From contig OZ024741.1 of NCBI GenBank assembly GCA_964016885.1, positions 49,662,001 through 49,726,000 on the forward strand: 64,000 nucleotides of DNA. The letters run 5' to 3'. The stretch is from Eledone cirrhosa. Lineage: Eukaryota. Both the position numbers and the translations under genes were made by a program. The notes beneath the pieces are model-generated. The model worked only from the letters and a program-made list of their open reading frames with translations. It did no database searches and was not told the DNA's origin. Of this stretch, positions 1-64,000 are shown in pieces (position 1 is the first letter of the stretch; the number at the start of each line of letters is the position of its first letter).

Positions 1-263
1 CATTGGGGGTAATTTCAATTTATAATATCTTGATATTCCTTGGTGTGTCATTAATTAACTATGATACAATCATATAAAGTTAATGAACTACTTAACTGAT
101 TATTTCTTAACCACAAACAAAATAATGTGGGGTTAAAATACTGGATCATTGATTACAAAGCTTGCTAAAGCCATTTTATTGGACTCCTTGATAAGTCACA
201 TTATTCAGATTTTCCCATATCTATTCTATGATCTTAAGAGATATCTTGCCTCCTTTCTTTTAT

Positions 264-650
264 ATCATCATCATCATCATGACCGTTTTACGTCTGTTCT
301 TCCACACTAGCATGGGTTAGACGGGTTGTCCTGTTGTGGGCAGTGTCCAGTCGGCTGACCTTGTCTTGCTCATACGGGAACTGATTCTACGGCTGGATGC
401 CCTTCCTAACACCAACCTCATTTACAGTGAGTGCTGGGTGCTTTTTTGCCGTGGCACCTCCACAACCACTTTGCAGTGGAATGATAGGGACCCCAGTCCC
501 TATCATCTCATTTCTACAGCTGAGTAAACTGGAGCAATGTGAAATAAAGTGTCTTGCTCAAGGAAACAACACATCACCCGGTCTGAGAATTGAACTCACA
601 ACCTTTCGATTGCAAGCCCAATGCTCTAACCACTAAGCCATGCGTCTTCA
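264..650 (-). mobile_element. tRNA-derived CORE-type SINE ending in the RTE family A 3' tail and (ATG)n
   Basis: Minus strand has A/B-box-like TGGCTTAGTGG and GAGTTCAATTC, then CORE-like TTCCTTGAGCAAGACACTTTATTTC. The 3' part matches the 3' UTR of the LINE at 30140-30438. Confidence 0.8.
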
Positions 651-835
651 TATACTAGAATTTTCCAACACGCTGATACGTATGTGTATTTGTGTGCGTA
701 TGTGCATATGCATACATTTTTATGTATGAGTGTATAACTATAAACACGCAAACACAGACACACTTACAAAAATACATTCACACAAATACACACATACACT
801 TACAGCGTAGCAAAAGGAACGTCAGCTGCTGTTTT

Positions 836-877
<42 letters not shown>

Positions 878-1107
878 GACTTAATTCAAGGGTGTAGTGT
901 TTATAGCTGTTGCAAACCCTCCTGAATTGGATTTAGCGATAAAATAGTGTGATCAATATAATTAATGTTAAATTTGAACATCAAGATTTATTTGGGGTGA
1001 ATGTAGAAAGTGAGATGGAAGTAGTACCAGGGCAGAAGAACTGAGTAAACTATTATTTGACATCAGATTTCATTGATAAGACAATGGTGTGCGATAACAA
1101 GAAGAGA

Positions 1108-1416
1108 CACTTCTGCTTTTGTGTGGTTTATATGTATATGAAGAAGTATCATCATCATATTATGTCTACTTCTGCAGATGTGAGGTTTATATGTATATGA
1201 AGGTGTATCATCGTGTAATGTCTACTTCTGCTTATATAAAGCTTATATGTATATGAGGGTGTATTGTCATCATTTTATGTCTACTTCTGCTTTTCTGGGG
1301 CTTATATATGAGTGTCTATCATCATCATTTTATGTCTACTTCTGCAGATATGAGGCTTATATGTATATGAGGGTATATCATCATCATTGTATGTCTACTT
1401 CTTCATATGTAAGGCT
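1108..1416. repeat. Minisatellite, ~54-60 bp unit, about 6 copies; last unit resumes at ~4800
   Basis: Recurring gtctacttctgc..gaggcttatatgtatatgagggtgtatcatcatcatt. Confidence 0.85.
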
Positions 1417-1429
1417 TATATATATATAT

Positions 1430-4400
1430 ATCATCATCATCATCACCGTTTTACGTCTGTTCTTCCACGCTAGCATGGGTTAGACGGGTTGTCCTGTTGT
1501 GGGCAGTGTCTGGTCGGCTGACCATGCCTTGCTCATACAGGAACTGATTTGGCTTGATTTCTACAGCTGGATGCCCTTCCTAACACCAACCTATTTTACA
1601 GTGAGTGCTGGGTGCTTTTTCGTGGCGCCTACACGTCCACTTTACAGTGTGGGCTGGGTGCTTTTTTGCCGTGGCACCTCCACGACCACCTTGCGGTGGG
1701 GGGAGTGGGGGCATATTGTCTATATGCTTCAGCTTGTACCCATGGGAGGTCGGGTACTCTGTATTACTGCGTGACGCCAGAAGTCACGGTCGTGTGTCAT
1801 TGCCTTTGAGAGGTGTAATTGGGTAAGGTCGGCTTTTATCACCTCATCCCAGGTCATCTTGGGTCTCCCCACTCCGCGGTTTCTATCAACTTCTAGTGCT
1901 CTGCACCTTTTTATGCAGCTGTCATCCTTCATACGCATCACATGTCCATACCAGCGCAACCGCCTCTCCTGCACACAGCATTTAATTCCTCTTATGCTCA
2001 GTCTCTCTCTCAATTCATTTATGCTTTGTCGTTCACGTATATTACTGTTACACATCCATCGGAGCATGCAGGCTTCATTTCTCTCTAATCTATGTAAGTC
2101 TTCCACCTTCAGCGCCCAGGTCTCACTACCATGCAACTTTGCTGTTCGGATACACGCATCATACAGTCTGCCTTTCATTCTGAGGGAGAAGCCTTTTGCA
2201 GCTAGCAGTGGTAGTAGTTCCCTAAACTTCTTCCATCCCGTTCTTACCCTAGTTATTGTACTTTCTGAACACCCACCTCCTCCCAGAGATTGGTGGTACT
2301 TGTTTCCTGTGGCTGTTTGCTGCTTGCTGTCTCATCACAGCTGCTGCATATGAAGCCTACATTCTTAATTAAGCTTCCTGAGATCCCGCTACATCTCTTG
2401 TGTACCCATTGTTTGCATTTGGGGCAGAGAATGGAGTTCCTACCTACACCTTTCCTACATACACCTTTCCTACATACTGAGCAAGGCCATTTCCCTGAGG
2501 GGATCTGGGTTCTGTTTTCTCGTCTACTTACAAGGACCTTAGTCTTTGTCATGTTAACTTTGAGACCCTTTCTTTCTAGTCCCTGCTTCCAAGTTTGGAA
2601 TTTATTCTCTAGTTCTACCATAGATTCAGCTATGAATGCCATGTCATCAGCATACAGGAGTTCCCATGGGCATCCGGTCTTAAACTCCTCCGTTATTGCC
2701 TGCAGGACTATGATGAACAGGAGGGGGCTAAGAACAGAGCCCTGGTGGACCCCAACCTGTACGCTAAATTCCTCGCTATACTCATTGCTAATCCTAACTT
2801 TGCTGACTGCTCCCCTATACATGGCTTGTACCGCTTTCACAAGCCATTCATCTACTCCTAGTTTTCTAAGAGCCCATCAGATTACAGCACGTGGAACTCT
2901 GTCAAAGGCTTTCTCAAGGTCGACAAATGCCAAGTAGAGTGGCTTACTTTTAGCTAGGTACTTTTCCTGTAATTGCCTCACAAGGAAGAGGGCATCAGTG
3001 GTGCCTCTTCCTGGTACAAACCCAAATTGCATCTCGTCTATTTCCACCCGGTCCCTAATCAACTGTGCTATAACTCTTTCTGTTACTTTCATGACCTGGT
3101 CCATCAACTTTATACCTCTATAGTTTCCTCTATCTAGTGCATCGCCTTTACCTTTGTAGCAGTTGACAATGATGCTACTGCACCAATCTTTTGGTATGAC
3201 ACCTTCTAGTATTACCTGGTTAACAATACGTGTGGTTATAGTGTGACCTACAGACCCAGATGCCTTCAGCATCTCAGCAGCTATACTCGATGGACCGGTT
3301 GCCTTCCCCATCTTCATATCTTTGATTGCCTTACTTACTACGTTGCTGCTGACTTGTACTGCTGGCCCCTCTATAGGGTCTACTTGGGGTAGGGTCTCTT
3401 CTTCCCATGCATTCTCCTCATTTAGTAATCTATCATAATGACTCTTCCATGCATCTTTCTTCTCAGCACTTGTGAGGGCAAGCTCACCTTTATCATTCCG
3501 GATACACTTCTCTCCAATGACATCACAACTATCTCTGACACACTGCCTCGCAATCTTGAATACCTCCTGTTTCTGGTCCTGACGTTGCAAAAACATGCTT
3601 GAATTTTCTATCCTCTGCTTCCCTCCTAGCTAAGTATACTTGTCACCTAGCTTCCCTCTTGGTCTCTATGTAATGTAACCTGCTCCCCCCATTCTTCCAT
3701 TCTTTCCATGTCTGTCTCTTGGTCTTAACTGCCTCATCTACCTTATTGTTCCACCACCAAGTCACTCTCCTCCTGCTTGAGGTCTTACTCCAGCCACAGA
3801 CCTCATCCGTCGCCTCTAGTAAATTATTTTTTAGGAACTCCCAGTTCTCTTCTACATTAAATATCTGTATCTGTTCTTCTTTACTGTCATATGCGTTGAG
3901 TAAAATATCTTTAAATCTGTTACTGGTTGAGGGGACTTTCAGCTTCCAGATCTTTCTTCTCCAGGTTGGCCTCTGTTTCCAGGTTCGTCTAGTTCTGACT
4001 GAGGTCGCTGACAACTAAGCTATGTTGAGATGTACATTCCTCACTAGGGAAGGCTTTTGTGTTTACGACCGTCCATCTGTCACGTCCTCTGATGAGGATA
4101 AAATCTATCTAACTGGAGTGCTCCCCTGATCTATAGGTGATCAGGTGGTTGTCGGGTTTTTTAAAGTTTGTGTTACATATTGACAAGTCATTGGCCACTC
4201 AGAATTCTAGAAGTCTGAATCCTTCCTCATTTCTTGTGCCAACCCCATGGCCTCCATGTACTCTATTGAAGCCGTCGCAGTGTTTACCTACGTTCCCGTT
4301 AAAATCTCCTGCGATGATTAGGAAGTCATTGTCGTCTGTTAGAGCAGTAGTGTGCATTAGGGACTCGTAAAACCTATCCTTAAGTTCGTCTGGCAGCCCC

Positions 4401-4789
4401 GATTGGGGTGCATAAGCTGATATTATTGTGGTAATTGTTTTATTCAGGACTAGTCTGAGTTTAATGATTCTTGCATTTACCCTGTACACTGAGATTACTT
4501 TATCTACCCACTTGTCAGCTAGTAGTATACCTACACCACTCATCCCATCGTCATTTCCCACCCAGAAAAATTTGTAGCACCAACTTTTTCCTACCAGGAC
4601 TCTAGCAGACTCTCCTCTCCATCTAGTCTCTTGCACACAGCATACATCAATTTCCTTTCGCTCTAGCATTTCTACGATTTCTCCTGCTCTTCCTTTCATT
4701 GAGCCTACATTGATGGTACCAACTCGGAGTTTTGGGCATTTGTCGTCACTCGTAGGGAAGGGTCTCTGGGTTGGCGCTTCACATGGGTG
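1430..4789 (-). mobile_element. RTE-clade LINE family A, near-complete ORF (APE endonuclease + RT + PHD finger), disabled
   Basis: APE motifs GTINVGSM, CVQETRW and AGDFNG (4199-4780). RT motifs [32 protein letters not shown] and LLYADD. Stop at 2877 and several frameshifts. (ATG)n tail at 1430-1445. Confidence 0.95.
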
Positions 4790-4812
4790 TATATATATAT
4801 ATATATGAGGTG

Positions 4813-5030
4813 TATCATCATCATTGGTTTCCTTGCTTGTATGGGTTGGGTAGGTCATTATGGCTTAATACTAGTCAGGTTGGGAGTGGCCTTATTTTGC
4901 TCATTCATTCCATTTTGGAGTTGACTTCTACAGCTGGATGCCTCTCCTAATATCAACCACTTTATAAGGTGTACTGGATGTATTTTATCATGGCACCAGC
5001 ACTACCACTTTACAGAGTGTACTGATGTGA
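4813..5030 (-). mobile_element. Older RTE-type 3' tail element (SINE/LINE end)
   Basis: GGCATCCAGCTGTAGAA, CAACCCATACAAGCAAGG and (ATG)n on the minus strand. Confidence 0.6.
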
Positions 5031-5239
5031 ATATATATATACACACACATATACAAAAAAAAGAAGTGTTTGGAATGCGGCAAGTGAAGTTTAATATTGA
5101 AATGGAAATAGAAGCTTTCATCATGTGCTGATATCCATTTTTTTCTGTTTAGTGGGTTTATACGCCCCATTATTAGACTATATTATACTAAAAACTATTA
5201 CGACAAAAGTTTCTATTTCAAATATATATATATATATAT

Positions 5240-5358
5240 GGACTGGAGCAGTGTGAAATAAAATGTCTTGCTCAAGAACACAGTGCATCACCAGTAATCG
5301 AATGCACAACCTTAAGATTGTCAGCCAAATACCTTAACCACACAGCCACATGCCTTCA
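5240..5358 (-). mobile_element. CORE-SINE fragment (tRNA head + CORE)
   Basis: Similar to 527-650: ctggagcagtgtgaaataaaatgtcttgctcaag. Confidence 0.7.
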
Positions 5359-6082
5359 CACAAATGTTGAATTATTTCTTGAAAAATGGAGGAAGGAAAA
5401 CTGTGTGTGTGTGTAAATTAAGATGTGTTATTTTGGAAAGTATGCCTATATGAAAATGATGTAGGCATTGCACATGAATTATATATTTTCCATACCATTA
5501 AATATATACATTTCTGTAAATTTACTTAATGATTCATTTGCTATCCTTACTACCATTTTGTTGATGAGGCTCAAACAAAACAAACTTGTCCAAAGTTGTC
5601 TCTCATATATGCTGAAAAGGAAGCAAATAATATTATATATCAACTAATGTTTATTTTTGTCATTACATACTTTATTCTACATCAGTTTTTTATGTTTTGT
5701 GTGTTAAATATGTTGATATCCACTTATATTAAATAATATTTATTGTTGTGTAGCCCTAAGTTAACCATAACTGAGCAGATTTATGATGACAGACATTCTG
5801 GCCAGTTATCTTCTTGTATATCAAGGACTGTGTTGTCAAATATAACTTTCCTTTTTTTTAAATGGAAGTGTATGATTTGAGAGAACATTTAGTTGATATT
5901 TCTGTAGGTCAAGCAGCTACATGTAAGCTCATTGTTGGCTATTAACTATTAACTATTCAACTAATAAATTATAGTTAAGTGGTTAACTCTTAAAAACAAA
6001 ATCATAAAACTTACTACATATACAAATATCCAAAATTCTGTATGAGCAAGAAATGGTCATCTGATCTGGCTTGTCTCACAGT

Positions 6083-6143
6083 GGGACAACTCGTCTAACC
6101 CATGTTAGCATGGAAAAGTGGATGTCAAAAAATGATGATGATG
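6083..6143 (+). mobile_element. Solo RTE family A 3' tail
   Basis: ggacaactcgtctaacccatgttagcatggaaaagtggatgtc..atgatgatgatg. Confidence 0.7.
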
Positions 6144-6261
6144 CTAGAATAGAAAATAAATATAGAATAGTTAGAAATATTTTAAAAGAAATTAACAGAT
6201 TATTCATTACATGAAAATCTAACTTATAGAGTAAAGTTATCAACTAGGTTAGTATGTATAC

Positions 6262-6401
6262 CAGACATGGGCAACCTTTTTCAAGCATCCCTTAGGATGT
6301 GGCTCATCATAAGGCAGGCTGCACTACTAAAATTTCAAGGCAATTTTGAAATTAGGTGTTCCATTCAGAAAGCCAAATGTGATGCAGTTTGTCCATATCT
6401 G
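6262..6401. mobile_element. hAT-like MITE; partial second copy at ~6425-6563
   Basis: TIRs CAGACATGGGCAA / TTGTCCATATCTG. Imperfect 8-bp TSD atgtatac / agatatac. Confidence 0.55.
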
Positions 6402-6924
6402 AGATATACTATGTTGATTTAGAGCAGGCAGTGGGCCCCTTAGGATGTAGATCCTCATAAGACAGGCTGCACTACTAAAAAATTCAAGGCAATTTTGAAA
6501 CTAAGTGTGCCATTAAGAAAGGTAATGGGCCACATGTAGCTTGCGAGTTGCAGTTTGTCCATGGAAAAGCAGATGTAAAAACAATAAAAACAGCTTTAAG
6601 AGAGAATCATATGAATAGTATAAAGTGAAAAATAATGAAGTTTCTTCATGTGTACAAGTGTCAATTAAAATTCCTTTCATGTCAAAAAGAACTCGGTTTG
6701 TTCTCATTTTTTAAAGTTTGGACAAAACTCTATACTTTCCCAGTGAAATAATGTGTACTCTTTAAATAACATGTTCCTTACATAGGCTTGAGGTTTGAAT
6801 TATATGGTTTCAGTTAAAAGTTGAAACCAAGCTGCAAATTCTCTGAGAAGTGGAACCAAACATTGATATATTAACTTCCTATTACCTCATGTTTGATATA
6901 AAAATGTAGCAGCTACATATGCTG

Positions 6925-7165
6925 TGGTAGTGGAGGTAGTATTGGTGGTAGCAGAAGTAGCATTGGTTGTGGTAGTAGTAGTAGTAATAGTATTGGTGGT
7001 GGTAGTGGTAGTAGTATTGGTAGCAGCAGTAGTGGTGGTGGTGGTAGTAGTAGTATTGGTAGCAGTGGTGGTGGTGGTAGTAGTATTGGTAGTAATGGTG
7101 GTGGTGATAGTAATAGTATTGGTGATGGTAGTAGTAGTAGTAACAAAAACAACAGCAGCAATAAC
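6925..7165. repeat. (GTA/GTG)n trinucleotide microsatellite
   Basis: Direct inspection. Confidence 0.95.
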
Positions 7166-7949
7166 AACTTTCTCTGACATTTACTAGTTTCCATATTGTA
7201 AAAATTAGGTTTGTGTTATATTGGTACAAGAAAATAAATTAGTGTTCTCAAATCATATAATAGCCATATAATCAAGATGAGAAATCTTAAACCATTGCAT
7301 GGCTTGAACAGCTGAATGTTATCTTGTGAAACATTGGGTTTCCACTAATGTAAAATCTTTATCAAATAAATCTTGGTGACTTAATTTAATTTTTCTAGTT
7401 AATCATGTAATTTTATCTGCAAACCCATAGGCTTAACAACAGATGTCTTCTGGCTGTAAAACTATATAAGCAATTAGAAGTCTGAAGTAAAATGTTATAT
7501 AAGTGTAACATATTGAGTAAAATTCTATGCATATCGTCATCGTCATTATTATCATCACTGTTTTCATCATGGATCAGATGTGTCATAATTCTATTTTGTG
7601 TCATCTCATTTGTGAAGTTCTCTTCACTTCTTTCCAAGGAAAGTTTTCATTTTGAAAGTGCCATTGATAAACATATTGTTTCTTCTTTCCATATTGGTTG
7701 TCCAGCCTACGTTTTTGAGCTACCTTTCATGGAAGGAAACTATATATTTGTTAATGGCTTTAAATTCATATTTTTCCTCTTTCAGAAGTTGATTATCATA
7801 ATAGTTATACATATGTCATGGAAGGAATGAACTGCCATCTGTTTTGCTGATGAGTATTTATTCCAGTTGTTGGATCAGTGGTACAGTCAACTCATGAAAT
7901 TAATATGTTACAATCTGAGCATTCCTTAAATCTCAGAGATTTAGCCACA

Positions 7950-8365
7950 CATGACCGAAAGAATATGATCACAAATACAAGTGGCCAAAATGGGGTTCCC
8001 CCAAAGGGCTTTTGGAGTAATGTTACTCGATAGAGTCCACAGCTCAGAGATCAGAGAGTCACTCCAGGTAGAGCCACTACTTCTTTGAATTGAAAGATCA
8101 CAGCTCCAACACTATGGGCATGTGGTTAGGATATCTCAGGAAAGAATTGTTGGACAGATATTATGGACAAAACCAGCTGGCAGGAGACCCAGGAGACTGC
8201 AAGCAGGCTGGTTGGATAACATCCATGAGCTTCACTGGTCTCACTTGGGGATCCAGCTAGATCAGTTGGAGATAGTTGCTTCTGACAGGGTCCGCTAGAA
8301 GGAGTATTTGAGGACTTTGCCCCCACGACCCTCTCAGAAATAAGTGGGTGATGAAGAAGAAGAGA
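7950..8365 (+). mobile_element. RTE (Rex3/Expander-like) LINE 3' fragment with (GAA)n tail
   Basis: Translates LLDRVHSSEIRESLQVEPLLL*IERSQLQHYGHVVR. Related copies at 43561-43820 and 45345-45640. Confidence 0.75.
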
Positions 8366-9429
8366 ATTAGAGTGATACAGTGTGTAAGTGGCTGGCCCTC
8401 TAAATTCAGTAGGCTTCCAAACAGTTTCCATCTACCCAATTTCACTGAAGGTTATGGTAAACAACACTTGTTAAAGATGTCACACAGTGGGATAAAATCT
8501 AATGGGACCTAATGAGTGTGAAGCAATCTTCTTTGCTATTTGGTCATGCATAGTTTGTCATGTGTACAGAGAAGCTCTTAATTACTAGTAGAGGGGATAA
8601 TATTTTAGTTACTGGGCTTTAGGGTTGGTGAATATTTTAGTTTGAAGATTATCTTCTGTTGCTTGAGTTAACCTTAAAAATTGAAGAAACTGGGACAAGC
8701 TGTTATGAGTCTTGCTGAAGGCCACAACACAATGATATAATAGAATTTGAACATATTATTACATAGTCAGTAGATGCCAGTACTTTGTGGCTATTGTATG
8801 TTACATTATTAATACTTCTATATTTGTATATTAGAAGGATGTAAATATGCTCTTTTATTTGTACATAATTTTGTATTCATAAAATTAAGCTCATAGCTTT
8901 CTATTAGGTTACATACTTTTTATTCTCCGGTCTTGAGTTAATTTAAATACAGCACAAAAGAGTTTTCCTGCTAAAGCTGTTACTGCCTAAAGCCTTTTCT
9001 GTCTCTCTATCTGACAGCTTAGTAATTAGGGTGTCAGGCCACTATGCTAAAAGGCTGATGGTTAGTGTCTTGTACAAGTCTTATATAGTGCTGTGTTCCT
9101 GGCATTGGTATCCCTAATTTACATTACTGTAAAAAGTATAAACTGTACAGGTCAGAAATATAGTAAGACCACTAAAACTGGTGGGTGTATTACTGGCTCC
9201 ACATTGCTTGGTTTGATTCACCTGAAGGCTATAGACAACTATTTAATTGTATCTCTTGCTACAAAATCCTTATTATTCATGACCAGACAGGAGGCAGCTG
9301 TGACTTGACAGTATGTACAGTATACCAAACAGGTACATATAAGAGATTAGGTGTATATAATGTCCTTATATAATATATTCAGATAACAGTGTATCCTACT
9401 AGTCTATAAGTTCATTATAATCATCTTTT

Positions 9430-9955
9430 GACTGCAGTTGAAATCATAAAGCCCACAACCAGTAATCCTGATCCTGCATAGCTTTCATCAGATCTTCTTT
9501 GGCAATCCATGTGTCCCTACTGATGACATCCCCAAATGTTAATTTCTTACTTCTATAGCTATGGGTTTGGGGTCTCCAGAGGATAAGGGATGATATTATG
9601 TCTCTTTCTTCTCTGTAACAATGGCCTGCAAACTGAACCTACCAAGCTTTCACTAATAAAGAAACATGGTACAGGTTGCCATACAGTAGCTCTCGGATTA
9701 GATGTTGTCTCCAAGAGATATTTTTTGCTTACCTTCAAAGTCTTGTGTATATGCCATCTAATCTTTTCTGTAATTTTTCTGTCATTGTCCGGTTTCAGAG
9801 CCATACAGGAGTATACTCAAATGTGGCCCTCAAGATTTGTACTTTTAGTTCAACACTCAAATTAGATTCCTATATCTTATGGCACATGTCATTTGAGGCA
9901 ACCCATGCCATACCCTTTCTGACATTAACATCTGTTTCAGAAAAGGAAATGTAAG
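9430..9955 (-). mobile_element. Degenerate RTE/RTE-X LINE 3' fragment (family D)
   Basis: Minus translation includes KRLDGIYTRL, NISWRQHL and QFAGHCYR. Confidence 0.65.
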
Positions 9956-9956
9956 A

Positions 9957-10190
9957 TCCTATGTACTCGAATATAAGCCAATACAAATATAAGCTGACCC
10001 TACTATTTTATGAGAAATGGGTAAGAATCTAAACCTTATTTACGTAGAAGTTAAAGTAGGTAAAAACTGTCAAAATATTGCCCCCCCCCCCCCCCCCCCG
10101 CATGTGTGTGTATGTGTGAGTGTCCCATCGATTTTTTTTCTGATTTTTTTCCCCCAAACCTATTAGCTTATGTTCAAGTATATACAGTAG
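9957..10190. mobile_element. Tc1/mariner-pogo (Tc2-like) MITE
   Basis: Ends tactcgaatataagcc ... gcttatgttcaagtatatacagta. Related copy at 41556-41764. Confidence 0.55.
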
Positions 10191-10584
10191 TTATAGTCAC
10201 CAACTTTGCTTAAAACTTTTCTGTTTAATGTCTTTATCTGGGATATTGTTTTAGCAAGTTACTATATTTAAAAACAAGGAATATCTTTCATTGGCCTAGG
10301 AACACCTTTCATTAATTTTAAGTATTAAAACTATTTTGAAATTCTCTCAAGCCCATAAACAGTTTCAATTGTAGCTTATTTTCACTTAGTTGATGTCCAA
10401 TAGTAGGGATAAACTAATTATTTAGATTTGGTGCTATTCCAACATTAAAGTCAGTTGCTTATTTTTATTTGTAAGACATGGTTTTCCCAGTTTATTCATA
10501 TTTATACATGTATAGTTGCATGTCGTTATATATTTAGGTTCATTTGTTTGTAAGTGCGTTCTGTTAGTATCTGGAATATTTTCT

Positions 10585-10909
10585 TGGCTTTGTGGTTAGA
10601 GCGTCAGGCATACAATCTTGGGGTGGATTCGATTCTCAGACTAGGCTTTGCATTGTGTTCTTGAGCAAGACACTTTATTTCACGTTGCTCCAGTTTACTC
10701 AGCTGTAGAAATGAGTTGCGATGTCACTGGTGCCAAGCTCTATCAACCTTAGCCTTTCCCTTGGACAACATCAGTGGCATGAAGAAGGGAGACTGGTATA
10801 CATGGGCGACTGCTGGTCTTCCACAAACAACCTTACCTGGACTTGTGCTTCGGAAGGAAACTTTCTAGGTGCAAATCCCATGGTCATTCATGACTGAAGG
10901 GGGTCTTTA
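10585..10909 (+). mobile_element. CORE-SINE with a different 3' tail
   Basis: tRNA-like head and ttgagcaagacactttatttcacgttgctccag; tail ends gggggtcttta. Confidence 0.75.
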
Positions 10910-11147
10910 GGTGCATATATATATATCACTCCTGTGAGATCTGTATTGTATTGCTTGTTGCTTATTTTTTGAGGGGGATGTGATGTGTGATGTTACATTC
11001 ATTTTAGATCTGTTGTGGGGCCTGAGCATACGACTGGCACACATTGGACCCTCCCTGAGGAAACTACTCACCAAACCCTCACCTGCATGCAATGATATAT
11101 GCATATTCCTAACTGTCCCATCAACAACGCGAAGTTGTACACTCTAT

Positions 11148-11433
11148 AGCTTCTATCAACTTTGAGTACTCAGCACCTTTTTATACAGCTGTCATCCTTC
11201 ATACGCAACACATGTCCATACCAACATAATCTCCTCTCCTGCACACTGCATTTGATCCTTCTTATAATTAATTTCTCACACAGTTCATTTATGCTTTGCG
11301 GTTCATGTATTTTACTATTGCACATCCATCGAAGTGTGAAAGCTTCATTTCTTTTCCAATCTTCGCAGGTTCTCTGCACACAGTGCCCAGGTCTTGCTAC
11401 TGTGCAATATTGTTGTTCATATACATGTATCAT
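11148..11433 (-). mobile_element. RTE LINE internal fragment
   Basis: RWMCNSKIHEPQSINEL..RRLCWYGHVLRMKDDSCIKRC; the 5' end abuts (TA)n. Confidence 0.85.
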
Positions 11434-11744
11434 ATATATATATATATATATATTTTTTTTTTCTATTAGCAGTGTACTGGATTTCTGAAGTTTTTATCAC
11501 ACACATCTGTGTACATGCGCGCACACGCACATATACACACATACCTGTGTATGTGTGTAGAGAGAGAGAAGTAGAGGTAGTTAGACAGAGAGATGCATGG
11601 TCATCATGGTCTATCATAAAAATCCCTTTGCCATCTTTCTTTGGTTGGTATGGGCTAGCAGTTTTCTTCTGTCTGGTGCCTATGGTGAAAGAGACTGTGT
11701 AGTGAAGTTTACTATGAGGACTAATGATAAACATTTTCTCTTAA

Positions 11745-11960
11745 CCCTTTAGCATTTACATTACTCCGAATATGCTATTGTATTTTCACTCTGAATATGC
11801 TATTGTATTATCTCACATAATATCGAATCTATGAGATTTTGATAACATTTATTTTGAGAACAATACCTTAACATCAGTATGAGCAGACTGTTATGGCCAG
11901 TTTGATTAGAAAGAGGTGAAAGAATTCTGGCCAGATACAACTGGTTTAGGTGCTAAAGAG
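11745..11960. mobile_element. piggyBac-like MITE
   Basis: TTAA|CCCTTTAGCA ... TGCTAAAGAG|TTAA. Inverted copy at 54258-54452. Confidence 0.75.
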
Positions 11961-12514
11961 TTAAGCCAAACTCTCATGGGGAGAGGAGTGTCACCTTCTA
12001 TGAAATTTTGTCTAAAAGTAGGTGAGAGGGATGAGTATAGCCCTAATGAATTTTCATATATAAAAATAAAGGGAAAATGTTTTATTTTTCACCTAAGTTA
12101 GTAACAAAATTGATTGTTAATTGATTTTGATTGTGTTGGCAACAGAAAAAAAATGAAGCTCTGGAAATTAAGGTCACTGCTACAAAACTAACTTATTCAT
12201 CTTTTGCATTCAACATATTCTTAAATTTTCAAATTGGTTACTTTTGTCAGTTTTTGTTTGCTTAATCTGTAACCATCTGCCAACCATAGAAACAGCTGGC
12301 ATCTAAGACAGTGAAAGTATAGAATGTGTGTGTATGTAAAGGGGCGGGGCGGTGGCTTAAGTTCCTTGGCAGGGATGAGTTAGTGTACCATATTAAATAG
12401 ATTTTTTATTGTTGTTTTTTTTATTTATTCGGATCTTCTAAGCATTTTTTTTCTTTTTTCTCATGCAAATATTTATTTCTATATTTCTTGCCTTACACAT
12501 ATCTGTCCCTCATA

Positions 12515-12536
12515 TCTTCTCTCTCTCTTTTCTCTT

Positions 12537-12570
<34 letters not shown>

Positions 12571-13493
12571 CCTCCCTCCCTCTCTCTCTTTCTCTCTTGC
12601 CCTATTTCTCTCTCTATATATATATACATCCCTCATTCTCTCCCCCTCTCTCTCTGTCCCACTTCACTTTTCCTCTATCCCTCCACCCAACTAGCTCTTC
12701 CTAGTATTGTTGTATTCTCCATATTGCACCTCCCCCCCCCCCCTCCTCTCTGTTCACAAATTTCTCTACAATGAATATTTTCATTCAACTTCTGTTGTTT
12801 CTCCTTTATACTCATTACTATCATCATCACCACCACCACCATCATGACTATCACTATCACCAACGCCATCACCATCACCATCACCATCATTACCACCACC
12901 ACGATCATCACCATCTCCACCATCACCACTATCACTACCACTATCACCATCATCACATTATCATCACCATCGTCATCACCATCATCACCACCACCACGAT
13001 CATCATCACCATCATCATTATTATGCTAACATCGGTATTGTTGACTGCTTCCAGGTTGGCAGTAGTTGTAAAGTATTTTTGTATGTGTACATATGTCTTA
13101 TTTTTTAAATGTTTCAATTCTTTCAACAAAGAAGGAGCCTTTCTTCAACTGAGAAACAATACTCCATTATTGGAATATGGACAGAACACACTGAACTTTA
13201 GAAAAGTTTTACATATTTTTACTGTTACTCTTAAAAGATTGTGTGTAGATATATGTACTAAATATTATTATTCCTTCTGCCAGAAAATCTCAGTTTGTGT
13301 GTATACATACACATACATAGATACATGCATACATATGTACATACATACATATGTACGTAAATACATACATACACATACAAACACACATACATACATAAAT
13401 ACACATACATACATAGATATGTATACATACATACGTACACACACATACATACATACATACATACATACACTCATTCACATACTCACACACACA
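12515..13493. repeat. Compound microsatellites: (CT)/(CTAT)n, (CAT/CAC)n at 12812-13024, (CATA)n at 13302-13493
   Basis: Direct inspection. Confidence 0.9.
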
Positions 13494-14487
13494 TGATGGC
13501 TGCAGATTCTGCTAAGAGTATTGCAATCGCTTGTAACAGATCCTGAATAAGCAATACCTGTGCTTTGAAGGTTTTTTTAAGTGGGGAAAGGCCTTGCACT
13601 CAACCAGTCCCACTCTCTGAGCCTCAAAAACATTACCCAAAAAGGAGAACTGGTCAACATCATCGGATGCTTCTGAAGCCACAGGTTTTATTTTCCGAAT
13701 TTCCCTCTCTTAGAAAAGTGTTGTGACAACAACTGGGGGCCATTCACTCCCAAATGGAAAAAAAAAGGTAGTATTTGGATGGCCGTTGACTCAGCTGAGT
13801 TCCTCCGCCCTTTGCCGGGTCTTGTATTTCATCCTGCAGGGTGTCCAAATATCACCCTCTTCACCAAGCAACTAGGTGGGGTTGCCGGTTTAGTCGCCAA
13901 CGACTCGACCATGAAAGAGGTTGTACTGGGTTACATGTTATCAGTAGCACTCGAGAGCGAACTGACATATACACATGCATACATGCATCCATCCATTCAT
14001 ACATAAATACACATACATACAAATGTACATAAGATTGTTTGATTTACAATGCAATGGGAATTTCAAAATATAGTCACAATAATGCAGTTAACTATAATAA
14101 TAGTTGAATAAGTTGAGTAAAGTATCCATGGAGATGAAAAAATATGGACAGAAACACCTGCAGGGAATTGAGCTTTACATCTCTCTCATATCAGGTGAAT
14201 GTATTTAGCCTTTGCACCAAACACTCCCTGGCTGCCAGTTACTGTCTTTGAGAAGATTATTTCCTAGGCAAGTATGTTTAACCAGGCCAGCCAATCATCT
14301 TGACACTTATAGCTACACATATAAATCTAAAAAAAACAAAAAAAAACCATACTTAATACCCAGGTACCTTTTGGCATAGTGATTAAATGACCTCGCCCAG
14401 CTTACATAGACCATGTTTAGACACTGGTGATGCCTAGCAGTTCAGATTTCGAGGACTCCTCATATAACACACACACATACACAATTA

Positions 14488-14520
<33 letters not shown>

Positions 14521-15802
14521 CTATGTATCATATATATGTACACATATAAGCAGGGAGATGGAGGGAAAGAGAGAAAGAAAGGAAGAAAGCAGGAACCGAA
14601 TAGAGAGGAATAGATTTGAATTTCTTCTAATATATAAGTCCACTACCAGAACATGAGGTCAAATAATGGAGGTAGCAAAGGAATGGTCATTGTGTACATA
14701 AACACACAAGGATATAACCACACATACACACACAAATATATATATACACATCAAGCACCATCATTGATAAAACTATACATATACTCATACGCATGTGTAA
14801 ATATACACCATATACAGCAGTTCTCCTTACTGTCACCTACTGGTGTTGCTAAAGTAGAGAAATTTTGATAAATTGGCACAAAATCGACATCCATTACATT
14901 TTAAAAAACACTCTCTAAAATAGAAAATTAGGTTTATGATCAAGGCCTCATTTTAGCTTTGTTCTTAAAAGGTAGCAGGAGCTCTGTTTGAAGTGGTTGC
15001 CTTGCATGAAGAAGGCACCCTCTTCAGAGAAGGGGGCCCAGAGCATTTTCCATCTGCACCTTCTTATAAATCCAGCCCTGATCATACAAGAAATGTGTGG
15101 TTCAAATCATTGCAGAGTTTTCTTTCTCCGTTTTTTTCCATCTCCAGGGTACTTTAGTCTATTATTATAGTAATCTGCATCAGGCAAGTATGTATGTGTG
15201 GATGTATATATGTGCATATTATAGTTGTGTGTACGTGTGCATGCGTATATAAATGAAAGGAATTTTTGACTGCTATGAATACAGAACTCAGCTTTGAGAT
15301 TCCATTATCAATTTTCCCTCCATTATTTCTCTGCAAAATAACTTAACCATCTTCCACTTGATATTCAAGTCAAACATGTTCCCATGCTGGACAAATATCT
15401 GTTGCTGTTTCCATTATTGAATTACCAAAGATTGCATCAATAAATAAATGAGGTAAAAATTACTTTAAAACAACACCAATAAACCCAAGAATGGAACCTG
15501 TTTTTTTTTCTTTAATTATTAATATCTGAAAGCATTTTTCATTTTAAATGGCAAAAAAGGCAAAATAAATAAAGGAATAAATAAATAAATAAAAACTAAG
15601 TAAAAATAAACAAGAATAAGTGAAAAGCTTTGTGGAAGATATCAATGAATAAATATTAATAATGAAGGATGTAATGGTGGTGGTGGTGGTGGCAGTGGCA
15701 AAATGCATGGGTGCATACACATACACACACGTGTATATATGTACATATATATTTGTATGTATGTATATATATATATGTATATGTATATATATGTATATAT
15801 GT

Positions 15803-17966
15803 ATTGTTATACTTGGGGAGGGTCATATTTGTGTATTATTGCCAGAATTAATAACAGAACACACTCACTGTTTGGTTGGTTTTCGCTTCTGTGTCTTTTA
15901 TATCGGTAATCTAATTTATTCGGTCCTCAATATTGCCATTGACTGACCAACGGTCAAAAATACAGATACAATATAGACACAAACACATATATATAGTCTA
16001 TCAAAGTTCTTTCGTTGCGCATCTGCAACATCGTCAGTGGTGCTATTGTTTCCTCCCGTTGCATTGTATTTTCTACGCCATCTTTATTTAGTCTGTTTAT
16101 ATATATATATATATATATTCTTTTTTTTTGTCTTCTTTGCGCATGTGTGTTCGTGATTGGGTCACTGTGTATTGGTTAATGTATTCTGTCTTTACTAGTG
16201 TGTGATTATATGTGTTGTTATTGTGCTTGTGTATGTATTTATTTATTTATTTATACTTCTCTTAGGTCAGTGTTGTTTGTTTGGGTGTTGTTGTTATTCC
16301 ATTCATTTTTTTCTGTTTAGCCTTGGGCTTCTAAGTTCTATTTCACTGGCCTCTCTGATTTGCCTATCTGCTGGGTCATTTCTATGTTTAGATATTATTC
16401 TAATTTCTATGTTGTCTATGTTACCGTCGTGTTGTTGTCTGGCATGTTTGTATAGTACTGAACCGTTTTTTCGTCCTTTTAGTTCCCCCCAGTGTTGGTC
16501 TATCCTTTCACCTATGCTACGAGCTGTCTCGCCTATGTATGTTGTTGTCATGTTTCTGCAAGTACCCTCTGTACATCTTATGTTATAGACTACGTTTCTA
16601 CTTTTACAGTTTATCCGGGGGTTTACCTTACATATAATACATTTCCTATTAGTACAGTGGGTTTTCTTAAAAGGGTAGGTTTTGCTGATCAGGGATTTTA
16701 TGGTGGTTCCTGGCTTTTCTACCACCTTAATCTTTAACTGGGTCTTTCTCAGGGCCTTTCTACACTGGTTAGCTAATTTCCCTCCAGGGGTAGCATCCAC
16801 AACCGTGACACTCTGGTATCTCTGGTTGTCATACCATGAGGTGGCTTTCCCTATCTAAGCTATTCCATGATTTGCTCCTGTATAATGGGCAAATTCCTTT
16901 CATGTCCAGTTCTATGAGGGTCTTATACTTCTCCGTGGTGCTTCGTATACTCTGATTCTGTCTCTTTGGTTGTAGCCAGAGAACTGCATGCGGTTGATGA
17001 AGTGTTGGATGTGTCTTTCCATTTCTGTTGGGTCGCACATGCGGGACACGTTCTTCATCACTCGTACCAAGTCTGCGAATATTAAACTTAGCACTACTGG
17101 ACATTGCTGAGTTTTTGAGTATCAGGTATTTGGAGGCCATGGGTTTAGCATAGTGTGAGTGGAGAATTTGGGCTCTCTCGTCTATAGTGTTAATCCAGAG
17201 TTCCGTGTCTAATACAGGTAGTCTATTGTTTGGGTGTTTGGAAGGGTATTCGATAGTTACAGTTATACTCTGGTGTATGGAATTAGCTATCTGCTGGATG
17301 CTTTCCATTGTTCTACGTTCTAAATCAAACTTGTTAGTGCTCTCTTGTGGGGATGTTCTTATAACTATATTGATATTGTCTACATAACGAGAGTACTATG
17401 GAGCTCTCATTAAGGAGATCTTTAAGTCTCCTTTCCCACCATACCATAAAAAGGTTGGCAACGTCACCAGCTATGCTGACGCCAATGGCTGCTCCCTCAT
17501 TTTGCAACAAAAACAGGAACTTATCCAACTGCATAATAGGCAGCATGGATGTGGTATCACTGTACCCATCCATTAACATTGATTTTGCTGTGGAAAAATG
17601 TGTGGAGATGATCATTGAGAGTGAGGTGGAGTTCTGCGACGTCGACACAGACGAACTGGGCCTCCTACTTAGACTTTCCTACGACACTGACTATCTAGAC
17701 AGCCATGACCTTAGACGTTTCTGCCCCAATAGACCCATAAGAGGTAGACCCCCACCATAACCTCAATGGCCAAAAAGACTCCCATGGGAAGGTGGATTAG
17801 GTGGACCAAAGCTATACGGACTCCCCAAAACAATGATCAGGTAAGAAAAATGGTCGCACATGCAATAGGAGCTAGCATCAAAACTACCCTAAAGGGCCAC
17901 ATATTCAAGTTCAACGAGAAGATCTACACCCAAAATGAGGGAGCAGCCATTGGCGTCAGCATAGCT
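15803..17966 (-). mobile_element. Penelope-like element (RT + C-terminal GIY-YIG), 5'-truncated, with 5' inversion (17505-17966 on +)
   Basis: GIY-YIG VVYNIRC..YIGETARSIGERIDQH (16303-16800). RT motifs SMDVVSLYPSI, QNEGAAIG, YSRYVDNINI and LPVLDTELW. The 3' end ccctccccaagtataacaat runs into TA repeat. Confidence 0.9.
16001..16040 (-). ncRNA. Hammerhead ribozyme-like motif in the Penelope 3' region
   Basis: CCA CTGACGA T GTTGC-agatgc-GCAAC GAAA GAACT T TGA; stem I is weak. Confidence 0.6.
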
Positions 17967-18039
17967 ATATATATACATATATATATGTGTATATATATAT
18001 GTGTATATATATATATGTGTATGTATATATATGTATATG

Positions 18040-19612
18040 TCATCATCATCGTTTAACGTCCATATTCCACGCTTGCATGGATTTGGACGGGGGTTTTCCC
18101 ACTTGATGCAAGAGTGGTTGTCTTGCTTGCATAGGACTGTCTGGCGGGTTTTCTACGGCTGGATGCCCTTCCTAACACCAACCACATTTACAGTGTGGAA
18201 CTGGGAGGTTTTTACTGTGTTACCTACACGGCCACATTACAGCGTGGACTGTGTGTTTTTTTTTGTCGTGACACCTACACGACCTCATTTGTTTCGGGCT
18301 GGATGTTGTGACACCAACATAACTTTACATTGAAAGGGGTGGTGTGGATGGGGTGGGGTAGTGGGACGGGGTGTATTTTGTTAGAGGTGCCTACTGACTG
18401 TAGTAGGTTTCACTTTGTACTTAGGTAAGGCGGGTCTTCTCTATTACTGTGTAGCGCCAAAGCTCTCGGTCCAGTGACATTGTCTTGGAGAGCTGTAAGT
18501 GTGTGAGGTCGGAATTTATCAAGTCGTCCCAGGTTTTTCTGGATCTGTCTACTCCGTGGCTACCGTCTATTTTTATTGCCCCGCACTTTTTTATACAGCT
18601 GTTGTCTTTCATGCGCATCACATGACCATACCAACGTAGTCTTCTCTCGACTAAACAACATCTGATCCCTCTTATTTCTAATTTCTCCCTTAGTACGTTT
18701 ATGCTTTGCCGTTCGCGTATATTACTATTACACATCCAGCGGAGCATGCAAGCTTCGTTCCTCTCCAGTCTGCATATATCCTCTGCCCACAATGCCCAGG
18801 TCTCACTGCCATGTAACATTGCTGTTCGTATGCAGGCATCATACAACCTGCCTTTCATTTTTAGAGAGAACCCTTTAGCGGCCAATAGTGGTATAAGCTC
18901 TCTGAACTTTTTCCATCCTGTTCTGACGCTAGCTACTGTACTTTCAGAGCACCCTCCCCCACTGCTGATTTTGTCACCTAGTTAACGGAAGCTGTCCACT
19001 ATTTCTATAGAACCCTCTGCGCAATTGAAAGAGCTAGTATTTTGTGGGCACTTGCTGCTACTTATTGCACCAGAGCACCGGCCACATGTAAAATCTATGT
19101 TCTTAGTTAGCTTACCTGTGATCCCACTACATCTTTTATGCACCCATACTTTGCATTTGGGACATAGAATGGAGTTTCTACCTACGCCTTTCCTACACAC
19201 TGAGCATGGCCATTTCCCGGAAGGGACCGGCGCCTTATTTTCTTTCCTATTAACCTTAGCCAGGTTAATTTTAAGGCATTTTGATTCTAGGCCGTGCTTC
19301 CATGTTTGGAATTTCTTCTCTAGCTCGGCCATTGATTCAGCTTTGGGCATTAGATCATCTGCGTATAGGAGTTCCCATGGGCAGCCGGTCTTGAACTCCA
19401 CTGTTATAGCCTGTAGGGCAATAATAAATAGTAGGGGGCTAAGAACAGAGCCCTGATGAACACCAACTTTTACGCTAAACTCTTCACTATATTCGTTGTT
19501 AATTCTAACCTTGCTGACTGTTTCTTTATACATGGCTTGTATAGCTCTCTCAAGCCATTCATCAACACCTAGTTTTCTAAGAGCCCACCAGATAATGGAA
19601 CGGGGGACTCTG
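18040..19612 (-). mobile_element. RTE LINE family B, copy 1 (5'-truncated)
   Basis: RT, PHD and C-terminal ORFs at 18421-19612; 3' UTR and (ATG)n tail at 18040. Confidence 0.95.
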
Positions 19613-19645
19613 TATATATATATGTATATATATATGTATATATAT

Positions 19646-19679
<34 letters not shown>

Positions 19680-19681
19680 AT

Positions 19682-21675
19682 ACGGGTAAGGCAGCTGGGC
19701 CTTCGGAAATAGTTGCTGAGATGCTGAAGGCATCTGGCACGGTGGGACACACCATGGTCACCCGGATAGTTAACCAAGTCGTACAGAATGGGGTTGTTCC
19801 GAAGGACTGGCATAGCAGCATCATCGTTAACTGTTATAACGGTAAAGGAGATGCCCTAGATAGGAGTAACTTTAGAGGCATTAAATTAATCGACCAGTTC
19901 ATGAAGGTCACGGAAAAAGTAATAGCGCAACTAATCAGAGAGAGAATTGACCTAGATGAAATGCAGTTCGGGTTTGTGTCAGGCAAAAGTACCACAGATG
20001 CTCTTTTCATTGTACGACAACTACAGGAGAAGTACCTAGCTAAAAGTAAACCCCTATACTTAGCTTTTGTCGACTTGGAGAAAGCCTTCGACAGACTCCC
20101 CCGTTCCATTATCTGGTGGGCTCTTAGAAAACTAGGTGTCGACGAATGGCTTGTGAGAGCTATACAAGCCATGTATAAAGAAACAGTCAGCAAGGTTAGA
20201 ATTAACAACGAATATAGTGAAGGGTTTAGCGTAAAAGTTGGCGTCCATCTGGGCTCTGTTCTCAGCCCCCTACTATTTATTATTGCCCTTCAGGCTATAA
20301 CAGAGGAGTTCAAGACCGGCTGCCCATGGGAACTCCTATACGCAGATGACCTAACACTCATAGCTGAATCAATGGCTGGGCTAGAGAATAAATTCCAAAC
20401 ATGGAAGCACGGCCTAGAATCAAAAGGCCTTAAAATTAACCTGGCTAAGACCAAAGTTCTAGTTTGTAGGAAAGAAAATAAGGCGGCGGTCCCTTCCGGA
20501 AAGTGGCCATGCTCAGTGTGTAGGAAAGGCGTAGGTAGAAACTCCATTTTGTGTCAGAAATGCAAAGTATGGGTGCATAAAAGATGTAGTGGGATCACAG
20601 GTAAGCTAACTAAGAACATAGATTTCACATGTGGCCATTGCTCTGGTGCAATAAGTAGCAGTAAGTGCCCACAAAATACTAGCTCTTTCAACTGCGCAGA
20701 GGGCTCTATAGAAATAGTGGACAGCTTCCGTTACCTGGGTGACAAAATCAGCAGTGGTGGAGGGTACTTTGAAAGTACGGTAGCTAGAGTCAGAACTGGA
20801 TGGAAAAAGTTCAGAGAGCTTATACCACTATTAGCAGCTAAAGGGTTCTCCCTAAAAATGAAAGGCAGGTTGTATGATGCCTGCATACGAACAGCAATGT
20901 TGCATGGCAGTGAGACCTGGGTATTGTGTGCAGAGGATATACGCAGACTAGAGAGGAACGAAGCTTGCATGCTCCGCTGGATGTGTAATAGTAATATACG
21001 GGAACGGCAAAGCATAAACGAACTAAGGAAAAAATTAGAAATAAGAGGGATCAGATGTTGTTTACTCGAGAGAACGCTACGTTGGTATGGACACGTGATG
21101 CGCATGAAAGTCGATAGCTGTATAACAAAGTGCAGGGCAATAAAGATAGACGGTAGCCACGGAATAGGCAGACCTAGAAAAACCTGCGACGAGCTGATAA
21201 ACTCCGACCTCACACGCTTACACCTCTCCAAGACAATGTCACTGGACCGAGACCTTTGGCGGTACTCAGTAATAGAGAAGACCCGCCTTACCTAAATACA
21301 TAGTAAAACCTACTACAGTCAGTAGGCATCTCTAACAAAATACACCCCGTCCCACCACCCCCACCCCATCCACACCACCCCTTCTATGTAAAGCTATGTT
21401 GGTGCCACACCATCCAGGCCGAAACAAATGAGATCGTGTAGGTGTCACGACAAAAAAACACAGTCCACGCTGTAATGTGGCCGTGTAGGCAACACGGTAA
21501 AAACCTCCCAGACCCACACTGTAAATGTGGTTGGTGTTAGGAAGGGCATCCAACTGTAGAAAACCTGCCAGACAGTCCTATGCGAGCAAGACAATCACTC
21601 TTGCCTCAAGTGGGAAACCCCCGTCCAAACCCGTGCAAGCGTGGAACACGGACTTAAATGTTGATGATGATGATG
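19682..21675 (+). mobile_element. RTE LINE family B, copy 2 (5'-truncated; RT-PHD frame open to 21295)
   Basis: TGKAAGP..FVDLEKAFD..LLYADD..CSVC..TRLT*, then UTR and (ATG)n. Confidence 0.95.
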
Positions 21676-21689
21676 TATATATATATGTG

Positions 21690-21723
<34 letters not shown>

Positions 21724-21739
21724 CATGTATATATGTATA

Positions 21740-21786
<47 letters not shown>

Positions 21787-21915
21787 GTATATGTATATAT
21801 ATGTATATATATGTATATATATGTATATGTATATATATGTATATATATGTATATATATGTATATATATGTATATGTATATATATGTATATATATGTATAT
21901 ATATGTATATGTATA

Positions 21916-21955
<40 letters not shown>

Positions 21956-21984
21956 CGTATATATATATATATGTATATATGTAT

Positions 21985-24900
21985 GCTAACTACCTCCCAA
22001 ATATCTGACAGTGACTATATAATTATTGCAGGCGACCTAAATGGTCACGTTGGACAACATTGTGACGGCTACGACGAAATCCATGGAGGCTATGGGTTTG
22101 GTACTAGAAATGAGGAGGGCTCCAGAATCCTGGAATTCTGTGATGCAAATAACCTAACTATCTGTAACACTAACTTCAAAAAACGTGACAATCACCTGAT
22201 CATCTATAGATCGGGGGAACACACAAGCCAGGTAGATTATATCCTTACCAGAAGACGTGACAGAGTGTCTGTTGTAAACACTAAATCCCTCCTCCATGAA
22301 GAATGCACCTCCCAACATTGACTGATAATTAGCGACCTCATAGTCAGGACGAGACGTACTCGACAGCAGAAGAGGACTATCCTCAGGAGAAAAATATGGA
22401 AGCTAAAGGACCCCACAGCCAGAAATAAATTTCAAAGCATATTACTTGATGCTTTCGACAGTAAGGAAGAGCAATTAGAGTCGTACAATATAGAGGGACA
22501 GTGGAAATTTCTGAAAGCAAACCTGCTGATGGCGGCAGACGAAGTCTTTGGCTGGAGCAGGCCTGTAGGCAGGAGGAGAGTAACATAGTGGTGGAACAGT
22601 AAGGTGGAGGGGTCAATTAAGGCCAAAAAGCAGGCTTGGAAAGTATGGCGGGATGGGGGAAGTAGAGTAGACTATCAAGTGGCCAGGAGGGAAGCTAGGA
22701 GACAAGTGTACTTAGCAAGAAGGGAAGCTGAGGAAAGAAAGTTCAAGCATGTTCTACAACGCGATGACCAAAAACGTGAGGTGTTCAGGATTGCTAGGCA
22801 ATGCGTCAAGGAAAACCGTGATATTATCGGGGAGAAGTGTGTACTTAACGATGATGGCATATTTGCCATCACCGACGCTGATGAGAAGGTAGCTTGGAAG
22901 TGTCACTATGAAAGGCTACTAAATGAGGAGAATAAATGGGAGAAAGACAGTCTCCCCCATATCGACCCAATAGAGGGACCAGCAGTGTTAGTCGAGGGGA
23001 GTAAAATAAGTAAGGCAATCAAGGATATGAAGACGGGTAAGGCGGCTGGGCCTTCGGAAATAGTTGCTGAGATGCTGAAGGCATCTGGCACGGTGGGACA
23101 CACCATGGTCACCCGCATAGTTAACCAAGTCGTACAGAATGGGGTTGTTCCGAAGGACTGGCATAGCAGCATCATCGTTAACTGTTATAAGGGTAAAGGA
23201 GACGCCCTAGATAGGAGTAACTATAGAGGCATTAAATTAATCGACCAGGTCATGAAGGTCGCGGAAAAAGTAATAGCGCAACTAATCAGAGAGAGAATTG
23301 ACCTAGATGAAATGCAGTTCGGCTTTGTGTCAGGCAAAAGTACCACAGACGCTCTTTTCATAGTACGACAACTACAGGAGAAGTACCTAGCTAAAGGTAA
23401 ACCCCTCTACTTAGCTTTTGTCGACTTGGAGAAAGCCTTCGATAGAGTCCCCCGCTCCATTATCTGGTGGGCTCTTAGAAAACTAGGCGTTGACGAATGG
23501 CTTGTGAGGGCTATACAAGCCATGTATAAAGAAACAGTCAGCAAGGTTAGAATTAACAACGAATATAGTGAAGAGTTTAGCGTAAAAGTTGGCGTCCATC
23601 AGGGCTCTGTTCTCAGCCCCCTACTATTTATTATTGCCCTTCAGGCTATAACAGAGGAGTTCAAGACAGGCTGCCCATGGGAACTCCTATACGCAGACGA
23701 CCTGACCCTCATAGCGGAATCAATGGCCGAGCTAGAGAAGAAATTCCAAACATGGAAGCACGGCCTAGAGTCAAAAGGACTTAAAATTAACCTGGCTAAG
23801 ACCAAAGTTCTAGTTTGTAGGAAAGAAAACAAGGCGGCGGTCCCTTCTGGGAAATGGCCGTGCTAGGTGTGTAGGAAAGGCGTAGGTAGAAACTCCATTT
23901 TATGTCCTAAATGCAAAGTATGGGTGCATAAGAGATGTAGTGGGATCACAGGTAAGCTAACTAAGAACATAGATTTTACATGTGGCCGGTGTTCTGGTGC
24001 AATAAGTAGCAGCAAGTGCCCACAAAATACTAGCTCTTTCAATTGCGCAGAGGGTTCTATAGAAATAGTGGACAGCTTCCGTTACCTGGGCGATGAAATC
24101 AGCAGTGGGGGAGGGTGCTCTGAAAGTACTGTAGCTAGAGTCAGAACTGGTTGGAAAAAGTTCAGAGAGCTTATACCACTATTAGCTGCTAAAGGGTTCT
24201 CCCTAAAAATGAAAGGCAGGTTGTACGATGCCTGCATACGAACAGCAATGCTGCATGGCAGTGAGACCTGGGCATTGTGTGCAGAGGATATACGCAGACT
24301 AGAGAGGAACGAAGCTTGTATGCTCCGCTGGATGTGTAACAGTAATATACGTGAACGGCAAAGCATAAACGAACTAAGGAAAAAATTAGAGATAAGAGGG
24401 ATCAGATGTTGTTTACTCGAGAGAAGGCTACGTTGGTATGGACACGTGATGCACATGAAAGTCGATAGCTGTATAACAAAGTGCAGGGCAATAAAGATAG
24501 ACGGTAGCCACGGAATAGGCAGACCTAGAAAAACCTGGGACGAGCTGATAAACTCCGACCTCACACACTTACACCTCTCCAAGACATTGTCACTGGACCG
24601 AGACCTTTGGCGGTACTCAGTAACAGAGAAGACCCGCCTTACCTAAATATATAGTAAAACCTACTCCAGCCAGTAGGCATCTCTAACAAAATACACCCCG
24701 TCCCACCACCACCACCCCCACCCCATCCACACCACCCCTTCTATGTAAAGTTATGTTGGTGCCGCGCCATCCAGGCCGAAACAAATGAGATCGTGTAGGT
24801 GTCACGACAAAAAAACACACAGTCCACGCTGTAATGTGGCCGTGTAGGCAACATGGTAAAAACCTCCCAGACCCACGCTGTAAATGTGGTTGGTGTTAGG

Positions 24901-25035
24901 AAGGGCATCCAACTGTAGAAAACCTGCCAGACAGTCCTATGCGAGCAAGACAATCACTCTTGCCTCAAGTGGGACTACCCCCGTCCAAACCCATGCAAGC
25001 GTGGAACACGGACGTTAAACGTTGATGATGATGAT
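21985..25035 (+). mobile_element. RTE LINE family B, copy 3 (partial APE + RT + PHD), with stops
   Basis: APE motifs AGDLNGHVG and QVDYIL; RT at 22604-23866 with stop at 23864-23866; (ATG)n tail. Confidence 0.95.
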
Positions 25036-25162
25036 ATGTATATATATGTATATGTATATATATGTATATATATGTATATGTATATATATGTATATGTATA
25101 TATATATATGTATATGTATATATAAGTATATGTATATATATATATATATATGTATATATATG

Positions 25163-25215
<53 letters not shown>

Positions 25216-25247
25216 ATATATGTATATATGTATATATATGTATATAT

Positions 25248-25943
25248 ATCATCATCATCATCATCATCAACGTTTAACGTCCGTGTTCCACGCTTGCATG
25301 GGTTTGGACGGGGGTAGTCCCACTTGTAAAATTTATGTTCTTAGTTAGCTTACCTGTGATCCCACTACATCTTTTATGCACCCATACTTTGCATTTAGGA
25401 CATAAAATGGAGTTTCTACCTACGCCTTTCCTACACACCGAGCACGACCATTTCCCAGAAGGGACCGCCGCCTTGTTTTCTTTCCTACAAACTAGAACTT
25501 TGGTCTTAGCCAGGTTAATTTTAAGTCCTTTTGACTCTAGGCCATGCTTCCATGTTTGGAATTTCTTCTCTAGCTCGGCCATTGATTCCGCTATGAGTGT
25601 CAGGTCGTCTGCGTATAGGAGTTCCCATGGGCAGCCTGTCTTGAACTCCTCTGTTATAGCCTGAAGGGCAATAATAAATAGTAGGGGGCTGAGAACAGAG
25701 CCATGATGGACGCCAACTTTTACGCTAAACTCTTCACTATATTCGTTGTTAATTCTAACCTTGCTGACTGTTTCTTTATACATGGCTTGTATAGCCCTCA
25801 CAAGCCATTCGTCAACGCCTAGTTTTCTAAGAGCCCACCAGATAATGGAGCGGGGGACTCTGTCGACGGCTTTCTCCAAGTCGACAAAAGCTAAGTAGAG
25901 GGGTTTACCTTTAGCTAGGTACTTCTCCTGTAGTTGTCTACTA
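25248..25943 (-). mobile_element. RTE LINE family B, copy 4, with ~1 kb internal deletion
   Basis: RT segment RQLQEKY..KNINFT joined directly to the terminal ~75 nt at 25326/25327. Confidence 0.9.
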
Positions 25944-25984
25944 ATATATGTATATATATATATATATATGTATATATATGTATG

Positions 25985-26023
<39 letters not shown>

Positions 26024-26114
26024 ATGTATATATATGTATATGTATGTATATGTATATATATGTATATATATGTATATGTATGTATATGTATATATATGTA
26101 TATATATGTATATA

Positions 26115-26153
<39 letters not shown>

Positions 26154-26164
26154 ATATATATATG

Positions 26165-26196
<32 letters not shown>

Positions 26197-26283
26197 TATG
26201 TATATATGTATGTATGTATATATATGTATGTATGTATGTATATATATATATGTATATATGTATATATATGTATATATGTATAT

Positions 26284-26324
<41 letters not shown>

Positions 26325-26343
26325 TATGTATATATGTATATAT

Positions 26344-26384
<41 letters not shown>

Positions 26385-26396
26385 TATGTATATATG

Positions 26397-26443
<47 letters not shown>

Positions 26444-26794
26444 GTATATATATATATGTATATATATGTATATATATATATGTATATATATGTATATATA
26501 TATATGTATATATATATATGTATATATATGTATATATATATATGTATATATATATATGTATATATATGTATATATATATATGTATATATATGTATATATA
26601 TATATGTATATATATGTATATATATATATGTATATATATGTATATGTATATATATGTATAAATGTATATATATGTATATATGTATATATATGTATATGTA
26701 TATATATGTATATATATGTATATATATATGTATATGTATATGTATATATATGTATATATATGTATGTATATATATATATATATGTATATGTATG

Positions 26795-26827
<33 letters not shown>

Positions 26828-27076
26828 GTATGTATATATATATATGTATGTATATATGTATGTATATATATATATGTATGTATATATGTATGTATGTATA
26901 TGTATATATTTATATATATATGTATATATATATATGTATATATGTATATATATATGTATATATGTATATATATATGTATATATATATATGTATATATATA
27001 TGTATATATATATGTATATATGTTTATATTTATATATATATGTATATATATATATATGTATATATATGTATATATG

Positions 27077-27111
<35 letters not shown>

Positions 27112-27146
27112 GTATATATGTATATATATATATATATGTATATATG

Positions 27147-27178
<32 letters not shown>

Positions 27179-27182
27179 ATAT

Positions 27183-27220
<38 letters not shown>

Positions 27221-27237
27221 GTATATATGTATATATG

Positions 27238-27269
<32 letters not shown>

Positions 27270-27274
27270 ATATG

Positions 27275-27311
<37 letters not shown>

Positions 27312-27360
27312 GTATGTATATATATATATGTATATGTATATATATATGTATATATATATG

Positions 27361-27397
<37 letters not shown>

Positions 27398-27554
27398 GTA
27401 TGTATATATATATATGTATATGTATATATATATGTATATATATATGTATATATATATATGTATATATGTATATATATATGTATATATATATGTATATATA
27501 TATATGTATATATGTATATATGTATATATATATGTATATATATATATGTATATA

Positions 27555-27597
<43 letters not shown>

Positions 27598-27700
27598 ATA
27601 TATATATGTATATATATATATGTATATATGTATATGTATATATATATATGTATATATATATATGTATGTATATATATGTATATATGTATATATATATATG

Positions 27701-27745
<45 letters not shown>

Positions 27746-27761
27746 ATATGTATGCGTATAT
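25944..27761. repeat. ~1.8 kb (TA)n / TATATG satellite
   Basis: Almost only T and A, with interspersed G on the + strand. Confidence 0.97.
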
Positions 27762-27948
27762 ATCATCATCATCTTCGTTTAACGTAGATGATGATGATAT
27801 ATACACATACATATATACACATACATATATATACACATACATATATGTATGTGTATATGTGTATATATGTATGTGTATGTATACGTATGTGTATATATGT
27901 ATGTATACGTATATATATGTATATGTATGTATATATATATATGTATGT

Positions 27949-28296
27949 ATCATCATTCATTTCATCATTTCATTTTACGTCCGCTTTTCCCTGCTTGCAA
28001 GGGTGGGACTGGAACTGATTCTGGCTTGATTTCTACAGCTGGATGCCCTTCCTAACACCAACCTTATTTACAGTGAGTGCTGGGTGCTTTTCTGCCGTGG
28101 CACCTCCACAACCACTTTGCAGTGGAATGATAGAGACCCCAGTCCCTATCATCTCATTTCTACAGCTGAGTAAACTGGAGCAATGTGAAATAAAGTCTCT
28201 TGCTCAAGGAAACAACACATCACCCGGTCTTAGAATTGAACTCACAACCTTTCGATTGCAAGCCCAATGCTCTAACCACTAAGCCATGTGCCTCCA
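27949..28296 (-). mobile_element. CORE-SINE with the same body as 264-650 but an RTE family C tail
   Basis: Near-identical head and body; tail GTCCCACCCTTGCAAGCAGGGAAAAGCGGACGTAAAATG. Confidence 0.85.
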
Positions 28297-28451
28297 TAAT
28301 GTATATATATATATACATATGTATATGTATATATATATATATATATATATGTGTGGTGTGTGTATATATGTGTATGTGTGTGTATATGTATATATATATG
28401 TATGTGTATATATATATATATATGTGTGTGTATGTATATACACATGTATGT

Positions 28452-28695
28452 ATCATCATCGTTTAATGCCCATCTTCCATGCTTGCATGGGTTTGGACGG
28501 GAATTTTCCTACTTGAGACAAGATTGGTTGTCTTGTTCGTATAGGATTGTCTGGCGGGTTTTCTACGGCTGGATACCCTTCCTAACACCAACCACGTTTA
28601 CAGTGTGGACTGGGAGGTTTTTACCATGTCACCTACACGGCTACATTACAGCATAGACTGTATGTTTTTTTTGTCATTTATTTAGGACTGGATGT
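28452..28695 (-). mobile_element. RTE family B 3' UTR fragment
   Basis: Matches 18040-18300; TA repeat on both sides. Confidence 0.85.
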
Positions 28696-29089
28696 ATATA
28701 TATATATGAATGAAGTAATTCTGTTGGAAATGTCCAGGAAAAAAGTGTGCTCTCTGTAGGTTACAGAGCTTAATAGTTATGTAATAAACAACATAAGGCA
28801 ATTATTTCATTTACCAGTGGTTTCTTGAAAGCAAACAAATTTTGCTTTCAATCATCAGAATGAAAAAATCCTGGTGTATTTATTGACATTGGATTTTAAA
28901 AACAAAAATATACTATATGAAAGTGAGGCTGGAAAAGGAAGAAGGAAAGGAAAAATAAACACATGCACACACAATTACATACACACATATATACATACAC
29001 ATATATATACATACATATACACACATATATATATATATATATATACATACATACACATATACATACACATACATATACATACATACACA

Positions 29090-30438
29090 CTGTTCTTAGC
29101 CCTCTCCTGTTCATCATAGTCCTGCAGGCAATAACGGAGGAGTTTAAGACCGGATGCCCATGGGAACTCCTGTATGCTGATGACCTCGCACTCATAGCTG
29201 AATCTATGGTAGAACTAGAGAATAAATTCCAAACCTGGAAGCAGGGACTAGAGAGAAAGGGCCTCAAAGTCAACATGACAAAGACTAAGGTCCTTATAAG
29301 TAGACGAGAAAACAGAACCCAGATCCCCTCAGGGAAATGGCCTTGCTCAGTATGTAGGAAAGGTGTAGGTAGGAACTCCATTCTCTGCCCCAAATGCAAA
29401 CAATGGGTACACAAGAGATGTAGCGGGATCTCAGGAAGCTTAATTAAGAATGTAGGATTCACATGCAGCAGCTGTGCTGAAACACCAAGCAAACAGCCAC
29501 AGGAAACAAGTACCACCAATCTCTGGGAGGGCCCTGTAGAAACAGTAGACAGCTTCTGCTACCTAGGTGACCGAATTAGCAACGGAGGTGGGTGCTCAGA
29601 AAGTACAATAACTAGGGTAAGAACGGGATGGAAGAAGTTTAGGGAACTACTACCACTGCTAGCTGCAAAAGGCTTCTCCCTCAGAATGAAAGGCAGACTG
29701 TATGATGCGTGTATCCGAACAGCGATGTTGCATGGTAGTGAGACCTGGGCGCTGAAGGTGGAAGACTTACGTAGATTAGAGAGAAACGAAGCCTGCATGC
29801 TCCGATGGATGTGTAACAGTAATATACGCGAACGACAAAGCATAAAGGAATTGAGAGAGAGACTGAGCATAAGAGGAATCAAATGCTGCGTGCAGGAGAG
29901 GCGGTTACGCTGGTATGGACATGTGATGCGTATGAAGGATGACAGCTGCATAAAAAGGTGCAGAGCACTAGAAGTTGATGGAAACCGCGGAGTGGGGAGA
30001 CCCAAGATGACTTGGGATGAGGTGATAAAAGCCGACCTTACCCAACTACACCTCTCAAAGTCAATGACACACGACCGTGACTTCTGGCGTCACGCAGTAA
30101 TACAGGGTACCCGACCTCCCATGGGTACATGCTGAAGCATATAAACAATATGCCCCCCCCCCCCCACCGCAAGGTGGTCGTGGAGGTGCCACGGCAAAAA
30201 AGCACCCAGCCCACACTGTAAAGTGGACGTGTAGGCGCCACGAAAAAGCACCCAGCACTCACTGTAAATGAGGTTGGTGTTAGGAAGGGCATCCAGCTGT
30301 AGAAATCAAGCCAGATCAGTTCCTGTATGAGCAAGGCATGGTCAGCCGACCAGACACTGCCCACAACAGGACAACCCGTCTAACCCATGCTAGCGTGGAA
30401 GAACGGACGTAAAACGGTGATGATGATGATGATGATGA
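29090..30438 (+). mobile_element. RTE LINE family A, copy 2 (5'-truncated; open frame to 30135)
   Basis: VLSPLLF..LLYADD..PHD..FCYLGD..RRLRWYGHV; (ATG)n tail; CA/TA repeats on both flanks. Confidence 0.95.
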
Positions 30439-31039
30439 CATATATGTATCAACATATCCATTCATACACGCACACAAATACACAAACACACACGTGTATA
30501 TATATATATATATATATACATCTATATATATATATATATACATACACATAATCATACATATATACACACGTACATACACACACGTACATACACACACGTA
30601 CATACACACACGTACATACACACATATATACACATATACATACGCAGACACAAATATAGATATACGTACAGACACCTACATACGCACACACAATTAATTA
30701 TAAGAAAAAATATAATAAAAATACTGTCACATAAGAATAAAAATAAATGTAAAAAGTATTATAAAGTTGATAGAGGCAACAAATAACTGAACACACGTGG
30801 TAAGCAATACACACAATTGCACACACATACATACATAAATATAAATACATACACACACACTCCTACATATACACATACATATACACACACTCATACAATA
30901 AATACATACACACACACTCATACAATAAATACATACACACACATGCATGTGTGTAAAACTCATATATATATATATATATAATATATATATGTGTGTGTGT
31001 ACACACATATCTGCATAATAAACATTATCTCATACAATG

Positions 31040-31225
31040 GGCGGTGGATTGGCAGTATCGGTAGAGGGTCGGACGCCATGCTTTGACGCATAGAGTTACG
31101 GCCCTTGCCATTCTGAGTTCAAATCCCGCCGAGGTTAACTTTGCCTTTCATCCTTACGGGGTCGATAAAATAAAGTACCAGTAATGTACTGGGTAATTTC
31201 TGGCCTTGTGCCAATAGTAGAAACA
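31040..31225 (+). mobile_element. tRNA-derived SINE (second superfamily) with a 16-bp TSD
   Basis: B-box GAGTTCAAATCC and core TTTGCCTTTCATCCTTACGGGGTCGATAAAATAAAGTACC. TSD attatctcatacaatg at 31024-31039 and 31226-31241. Confidence 0.85.
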
Positions 31226-31915
31226 ATTATCTCATACAATGTTTTTTTACAGTAAATTTTGAAAATGAAGTAGGGAATAATTTCTAACAGGAGTGTTTTT
31301 CCTGGAAACTATCTCTAGCTTACTTTGACTAATATATTATGGATTTTCATGTGATTGGGAGTCATTTGGAATTAGACAGGAAGCTATGAAGGTTAATAAA
31401 TCATAGTTAGGAGAATTCCTTTTTTTTAATATTTTTAACTAATAAACTTTATCATCAGAAAATAGCATTACTGATTTTTCTATTTTCTTTTTTTTAGAGA
31501 GTTGAATATTATTGATAGTAATCATAACTATTTATGTTTTCTCTTTACACATTAGTGAAATTTAATTCTAATTCTGTATTTTTCAACATCACAATATCTA
31601 CTTCATATTCCTGTAAAACATTTCCCCATTTAGACAAATATTGATTTCTTTAGACTAGACACATTGCCAATTTTGTTGGGAATGGGTATAGTCAATTGAA
31701 TCAACTTCCAGTGAATTAGTGATACTTATTTTATTGATTCAAGAAGGATGAAAATTCAATTCTGATTGGATTTGAACTTGGAATTCTTAGGTACCAACCT
31801 ATTTTCTGTAAAGTATTCAGTAAAGTATTTAATCTTGGCATTTTACTGAATGCAGCCTTGTCTGCTGCCTCATTTAAATAAATATCGATTTCTTTTCACT
31901 AAATACATGTCCAAT

Positions 31916-31979
<64 letters not shown>

Positions 31980-32240
31980 AATGTTATAAATATATGTATA
32001 TAATATATGTAATATATATATATATAATATATGTAATATATATATAATATATGTTATATATATATATATAATATGTATATATGTAATATATATGTATATA
32101 ATATATGTAGATATATGTATATAATATATGTAGATATATGTATATAATATATGTAGATATATGTATATAATATATATATATATATATGTATATAATATAT
32201 GTAATATATATATGTGTATATATAATATGTGTATATATAA

Positions 32241-32762
32241 TCTAAACTATAATAAAGGAAGGTCTGCAGGACTGCGTACGTTTTTTTTTTTCCCCGTTAG
32301 TAAAATAAGTTGGATTACTTTGAATAAATAATGACTAAATATTACATAATTTATCTACTAAATTTCGTAAACAAAAATAATTTTGTAAAAAAAATAATTT
32401 AAAATTGACTTCTTTTCAAAGTTGCACTTCCGGTATATCGTTGCCACCACCACCACTTCAACTACTATATAGAAAGAGAGAGTGTGTGATGTCAACACTT
32501 CCGGTGGCGATCACTTAAATAAACATACTAATTTTCTCCTAATTTAGTTCATATATGATATCGTCTTTTTTTAATGTATCATGGATTACGTTACTGATTA
32601 CATAAGACAGTGTAACAACGTCTTCGTTCAATTTCTGTTTATATTGTCAATTACGATTTTATTTGATGTATCATATCTACATGTATATATACTTATGTAT
32701 AATATCAATATACACACTACACATGCTAGCAGAAAACCACCCGAAGGGTGGTTTTCTGCTAG
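32241..32762 (+). mobile_element. Non-autonomous Helitron
   Basis: A|TCTAAACTATAATAAA ... hairpin-CTAG|T, no TSD, embedded in TA satellite. Confidence 0.75.
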
Positions 32763-33029
32763 TATATGTAATATATATATATGGAATATGTATATCTATA
32801 TAATATATGTAATATATATATATATAAGAAAGTTGGGATAGATGGTATATATTTTACCATAATCCACGTGCAACCACCCCAATTAGGAATAATGTATTGT
32901 GTACACTCTGGGTATAGGCTTGCACAATCCCACATTCAAATTTTGTTTTGTTGAGTGAATAATGAGAGCAGCCAGGACCATAATAAATATAATTCCTATG
33001 ACTTTGATTTCCTATAAATATATATATAT

Positions 33030-33245
33030 ATATTGTTATACTTTGGGAGGTTCATGTTGCCAATAAAAACATACACACCTGTTGGTTTTCACTTTAATTT
33101 AATATAAAATTCCAGTTGATTATTTACCAGATGGTTGTTTATTTCTTTGTCAAAGCTCTTTTGTCACATATTCTGTGACCTCCTCAGTGACTAATTTGTT
33201 ATTTTGTGTCTCTCCTTTGTTTTGTCCTATACCATATGGCGTCCT
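33030..33245 (-). mobile_element. Short Penelope 3'-end copy with decayed hammerhead (33149-33191)
   Basis: End aacctcccaaagtataacaat matches the 15803 end. Motif GTCA CTGAGGA G GTCACA-gaata-TGTGAC aAAA GAGCT T TGAC. Confidence 0.7.
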
Positions 33246-33251
33246 ATACCA

Positions 33252-33457
33252 CAGGATGTCCCCAAAAAATGCATACATACTTTGATTACCTGTACAGGCA
33301 ATATTTATTAGAATGTACAGCCTTTCCCAAAAATAAAATCTACAGACATAATCCAATTGTATGTAAATACATAATTTAAATAATGCATATAAAAGAGAAT
33401 TTATTTTAATGTACTTTTTAAAGATTGAAGTCTTTATATATTTTTAAGGACATCCTG
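33252..33457. mobile_element. Tc1/mariner-like MITE
   Basis: TIR CAGGATGTCC ... GGACATCCTG|TA. Confidence 0.5.
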
Positions 33458-33739
33458 TATATAAGGTAAGGATGTGGTTTAACTGAAACACTACTGTATT
33501 GTTAGCATATATTTTATCAATGTCGCAAAAATGGAAAGCAGCATTAACAAAGGCAATATTTGAACTCAGAACTCTAAAACATTCAATCATAAAGTTTCAT
33601 TGACCTAACCAGTTCAGCCACTTCATATTATTTAAACACCTATAAGCTTGCTTCTCCTATCACTTTATTCTTTTTGTAGTCAAAGAAATTAGCATAAGTG
33701 TTAAACAGCAACTTGTAATCAATCGTTTTTAGTTGATTT

Positions 33740-34560
33740 TATTATTATTATTATTATTTAAAACTTCCTTTGAATCCTGCTTCTTTCCCAAATCATGCCA
33801 AGTGTCAACATCATTATTATTATTTTTATTGGACTATTACTGCTTTACCAAGCACAGCTCTGGGTATGAGCAGTGTAGTTTTTGCTGATGGTGTTTCTAT
33901 TGTATTGATAGTACTTTTCGTAACATGTATGCAGTGCCTAGTAGTGCTATCTTTTGTATGCTGTATATACTTGTAAGTCCTGGGGTTTGGGCTATGCATT
34001 TGTCTGTGTGGTTTATTTTTAATCATTCCTAGAGCACCTATTATTATAGGTATTGTTTCTGTTTTCATTTTCTACATTCGGGTTATTTCTATCTCTAGAT
34101 CTTTATATTTGGAGAGTTTCTCTATTTCCTTGGAAGATATATTGTCATCTGTGGGGATTGCTACATCTATTAGAATATTAGAAGGCATTTTTTTTTTCCT
34201 TCCTTGTGGTCTTTGACTATAATATCTGATCTGTTGGCCTTGATCTCTCTGCCTGTATGTATTGGCATATCCCAGAGAATGGTTGCTTTGTCATTCTGTG
34301 ACACTTTTTCTGTTGGTATTTCATAATGCTGGCATAACTTCCAGTGTATGAAGGTTCCTACTTAATCATATCTATGAATATATTCTTTTTTGGACTATGT
34401 GGTTGATTGTTTCTTCCCTATCTCCACATATTCTACAGTTACTTATAGTGCTTTGTTTCATTATGTACATCTGCTAGTTTCTGGTAGGTAGATTCTGGTC
34501 CTGTACTGCCATTAGAAATCTTTCAGTTCAGTGCTTCGGAGCTAGTTTTGTGTGTTTTCT
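33740..34560 (-). mobile_element. R4/Dong-like non-LTR retrotransposon 3' fragment (zinc knuckle + restriction-like endonuclease)
   Basis: Minus translation CRICGDREETINHI, ILWDMPIHTGREIKANRSDIIVKD, KLSKYKDLEIEITRM and IPIIIGALG; (TAA)n at the 3' end. Confidence 0.85.
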
Positions 34561-34631
34561 TTGTCTACTTGTTGTTGCTGCTGCTGATGCTGATGCTGAT
34601 GTTGATGTTGATGTTGATGTTGTTATGGTGG

Positions 34632-34866
34632 TGGATTGATAGTATCGGAAGTGTTGAACAACGTGCTTAGCGGCATAGTTATAGCCCTTTATGTTCTGAA
34701 TTAAAATCCCACCATGGTTAGCTTTGCCTTTCATCCTTACGGGGTCGATAAAATAAAATACCAGTAACGTACTGGGGTCGATTTAATCAACTTTCCCCTC
34801 GCCCAAAATTGCTGGCCTTGTGCCTATATAAGAAACCATTATTATTATTATTATTATTATTATTAT
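34632..34866 (+). mobile_element. tRNA SINE (second superfamily) with (ATT)n tail
   Basis: Same core as 31040-31225. Confidence 0.8.
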
Positions 34867-35227
34867 CTAGGTCAGTTGTATCTGATGTTTCTTGTATTTG
34901 CTATTCTGAATTTAATTAAAATAGAAGAAAATATTGTCTACCTTAGAATAAGAAAATTAATTAAGAAGAAAATGAAAGAAGTATTACTGTCCACTTAAAA
35001 CATCAAATGACCTACTCAGAGGAACCACTATATCTGGAGTAGACTACATATTTACAATTTAGATTTAATAATTGACTTACCTGTTATCCACCCAGGTTAT
35101 TTTGTGAGGTATATTGATCCAGCTTTGGTTCCCAGAGGAAGTTGTATTCACTCACAATATGGTGAGAGGAAGTAAACACTGAATATTAGTTCACTACTAT
35201 CATTATTAGGAAAGCAGCTGGACCAGG

Positions 35228-35522
35228 ATGGTGGAATGGCAGAATCAGTAGAGCGTTGGATACCTTGCTTCATAGCATAGAGTTACGGCCCTTTACATTC
35301 TCAGTTCAAATCCCACCATGGTTAGCTTTGCCTTTCATCCTTACTGGGGTCGATAAAATAAAGCACCAGTAATGCACTGGGGTCGATTTAATCGACTTTC
35401 CCCTCTCTCCCAAAATTGCTGGCCTTGTGCCTAAATCAGAAACCATGGCAGTATGAGTAGAGGTAATTGCAGTATGAGTAGAGGTAATTGCTGGCCTTGT
35501 GCCAAAAGTAGAAACAATTATT
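35228..35522 (+). mobile_element. tRNA SINE (second superfamily) with duplicated 3' end
   Basis: Same core; the ctggccttgtgcc..agaaac end occurs twice. Confidence 0.8.
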
Positions 35523-36269
35523 AGTCAACTAGTGAGCTAGCTCAACCTGAAAGAAGTAACTATAAAATCTTCTTTAAAAAAAAAACACAACCATTTTGAA
35601 AAAGAGTGGGTATGTTAGATAATATTCTAATCTAAAGATGAAAGCTTGGATGGTTACAGCTGGAATAATACTTTTATGAATATCATTGATCAGGGCTGAC
35701 CTGGTATTAAACAACAACAACAGCACTCTTTTACAATAAATCCAAACTGATTAGCGAACCAGAGAAGAATCTTGATGAATCTTCAATTAGAAGATATTAA
35801 GAATAAAGCATTCTACTAATTTATTGAGAGCTTGAGTGAAAGTGAGAAAGCCATGATGACTACATGAAAGTAATTATAGTTATTGCAGTTACTAAATCAA
35901 CTTTGCCTTTTGCTACTGAGTTAGTGATTCCCAATCTTTGAAGTTCAGTTAATCATTTAGTACAGAAAATTGTAAGTAAAGAACAGTCCTATGACAAATA
36001 AGAAGTTGTTATTGCTATTAAGTTAAGTTCTAGCTATTTCATTGTCAAATGTCTGTCTTTCTTTGATCAGACATTGAGACACAGACAGACAGACACACAC
36101 ACGCACACACACACTCAGTTATGGTTTGGTTTAAAATTAGAATTTAAATGAAAAGCACAATCAAATGTCTTGGCTTAATTACTGCAAGACGACTTCATAA
36201 TATTGGAATATTTTCCATGATTAACTGACACAAAGAATTCCTTCTTTGAATGAATTATTGAGAGATTAA

Positions 36270-36512
36270 GCATCAGAATTATTGAGAGATTAAGCATCAG
36301 ACAGCATGCTTTATGGCATAGGGCTACAACCCTTTACAATCTGAATTCAAATCCTGCCGAGATTAGCTTTGCCTTTCATCCTTACAGGGTCAATAAAATA
36401 AAATACCAGTCACACACTGGGGTCGATTTAATGGACTTTCCCCTCTTCCCCCACCACACACACACACACACACAAATTGTTGGCCATGTGCCTAAATCAG
36501 AAACTATTATTA
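36270..36512 (+). mobile_element. tRNA SINE (second superfamily)
   Basis: Same core. Confidence 0.75.
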
Positions 36513-36764
36513 TAGTCAATTAGTGAGTTTGATTCCTGGACTGGGTTATGTGTTATGTCTTTGAGCAAGACACTTTATTTCACGTTGCTTCTTCTGCCTG
36601 GATTTGCAACCGGTAAATAGTATTAGCAATTGTGAAGACTAATTTAAACATTTTTTCTTTGGTCCAATTTGATGAGCTCCACCCCACTCGTTAAACGAAT
36701 GAGGTCTGGGATCTTGTCGATTGACTATTATATATTATTATCATTATCATCTTTATTATTACTG

Positions 36765-36945
36765 TCAGTATCGGTAGAGAGTCGGACGCCATGCTTTCCA
36801 GCGTAGTTACGTCCCTTTACGATCTGAGTTCAAATCCCGCCGAGGTTGACTTTGCCTTTCATCCTTACAGGGTCGATAAAATAAAGTACCAGTAATGTAC
36901 TGGGTAATTGCTGGCCTTGTGCCTAAAGTAGAAACAATTATTATT
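36765..36945 (+). mobile_element. tRNA SINE (second superfamily)
   Basis: Close to 31040-31225. Confidence 0.8.
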
Positions 36946-37460
36946 GTCATCATTATGATCATCATTATTTATATGTGTGGTCAGGATGCTGTTTGCAATA
37001 AGATATCAGTAAACTGTTTAGTTTGGTTTCCATTCTCAGTTAGAACTGGTTCACTTATATCCTTAACCTTCAGCACACTGTCGGCAATAAATTGTGACAA
37101 GAGAACAATATCCCCTTAATATGCAGTGTCAAGGGAAGCAATTCATAAAACAAATGCAGCGTCCTAAAGGTTAATGCTTGTAGCAAAGACATCACAACTG
37201 TTATAATGAGAAACAGTTGCTGAGAATAAAATAGTTTTGTTCAGCTTAAATGTAAATAACATGGGTAAGGCTACATGCACCAATGATCAACTCTGATTTA
37301 AGGACGAGAGACTGCCAAATGGTAATCAAGGTGATGGCATCTTCATTCAAGGGATATGATTCCTTTCTTTTTATAATGTTCATTTTTTCATTGTCTCCTT
37401 TGTATTTTGAATAATATTTCCAGACTTTTGTTTTGGTTGGTGTCTAACCAATAGTATAGG

Positions 37461-37639
37461 CTTTCAATTGTAGAAAAAAAAGATTATGAAAGATGTAAAT
37501 GAATGAATTATACTGAATTATACTTTCAATTGTAGAAAAAAAAGATTATGAAAGATGTAAATGAATGAATTATACTGAATTATACTTTCAATTGTAGAAA
37601 AAAAAGATTATGAAAGATGTAAATGAATGAATTATACTG
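37461..37639. repeat. 62-bp tandem repeat, ~2.9 identical copies
   Basis: ctttcaattgtag starts at 37461, 37523 and 37585. Confidence 0.95.
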
Positions 37640-38137
37640 GGGACCCATCAGCAACTCTTATGTCTTTTAGTATCTATGAAATCCATGGAATTATTTTTAT
37701 GTTACTTTTCTTGGGATAGATATCTCTGTATAAATCTTTTGTCTGGAATTTGTGTCGTTGAGTGTACAGCTTTATAGAAGCAAGAATTGTCAGCTTTGCA
37801 AGTTATTGTAACAGTTTCAATAATAGTTTTCTGTGTAAAGATAAATTGCATGCTTCCACTATCTCGACCATTGCCAAATTCTCAACACCGAGAGTACTTT
37901 GGACAATTCTTCTTAGACATTTCAATTGACATAAAATGAGCATAAAATCTACTTGAATCTTATACAGGTATTACCTTTTTTTAGAGCTAAATTATTATTT
38001 TTATTTTACTTCTATCTCAAAATTAGAGTGTGTTATATACTGGTGCTTGCTATATGTTAATAAATCTGGTATTTACTGTTGCAGAAAGATAGCATAAACC
38101 CCTACCTTTCAGATTGGCAAAAAGAGGTATCAATATT

Positions 38138-38351
38138 AGATTGGCAGTAACCAGTGGTGCGTTGGACAACATGCTTATTGGCATAGTTACAACCATTTAC
38201 GATCCGAGTTCAAATCCTGCTGAGGTTAACTTTGCCTTTCATCCTTTAGGTGTCAATAAAATAAAGTACCAGTAATGCACTGGGGTCGATTTAATTGACT
38301 TTCCCCTTCCCCAAAATTGTTGGCCTTGTGCCTAAATCAGAAACCATTATA
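38138..38351 (+). mobile_element. tRNA SINE (second superfamily)
   Basis: Same core. Confidence 0.8.
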
Positions 38352-38399
38352 TACACTTGTTTGTAAATGATAAGTAAGGTTTTCCTAATTATAAAATAA

Positions 38400-38660
38400 C
38401 AATTTGAAACTTTTCCTTCTTTGATTTCTTTACTCTTTTAGTATTTTATATGGTTAACTAGTTGACCTAATTTCTGAAATCTCTGTTGTTGATATTCTAT
38501 CTTCTAAGTTGCTTTGACTTACAACTGGAATATATTTTTGTTTCTTTATATATCCCTCTTGTCCAAATGTAATGTCCTCTCCAGTCTCTTCAATATCCAG
38601 TTCAATGTACTGAAACCGAGTTACTTCTTCAGATTTGATATTTAAATAAATTATGGAGCC
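38400..38660 (-). mobile_element. Degenerate Ty1/copia-like RT remnant
   Basis: FQYIELDIEETGEDITFGQEGYIKK..EIRS resembles the copia FxYLGxxIxQxxxGIxxxQxxY motif. Confidence 0.45.
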
Positions 38661-39082
38661 CATTTACAACTTAGGCCTCAGTACGTGACAACCTGTCTAA
38701 CCAATGCAAGCATGGAAAATAGCCATTAAACAGTGATGTTGAGGATGATGATGATATCTATTTATGAGACTGCATAATAGTATTTCTCATAAGCTATCAT
38801 TTTTGTTTCCAGGCATGACATCATTAATATATATTTGGGAAGCTGAAAATACTTCCATTTTAATGGAGGTGCCCCAGCATGGCCTCAGCCTGTCAGCTGG
38901 AACATGTAATAGTGTTATCTATATTCATATAAACTGAGTAATGACATGATCAATGTGACCTTTGTAATCATTTGTCTGTGTGTGTTAGTACATGCTGCAA
39001 ATTCTGAGCTCAGAGCAAAATTATGTAGAGAAGAGTTTATTTGCTCCTATTTTTTTTTTATTAAAAAATTGTGACTTGATTA

Positions 39083-39632
39083 ATCATCATCATCATCTTG
39101 AGTTTCCTTAGACAACAATAATTTTACTTCTCTTGTCCCTATCGAGCATGGCTTTCATGAGTTCATTCTTTCTAAGATTCATTTCTTTACAAACCTGCTC
39201 TATAAATGTAGCATGAGGCAGACCTCTTCTTCTTCTAGCATGTGTGGGTTCCCATAGCAGTAACTAGTGTAATGCCTCTGCCTGACCTCTTTGCCTTATG
39301 TGAACTGTGATACTGAGTCTTCAAGCCTTTATGACATATATGATCTGTCTCAGGATCACCGTATTTAGACTCATTTGTTCTGTGCTCCCTCCAAGAAATA
39401 TTCTGTCTTTCCATCTCTTTTGTGAGTATCCAGCACACCACTCCATACACAAGAACACTTTCAACTGTTGAGAGAAAGAACTTAATCTTTAGTTTGGTGT
39501 TCAAATTTGATTTCCAAATGACATCCATTTTGTTTTCAACTGTCCTGGCTAAGTTAATTCTAGTGCTCATGTCTTTTTCTGAGGTGTTGATCCATGAATC
39601 ATCATATCTAAAATCTTCAACTCTTTCTAGCT
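39083..39632 (-). mobile_element. RTE/RTE-X family D 3' fragment
   Basis: IWKSNLNTKLKIKFFLSTVESVLVYG..ISWREH; (ATG)n tail. Confidence 0.75.
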
Positions 39633-39637
39633 ACTGT

Positions 39638-40600
39638 ATCATCATCATCATCACCGTTTTACGTCCGTTCTTCCACGCTAGCATGGGTTAGACGGGTTGT
39701 CCTGTTGTGTGCAGTGTCTGGTCGGCTGACCATGCCTCGCTCATACAGGAACTGATTTGGCTTGATTTCTACAGCTGGATGCCCTTCCTAACACCAACCT
39801 CATTTACAGTGAGTGCTGGGTGCTTTTTCGTGGCGCCTACACGTCCACTTTACAGTGTGGGCTGGGTGCTTTTTTGCCGTGGCACCTCCACGACCACCTT
39901 GCGGTGGGGAGTGTGGGGGTATATTGTCTATATGCTTGAGCTTGTACCCATGGGAGGTCGGGTACTCTGTATTACTGCGTGACGCCAGAAGTCACGGTCG
40001 TGTGTCATTGTCTTTGAGAGGTGTAATTGGGTAAGGTCGGCTTTTATCACCTCATCCCAGGTCATCTTGGGTCTCCCCACTCCGCGGTTTCCATCAACTT
40101 CTAGTGCTCTGCATTCTTTATGCAGCTGTCATCCTTCATACGCATCACATGTCCATACCAGTGCAACCGCCTCTCCTGCACACAGCATTTGATTCCTCTT
40201 ATGCTCAGTCTCTCTCTCAATTCCTTTATGCTTTGTCGTTCACGTATATTACTGTTACACATCCATCGGAGCATGCAGGCTTCGTTTCTCTCTAATCTAC
40301 GTAAGTCTTCCACCTTCAGCGCCCAGGTCTCACTACCATGCAACATCGCTGTTCGGATACACGCATCATACAGTCTGCCATTCATTCTGAGGGAGAAGCC
40401 TTTTGCAGCTAGCAGTGGTAGTAGTTCCCTAAACTTCTTCCATCCCGTTCTTACCCTAGTTATTGTACTTTCTGAACACCCACCTCCGTTGCTAATTCGG
40501 TCACCTAGGTAGCAGAAGCTGTCTACTGTTTCTACAGGGCCCTCCCAGAGATTGGTGGTACTTGTTTCCTGTGGCTGTTTGCTGCTTGCTGTTTCAGCAC
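39638..40600 (-). mobile_element. RTE LINE family A, copy 3 (5'-truncated)
   Basis: Highly similar to 1430-2335 and 29475-30438. Confidence 0.95.
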
Positions 40601-40979
40601 ATATATACTCAATTATAAGCCAAGGAATATGTGAGCAAAAAATCAATGGTAAAATATATGACATCTAAACAATGTGTTGATTAGCTGAGATTTCTTTTCT
40701 TTTGTTGTTGTTATTATTGGTATCCCTTAATTGGATCCACACAACTCATGCCAGGACAGCCCATCATCTCCATTGATGGAAAAGGAAAGACAGCCCTGCT
40801 TGTGACTAGGGAGACCCTGGCCAGACAATGCTGCATGTTGTTCAGGATTGTCCCCTCAGATGTTTTCCCGGCGACCTGGAGGCAATCCATGATACTACAA
40901 ATGATGCCTTAGTCTGGCTCACCAATCTCGATCTGTCTCTCTAACCATTGTGCATGTCATACAACTAGAAAGAGTATTA

Positions 40980-41415
40980 TATTGACAGAATCAATAGAGC
41001 ATCAGACAACATGCTTAGTGGCACATAGTCACAGCCCTTTACATTCTGAGTTCAAATCCTGCCACGGTTAGCTTTGCCTTTCATCCTAACAGGGTCAATA
41101 AAATAAAGTACCAGTAATGCACTGTGGTCAATTTAATCAACTTACCCCTCCCCCAAATTGCTGGCTTTGTGCCTATGTCAGAAACCAATATAATTATTGG
41201 GGGTGGATGGATCGGCAGAGTTGTTAGTGTCGGACAATTGTTTAACAGTGTTTGTTCTGAGTTAAAATCCTGCCAAGAAACACTTTCCGTTTTATCACTC
41301 TGGAGGTCAATAAAATAAAATACCGGTTAAGTACTGGGGGGGTCAATATAATGAACTTTTGCTTTACCCTTATTGCTGGCCTTGTGCAATGTTAGAAAGA
41401 GAGAATTATTATTAT
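40980..41415 (+). mobile_element. Two tandem tRNA SINEs (second superfamily)
   Basis: Two cores, at ~41050-41190 and ~41255-41400. Confidence 0.7.
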
Positions 41416-41555
41416 TAGTTAGTTCCCTCATATTAACCTGAATGAAATATATATTGTATCATCATCATCGTTTAACCTCCATTTGCCATGCTAGCATGGG
41501 TGAGATGGGTTGTACCATTAGAAGCAAGTTGGGTCATGTTACCATGTTTTGCTCA

Positions 41556-41764
41556 TATACTCGAATATAAGCCAATGAATATGTAACCAAAAAAATCAAT
41601 GGTTGAAGTGGGGTGTTGACTTATATTCGAGGTCAATACTTTAACAATTTTTCACCAACTTCAAATTCTATATAAATAAAGTTTGGATTTTTGCCCATTT
41701 CTCAGGCACAAAATAGTGGAGTTGGCTTATATTTGTATCGGCTTATATTCGAGTAGCTACAGTA
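41556..41764. mobile_element. Tc2-like MITE
   Basis: tactcgaatataagcc ... ggcttatattcgagtagctacagta. Confidence 0.6.
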
Positions 41765-42529
41765 TTTGTAGCTAATTTGTCTAAAGCCATGTAGCCATAT
41801 GGAAAAAATACTGCTTTTATTTATCCATACAGAATATGTATTAAAAATGACCATTTTTTGTTTACTGACTGACTAATAATAAACGCAGTCTAATTTCTTT
41901 TCTCCTTCTACTACCATCAACACATCATCTATTTGTAAAACTTGTTATGTGAACTTGTGACTTTGCAATTGGTTCAATGAGCCTTTCATCATATTTGGCT
42001 GCGCCATTAACTTGTAAAAGAAAAAAAAATCTATAAATAATCCTCAGAGCATTGACCTACTCCTAATTCAAATCAGTGTTTATATATTTTTTTATATTTA
42101 TATAATTTTTATCATTTTTTTTTTCTTCTATCATTACTTTTTTCCCCTATCTTCACTTGGTGCAATCAAGGAATTAAAGTGTAGTAAGTTTAACTGTAAT
42201 ATTGATCCTCCCCCCCCTTCTTTTCACTATTCCCGATGTCCCCCCCCCCCCCCCCCCCCGATATATTAAGGTATAGTCCGAATATGCTGCTGTTCTTATT
42301 TGACTAACCCCAGAGAGAGATTAAAAGGAATGTTGAATGAAGAAAAGTCCAATCTAAATACTGTGAGGGGGCATTTAGCTGGGGTCAGACAGCCTGTCAT
42401 TTCTGCTTACTCTTTGCTTAAATTGAACCACAATAATAATAATAATAAGTCCTTGTGTCATTAAAACTAATAAGGGTGGGGATAAGAACAATCTGGTATA
42501 ATGAGATATGCAAGATATGAAAACAAAAA

Positions 42530-43230
42530 CGGAGAGACAGGGAGAGAGAAAGACAGATAGGGGAAGAGATAGGAGAGAAAGACAGATAGGGGGGGGAGAT
42601 AGATGAGGGAGAGGGGGAGAGAAAGACAGATAGGGGTTGAGATAAATGAGGGAGAAGGGGAGAGATAGATGAGGGAGAGGAGGAGAGAGAGACAGAAGGG
42701 AAGATAGGGGGGGGGGAGACAGGGAGAGAGAGAGAGCCCAAAGAACAAAAACAAACCAACAAAAATAAATCAAGAATTATTTGGGAAGTTGTCTAATTGT
42801 TTGACCATTGTATTTATTGACTGGACAAATTAAATGTTAAAAACAGTAAGATTACTTAATGGATGAAAATAAATTAAGTCTTGACTTAAAGTCCTTTAAT
42901 CTCATTTTATCTCTCTTCTCTTATTCTTTCTCATTTGTTTTCTTTATCTTATCTTGTCTTTCTCTCTCTAGATTTTCCCTTCCCTCTGATCTCTCTCCCC
43001 TTCCCTTTCGCTCTCTTCTCTCTTCCTTCTGCTCTCCTTTTTCCTTCACTCCCCTCTTTGCTCTCTTCTCTCCTCCTCTCTTCTCTCCCTCTGCCCTGGC
43101 ACTTTTCTCCTATCTTTTCCTCTCCTTCTCTTCTCTCCCCTCTCTTCCTTTCCCCTATCCCTTCTGCTCTCCTTTCCTCTCTCCCCTCTCCCCTTTCTTT
43201 TCTCTCCTCTCATCTCTCTCTATTTCTCAT
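42530..43230. repeat. Polypurine tract (42530-42735) and polypyrimidine tract (42900-43230)
   Basis: Direct inspection. Confidence 0.9.
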
Positions 43231-43332
43231 CATTTGGATATGGTACCCCCCTCCATAATAGAATGTAATCAATGTTTTAGGGTAGAATACCCAAATCTTC
43301 CCGTTTGGTGATTTGTTTTGTTCATATATTTT

Positions 43333-43820
43333 AAAACACCCAGTACACTCTGTAAAGTGGTTGGTGACTGAACAGACACAATATCAGGCAGAAAGAACTC
43401 GTCAGTCTTGCTGAGTACATGACAGTCTCTCTAGTGTTGGTACCATCATAAAATGTATCCAGTAAACTTTTTGAAGTTATTGGTGTTAGAAAGGTCATCA
43501 AGTTGTAGAAAAAATGACCCGTCCAAGCCATGCCAGCATGGAAATGAATTTAAAATGATAATGGGCATGTGGTTAGAATGTCTCAGGAAAGAATCGCTGG
43601 ACAGATTACACAGGCAAAACCAACCGGCAGGAGACCCAGGAGTAGACCTCTAGCAAGATGGTTGGATAACATCCATGACTTGGCTGGTCTCGCTTGGGGA
43701 TCTAGCCAGATCAGTTGGAGATGGTTGCTTCTAACAGGACCTGCTGGAAGGTGTGTCTGAGGACTCTGCCTTTATGGCCCTCTCAGGAATAAGTAGGTTA
43801 AGAAGAAGAAAAAGAGGAGA
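43333..43820 (+). mobile_element. RTE-tail element (43333-43560) followed by a Rex3-like RTE 3' fragment
   Basis: ccatgccagcatggaa tail, then GHVVRMSQERIAGQI with (GAA)n end. Confidence 0.65.
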
Positions 43821-45344
43821 TAGTGATGATGATGATTTACATCTGAAAATATGAACATTGTTTACACAAACATTTTTACATTGAAAAGCTCTTCCAACTG
43901 TTGCTAATTAAATGTCTTATATGAATGAAACCTGTTTGTCAGCCAGGCAGCTTGTTGCAAACTGAGATATTTCCTTTACTCAAGGACACAAGATAATATC
44001 TATGTCTATAATTCAATCAATAGTCTAATACTTTAATTTCACATCCATCATGCCTATGGTTTATTATTATTACTTTATTCTTTATATTTATATGCAAGAA
44101 AAATTATTATAATTGCATGTCTCAACCTGTTCTTTGTCATATATTGTTTTTCTTGTTTTGTTTTGTTTTAAATATTATTTTCAAACAACAATGAAATAAA
44201 TTTTTGTTGTAACTGAGTCACTGTTCTAGAGCTCATTTAAAATTTTTATTTTACTACTCTTGTGTCATGTGTATGAATTATTCATCTTTTTATTGAAACT
44301 TGGGGTGAAAAGTCTAAAGGGACTGTTGATAGACATGTAAGAGACAAGAAACAAAGTATGTAGTCCAAATTTTCTACTCAATTTTGTCTAAAGTCTGTCT
44401 TGAGCCCAGAGGCTCATCAGGCCAGTGCTTGTCCTGGTTTCCATGGCATGAAGCAATGCCAGTCCATCACAGAGTTAACTCCCATCTATTACTGGTATCT
44501 TCAGCTGAGTATACTGGAGTGACTTCAAATGAAGTGTTTTGCTCAAGAACACATCACACAGGAATTAAACCCACAACATTATGATCATAAGTTCAACACC
44601 CTTACCACTAATGCCTTAAAGTTTTCAAATGAACTGATAAATGTGTCTTGAGAAAGGGATTTTATTTAATAAGAGAATCATTGATTTCTTTTGATTAGAC
44701 ACAAAGTTTGAGATTCATAAGGTAGGAAAAATGAGATATATTAACAATCATGACTATTTCAAATCTCAAGGATATTGCAATTAATTAACAAACTTGGCTT
44801 GCCAGATGACTTTATGGGATACCCATGATTCAGATATTACATCATTTAGTATTTTTTTTTTTTATTGGCTGAGTCATTATCAGTCTAACATATGAACATA
44901 TTCAACCATTAGTGTTGCATTATGCTTGTGTCCAAAATTTAAAATCAAAATTTTGACTATTGCTAGCCTATACTTACTATGTACCTTGGGAAAAGTGTAG
45001 TTCCTCACTATAAACAGCAATATAGTACTGTACAACCTATTTGTTATTTTGCAGTCTTGGACTCTTAAGCTTCTACGGACAGCACTCCTCCTTGTCCATC
45101 CAACTATATGATTAATAACCACATCATTCATAGATATATTCAGCAGTGACTGACATATTCTTTTTTGCCAAAGTGCTGGACTTCCTTAGTTTCCTCTCCG
45201 CTCAGCTCATCAACTCTTGGCCTACTCAGAATCTATAGCACCTCACCTTATGAAACTATGCTGTGTAGATCTTTCTGCAGCAAAGCTTCCCTATGACTCT
45301 AAATTAAGGATGAAATTACTTTAGGAAAGCTTTGTGAATATTCT

Positions 45345-45640
45345 TTGTCCACGTATTCCTGAGAGAGCCATAGGAGCAGAGTCCTGAAACACTCTTTCCA
45401 CTGGGTTCTGTCAGAAGTAACCATCTCCAACTGATCCAGCTGGATCCGGCTGGTTTTTCCTGTAAAATCTGTCCAGTGATTCTTTCCTGAGACATTCTAA
45501 CCACATGCCCATAGTATCGGAGCTGTGATCTCTGAGCTATGCACTCTATCAAGTATCGTTACTCCAAAGAGCCTTTGGATAAACCCCAAGAAATGGCCAT
45601 TTTGGCAGTATGACCAGAAGAGTGTAGTTGGACAACACTA
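45345..45640 (-). mobile_element. Rex3-like RTE 3' fragment
   Basis: RSQLRYYGHVVRMSQERITGQIL. Confidence 0.7.
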
Positions 45641-45779
45641 AATAATTGAACATCTCAGTGTCTGGATCTTTTGCCTAGCAACAGTACATAATTGAAGATC
45701 TCAATGTCTGGATACTTGGCCTAGCAACACAATACAATTGAGGATCTTAGTGTCAAGGTCTTACCCTGCACAGTATTTT

Positions 45780-46140
45780 GTGCATGCTGTTCATGTGGAA
45801 TCTATTCAGCTTCTTGCTCAGTTTGCTGCAAACAATCTAAATCTTACAAGACAGCAGAGTTGGTAGAGCAACAGCTCTAGACCTTCAGTTTTGCCTGAGA
45901 GTTTCTGTGAAGTTACTGAAGGGCCAATTTGCTATTTACTTAATCATCAATGTAGATCATTCTTAAGAGAGTGCCACCAAAGTAAGTAAATCTCTCAACA
46001 ATCAGTAGAATCTGATCTTTGACAATGATTGTCAGTGTCCTGTACTCCTTGTATTGGGCTGGTTAGTACATGACTTTGGTTTTCTTTGTGCTGATAGCAG
46101 GACCCAGGTTATCATTGGCAGAGGAGAACCTGATCATACA
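45780..46140 (-). mobile_element. Degenerate RTE fragment (family E)
   Basis: FSSANDNLGPAISTKKTKVMY..VERFTYFGGTL, RT motifs 6-7 without a PHD insert. Confidence 0.6.
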
Positions 46141-46393
46141 CTATTTAAGATTCTGTGCATGCATTGAGAACTCACACACACAGATGCATTCAAATTGTGT
46201 ATTCTAAATATTATTCTTGCAGTTAAGCATGTTTTCATCCTATATTATATTTTTTCCTAATCCTGTAAATATTGGACAAGATTCCTTAATCACATCACTT
46301 TTATTTTCCCCCCATATTTTTCTGTCTTTCACCTGCTCAACTTTTGTCTAATTTTTACTATATAAAAAAATCCACCCTATGCTATTCTTTCAG

Positions 46394-46479
46394 GGACTGA
46401 GAGGTGTGGGATCTGAAGATGTTGTAGTAAAATACAGTGACGGTACTACTGAAACCCTCAGGCAGAATATTCCTTTAAG
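46394..46479 (+). CDS. Probable internal coding exon of an unidentified host gene (GLRGVGSEDVVVKYSDGTTETLRQNIPL)
   Basis: Polypyrimidine tract + tttcag acceptor, AG|GTAAGT donor, open 86-nt frame in non-repetitive sequence. Confidence 0.6.
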
Positions 46480-48055
46480 GTAAGTAGATGTTTATGTACA
46501 GAATTGTTCTAATTGTAAACTATGTGGTCTTAATAGTAATTTAAGTCAAAATAAATAATTAAGTAAATCTACTCTCATGTCCCAAATAATAGGGGAGGTT
46601 GGAATAAGTGGGGAAGGGGGAAATGGTAATTTTTCTAGATTGTCTCTGTTGATTTTTTTTAAGAACCAGAATTAGTCGTTTAGTTTACATATTGTGATTC
46701 CAACCGATCCTATCTGAAAATTATTAAGCGGTGGTGGGAATGATTATTTGAAACCCGAGAGTACATGGAAAAGTTCAAACTTTCTCCAGTGATCTATGAG
46801 CATGTTTTACTGTTGTTTCCCAAATCTGACTGATGCCCACTATATATGAAATAATACTGGTATTTGTTTTCCTGTCAGTTTGGTTTGTGTCAGATACATT
46901 TATGACTTTGTATCAAAGTTTGAATTGATAACAATAACTTATGATAATGCCCCACCCTACACCAGATATATAAATGTATACGTTTGGTCTAGATCTGAGA
47001 AGAAAAACTAATATGAGTCAAATTATTCAAACAGATCTTTTGAGCTTACAGGCTACTATTTCTTATGAAAACCTCATAGTTTCTAGCACTGAACTTCTGA
47101 CAGAAAACAGTTATTAATCTCTTAACATTATTCATTTAATTTTGCTATTTTTATTATCTGTTTTTTATATTAACAATATTATTTGGTTAAAAAATAAAAA
47201 TATTTATTAATTCCATAGCTAAAGGAACTGTTTTTCATTTTGTTTTATTATAGCTATAAAATATATCTTGACTGCTAGTCTGTCTGAAAACTGAATGTAT
47301 GATACACATAATTTCATAACATTCAGACTTTATATAACTACCTTAAACTGTAATCTTTCATCAAGTGTTAACATAACATGAGGTGAAATATGATTTACAA
47401 AAACGTTTTAGTGACAGGCATTTGATTTTTAGCATCCAGTAACTTCTGTATTGCTACTACTGACAGATATATTGTTGTGCTTTCTATTGAATCATTCTGG
47501 TTATACTAAGAAGCTTCTTAAATATATTTAGATACATACCCAATCTTATTTCTGGGTATTTTATTGTCAATTGTATTTCGTTGTAAGTTACCAAATAAGA
47601 GTGCTGGCTACAGGATTTCTATTTATTATGGAACCAGAGGTTTAGTCCTTATTTCTGATGTTAGTAGAAAGTTCCATTGTTTTTTTAAATAGGTTGTATA
47701 AAATATATTTCAGTATATCAGGAAACTTATTTTTATATCAGGAAATAAGAATTTCAATAAAACTGAATGAAATTAAGTTAAGAATTTAATTAATTTTGGA
47801 AATTAAATGTTTTGATTTATTTTTTGGGGATGTGAGTGAAAGTTTATGTCAGTTTATCACTTTGGGTTATATGACTTTAAAACCTGTTTTTACCAAAGAG
47901 ACAAACTTTAGGTCAACATTTAAACTCTTCTAATACTATAACCATAAATCATCAACTAAACTTCACCTATATTAATGTCATCATTTTAGACCATTTGTAG
48001 ACTTGCTAAATGTTCAATTGGTTCTTTGTTAAATCAACAACTAAATTTTATAATA

Positions 48056-48380
48056 AGAGCTTGGATGAACTGAAGGAGAAGCTGGGTTTGAGAGGTGGTG
48101 TATAGGAGAGAAGACTGTGTTAGTGTGGACATGGGATGCATATGGATGATGATCGATGGGTGAAGAAGCGCCAGGAAATGGCAGTGGAAGGAAGCTGCAG
48201 TAGAGGTAGACCAAGAAAGACCTGGGCAGAGGTGGTGAGAGCTGATGTCAAATCATTGAAACACACAGAGGAGATGACAAAGAAATGTGGCAAGTGGAGA
48301 GATGCTGTGCTGAGATGAACCTGTCCAACCCATGCAAACATGGAAGAATGGATGTAAAAATTATGATGACAGTGATGATA
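48056..48380 (+). mobile_element. RTE family C 3' fragment
   Basis: MDDDRWVKK..RGRPRKTWAEVVRAD; short UTR with shared tail. Confidence 0.8.
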
Positions 48381-49630
48381 TTATAGCATTTTATACTAGA
48401 TCTAAACAGTTTAATATTAGATCTGATTATGCTGTATCTAACAGTTTGTTTCTCAATGTCTGATTATTGTTTCTTAGTGTTTAGTGGTTGCTTACTCAGA
48501 CTAACAACTAATTTCTCAGGAAATTTAGAAACTAAGCAATAAAATTAATAAAATAAGAATATTTCATAGTTAATTTAGTCTGTGATAAACATAAAAGAAA
48601 AAAATTTACTGTTCATCAATGTGTATAAAAAAGAAAAATGAAAAAGAAAAAAAAAATAACATTAAAAGAAGAAGGTAAGGAAAATGGGGAAGGACCAGCA
48701 GACTCTACACCCAACACCAGGCAGTATATCTCAGCCCCTTCCTTCTGTGGATAAAATGGTGAAGGCATTTCTACAGAGAAATAGTGAAGTACAATGCTTT
48801 ACAACAGTTTCTAAACTATTTAGTATTGAAAGAGGTCTGTCAACTCCTAATTTGTCTAATAATGAAATAGGACTGTTTTCATTTCACACTTCATTCAAAC
48901 TTATCATAATGCTAGAGTGTCCTTAGATATACACCTATGCAATTAACAGATGGGCTATCCAGGACTAATAACTTAACTAACACTCAGAAATGACTTAGAT
49001 CAACATTGAAACAATACTGTACAGAGATGGGATTCAGGAAACAGTTGACATCTGCTTGTCACATAAGCATGTAGTTTCTATCAAGAAATAAAACAGGAAC
49101 ATCTCCAAAGTCTGGCAATTACCCATTGTCTACAGGCACTTGATCTGTGTTTTTTTAGCACACATACCAACACATCCTCCTTTTCTTATATGCAAACACA
49201 CATTCTGTCTGCCTAATCTGGATTTGAAGGACACAGCCTGTATTGTCTCCTGTCCTGTATATAAACTAAGTTCTGTTATCAGGCCATAAATACAGAACTA
49301 AGTGTACATAGTTTTATAGCTATGTAAATGTCTGAATGTGTGGGGTGGAGGTAGGAGAGGAAAGGGGTGGTCATGTGCACATGCTTGCACAGACACATAC
49401 ACATATGCATAAATATATATATATATAAATATGCAAATATGTACAGGGTTCAACCTTCTCACTGTGGAAATGCTGTTCTAATGGAAATGTGTTTACGCAT
49501 ATATTTGCATGTATAAATACAATATTCTCTCTCACTGTATATATATATATATACATATACATACCTATATATATATATACATATATACATATATATATAC
49601 ATACACATATGCATACATATATATTTATAT

Positions 49631-49663
<33 letters not shown>

Positions 49664-49703
49664 TATATATATACATACATACATATATATATACATACAC
49701 ATA

Positions 49704-49753
<50 letters not shown>

Positions 49754-50052
49754 CATTATCGGAGAAAGCTAATAGCGATACTCCGGCCAAATCCCAACTC
49801 ACTCAACAAACATTAGGAAATAAGTGAGTATATTCCTAATTAAACGTTCGGGGTGCTAACTAATTGTATTGTGTGGAAAATTGGCTGTATCATTTCATAT
49901 GAGATATATCAAATATATCTCTTCCCAGACGGACGTCTCGTTTCATTATAAGATTTCTACAAGTTGGGTGAAATTATACCAATTTATGTAGAAGCTTGTT
50001 TATATATATATATATATATATATACATACCTATATTATATATATACATACAA

Positions 50053-50266
50053 GGGATTGACAGTATCAGTAGAGGGTTGGACGCCATGCTTTGCATCATA
50101 GAGTTATGTCCCTTTATGGTCTGAGTTCAAATCCCGCGAACGTTAACTTTGCCCTTCATCCTTACGGAGTCGATAAAATAAAGTACCAGTAATGCACTGG
50201 GGGCAATTTAATCGACTTTCCCCTCCCCCAAAATTGCTGGCTTTGTGCCTATATAAGAAACCATTA
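50053..50266 (+). mobile_element. tRNA SINE (second superfamily) between TA repeats
   Basis: Same core. Confidence 0.8.
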
Positions 50267-50281
50267 TATATATACATACAT

Positions 50282-50343
<62 letters not shown>

Positions 50344-50424
50344 GAACAGTATGTTACTAGTTAAAACCCTTAAGACCATTATTCAACTTAGTATTCTATA
50401 CTTTAAGAAAAGTAGAGTGTAAAT

Positions 50425-50612
50425 ATTATGTTGCCAGTATTGCCAATAAAGAGAAACACATGATATGATTTTCACCTTTTCGCTTTATCTTTATCACTAA
50501 TTATTGCTTATTTTGTCAAAGTTGTTTTGTCACATTCTGTGACCTCATCATTGACTATGTTCCCTTTTGTGCCTCCTCTTCTTTCTGGTCTTAATCTACT
50601 ACTCCATCTTGT
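50425..50612 (-). mobile_element. Penelope 3'-end relic with decayed hammerhead (50515-50555)
   Basis: Homologous to 33030-33245: GTCA aTGATGA GGTCACA-gaa-TGTGAC aAAA CAACT TTGAC. Confidence 0.55.
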
Positions 50613-51148
50613 CTTTATATATATATAGGTGTATATGAAAACATATATAAACATTTATATATATATATACAATAAATATATGGGTAGCCTTGCTATCAAA
50701 GAAAGATACTTTTTCTTAACAAAAAAATTTATTTTTTTCTATTTTCCTCTGTGAATATATCATAGAGTTGCCAGTATATTTTGGGAATGTCAGACAGCTG
50801 TGTTTCAAGATTTGTTAATCTTTCAAATGTTACTCATTCAACCCATATTGACATGGGAATAGACTAGAGTCCATATAGAATTTTGCAAGATGATCATTTG
50901 CTGGTGATGCTCATTTGTATATAGTGTGAATTTGGCTGATTATATTTAATTGGCAGTAGCACTAAGATAGAAGTGTATATGAAAACATATATTATATAAA
51001 AGAAGTAAGATTTCACTTCAAGCATAGCTTTATACAATATGTACAGAAATTTTGTGTTTCTAAAGAAATCCGGTTTTAGGAAGCCGTAGCTATGCAAACA
51101 CCGGGGCTAACGCCCTCTGGTGGTGTCCAGCAGAAGCAAGGGGGACAA

Positions 51149-51190
51149 CCATCTATGCATTTCAGGCTTGACTGGCCTTCATCAGAATGG
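51149..51190 (-). ncRNA. Minimal type I hammerhead ribozyme with intact core
   Basis: CCATT CTGATGA AGGC-cagtcaa-GCCT GAAA TGCAT A GATGG; stem III region ATGCAT is palindromic. Confidence 0.75.
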
Positions 51191-51430
51191 TGCCTCCCAC
51201 TGCTTGTTACTGCTATTATATGTTTATATACATATAAATATATAGGTAGCCTTACTATTGCTATGTCTTTCTATTTTTAAAGGCAATATTTGCTTGTAAG
51301 TTTTTTTTTATCTGCGCCCATGAATTGTTATATCTCAGTTTCAGAAGATCCTGTACAAGAGTGAAAGTGAAAATTGTTTGCTTAAACTTTTAATCTGTGT
51401 TAATAATATATATATATATATAAATATATA

Positions 51431-52674
51431 GTATCTAGAATAAGGACGGGTTGGAAGAAGTTTAGGGAGTTGCTTCCTCTGCTGACGAAGAAGGGTTTCT
51501 TCCTGCGTACGAAAGGCCGGTTATGTGATGCCTGTGTGAGGAGCGCGATGCTACATGGTAGTGAAACATGGGCAGTAACTGCAGAGGATATGCGACGGCT
51601 GGAGAGAAATGAGGCAAGCATGCTCCGTCGGATGTGCAATGTCAATGTGCGTGAACTACCCAGCATGAATGTGTCGAGGTAGAAACTGTGTCTGAGAGGG
51701 ATAGAATGTAGTGGTATGGACCACTGGAGGAGACTGAGGTGGTATGGACATGTGATGCACATGGAGGATGACCGATGGGTGAAGAAGTGCCAGGAAATGC
51801 CAGTTGAAGAAAGACGTGGTAGAGGTAGACGACAAAAAACATGGGCGGAGGTGGTGAGAACAGACCTCAGATTACTGAAGCTCACGGTGGAGATGACGAA
51901 GGACCGTGACAAGTGGAGAGATGCTGTGCTGAATAAGACCCGTCCCACCCTTGCAAGCAGGGAAAATCATCATCATCATCATCATCAGGTTTAGCGTCCG
52001 TGTTCCACGCTTGCATGGGTTTGGACAGGGGTTTTCCCACTTGAGGCAAGAGCGGTTGTCTTGCTCGCATAGGACTGTCTGGCGGGTTTTCTACAGTTGG
52101 ATGCCCTTCCTAACACCAACCACATTTACAGTGTGGGGCTGGTAGGTTTTTACCGTGTTGCCTACACGGCCACATTACAGCGTGGACTGTCTGGCGGGTT
52201 TTCTACAGCTGGATGCCCTTCCTAACACCAACCACATTTACAGTGTGGGGCTGGGAGGTTTTTACCGTGTTGCCTACACGGCCACACTTACAGCGTGGAC
52301 TGTGTGTTTTTTTGTCGTGACACCTACACGATCTCATTTGTTTCGGCCTGGATGTTGTGGGACCAACATAACTGTACATTGAAAGGGGCGGTGTGGATGG
52401 GGTGGAGGTGGTGGGACGGGGGGGTGTTTTGATAGAGATGCCTACTGACTGTAGTAGGTTTTTACTTTGTATTTAGGTAAGGCGGGTCTTCTCTATTACT
52501 GAGTACCGCCAAAGGTCTCGGTCCAGTGACATTGTCTTGGAGAGGTGTAAGCGTGTGAGGTCGGAATTTATCAGCTCGTCCCATGTTTTTCTGGGTCTGC
52601 CTACTCCGTGGCTACTGTCTATCTTTATTGCCCTGCACTTTGTTATAAAGCGGACGTAAAATGATGATGATGAT
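51431..52674 (+). mobile_element. RTE family C 3' fragment whose tail is split by a nested family B insertion
   Basis: LPLLTKKGF..HGSETWAV..RRLRWYGHV; tail cagggaaaa (51966) resumes as aagcggacgtaaaatgatg (52648). Confidence 0.85.
51967..52647 (-). mobile_element. RTE family B 3' end (nested), with ~115-bp internal duplication
   Basis: Matches 21120-21675 in reverse. Confidence 0.9.
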
Positions 52675-52769
52675 ATATACCGTCTAAACCCATGATAGCG
52701 TGGAAGATAGACGTTAAATGATGATGATGATATATATATTTAGAAAGTGAACAACACAAAATCTAACTA

Positions 52770-52839
52770 CTCCATTACCAAAGGTTTCTGGATCACAGAC
52801 GATAATAATATATACGTCTGGATCCTTCACCAGATAGAG
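52770..52839 (-). ncRNA. Type I hammerhead-like motif (A6G variant) in a ~200-bp TA-flanked insert
   Basis: CTCTAT CTGgTGA A GGATC-CAGACG..CGTCTG-t-GATCC A GAAA CC-ttt-GGT A ATGGAG. Confidence 0.7.
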
Positions 52840-53175
52840 ATGTTATGGATAAAAGATATGAAATGAAATTTAAAATCTGTTAAAAATTGGAAGTGAGGTT
52901 GGAAAAATAACAGGATAAAAAAATAAAAATATAAAGTTTATATATATATATATATAACTTATCACTTGAGAGAGGAGGAAGGTTTCTTCTCTGAAGACTT
53001 GCTGTCAAGCTCTCCTGAGAGTTCCTTACCACTGGAACCACTAGCCATAGTTGAGTTTCACAGAACATAAGATAAATTATGACATTTTACTAATGCTTAT
53101 AGCTAATGGTATGTTTTTGTAATTTCAGAATAAATACTTTTGAACTCTACTAAGTTTTGACCACATAAGTTTAAT

Positions 53176-53400
53176 CATCATCATCATTTTTATGTCTGTT
53201 TTCCACACTTGCATGGGTTAAATGAGTCCTTTTCAGCATCTCTCCATTCCCCGTGTTTCTTCATCATCTCCTCTGGAGTCTCAGCAATTTGAGGTCAGCT
53301 CTCATCACCTCTGCCCAGGTCTCACCTCTATTGCGGCTTCCATCCACTGACATTTCCTGGCACCTCTTATCCCATCGATCATCATCATGCGCATCACATG
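53176..53400 (-). mobile_element. RTE family C 3' fragment
   Basis: Reverse match to 48120-48380. Confidence 0.7.
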
Positions 53401-54257
53401 TTTGTAGTTTTTTATTCTACCTATTTATTTTTAATACTACTGATTTGTTTGTTGTCTAAAGCAGGCCAGAACAGATGGGGTAGAAAGGTGGGCCAGTTGG
53501 TATGGCCCTTTGATTATTTGGAAGCTATTCTCCCTGTGAAGGCAAAGAAGTGCTATTTAGTAAAGAATTCACCTGTTTTTAAGGACCATCATCTAATACT
53601 ATATTATCTACATTATCCAATATAGTCTTTTATATCAATCATTTTAGACAATTGGTAAGATGAGGTGTAATTTTAGAAACAAAAAATTGAACGCTAATTG
53701 AATTCTAATTCTAACATGCCAAGTGCCTATATAGTATGTCCATTGTGTTTTGTGCTTGTGTATATAACTGTAAAACTTAAATTTAACACCCAAACATAAA
53801 TCATATGTATTCAGCACTGATTACTAAATATTTAACGAACAGTTTGAAATGAGGCCTACAGTTCATATAGAGCTTGGGCCTATTCTCAGTTTTCCACAGG
53901 CCTGTATATTTAAAATGAATTTATTTCATTAAAGCAGCCAGTAGTTGTTTACATACAATAGTCAGTAAATACCTAGTATATATAATGGCAAGCACATGTA
54001 TATTTACATATATATATATACACCTGAAGCACAATTACATAACATGTAATATCTTATATATTTCACTGTCCTTCTATGCAATGTTTAATACAAAGTCATG
54101 TGTGTGTATGTATAGTTTTACTTATAGACATATCTATATATTTATGAGTGTTTATAAACCAGTTATTACATCAATAAATCAGCATTTAAAGATATTGTTA
54201 AATGGTATTTTATCCATGATTATTTATACACACAAGTACACACATTATGTATTTTAA

Positions 54258-54452
54258 CCCTTTAGCATTTAAACTGGCCATATCTGGCCAGAATTCTCTC
54301 ACCTTTTTCTGTTCAAACCAGTTGCTCATACTAATGTTAAAGTATTGTTCTCAAAATAAATAACATCAAAATCTCATAGATTTGATATTATGTGTGATAA
54401 TGCCTTTACCATGAAAATATAATAGTATATATATAATGTAAATGCTAAAGGG
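54258..54452. mobile_element. piggyBac-like MITE
   Basis: TTAA|CCCTTTAGCATT ... AATGCTAAAGGG|TTAG; inverse of 11745-11960. Confidence 0.75.
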
Positions 54453-54999
54453 TTAGTGTCCTTTCATTTAGGCCATCAACACACACACGCAGTCTGCAGT
54501 GCTGAAACTAGGGAGACCACTAATCATGTGAGTACTCAATACATGGGGTATAGATATAGGTAAAATTATATAGTGTCTGTGTGCTGGAGAGGACCCATCA
54601 AGCCCATAGAAGCATGGAAAAGTGAATGTAAAATGATGCTGCTGATGATGATAATGATGCTATATATACATGTATCATTTATTCTTTTACTAGTTTCAGT
54701 CATTAAACTGTGGCCATGGTGAAGCCTCGATCATATCTGCCCCAGTACTTCTTATTTATTCATATAAATTAGGGTTCGACTAAGGTGAAACAATTGTTCT
54801 CGGAAATGGTGAATTAACTGTTGTGGAACTACTTATATATATATAATGAAGGAAATGTGGTAAGGAACCAGATGGACCATAACGCACCAAAGTACTCAAT
54901 ACTTAGGGTAGTAGAGTGGGTAACAAATATGACCCCGACGGCAGAGCTATATATATATATATAGGTATGTGTGTGTGTGTACATGTGTGTCTATATATA

Positions 55000-55030
<31 letters not shown>

Positions 55031-56168
55031 ATATATACACACACATGTAAATATGTATATATATATGTATATATATTGGAACAAGTTCAGTAGATACATA
55101 TTTGTATGAAGTTTTAATCAACCAACAAGTCTCTCTTTACCTATACAGCAAGCAATTCTTCCTACATAGCTGCTACTGCTTGTGCTACAAGAAGTTAACT
55201 GGACATTTCACTATGGCTATAGATGTTATGTTACTAAGTATATAGAAAATTAACAGAGTGCTGGGAACAGACCAGTATTATTTTTATACACACATGAATT
55301 GAAGTTTATATAGGCTTATCCGTCCTCCTACTCCCACCTCTCATCACACATTCACACACACATACTATATCACACATTCACACACTATTTCACTTACACA
55401 TACACTATTTCTTTCTCTCTCCTTCTTCCCTTCTGTCCCATCAGTGCCAGCAGCAGAGAGCAGCAGCTGTATTTGATAGGAAGGAAGGAGGGAGAGGAGT
55501 TGGAGGCTGGGAGGAGGAGGAGGTAGACTATCAACCCATGAAGTCAGGTTGGCAGTCATTGTAGGAGCAGATCTCTCCAACTGCAGATAGCACCACAAGC
55601 AACTCTTGGAAGTGCGTTCCACTTCACATTGACCTGTAGACTCCTTTTTAGATCTATCATTCTCTCTCTCTCATTCTCAACCTCCCACCCATTCTATATA
55701 TATATATCTCTCTCTGTATAGTATCACTCTGGTTACCTTATTGCCAGCTTAATGCCTGTAGAGGGAGATCCCATTTTTCAAGCAAATTATCCACAAACTA
55801 AAGAACTGACAGCAAACATTCCTGACATCCTATATTGTTTATCCCAGCAGTGTGAGGTCAATTTAGGTTGGTTTATTTCTTTATTTCATATTTTACTTTA
55901 TTTTATTATCAAAATACCCACAGGTAGTTTGGTAAACATCATTATTTATTCTTTCATTTCCGAGGGGTTTTATTAACCATTTGCATTTATACAGATCCAA
56001 ACTTTGACATCTACACATACATAAACAAAAGAATATGCTCACACATTCACACACACATATATATGTATTTGTGTGTGTGTATATAGATATATAAACACAT
56101 GGACATGTGTATATATATATATGTATATGTGTGTGTGTGTTTATATATATATTTATATACACATGTAA

Positions 56169-56221
<53 letters not shown>

Positions 56222-56268
56222 TATGTAAGTGTGTGTGTATATATATATATATACACATACATATGTAA

Positions 56269-56327
<59 letters not shown>

Positions 56328-56664
56328 CATATGTAAGTGTGTGTATATATATATATATATACATACGCACACATATGTGGATAAACTTATAAGTACATTT
56401 TTTATATACATATTTTTTTATACTTAATGTATTGATATTACCTAAAAAGAATTTTTATTAATTTTAACTCTCCTTAATTTTGTTTTCCTTGCTATTGATT
56501 ATTTACATTTTTCCTCTTTCATTTATAAGTCATTTTATACCAAGTTTCATGTCTTTATTTCTTAGTAGTTAGGGTATTGATCTCACAAACTTAAGGTCAG
56601 CAATGTGCTTCCTGGACAGGGTAACATGTGTTTTGGGAACAAATACTTTATTTCACATTTGTGG

Positions 56665-57230
56665 GAAAGGCAAAGTTGATTAAATCGATCCCAGTGCATT
56701 ACTGGTATTTTATTTTATTGACCCCGACCCCGTAAAGATGAAAGGCAAAACTGATCTCAGTAGGATTGAACCAATTTACATAATATTGATGAAGCTGTGA
56801 CCTGCAGATAGTATCAGCCGTGGAAAGAAAAACCAATGGAAATATTGTTTCTTTGGTCCTATCTGACTCTTTTCCTTTTTTCTTTCTTTTATTTCTTAAT
56901 AGATTTTGTTCTTTTTGTTTCTTCTATTTGTGAGAAACTGCTGCTAGTTCTGCTAAATTATTTTGACACTTTATATAAATGTAAATTTTGGCCCACTAAC
57001 ATAAAACATGTGCAGTATTTTGTCTTCTTTGGAGCTCAGATTCAATCAAATTGCAGTACAAACTTTTCTGACAACCAGTCTACATAATATTGGTTTTTGA
57101 TTTAGGCACACGGCCAAAAATTTTGAAAAGAGGTGGAGTTGATTAAATCGACCCCAGTAATTTACTGGTGCTTCATTTTATCAGCCCCATAAGGATGAAA
57201 TCAAAACTAACCCCAGAAGAATTGAACCAG
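56665..57230 (-). mobile_element. Two tRNA SINE fragments (second superfamily) at ~56665-56770 and ~57085-57230
   Basis: Reverse core actggtattttattttattgacc..gatgaaaggcaaa. Confidence 0.65.
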
Positions 57231-58329
57231 CCTACATAATATTGTTGGCTGTATTAGTTCTTATTTTATCAATACGATTTCAAAACTGTAAAGATATACT
57301 ATCCACCCACTTTTTAAGAACTAAATCCTATCTTTGCATTAAATACCACAGGTTAATATTATGGATAAGAAAAAGGAAAGAAAACTGAAATTGTTATTTG
57401 CAGTTTATCAACCAGCTCAGAGTTGCCATAAATACTTTTAAACATGCATTAATTTTTTTTTTTACTTTACTAATGAATCAATCTTAAGAAAAATTAGTGT
57501 GCACCTGAGCACTGTACACAATAATTTCATTATTATTATAATAAGTCTCTTTTAAGAAAAGTTGAACCAAATATTGATGATATATGGGATAGTATTTACT
57601 ATTGGTTAATTGCTAATTAACCTGAAGATGTTTGTTAGCTGGGCTGAATCTGAAGTTAGTAACTTCGAGATGTTATGGTAAAGATGGAGCACATTCACAT
57701 TTCACAAATCCCCAACACACACACACACATATATAAATCAGGGTGGATTCAGTTTGAAACTGGTTAGACCATTATTCAACAGAGTACTCAATACTTGGGG
57801 TAGTAGAGTATGGTTATATTATGAATAGCTAATCTTCTGGAACTAGCTGTTGAAATGGCAAGAGCTCAGCCATCAGGTCCCAACTCTTTATAATATGTGT
57901 GTGTGTGTATATGTATATATACATACGTGTATATATGTGTGGGTGTATACATATATATATATATACATACGTGTATATATGTATATATATATAGTTTCAG
58001 ATGATCCTGCTTTTGGGTGAAAGCAGAAATTGTTTGCTTAAACTTTTAATCTATGCTAATAATAAATATTTGTTCTGCAGGTTTATATATACTTATATAT
58101 ACACAACTCTTATCGATTCTTCTCTGGATTTTGTCCTTTGTATTTATTATTACTATTACTACTATATATATATTTATAGTTACATATTTCCACACACATA
58201 CATCTATAGACATTATTTGAAGCTAAAACCGCCTTCTATCACCAATATCTTTACATGTCTGCTTTTCACCACAACTAAATAGTGTTTTCCCATACTATTT
58301 GTTGCTGTAAAAAGCAGAAATGTATATAA

Positions 58330-58675
58330 AAATAATAATGAAATTATTGTGTAAAGTGCTCAGGTGCACTACAACTCGTCAATATAGTACATAGAATAAT
58401 ACACAAATGCCAGGGAAGTACATGTTTGTATGTGTTAGCTGTAGTATTGGTGGATCTCGGGAAGCATGGAGGCCTTAAAGGATGCAGTGTCTCGACAGCT
58501 AACAACTGATGCAGGTAGTTTGTTCCATGCTTCAGCAACTCTGAGCGTGAAAAAATGTTTCCGAAAGTCATGGGAACTGTGCTGTTTTCTTACTTTGTGG
58601 GCATGTCCACGTGTGTTAGACACATGGAAATCGAAAAGGCACTCAGGGTTGTTGTTGGCAACAATATCTCTGAGA
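58330..58675 (-). mobile_element. CR1-clade LINE 3' end; solo tail copy on + at 57497-57540
   Basis: NTRGHAHKVRKQHSSHDFRKHFFTLRVAEAWNKLPASVV..SFK; (ATT)n tail. Confidence 0.85.
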
Positions 58676-60497
58676 AATAAATGAAGATCAAATCTTCAGA
58701 TAAATGTATAAACTCTAATATACTCTAATATATGTATTGAGTACTTTGCCTTACATGTGTACAGGGTTGTCAGAATTGGCTACTAGCAATGGATTATGCT
58801 ACTTTTTATGACTGCATAGCACCTTTTATTTTTTTAGATTTGGGTTCCTTAAACATTTTTTTTATGAGCTACAATCTGCTACTTTTCTATTTTATTAGAC
58901 AAATTATATTAATATGTTTAGCCAATCAGTAAAAATTATTGACAAATTAAGATATGGTATGAATAAAGAGATATTTAGTTGCTATTTCTAGAAGGTTGAG
59001 CTAAAATATTGAAGCTTCTTAGTATGAATAAAGTGGACCAAAATTTATTGGCAACAGCAAATGATGTGACAGAAGTCTAAGTGCCCCATGAGTATATGGT
59101 GTAATTTTTACAGTTCTACCCATGGATTGCCAATGTTTGAACAAGCTAAATAGTTTTTGTAATAGATCTTGGTTATTCTAAAACTATACCCTCGTTATAA
59201 AGAGCAAGTGGTCAAAGTAGAATAAAGTGTTTCAAAATTTCTGATTAGCTGATCCATAATTTTCAAATTGGGTCATAGAAGCCATAATGTGTTAGGAATA
59301 GCTTTATTAGAGGCAGTGGAACGGGGGCGATAATTATATTTTTCTCCCCAAACTACCAAAACACACATCTATTTGTATATGCGCTACAATTTATGTACAT
59401 GTTGTTTATCACATATCAAAGTTTTTTTTATATCTTGGTTGATATTTGATAATAACAGCTAAACTAATCACTACAAATAAATTGACCAGATTTGACCCCA
59501 CCCACCCCCCACCCCGCCCAATCAGAAATGCTTCCATTGCCCCTGTTGATGTAAATTGTACAATGTTCGCAAAACTAATTTAACAAAGTATATTTCTTCA
59601 GCTAAACTCAATTCACAACAAACCATCCAAGTAGTTTTGGGTGTGTGTGTGTGGGTGGGGGCTCAACAGTAAAATAGTTATATTAGAACTACTGTTTGCA
59701 GCATTTGTAACATGTAGAATGTATAAATATTACATTTTCAAAAGAAGACATTTTCCAGTTGCAACAAGTTATCTAACATCTATGAAGCCTGTGTTGAGGG
59801 AATTGAAAAATAATCACTTACCATTGCCACAGTGGGAAAGAGGGAAAACAGTAACACTTAAGAATTCAGTTGGTGAACCTAGATTGCTAGATTTATCAGA
59901 ATATATGTTAACTATTTACAGTATCCACTGAGCAATGCAATGGTTGTGTTTTCAAGGGTAACCTTTACCAAATCTAAACTAAGTAATATGATGGGGTTGG
60001 CTGGTCTTCAGTTTTAAGACTAAACATAAAATATTTACTGCTATTTACCCCAAGTCAAGTCATGCTGAATAGTGATACAGGCATTTAAAAAAAAAAAAGG
60101 AGAACACAATTAGTGAAGAGTAAAATTAAATTCTTAATGCACTGAACTCATAATTCATAATTTTTCTATTTTGAATTATCAACTTAGTAAATTAGAACTG
60201 ATTTACAAGTAATATTTATATGTAAGGAGTTTGGGATTGAGGAAAAATATATATATCTGAAAAACTTTTTGTTTTGCAGAAACATAAATCTCCAAAGTTT
60301 AAAACATAAAAAACAGTAAGGTGCTTATTTTTAAAATTTACAAACAACATTTAGTGGCTATTTTCTAACAGGATCTGCTACTTTTTGAAAATTATACACA
60401 CCATGTTTTATAGAATTGATCTGATAATCCTATGTTTGTAACTTCAAACATATGTTTAGGTGAGGGTATGGGAACATACATGTGTGTATGTATGTAT

Positions 60498-60560
<63 letters not shown>

Positions 60561-60562
<2 letters not shown>

Positions 60563-61438
60563 TATTGAAGTTTCCGTTGAAAATTGAAAAAGTCAGAGGA
60601 ATGAAGAGTGCTCTATAAAGAGTGCTAAATATTTAATGTATAATAAACAATACAGCATAATTACCTCATTACCAGAGGTTTCCCGAATAAGATGAATACA
60701 AGAAACGTCCGCATTCGTTCGTCAGACAAGGCAATTTAAAACATAGTGAAATATTTGAAAAATCTCAAGAAAGGCAAAAGTTTAACGGGCAAAAAAAAAG
60801 AATAAATAAAAGTAGATACAAGAGATGTATAAAAAATAAAAATAAAGAAATATAGTAAGGGGATGTGTGTATTTACACATACATATGTACATGTGTGTGT
60901 ATGTACAAATGCATGTGTATAGTGAAAAAATGTGTGTAACTACATACATGAGGGCAAACATATTAGTGTATGTGTGACCACAAATACATATATATATGTT
61001 GAAAAAGGAATTGTAAGATAATGGAGTTAGCGTACATACAGACTCAGGGACTAAGGGTTGAAATATATACACATACAAGGATGAAAGGATGCACGCGTAT
61101 AAATATACACACACGCGCAACCACATACATGTATGTGATATATACAGGGAAGGGAGTGTATAAAGTCAACGCAGTGTCAGACAGAAGGTCGATACAAATA
61201 TAAAAATATAAAATATGATAAATTAATGAAATAATATATAAAGTAACACTAGAAAAAATAAATAAAAAGTAGAAAACATGCATATATGCGAACAAGCTCA
61301 TACACACATATATATAAATATATATACATACAGACAAAAACACATGCACAAAAGCATACATACACATACACGCATACATACACACAATACACATATATAT
61401 ATACATACATGCAAATCTATTCACACGCACGCATGCGA

Positions 61439-61497
<59 letters not shown>

Positions 61498-62436
61498 TAT
61501 ATATATTATATATACATGTAAAAACACGTATACGTAAACGCACACGTACACACAATCATTTACACATACACGCACACATACGAATGCGTTTGTATACATA
61601 TACAAACACGTATACACATACATGCACTCATACGCATACATACATATATAAAAACCAGCCGTATAAATAAATGGGTACAAAATATACGCAAGTAAACATA
61701 CATAAAAGTGGCTGAGGGACAACGGAAAATATCTGGAGTTAAAAACACAAGTGACATGTGATATCTGGTAGTGAAAGAAAAGGGGGAAGTAAAATATGTA
61801 TAATTGTTAAGATATTAAGTAAGTGAATCAAATAACAGGGTGGGGTGGGGGGGGGGGTCACTAGTGGATGTGAAGTAAAAATAAAAATAAAAGATAAGTG
61901 AAACTGAAAGAGAAGTCTGTAAAGAAGGTAAGTTAAGGAAAGTGAAGAACAAGAGTTTATGGAGGATAAGTGTCTGAAAGTGGGTTAAGTTTATATGAGC
62001 TGGAAAGCAAGTGTGGTTTCATGTGTGGGCAACTGGTGAACATTTCCGTTTTTGCATTTAGGCAGGTTTTTGGTGATTTAAGGTTCTGTAAAATCCAATA
62101 TTTTTCACTTATGCAGAGTGTGCATCTTCTTGTTCCTCTTGCATATTCTTTAGATTGGTTCAAAATTGACCAATCCAATTTATATTGGATACCTTGGTCT
62201 TTCAAATCCCATATTCTGCTAGCCAGAGCTGTTGTGAATCTTTTTTCTGGATGTCGGAAAGATGCGACATGTGAGTAATAACGCGTTTTGAATTTGTCTT
62301 GTGTCATACCCACATATCGTTCGCTGGTGGCTGGTTGGTTGTTGCTGATGGTTGTCACTTTAGCCGCATATACAATGGCTTTGGTGTTGCATTTACCTTG
62401 TAATGGGCATTCACTTTTGACTCTACAGGAGTCAAA
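60561..62436 (-). mobile_element. Second Penelope-like element, 3' part: GIY-YIG (61957-62436) plus long microsatellite-rich UTR
   Basis: CPLQGKC..IVYAAKV..YVGMTQDKFKTRYYSH..CTLCISEK; same-strand hammerhead downstream; TA runs at both ends. Confidence 0.8.
60660..60735 (-). ncRNA. Type I hammerhead ribozyme
   Basis: ATTGCCTTGT CTGACGA A CGAAT..ATTCG G GAAA CC-tct-GGT A ATGAGGTAAT; 10-bp stem I; GUA cleavage triplet. Confidence 0.75.
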
Positions 62437-62448
62437 ATATATATATAT

Positions 62449-62900
62449 ATCATCATCACTGTTTAATATCTGATTTTTCATGCTAGCATGGGTTAAATGA
62501 GTTGTCCTGTTGTGAGACAAGCCAGATTAGACAACTATATCTTGCTCATACAGAACTGATTGGTTTCTCCAGCTGGATGCCCTTCCTAATGCCAACCACA
62601 TTTACAGGGTAGACTGGGTGCTTTTTTGTTGTGGCACCAAAACAACCATATTTACAGTGAGTACTGGGTGCTTTTTGCCATGACACCAATATGATCACTA
62701 AACAATGTAGGCTGGTTGCTTTTTGTAGTGACACCAATATGATCACTTTACAGTGTGGGCTGGGTGCTTTTTGTTGTGACACCAAAACAACCACTTTGTA
62801 GTGTGGGCTGGATGCTTTTTGTCGTGACACCAAAACAACCACTTTGCAGTGTGGGCTGGGTGCTTTTTGTTGTGACACCTACACAACCACTTTACAGTGT
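62449..62900 (-). mobile_element. RTE family A-type 3' tail with ~45-bp module repeated about 7 times
   Basis: accactttacagtgtgggctgggtgctttttgttgtgacacc repeated across 62595-62900. Confidence 0.8.
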
Positions 62901-63203
62901 AGATTCACGAGAATTTTCTGCATGAAGAACATAAAATTAAGTGCAGGCTACTGGTGAACCACGAATAATTACTAATCAAGTGTAAACATGTATGTTTATA
63001 TGTGTACATGCTTGTGAATGTGTAAAGTTAAGTTTTGGCAACACCAGAAGTTGTTGATATAAAATAATGATTTAAATGTTTAATATTTTTATGTATGCTT
63101 GTTTATAAGTAGTAATTTAATATTTATGTGTTGATCAAGTAAAGTAGTAAAATTCAAAATGTTTTTTTTTTACTGCCTTTGCTGTGTGTCGTGTCAGTTG
63201 TTA

Positions 63204-63515
63204 TGAAGGTGCATGGCTTTGTGGTTAGGGTATTCAGCTCAAGATTGTAAGGTCGTGAGTTTGATTCCCGGCAACGCACTGTGTCCTTGAGCAAGACACT
63301 TTATTTCACATTGCTCCAATCCACTGAATTGGCAAAAATGAGTTGTACCTCTAATTCGAAGGGGCGGCCTTGTTACATTCTGAATCTCCCTGAGAACTAT
63401 GTTATGGTTACACATGTTTGTGGAATGCTTAGTGACTTGCACGTTAATTTCATGAAAAGGCTGTTCAGTTGATCAGATCAACTGAAACACTCATTGTTGT
63501 AACCAACAGAGTACC
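63204..63515 (+). mobile_element. CORE-SINE with another distinct tail
   Basis: tRNA-like head, tgtgtccttgagcaagacactttatttcacattgctcc; ends in (ACT)n. Confidence 0.8.
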
Positions 63516-64000
63516 ACTACTACTGTTAAGCTTTAATTAAAAAGTTACAATGAAATCTCTTGATTATAGAAGGAATTGTCATATATTTTATGTTAAAATA
63601 ACTGTTATTGTCACATCAACAGTTATCTTTTGTGAAAGATTAAAAAAAAAATAGTAAGACAAACTTCACACCAAACATTTGTAATGTGGATTCTAACAGC
63701 TCCATCTGATGCCGATTTTAGAATTTGGGTCAAGAATTTCTTGTTTTATTCCAGCCTACGATGTAGGATCATAGAAATGAGGTCTGTTCTTGTATAAGAA
63801 ACATCTGTTATTTCTAATACTCCCTACATTAAATATGTTAACACCATCTTATGTCTATTCACATTACTTTCAAATGAATGTTTCGCTTACTTTTTAACAA
63901 TCTTTCTTTAAAACAGTCTGATGGAAAACATTGCATAGTACACTAATTAAAAAATGTTCTGCTGTACAATATAGTATTTTGATAGTATACAGCTTATAGG

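What the first reader, a model, noticed from the sequence alone, without database searches (positions are those of the whole stretch)
1108..4825. Empty-site control: a LINE split a minisatellite unit and has expanded (TA)n on both sides
Seen: sister units read aggcttatatgtatatgagggtgtatcatcatcatt, with only a short interrupted TA core. The last unit is split as aggct-(TA)7T at 1417-1431 | 3.36 kb RTE-A | (TA)8T-gaggtgtatcatcatcatt at 4790-4825. Inference: either insertion or its repair generated pure TA at both junctions, or the LINE chose the one unit whose TA had already expanded and duplicated it as a TSD. The first reading would make RTE activity a source of this genome's TA microsatellite load.
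Basis: partly seen in the sequence, partly recalled or inferred. Interest (0 to 1): 0.72.

Follow-up and report, generated by a model that had tools for sequence, protein, structure and literature searches.

The report
LINE landed in pre-existing TA repeat
A dead jumping-gene copy splits the last unit of an old tandem repeat and has TA repeats on both sides, most likely because it landed in a TA run that had already grown there; where the empty site of its relatives can be seen they add essentially no TA, so this is an ordinary insertion and not a microsatellite factory.

Summary
The anatomy is real: a 5'-truncated, dead RTE-like LINE (1432-4789, minus strand) splits the sixth unit of a 59-bp minisatellite, with (TA)7T left and (TA)8T right. 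Sister units are a weak empty-site control: they are only 83% alike, the LINE is 1.3% from its family, one sister already has a pure TA core, and the interrupting G is missing on both sides. I built real controls from insertions into hosts whose empty state is known. At most 1 of 71 tail-side junctions and 0 of 44 5' junctions gained TA; duplications in a satellite host were 9 bp or less. The family sits directly beside pure TA in 25 of 72 unselected copies (background 1-6%), yet TA load was highest in the sampled blocks with almost no RTEs. So: target preference, not synthesis. A residual remains: 7 of 137 5' junctions carry short tandem duplications, and such copying would be invisible in pure TA. 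No empty allele of this locus was available. This scan noted the family's TA preference before, on other DNA of this genome.

The parts
1109..1416 (+). 59-bp minisatellite: five whole units and the first 20 bases of a sixth; each unit holds a TA core and a (CAT)n plus ~15-base stub like the 3' end of RTE-tailed elements
   Evidence: TRF period 59, 5.5 copies; mean pairwise identity 83%; a 20-mer of the unit matches 57 places in the fetched DNA, the 25 most common of them nearly all RTE/SINE 3' ends or the units themselves, reversed control 0; single copy in the genome search
1417..1431 (+). (TA)7T at the tail-side (3') junction; likely host-derived
   Evidence: same length in contigs of three runs of one sample
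1432..1445 (-). LINE 3' tail, (ATG)n on the element's strand, (CAT)n on +
1446..4789 (-). 5'-truncated, dead RTE-like LINE: endonuclease (4199-4786), reverse transcriptase in two pieces (2880-3629, 2256-2876) with a PHD finger, several stops, a private 55-bp deletion near 2279; lacks the first ~8 codons and the 5' UTR
   Evidence: Pfam PF03372, PF00078, PF00628; truncation; deletion and 1.27% divergence
4790..4806 (+). (TA)8T at the 5' junction; likely host run plus target duplication, a templated addition not excluded
4807..4825 (+). second half of the split sixth unit, running into the tail of an older element
4812..5030 (-). old, decayed RTE-tailed element (3' end); its junction with the host is likely what the minisatellite amplified
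   Evidence: 76% match of 4921-5019 to the young family's 3' UTR; tail at 4815-4825 read directly; no full-length match to its first 25 bases found

Best explanation
The LINE likely inserted into a pure TA run that the sixth minisatellite unit had already grown, and the two TA runs are likely the two halves of that run plus a short target duplication. Steps: (1) shown: an old unit core reads TATATGTATAT or TATATAT; (2) inferred: unit 6 lost its G, as unit 4 did, and the pure run lengthened by ordinary slippage during the long time before the insertion, to about (TA)8-16 depending on the duplication; (3) shown for the family, inferred for this copy: the endonuclease nicks in alternating TA and the 3' end in AT or GT pairs with the (AUG)n RNA tail to prime reverse transcription; (4) shown: synthesis stopped ~20 bases inside the ORF start; (5) inferred: second-strand joining duplicated a few bases (typically 0-9, a ~15-bp exact duplication is the rarer variant); (6) possible: both halves drifted in length since.
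For: Target preference: 25 of 72 unselected copies have 9 or more bases of pure TA directly at the tail and 42 of 72 within 30 bases, against 1-6% and 3-11% at random positions; 81 of 115 junctions end in AT, 16 in GT. Known empty sites, tail side: 0 of 39 independent insertions in an 18-bp satellite with an ATATA/CATA core (44 found, 5 dropped as duplicates; 15 of the 39 are this family), 0 genome-wide with two or more added units, 0 of 16 in a G-interrupted host core much like the sisters', 0 of 13 further dispersed or minisatellite hosts, 1 borderline of 3 in an (AT)5 core. 5' side: 0 of 30 satellite junctions (longest alternating run 6 bases) and 0 of 14 other hosts gained TA. The G is absent from both junctions although a duplication would keep it on at least one. 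Units differ by 17% pairwise, the LINE by 1.27% from its family. Summed flank lengths of 12 comparable copies (median 47) are not longer than simulated random insertion into 400 free TA runs (median 60; p 0.06 in the shorter direction); this locus's 32 lies at the 15th percentile.
Against: No empty allele of this locus was seen. None of the five sisters has a run near 23-32 bases, so an expansion in exactly this unit must be assumed. Most control cores are short (3-6 alternating bases); only 2-3 controls cut inside a pure run of (TA)5 or more, and one of them shows (AT)7 where the host mode is 5 (seen range of empty copies 4-7). Target deletions occur (6 of 30 satellite cases by script; L037) and could also have removed the G. 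7 of 137 5' junctions show tandem copies made at or after insertion.
Confidence: 0.66

Rival explanations
1. The tail-side run is host DNA, but part of the 5'-side (TA)8T was newly made during joining, by repeated copying of the TA target onto the cDNA end.
For: 7 of 137 5' junctions carry short tandem copies of the LINE end or the target (10-34 bp periods); in L050 the host is known and two extra 23-bp target copies are new; L044 has a TA run between the LINE end and a 4-bp apparent duplication. Extra bases and target rearrangements at 5' junctions are described for R1/R2 (PMC2718515, passages).
Against: 0 of 44 5' junctions with known empty sites gained TA. The raw 5% rate is within the 1.6-7.3% that the same test gives at random positions; it counts only because the copied unit is LINE end. 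Right run longer than left in 8 of 14 comparable copies, shorter in 5. L044 has no known empty site.
Confidence: 0.13
2. The LINE entered a short pure core, (TA)3-5, and both halves grew afterwards by ordinary slippage.
For: Unit 4 shows a short pure core exists. Tandem duplicates of one LINE stub differ in TA length (20 versus 32 bases, L185/L186), so runs drift after insertion.
Against: Needs two independent expansions from halves of 3-9 bases within the short time since insertion (1.27% divergence); satellite halves of that size never expanded (0 of 39 and 0 of 30).
Confidence: 0.12
3. Insertion or its repair synthesised pure TA at both junctions from an interrupted core, making RTEs a main source of the genome's TA load.
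For: Sisters have at most 7 pure bases, the split unit 15 and 17. One of three insertions in an (AT)5 core shows (AT)7. 24 of 67 unselected copies have TA on both sides. RTEs do add microsatellites through their own tails (PMC2887409, passages).
Against: At most 1 of 71 tail-side controls gained TA, including 0 of 16 in an interrupted core. TA bases are 2.1%, 1.7%, 5.5% and 8.1% in blocks with 11.8%, 6.7%, 0.7% and 0% RTE-like cover; 48 of 862 TA tracts touch an RTE end (four blocks only, one contains this window). 23 of 67 copies have no TA run on either side.
Confidence: 0.07

Closest known systems
RTE-clade LINEs with the Tn-TA insertion signature (Bov-B, plant RTEs, Sauria and Au-like SINEs; PMC6007223 abstract, introduction and start of methods; PMC13295347 abstract, results and section 4.1)
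   Same: Single endonuclease-RT frame, microsatellite-like 3' tail, cleavage at TA, tail repeat related to the first bases of the target.
   Different: Here many copies sit in long alternating TA arrays, duplications are short and often replaced by deletions, and the RT carries a PHD finger; the T-stretch ten bases upstream was not tested.
Lepidopteran RTEs that generate microsatellite families (PMC2887409, passages)
   Same: Each insertion brings a new short repeat, here (CAT)n, between the target copies.
   Different: That repeat is the element's own tail; the TA runs here lie outside the element and behave as target.
Drosophila R1/R2 5' junctions (PMC2718515, passages)
   Same: Microhomology, extra bases, target deletions and duplicated target at 5' junctions of truncated copies.
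   Different: R1/R2 are 28S-specific; several duplications here are reiterated 2-6 times.
RTE-2_OV of Octopus vulgaris (PMC9115989, passages)
   Same: RTE-type LINE with one ~1,100-codon ORF and a microsatellite 3' end in what looks like the same animal group (octopus is my inference from genome size and repeats and from earlier notes; no call names the species).
   Different: That element has a C2H2 finger and a 3' UTR that is mostly microsatellite; sequences were not compared.

Membership tests
RTE-clade non-LTR retrotransposon | APE endonuclease upstream of reverse transcriptase | tested here: met
   PF03372 E 2e-9, PF00078 E 3e-11 and 2e-15
RTE-clade non-LTR retrotransposon | single ORF, no ORF1 | tested here: met
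   2 of 34 long sister copies keep one frame of 1037-1041 codons; upstream lie tandem ~400-bp monomers and no shared long frame (longest 51-212 codons)
RTE-clade non-LTR retrotransposon | microsatellite-like 3' tail, frequent 5' truncation | tested here: met
   (ATG)n tail; 11,890 exact 3' ends against 1,943 candidates for the 5' part (a lower bound)
RTE-clade non-LTR retrotransposon | RT groups with reference RTE elements in a tree | not tested
   no reference RTE sequences were on hand; the atlas gave only unnamed RVT_1 clusters. The label RTE rests on anatomy and on recalled clade features
Tn-TA signature RTEs | nick at TA | tested here: met
   81 of 115 tail junctions end in AT, 16 in GT; satellite insertions at GAYAT and GGTAT
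Tn-TA signature RTEs | thymine stretch about ten bases upstream of the cut | not tested
   not counted
strict microsatellite-specific LINEs (Dong, Kibi, Waldo type; recalled) | nearly all copies inside one repeat motif | tested here: not met
   23 of 67 unselected copies have no pure TA run of 9 bases on either side; insertions in other LINE ORFs and unique-looking DNA
LINE that synthesises its flanking TA | filled junctions carry more TA than the known empty site | tested here: not met
   at most 1 of 71 tail-side and 0 of 44 5'-side junctions; long pure targets barely covered

The most novel reading that the evidence does not exclude
On pure TA targets only, the reiterative copying seen at some 5' junctions of this LINE lengthens the TA run at each insertion, so the family both seeks and enlarges its own landing pads, and the same process founds locus-specific minisatellites such as this one (unit = old target plus RTE tail stub).
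Probability: 0.18. Interest if true: 0.55.

Novelty: new member of a known kind. Interest (0 to 1): 0.2.

Why it matters
If the headline reading held, an active LINE would explain part of a 3-Gb genome's very high TA load. The controls say otherwise, which is useful: TA arrays here act as sinks for RTE insertions, and sister tandem units are unsafe as empty-site controls when the array is several times older than the insertion. The smaller live lead is de novo tandem duplication at 5' junctions.

Tried and rejected
Empty allele from public runs: only three runs hold the flank, all one sample, plus RAD-seq runs of the same species label. Contigs run unbroken over 880-1443 in all three, with a C/A difference at 1092, which suggests both haplotypes are filled (contigs drop variants, so not proof). 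The right junction drew no records at all: no test. Nested insertions at one TA-like site of the LINE itself: 0 matches, uninformative. One search was aimed at the wrong stretch (LINE interior) and gave nothing of use. L056 looked like new TA at a 5' junction; rejected because its left flank is the end of another repeat that is followed by TA at 6 loci. L242, L258, L048 and L031 looked nested in LINE hosts but the host does not continue on the other side or the 5' end was out of view; not counted. Insertions into the second TA core of the host (9 of 20 sites) and between the cores (8 of 20) were left out: the 30-base gap hides long runs in the first group and the second are not cut in TA. The first script estimate of satellite duplications mis-scored variant unit starts; corrected, where the six negative values remain rough. 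Five copies gave no panel match and were dropped (3 unselected, 2 TA-selected). No second array whose unit holds an RTE tail stub was found in about 1.7 Mb of fetched DNA, so the idea that the minisatellite was made at insertion of the older element has no parallel case.

Full report
The observation. The letters are as described. A 59-bp minisatellite (1109-1427 by TRF) ends in a unit that reads AGGCT, (TA)7T, then a (CAT)n tail and 3.34 kb of LINE on the minus strand, then (TA)8T and the rest of the unit with one base missing. Four of the five whole sisters have the core TATATGTATAT; unit 4 has pure TATATAT. The array is single-copy in the genome search.

The element. It encodes an APE endonuclease, a reverse transcriptase and a PHD finger, in broken frames. 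All 29 other copies shown continue past position 4789; 2 of 34 long copies keep one frame of about 1,040 codons that starts 24 bases upstream of this copy's end, so this copy is 5'-truncated. It is 1.27% from the column majority of 14 copies (others 1.0-1.7%) and has a private 55-bp deletion. The family has 11,890 exact 3' ends in a 3.0-Gb genome. The anatomy fits the RTE clade; no tree was built.

Why the sisters are a weak control. The units are 83% identical pairwise, several times more diverged than the LINE, so most of unit 6's history precedes the insertion. One sister lost the G without any LINE. The G is missing at both junctions, whereas a cut anywhere in the interrupted core with a duplication would leave it on at least one side; only a target deletion would remove it. 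That interruptions stabilise repeats and purity lets them grow is established knowledge (recalled; PMC4102424 seen only as a search listing).

Target preference. Of the first 75 copies on contig C1, 72 were usable. 25 of 72 have at least 9 bases of pure TA directly beside the tail and 42 of 72 within 30 bases; random positions in four blocks give 1.0-5.6% and 2.7-11.3%. Of 67 with both ends in view, 24 have TA on both sides, 14 tail side only, 6 5' side only, 23 neither. 81 of 115 junctions end in AT and 16 in GT, in phase with the tail. This is a preference, not strict specificity. Earlier notes of this scan say the same for other windows.

Real empty-site controls. (a) An 18-bp satellite with an ATATA or CATA core: 27 sites among the 100 listed of 250 overlapping matches and 13 sites from all 21 matches in the other orientation join the tail directly to the host. 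A genome-wide pattern for two or more added AT units found 0. In the fetched loci, 44 tail junctions (39 after dropping 5 duplicates; 15 of this family, the rest sister families with the same tail) had no added TA; 30 independent 5' junctions had no alternating run above 6 bases, and duplication plus microhomology was at most 9 bases, median 4, with 6 apparent deletions. (b) A dispersed repeat with a G-interrupted core much like the sisters': 16 sites, none with a TA run beyond the host's (tail side only, inserted family known for one). (c) The (AT)5 core of the same repeat: 3 of 20 sites cut inside it, giving (AT)2, a G-interrupted variant and (AT)7; empty copies run 4-7. (d) 14 copies whose host continues on both sides, found among 142 examined and read by eye from a partly cut output (L032, L035, L037, L050, L173, L178, L218, L223, L234, L240, L250, L252 and two block copies): none gained TA; duplications were mostly 1-8 bases, about 13 and about 19 in two cases, a 14-base deletion in one, and one had about 10 extra bases on the tail side. 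Totals, counting L037 once: at most 1 of 71 tail-side and 0 of 44 5'-side junctions gained TA. Limit: almost all control cores are short.

Length and load. Twelve copies with bounded pure runs on both sides have summed lengths of 18-92, median 47; simulated insertion into 400 free runs gives a median of 60 (p 0.06), so no surplus is needed. TA content is 2.1, 1.7, 5.5 and 8.1% in blocks with 11.8, 6.7, 0.7 and 0% RTE-like cover, and 48 of 862 TA tracts touch an RTE end. Four blocks are few, but the trend runs against RTEs as the main source.

What counts against me. No empty allele was available. With a typical duplication the ancestral run was 23-32 bases, far longer than any sister. 7 of 137 5' junctions hold tandem copies of the LINE end or target with periods of 10-34 bases, against 0 new ones among 142 tail sides (5 hits, all pre-existing host arrays); the same test fires at 1.6-7.3% of random positions, so the cases count only by their content. 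Such copying would be invisible in pure TA and may have added to the right-hand run.

The minisatellite itself. Each unit holds (CAT)n plus a stub like an RTE 3' end (57 matches against 0 for the reversed control), and the split unit runs into an older RTE-tailed element at about 4812-5030. The array is likely an amplified junction of an earlier insertion, so the site was hit twice. I found no second array of this make in the fetched DNA.

Literature. TA-centred insertion signatures of RTE LINEs are published (PMC6007223, PMC13295347; sections named under Closest known systems), as are tail-borne microsatellites (PMC2887409) and extra bases at 5' junctions (PMC2718515). Five paper searches listed no paper on TA-array preference of cephalopod RTEs; I read only the passages stated and no supplements, which may bear on this.

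Verdict. A real split unit, an ordinary cause: a TA-preferring RTE-like LINE in a TA run that was likely already long. Interest 0.2.

Noticed in passing
L047, L213, L214 (5' of the ORF in long copies): The 5' region of long copies is built of tandem ~400-bp monomers (periods 405 and 395), in two sequence types (L047/L048/L054/L068 versus L213/L214/L220/L231), recalling mouse L1 promoter monomers and 5' switching.
   Followed up: partly
L050, L217, L225, L244, L270, L280, L063 (5' junctions); also L034, L040, L059 by eye: Short tandem arrays made of the LINE end or the target, up to six copies; in L050 the known host shows two 23-bp copies are new.
   Followed up: partly
window 2256-2876 (-): PHD finger just after the RT catalytic region; noted before by this scan.
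   Followed up: no
G000:C1 about 7.2-9.6 Mb (L270, L271, L302-L372): An 18-bp satellite holds dozens of RTE-type insertions at two phases of the unit, with a strong strand bias (248 versus 2 and 21 versus 0 raw matches).
   Followed up: partly
L042, L195, L170, L036 flanks: Inverted repeats beside or around insertions (L042: left and right flanks are reverse complements across a central TA run); may be a foldback element or fold-back synthesis.
   Followed up: no
window 18040-25939: Several copies of a second family (74-78% identical to the focal one) lie head to head and tail to tail, separated by interrupted TA tracts.
   Followed up: no
window 265-660: A short element with the same tail and 3' UTR joined to a SINE-like head; the same join recurs at 28008-28124 and in many loci.
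   Followed up: no
B0 and many loci, e.g. L058, L059, L065, L188: Very short RTE stubs (30-45 bases) that end at ...GCAT and run into TA, often followed by a younger insertion: truncation at AT microhomology and repeated use of one site.
   Followed up: no
L048, L258: Two copies have the tail joined to the same spot of an opposite-strand LINE fragment, without the host continuing on the far side; unexplained (hot spot or inversion).
   Followed up: no

What the first reader, a model, noticed from the sequence alone, without database searches (positions are those of the whole stretch)
17967..30690. TA/TATATG satellite landing pad with many independent insertions
Seen: four RTE-B copies, a micro-tail, a SINE, an RTE-B UTR and the Penelope end are each separated only by TA-rich tracts, and an RTE-A sits in a neighbouring CA/TA tract. 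Spacers from ~17990 to 27761 keep G on the + strand whatever the element orientation. Elsewhere a Helitron (32241), Penelope ends (33030, 60561, 62436) and RTE ends (11433, 51431) also abut TA. Inference: one ancestral satellite was repeatedly targeted by elements with unrelated nucleases (APE, GIY-YIG, HUH), possibly via TA cruciforms or breaks, in a self-reinforcing TE-microsatellite cycle.
Basis: partly seen in the sequence, partly recalled or inferred. Interest (0 to 1): 0.75.

Follow-up and report, generated by a model that had tools for sequence, protein, structure and literature searches.

The report
Jumping-gene pile-up in a TA satellite
Eight jumping-gene pieces sit in a row inside one TA-rich repeat array; such families land next to TA repeats across this genome, likely because each cuts or primes at short AT-type words that these arrays pack densely, so this is likely an extreme case of a known pattern rather than a special fragile site.

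Summary
The cluster is real and larger than reported: it spans 15732-28706, with one Penelope-like element (PLE) and seven RTE-driven pieces in one (TA)n/TATG array. The four RTE-B copies have different 5' ends, and each is closer to copies elsewhere than to its neighbours. Genome-wide, 397 of 1,809 five-unit RTE tails abut (AT)5, against 1.7% for random positions. G-type and C-type flanks are 229 and 230, so the flank is target, not tail. Given an AT|AT junction, the excess disappears: 36.5% against 38.0%. A short motif plus (GAT)n-tail pairing therefore suffices for RTE, with no need for cruciforms. The PLE shows a stronger run bias (77.7%), already published for such PLEs. The Helitron lies outside the array and follows its usual A|T rule. 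Unexplained: 7 RTE pieces against about 0.9 expected, and one tail fold-back. No reads were laid across the tracts. Plant SaTar arrays are the precedent, and this scan noted similar pile-ups on other DNA of this genome.

The parts
15732..15804 (.). Left end of the TA/TATG array (G on + strand)
   Evidence: G 9, C 1
15803..17966 (-). 5'-truncated Penelope-like element with C-terminal GIY-YIG. CX4CxxC linker and CCHH-type residues read by eye (Neptune/Nematis-like). 17374-17966 is an inverted RT piece, with a 36-bp inverted copy at 17469-17504/17931-17966
   Evidence: translations; homolog P0003 carries PF00078 and PF01541; no Pfam hit on the window ORFs themselves; inversion
17967..18038 (.). 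Spacer, G on +
   Evidence: 8/1
18039..19612 (-). RTE-B copy 1, 5'-truncated, older subfamily
   Evidence: 93.0-94.1% to neighbours, 96.2% to L253
19613..19682 (.). Spacer, G on +
   Evidence: 4/0
19683..21675 (+). RTE-B copy 2 (RT and PHD), 5'-truncated
   Evidence: Pfam RVT_1 4e-29, PHD 8e-6; nearest copy L056 97.7%
21676..21984 (.). Spacer, G on +
   Evidence: 27/2
21985..25033 (+). RTE-B copy 3, longest; part of the endonuclease, RT and PHD, with stop codons; (GAT)4 tail
   Evidence: 99.1% to dispersed copies
25034..25249 (.). Spacer between two tails, G on +
   Evidence: 20/0
25250..25943 (-). RTE-B copy 4, 5'-truncated, with an internal deletion of about 980 bases joined at a short near-identical word (25320-25326)
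   Evidence: 98.5% to copy 3 but 99.1% to dispersed copies
25944..27761 (.). 1.8-kb (TA)n/TATG array core
   Evidence: 173/1
27762..27798 (.). Micro-tail: 12 bases of RTE 3' end plus (GAT)4 on the - strand, folded back at a 3-base loop (27779-27781); an inverted copy of tail and flank runs to about 27843
27799..27949 (.). Spacer; first ~45 bases C-type (inverted arm), then G-type
27950..28298 (-). SINE sharing the RTE 3' end
   Evidence: 97% to 385-652; tRNA-like head by eye only, ARAGORN finds none
28299..28453 (.). Spacer, G on +
   Evidence: 27/3
28454..28692 (-). RTE-B 3' UTR fragment
28693..28706 (.). Right end of the array (short TA)
28961..30690 (+). Separate CA/TA tract (C on +) holding a 5'-truncated RTE-A at 29090-30436
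32241..32762 (+). Non-autonomous Helitron-like element (A|TC ... hairpin CTAG|T) in another TA tract; not part of the cluster

Best explanation
This is one TA/TATG array holding seven RTE-driven pieces and one Penelope-like element, which likely arrived as separate insertions at different times, each by its family's own target rule. The RTE enzyme likely nicks at a short T|ATRT-type word, helped by a T-stretch about 10 bases upstream where one exists. The freed AT end likely pairs with the (GAU)n RNA tail to prime copying, leaving a duplication of only a few bases. TA arrays pack that word about ten times more densely than average DNA and offer it on both strands, so copies land in either orientation while the array keeps its strand. 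The PLE has a true preference for TA runs, as published for PLEs with a CX2-5CxxC linker. Shown: junction statistics, strand independence, distinct ends and ages. Inferred: the nick chemistry, tail pairing and order of arrival.
For: Tails with exactly five GAT: 11,978 - 10,169 = 1,809; 397 are followed by (AT)5, against 1.7% of random positions. G-type 229, C-type 230. 1,088 of 1,809 continue with AT, against 33% expected after any AT. Given AT|AT: 36.5% (CI 33.6-39.4) against 38.0% (bootstrap 34.3-41.3). Flank lengths match background. Both ends: 43 of 64 non-satellite copies are TA-adjacent at 3', 33 of 46 with a visible 5' end at 5'. The two flanks of a copy share interruption words (25 pairs, Jaccard 0.21 against 0.07 permuted, p=0.0002). 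29 of 93 copies lie in a non-TA 18-bp satellite, all in one orientation, 26 of 29 at one phase; the used strand has TTT at -11 to -9 and T|A at the site, the unused strand has no TTT, as in the Tn-TA signature (PMC13295347 passages). 22 of 64 copies are joined to another element by TA alone. PLE: 9,962 of 12,815 and 28 of 30 termini.
Against: The locus holds 7 RTE pieces against 0.93 expected from site density (Poisson p=5e-5). Scaled to roughly 4,000-11,000 long arrays (extrapolated from 1-3 per 800 kb), chance gives only about 0.2-0.6 such loci, so an extra local factor is likely. On C1, 14 of 65 gaps are under 10 kb against 5.1 expected. The G/C class of the two flanks agrees in only 7 of 10 informative copies (22 examined). 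The T-stretch is not enriched in non-array copies (4 of 13 against 26%), and pure TA has no T-stretch. Only 9 of 20 satellite copies show a clean short duplication. The background is today's genome and 800 kb only. The PLE count is for a sister subfamily (7 of 7 termini of the window's variant are TA-adjacent), and PLE termini often come in pairs. No read support across the tracts.
Confidence: 0.72

Rival explanations
1. Long TA runs extrude cruciforms or break, and elements with unrelated nucleases are captured at these structures.
For: PLE termini exceed a short-motif model: 77.7% against 38-52%. Local excess of 7 against 0.9. A fold-back at the micro-tail and an internal deletion in copy 4 look like repair products. 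TA repeats are reported to break and be repaired by MMEJ (PMC13645644, search listing only).
Against: RTE shows no run-length dependence. RTE uses one phase and one strand in a non-TA satellite. The window's array is interrupted by G every 3-13 bases, which spoils TA symmetry (inference). Helitron relatives mostly avoid long runs.
Confidence: 0.12
2. Self-reinforcing growth: a short TA site was hit first, and DNA synthesis at or after each insertion lengthened the tract and made new targets.
For: The fold-back added about 45 bases of inverted satellite (48 of 51 arm positions pair). Maize TAFTA empty sites of 6-8 bp are reported to expand after insertion (PMC5907723 passage). Unexplained local excess.
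Against: Flanks are not longer than background, and there is no age trend. Both flanks share units too long for a few-base duplication, such as a 25-base unit at L053/L054. No other tail fold-back in 1.49 Mb of fetched loci. The arm also matches 6 other places in the array equally well.
Confidence: 0.1
3. Local duplication or recombination between TA tracts multiplied one or two insertions.
For: This happens elsewhere: three 54-base copies with the same 5' end in the 18-bp satellite (L219, L223). Copies 3 and 4 are 98.5% alike.
Against: The four copies have different 5' ends and mixed orientation; pairwise identity is 93.0-98.5%, and each has closer matches elsewhere among 38 copies compared.
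Confidence: 0.03
4. Misassembly: unrelated loci were joined through TA repeats.
For: Not tested with reads across the tracts.
Against: Eight informative spacers keep G on one strand (chance 0.008). Most spacers are 70-310 bases. The window lies in a 416-Mb contig, and 200 of 800,000 sampled bases are N. TA-linked pairs are common elsewhere.
Confidence: 0.03

Closest known systems
SaTar modular arrays of guayule and rice (PMC5907723; abstract, text parts 1-2 of 6 and passages)
   Same: Unrelated, non-nested elements in a row, linked by (TA)n-type microsatellites; 19-47% of copies linked, against 22 of 64 here.
   Different: SaTars are non-autonomous MULE DNA transposons. Here the stack is RTE LINE/SINE plus PLE, and a short motif accounts for the RTE part.
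RTE-clade LINEs and SINEs with the Tn-TA insertion signature (PMC6007223 and PMC13295347; abstracts and passages)
   Same: T|A cut site, T-stretch about 10 bases upstream in the satellite, microsatellite tail overlapping the target by 1-2 bases, SINE sharing the 3' end.
   Different: (GAT)n tail; duplications of only about 2-6 bases where visible (the 2018 paper searched only 10-49 bp); heavy use of pure TA without a T-stretch; PHD hit after the RT.
(TA)n-biased PLEs: Neptune, Naiad, Hydra (PMC8557442; passages)
   Same: GIY-YIG with CX2-5CxxC linker, inverted 5'-truncated structure, tail extension at one end only, (TA)n targets.
   Different: Clade placement is by motifs read by eye, without a tree; the extension is about 55 bases here against 30-40.
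Helitrons, e.g. Helraiser (PMC4778049; passages)
   Same: TC...hairpin CTAG ends, A|T site, AT-rich 3' flank.
   Different: Nothing essential; not a long-array targeter here.
RTE-2_OV of Octopus vulgaris (PMC9115989, passages) and lepidopteran RTE microsatellite families (PMC2887409, abstract)
   Same: RTE LINEs associated with microsatellites.
   Different: Those microsatellites are element-encoded 3' UTRs; here the TA is target DNA (229 against 230). Sequence identity to RTE-2_OV was not tested.

Membership tests
RTE-clade LINE | APE endonuclease followed by RT in one long frame | tested here: met
   Pfam Exo_endo_phos and RVT_1 in that order in the window's longer copies, frames broken by stops
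RTE-clade LINE | 3' microsatellite tail, 5' truncation, SINE with shared 3' end | tested here: met
RTE-clade LINE | RT phylogeny groups with RTE/Bov-B | not tested
Tn-TA insertion signature | T|A at the cut site | tested here: met
   26 of 29 satellite copies at one phase; 1,088 of 1,809 tails continue with AT
Tn-TA insertion signature | T-stretch about 10 bases upstream | tested here: inconclusive
   present on the used satellite strand, absent on the unused one; 4 of 13 non-array copies against 26% background
EN+ Penelope-like element (Neptune/Nematis type) | RT with C-terminal GIY-YIG | tested here: met
   motifs by eye; homolog with PF00078 and PF01541, E 2.5e-7; no direct Pfam hit
EN+ Penelope-like element (Neptune/Nematis type) | CX2-5CxxC linker and CCHH motif | tested here: met
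   translation of 16303-16854, read by eye
EN+ Penelope-like element (Neptune/Nematis type) | Hammerhead ribozyme in the pLTR | tested here: inconclusive
   no Rfam match at gathering score in 15000-34000; no weaker search run
SaTar-type modular array | Non-nested elements linked only by microsatellite | tested here: met
SaTar-type modular array | Elements are MULEs with terminal inverted repeats | tested here: not met
   all are retroelements; works like a SaTar array, is not one
Helitron | 5'-TC, 3' hairpin and CTRR, A|T site | tested here: met
Helitron | RepHel (HUH) protein | not tested
   element is 522 bases and non-coding; no autonomous partner sought

The most novel reading that the evidence does not exclude
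RTE insertion itself builds satellite. The new cDNA can snap back at the palindromic 3' end and copy out through the tail into the flanking array, adding inverted satellite and new targets. Hit arrays then attract further hits, which would explain the roughly 7-fold local excess and help explain why TA arrays make up about 7% of this genome.
Probability: 0.13. Interest if true: 0.6.

Novelty: new member of a known kind. Interest (0 to 1): 0.3.

Why it matters
If the best explanation holds, several element families converge on TA arrays by separate rules: a short motif for RTE, a run preference for the PLE, and A|T for the Helitron. No common fragile-site mechanism is needed. The genome offers thousands of natural insertions for testing tail-guided target choice in RTE LINEs and linker-guided (TA)n targeting in PLEs, both proposed in print as hypotheses. 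Such stacks also matter for assembly and for microsatellite markers. The pattern is known from plants, and this locus is one instance among many.

Tried and rejected
Element-encoded TA tail: rejected (229 against 230). Local duplication of RTE-B: rejected. Helitron as an array-targeting third family: not supported. In one search, 20 of 30 loci were read in the wrong orientation; redone with 7 of 29 at 3' and 2 of 22 at 5' (self locus dropped; the 3' end is uncertain in 4). My first link census (4 links among 256 elements) undercounted because of strict boundaries; one search replaced it, and its counts for short tracts include TA runs inside elements. The TSD scan was ambiguous in TA flanks. 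Rfam and ARAGORN found nothing. Nine runs were listed for the left flank, three of them holding half or more of its words, all from one sample that may be the source; no reads were laid, so this is no evidence either way. Eight literature searches found no paper on stacked RTE/PLE insertions in TA arrays of a cephalopod. Supplements of PMC8557442 and of the RTE papers were not read and may list these families. The conifer Dryad PLE paper is recalled only and was not held.

Full report
Setting. The window lies in a 416-Mb contig of a 3.0-Gb animal genome. TA-type tracts make up 7.3% of an 80 x 10-kb systematic sample, and 7.7% of positions have an 8-base TA run starting within 12 bases.

Anatomy. 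From 15732 to 28706 there are eight pieces joined only by TA/TATG tracts: a PLE, four RTE-B copies (-, +, +, -), a micro-tail, a SINE and an RTE-B 3' UTR. All eight informative spacers have more G than C on the + strand. The PLE has TA on both sides, so it lies inside the array. The RTE-A at 29090-30436 is separated by about 255 ordinary bases and has C-type flanks. Pfam finds RVT_1 and PHD in the RTE frames and an endonuclease domain in the longer copies. The PLE frames give no Pfam hit, but they show RT motifs, a CX4CxxC linker and GIY-YIG motifs by eye, and 1 of 6 longer homologs carries RT plus GIY-YIG domains.

Independent insertions. The four RTE-B copies have different 5' ends. Over a shared 541-base stretch they are 93.0-98.5% alike, and each has closer matches elsewhere among 38 copies: 96.2, 97.7, 99.1 and 99.1%. 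At least two subfamily ages are present.

Genome-wide enrichment. An exact 33-mer of the RTE-B end occurs 11,732 times. Of 1,809 tails with exactly five GAT units (the anchor may include related RTE families), 397 are followed by (AT)5, 229 by a G-type and 230 by a C-type alternating run. That is 47% in all, against 3.6% for random positions. The equal G and C counts show that the flank does not come from the element. Among 93 young copies from the start of C1, 29 lie in an 18-bp satellite. Of the other 64, 43 are TA-adjacent at the 3' end, and 33 of the 46 with a visible 5' end are TA-adjacent there. The two flanks share interruption words more than permuted pairs do (25 pairs, p=0.0002), although the coarse G/C class agrees in only 7 of 10 informative cases. 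A control SINE is TA-adjacent in 1 of 21 cases. 22 of the 64 copies are joined to another element by TA alone; some pairs are counted from both sides.

Motif or structure? 1,088 of the 1,809 tails continue with AT. Of these, 36.5% run on as (AT)5; random AT|AT sites do so in 38.0%. Flank lengths at 61 such junctions match 4,000 random sites (p=0.59), apart from fewer very short ones (16% against 31%). Young and old tails do not differ (14 of 29 against 8 of 19). In the non-TA satellite all 29 copies face one way and 26 sit at one phase; 20 have visible 5' ends, 18 of them distinct, and 9 show a duplication of 4-6 bases. The used strand has TTT 9-11 bases upstream of T|A, and the unused strand has none. 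This matches the published Tn-TA signature and the proposed role of the tail repeat (PMC6007223, PMC13295347; passages). Outside arrays the T-stretch test was inconclusive (4 of 13). So a short word plus AT pairing with the tail explains the RTE data; the chemistry is inferred.

PLE and Helitron. A degenerate PLE terminus occurs 41,027 times, often as outward-facing pairs, and 28 of 30 termini are TA-adjacent. For one subfamily, 9,962 of 12,815 ends with an AT|AT junction run on as (AT)5, well above the 38-52% that 4- to 7-letter motifs give. This is a true run preference, though those flanks are not significantly longer than background (p=0.14). Such a bias is in print for PLEs with this linker (PMC8557442, passages). 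The Helitron hairpin has 103 exact hits. 7 of 29 relatives have a TA run at the 3' end, mostly only 8 bases, and 2 of 22 at the 5' end, which fits the known A|T and AT-rich preference (PMC4778049, passages).

What remains unexplained. The 2,880 spacer bases hold 1,674 AT|AT sites, predicting 0.93 RTE-type tails against 7 seen (p=5e-5). Gaps on C1 are also clustered (14 of 65 under 10 kb against 5.1, satellite block left out). A once-longer array, weak selection at this place, array growth or chromatin reading by the PHD finger are untested options. The micro-tail is a hairpin with a 3-base loop in which 48 of 51 positions pair, and the array switches strand over that arm. The arm is low in complexity and matches 6 other places equally well, so fold-back synthesis is likely but not proven. 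No second case was found in 1.49 Mb of fetched loci.

Assembly. The shared strand, the short spacers and the long contig make it unlikely.

Comparison and verdict. Rows of unrelated, non-nested elements linked by (TA)n are described as SaTar arrays in plants (PMC5907723). This locus works like one but is built from retroelements. Eight literature searches found no account for a cephalopod. Earlier notes of this scan describe an RTE pile-up and the phased satellite on other DNA of this genome; they are unchecked notes, and my counts were made separately. Observation confirmed; interpretation partly supported; new member of a known kind; interest 0.3.

Noticed in passing
G000:C1 about 7.4-9.6 Mb (L208-L237): An 18-bp satellite array with 29 sampled RTE-B copies, all in one orientation and 26 at one phase; three 54-base copies with the same 5' end look duplicated by the array itself.
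   Followed up: yes
window 27762-27843: Fold-back hairpin of an RTE tail plus flank, with a local strand switch of the array.
   Followed up: partly
window 15803-17966: The PLE has an inverted RT piece and a 36-bp inverted duplication, resembling twin priming or template switching.
   Followed up: partly
L141-L170: PLE termini often occur as outward-facing pairs 70-3,500 bases apart, with one end carrying an extension of about 55 bases.
   Followed up: partly
window 61957-62526: A second GIY-YIG-like frame without internal cysteines (Hydra-like by eye) that abuts TA and then an RTE tail at 62436.
   Followed up: no
L171-L200: Helitron 3' flanks often carry TAAT 7-10 bases downstream, resembling the element's own 5' end; the hairpin loop occurs in both orientations in sister subfamilies; L191 looks like a tandem insertion.
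   Followed up: no
window 1417-4790: Near full-length RTE-A-type copy (endonuclease, RT, PHD), frames broken, with a short TA run at its 5' end.
   Followed up: partly
L003, L053, L054, L106: Minisatellites made of a 10-25-base unique unit alternating with (TA)n, suggesting that TA tracts drive tandem duplication of neighbouring DNA.
   Followed up: no
window 37461-37639, 52072-52303, 62593-62903: A perfect 62-base tandem (2.9 copies), and 112-base and 48-base tandem repeats inside RTE 3' UTRs.
   Followed up: no
window 15732-19682 and 27798-28453: Neighbouring spacers have nearly equal lengths (73, 72, 70; 153, 155) but different sequences; unexplained, possibly chance.
   Followed up: partly
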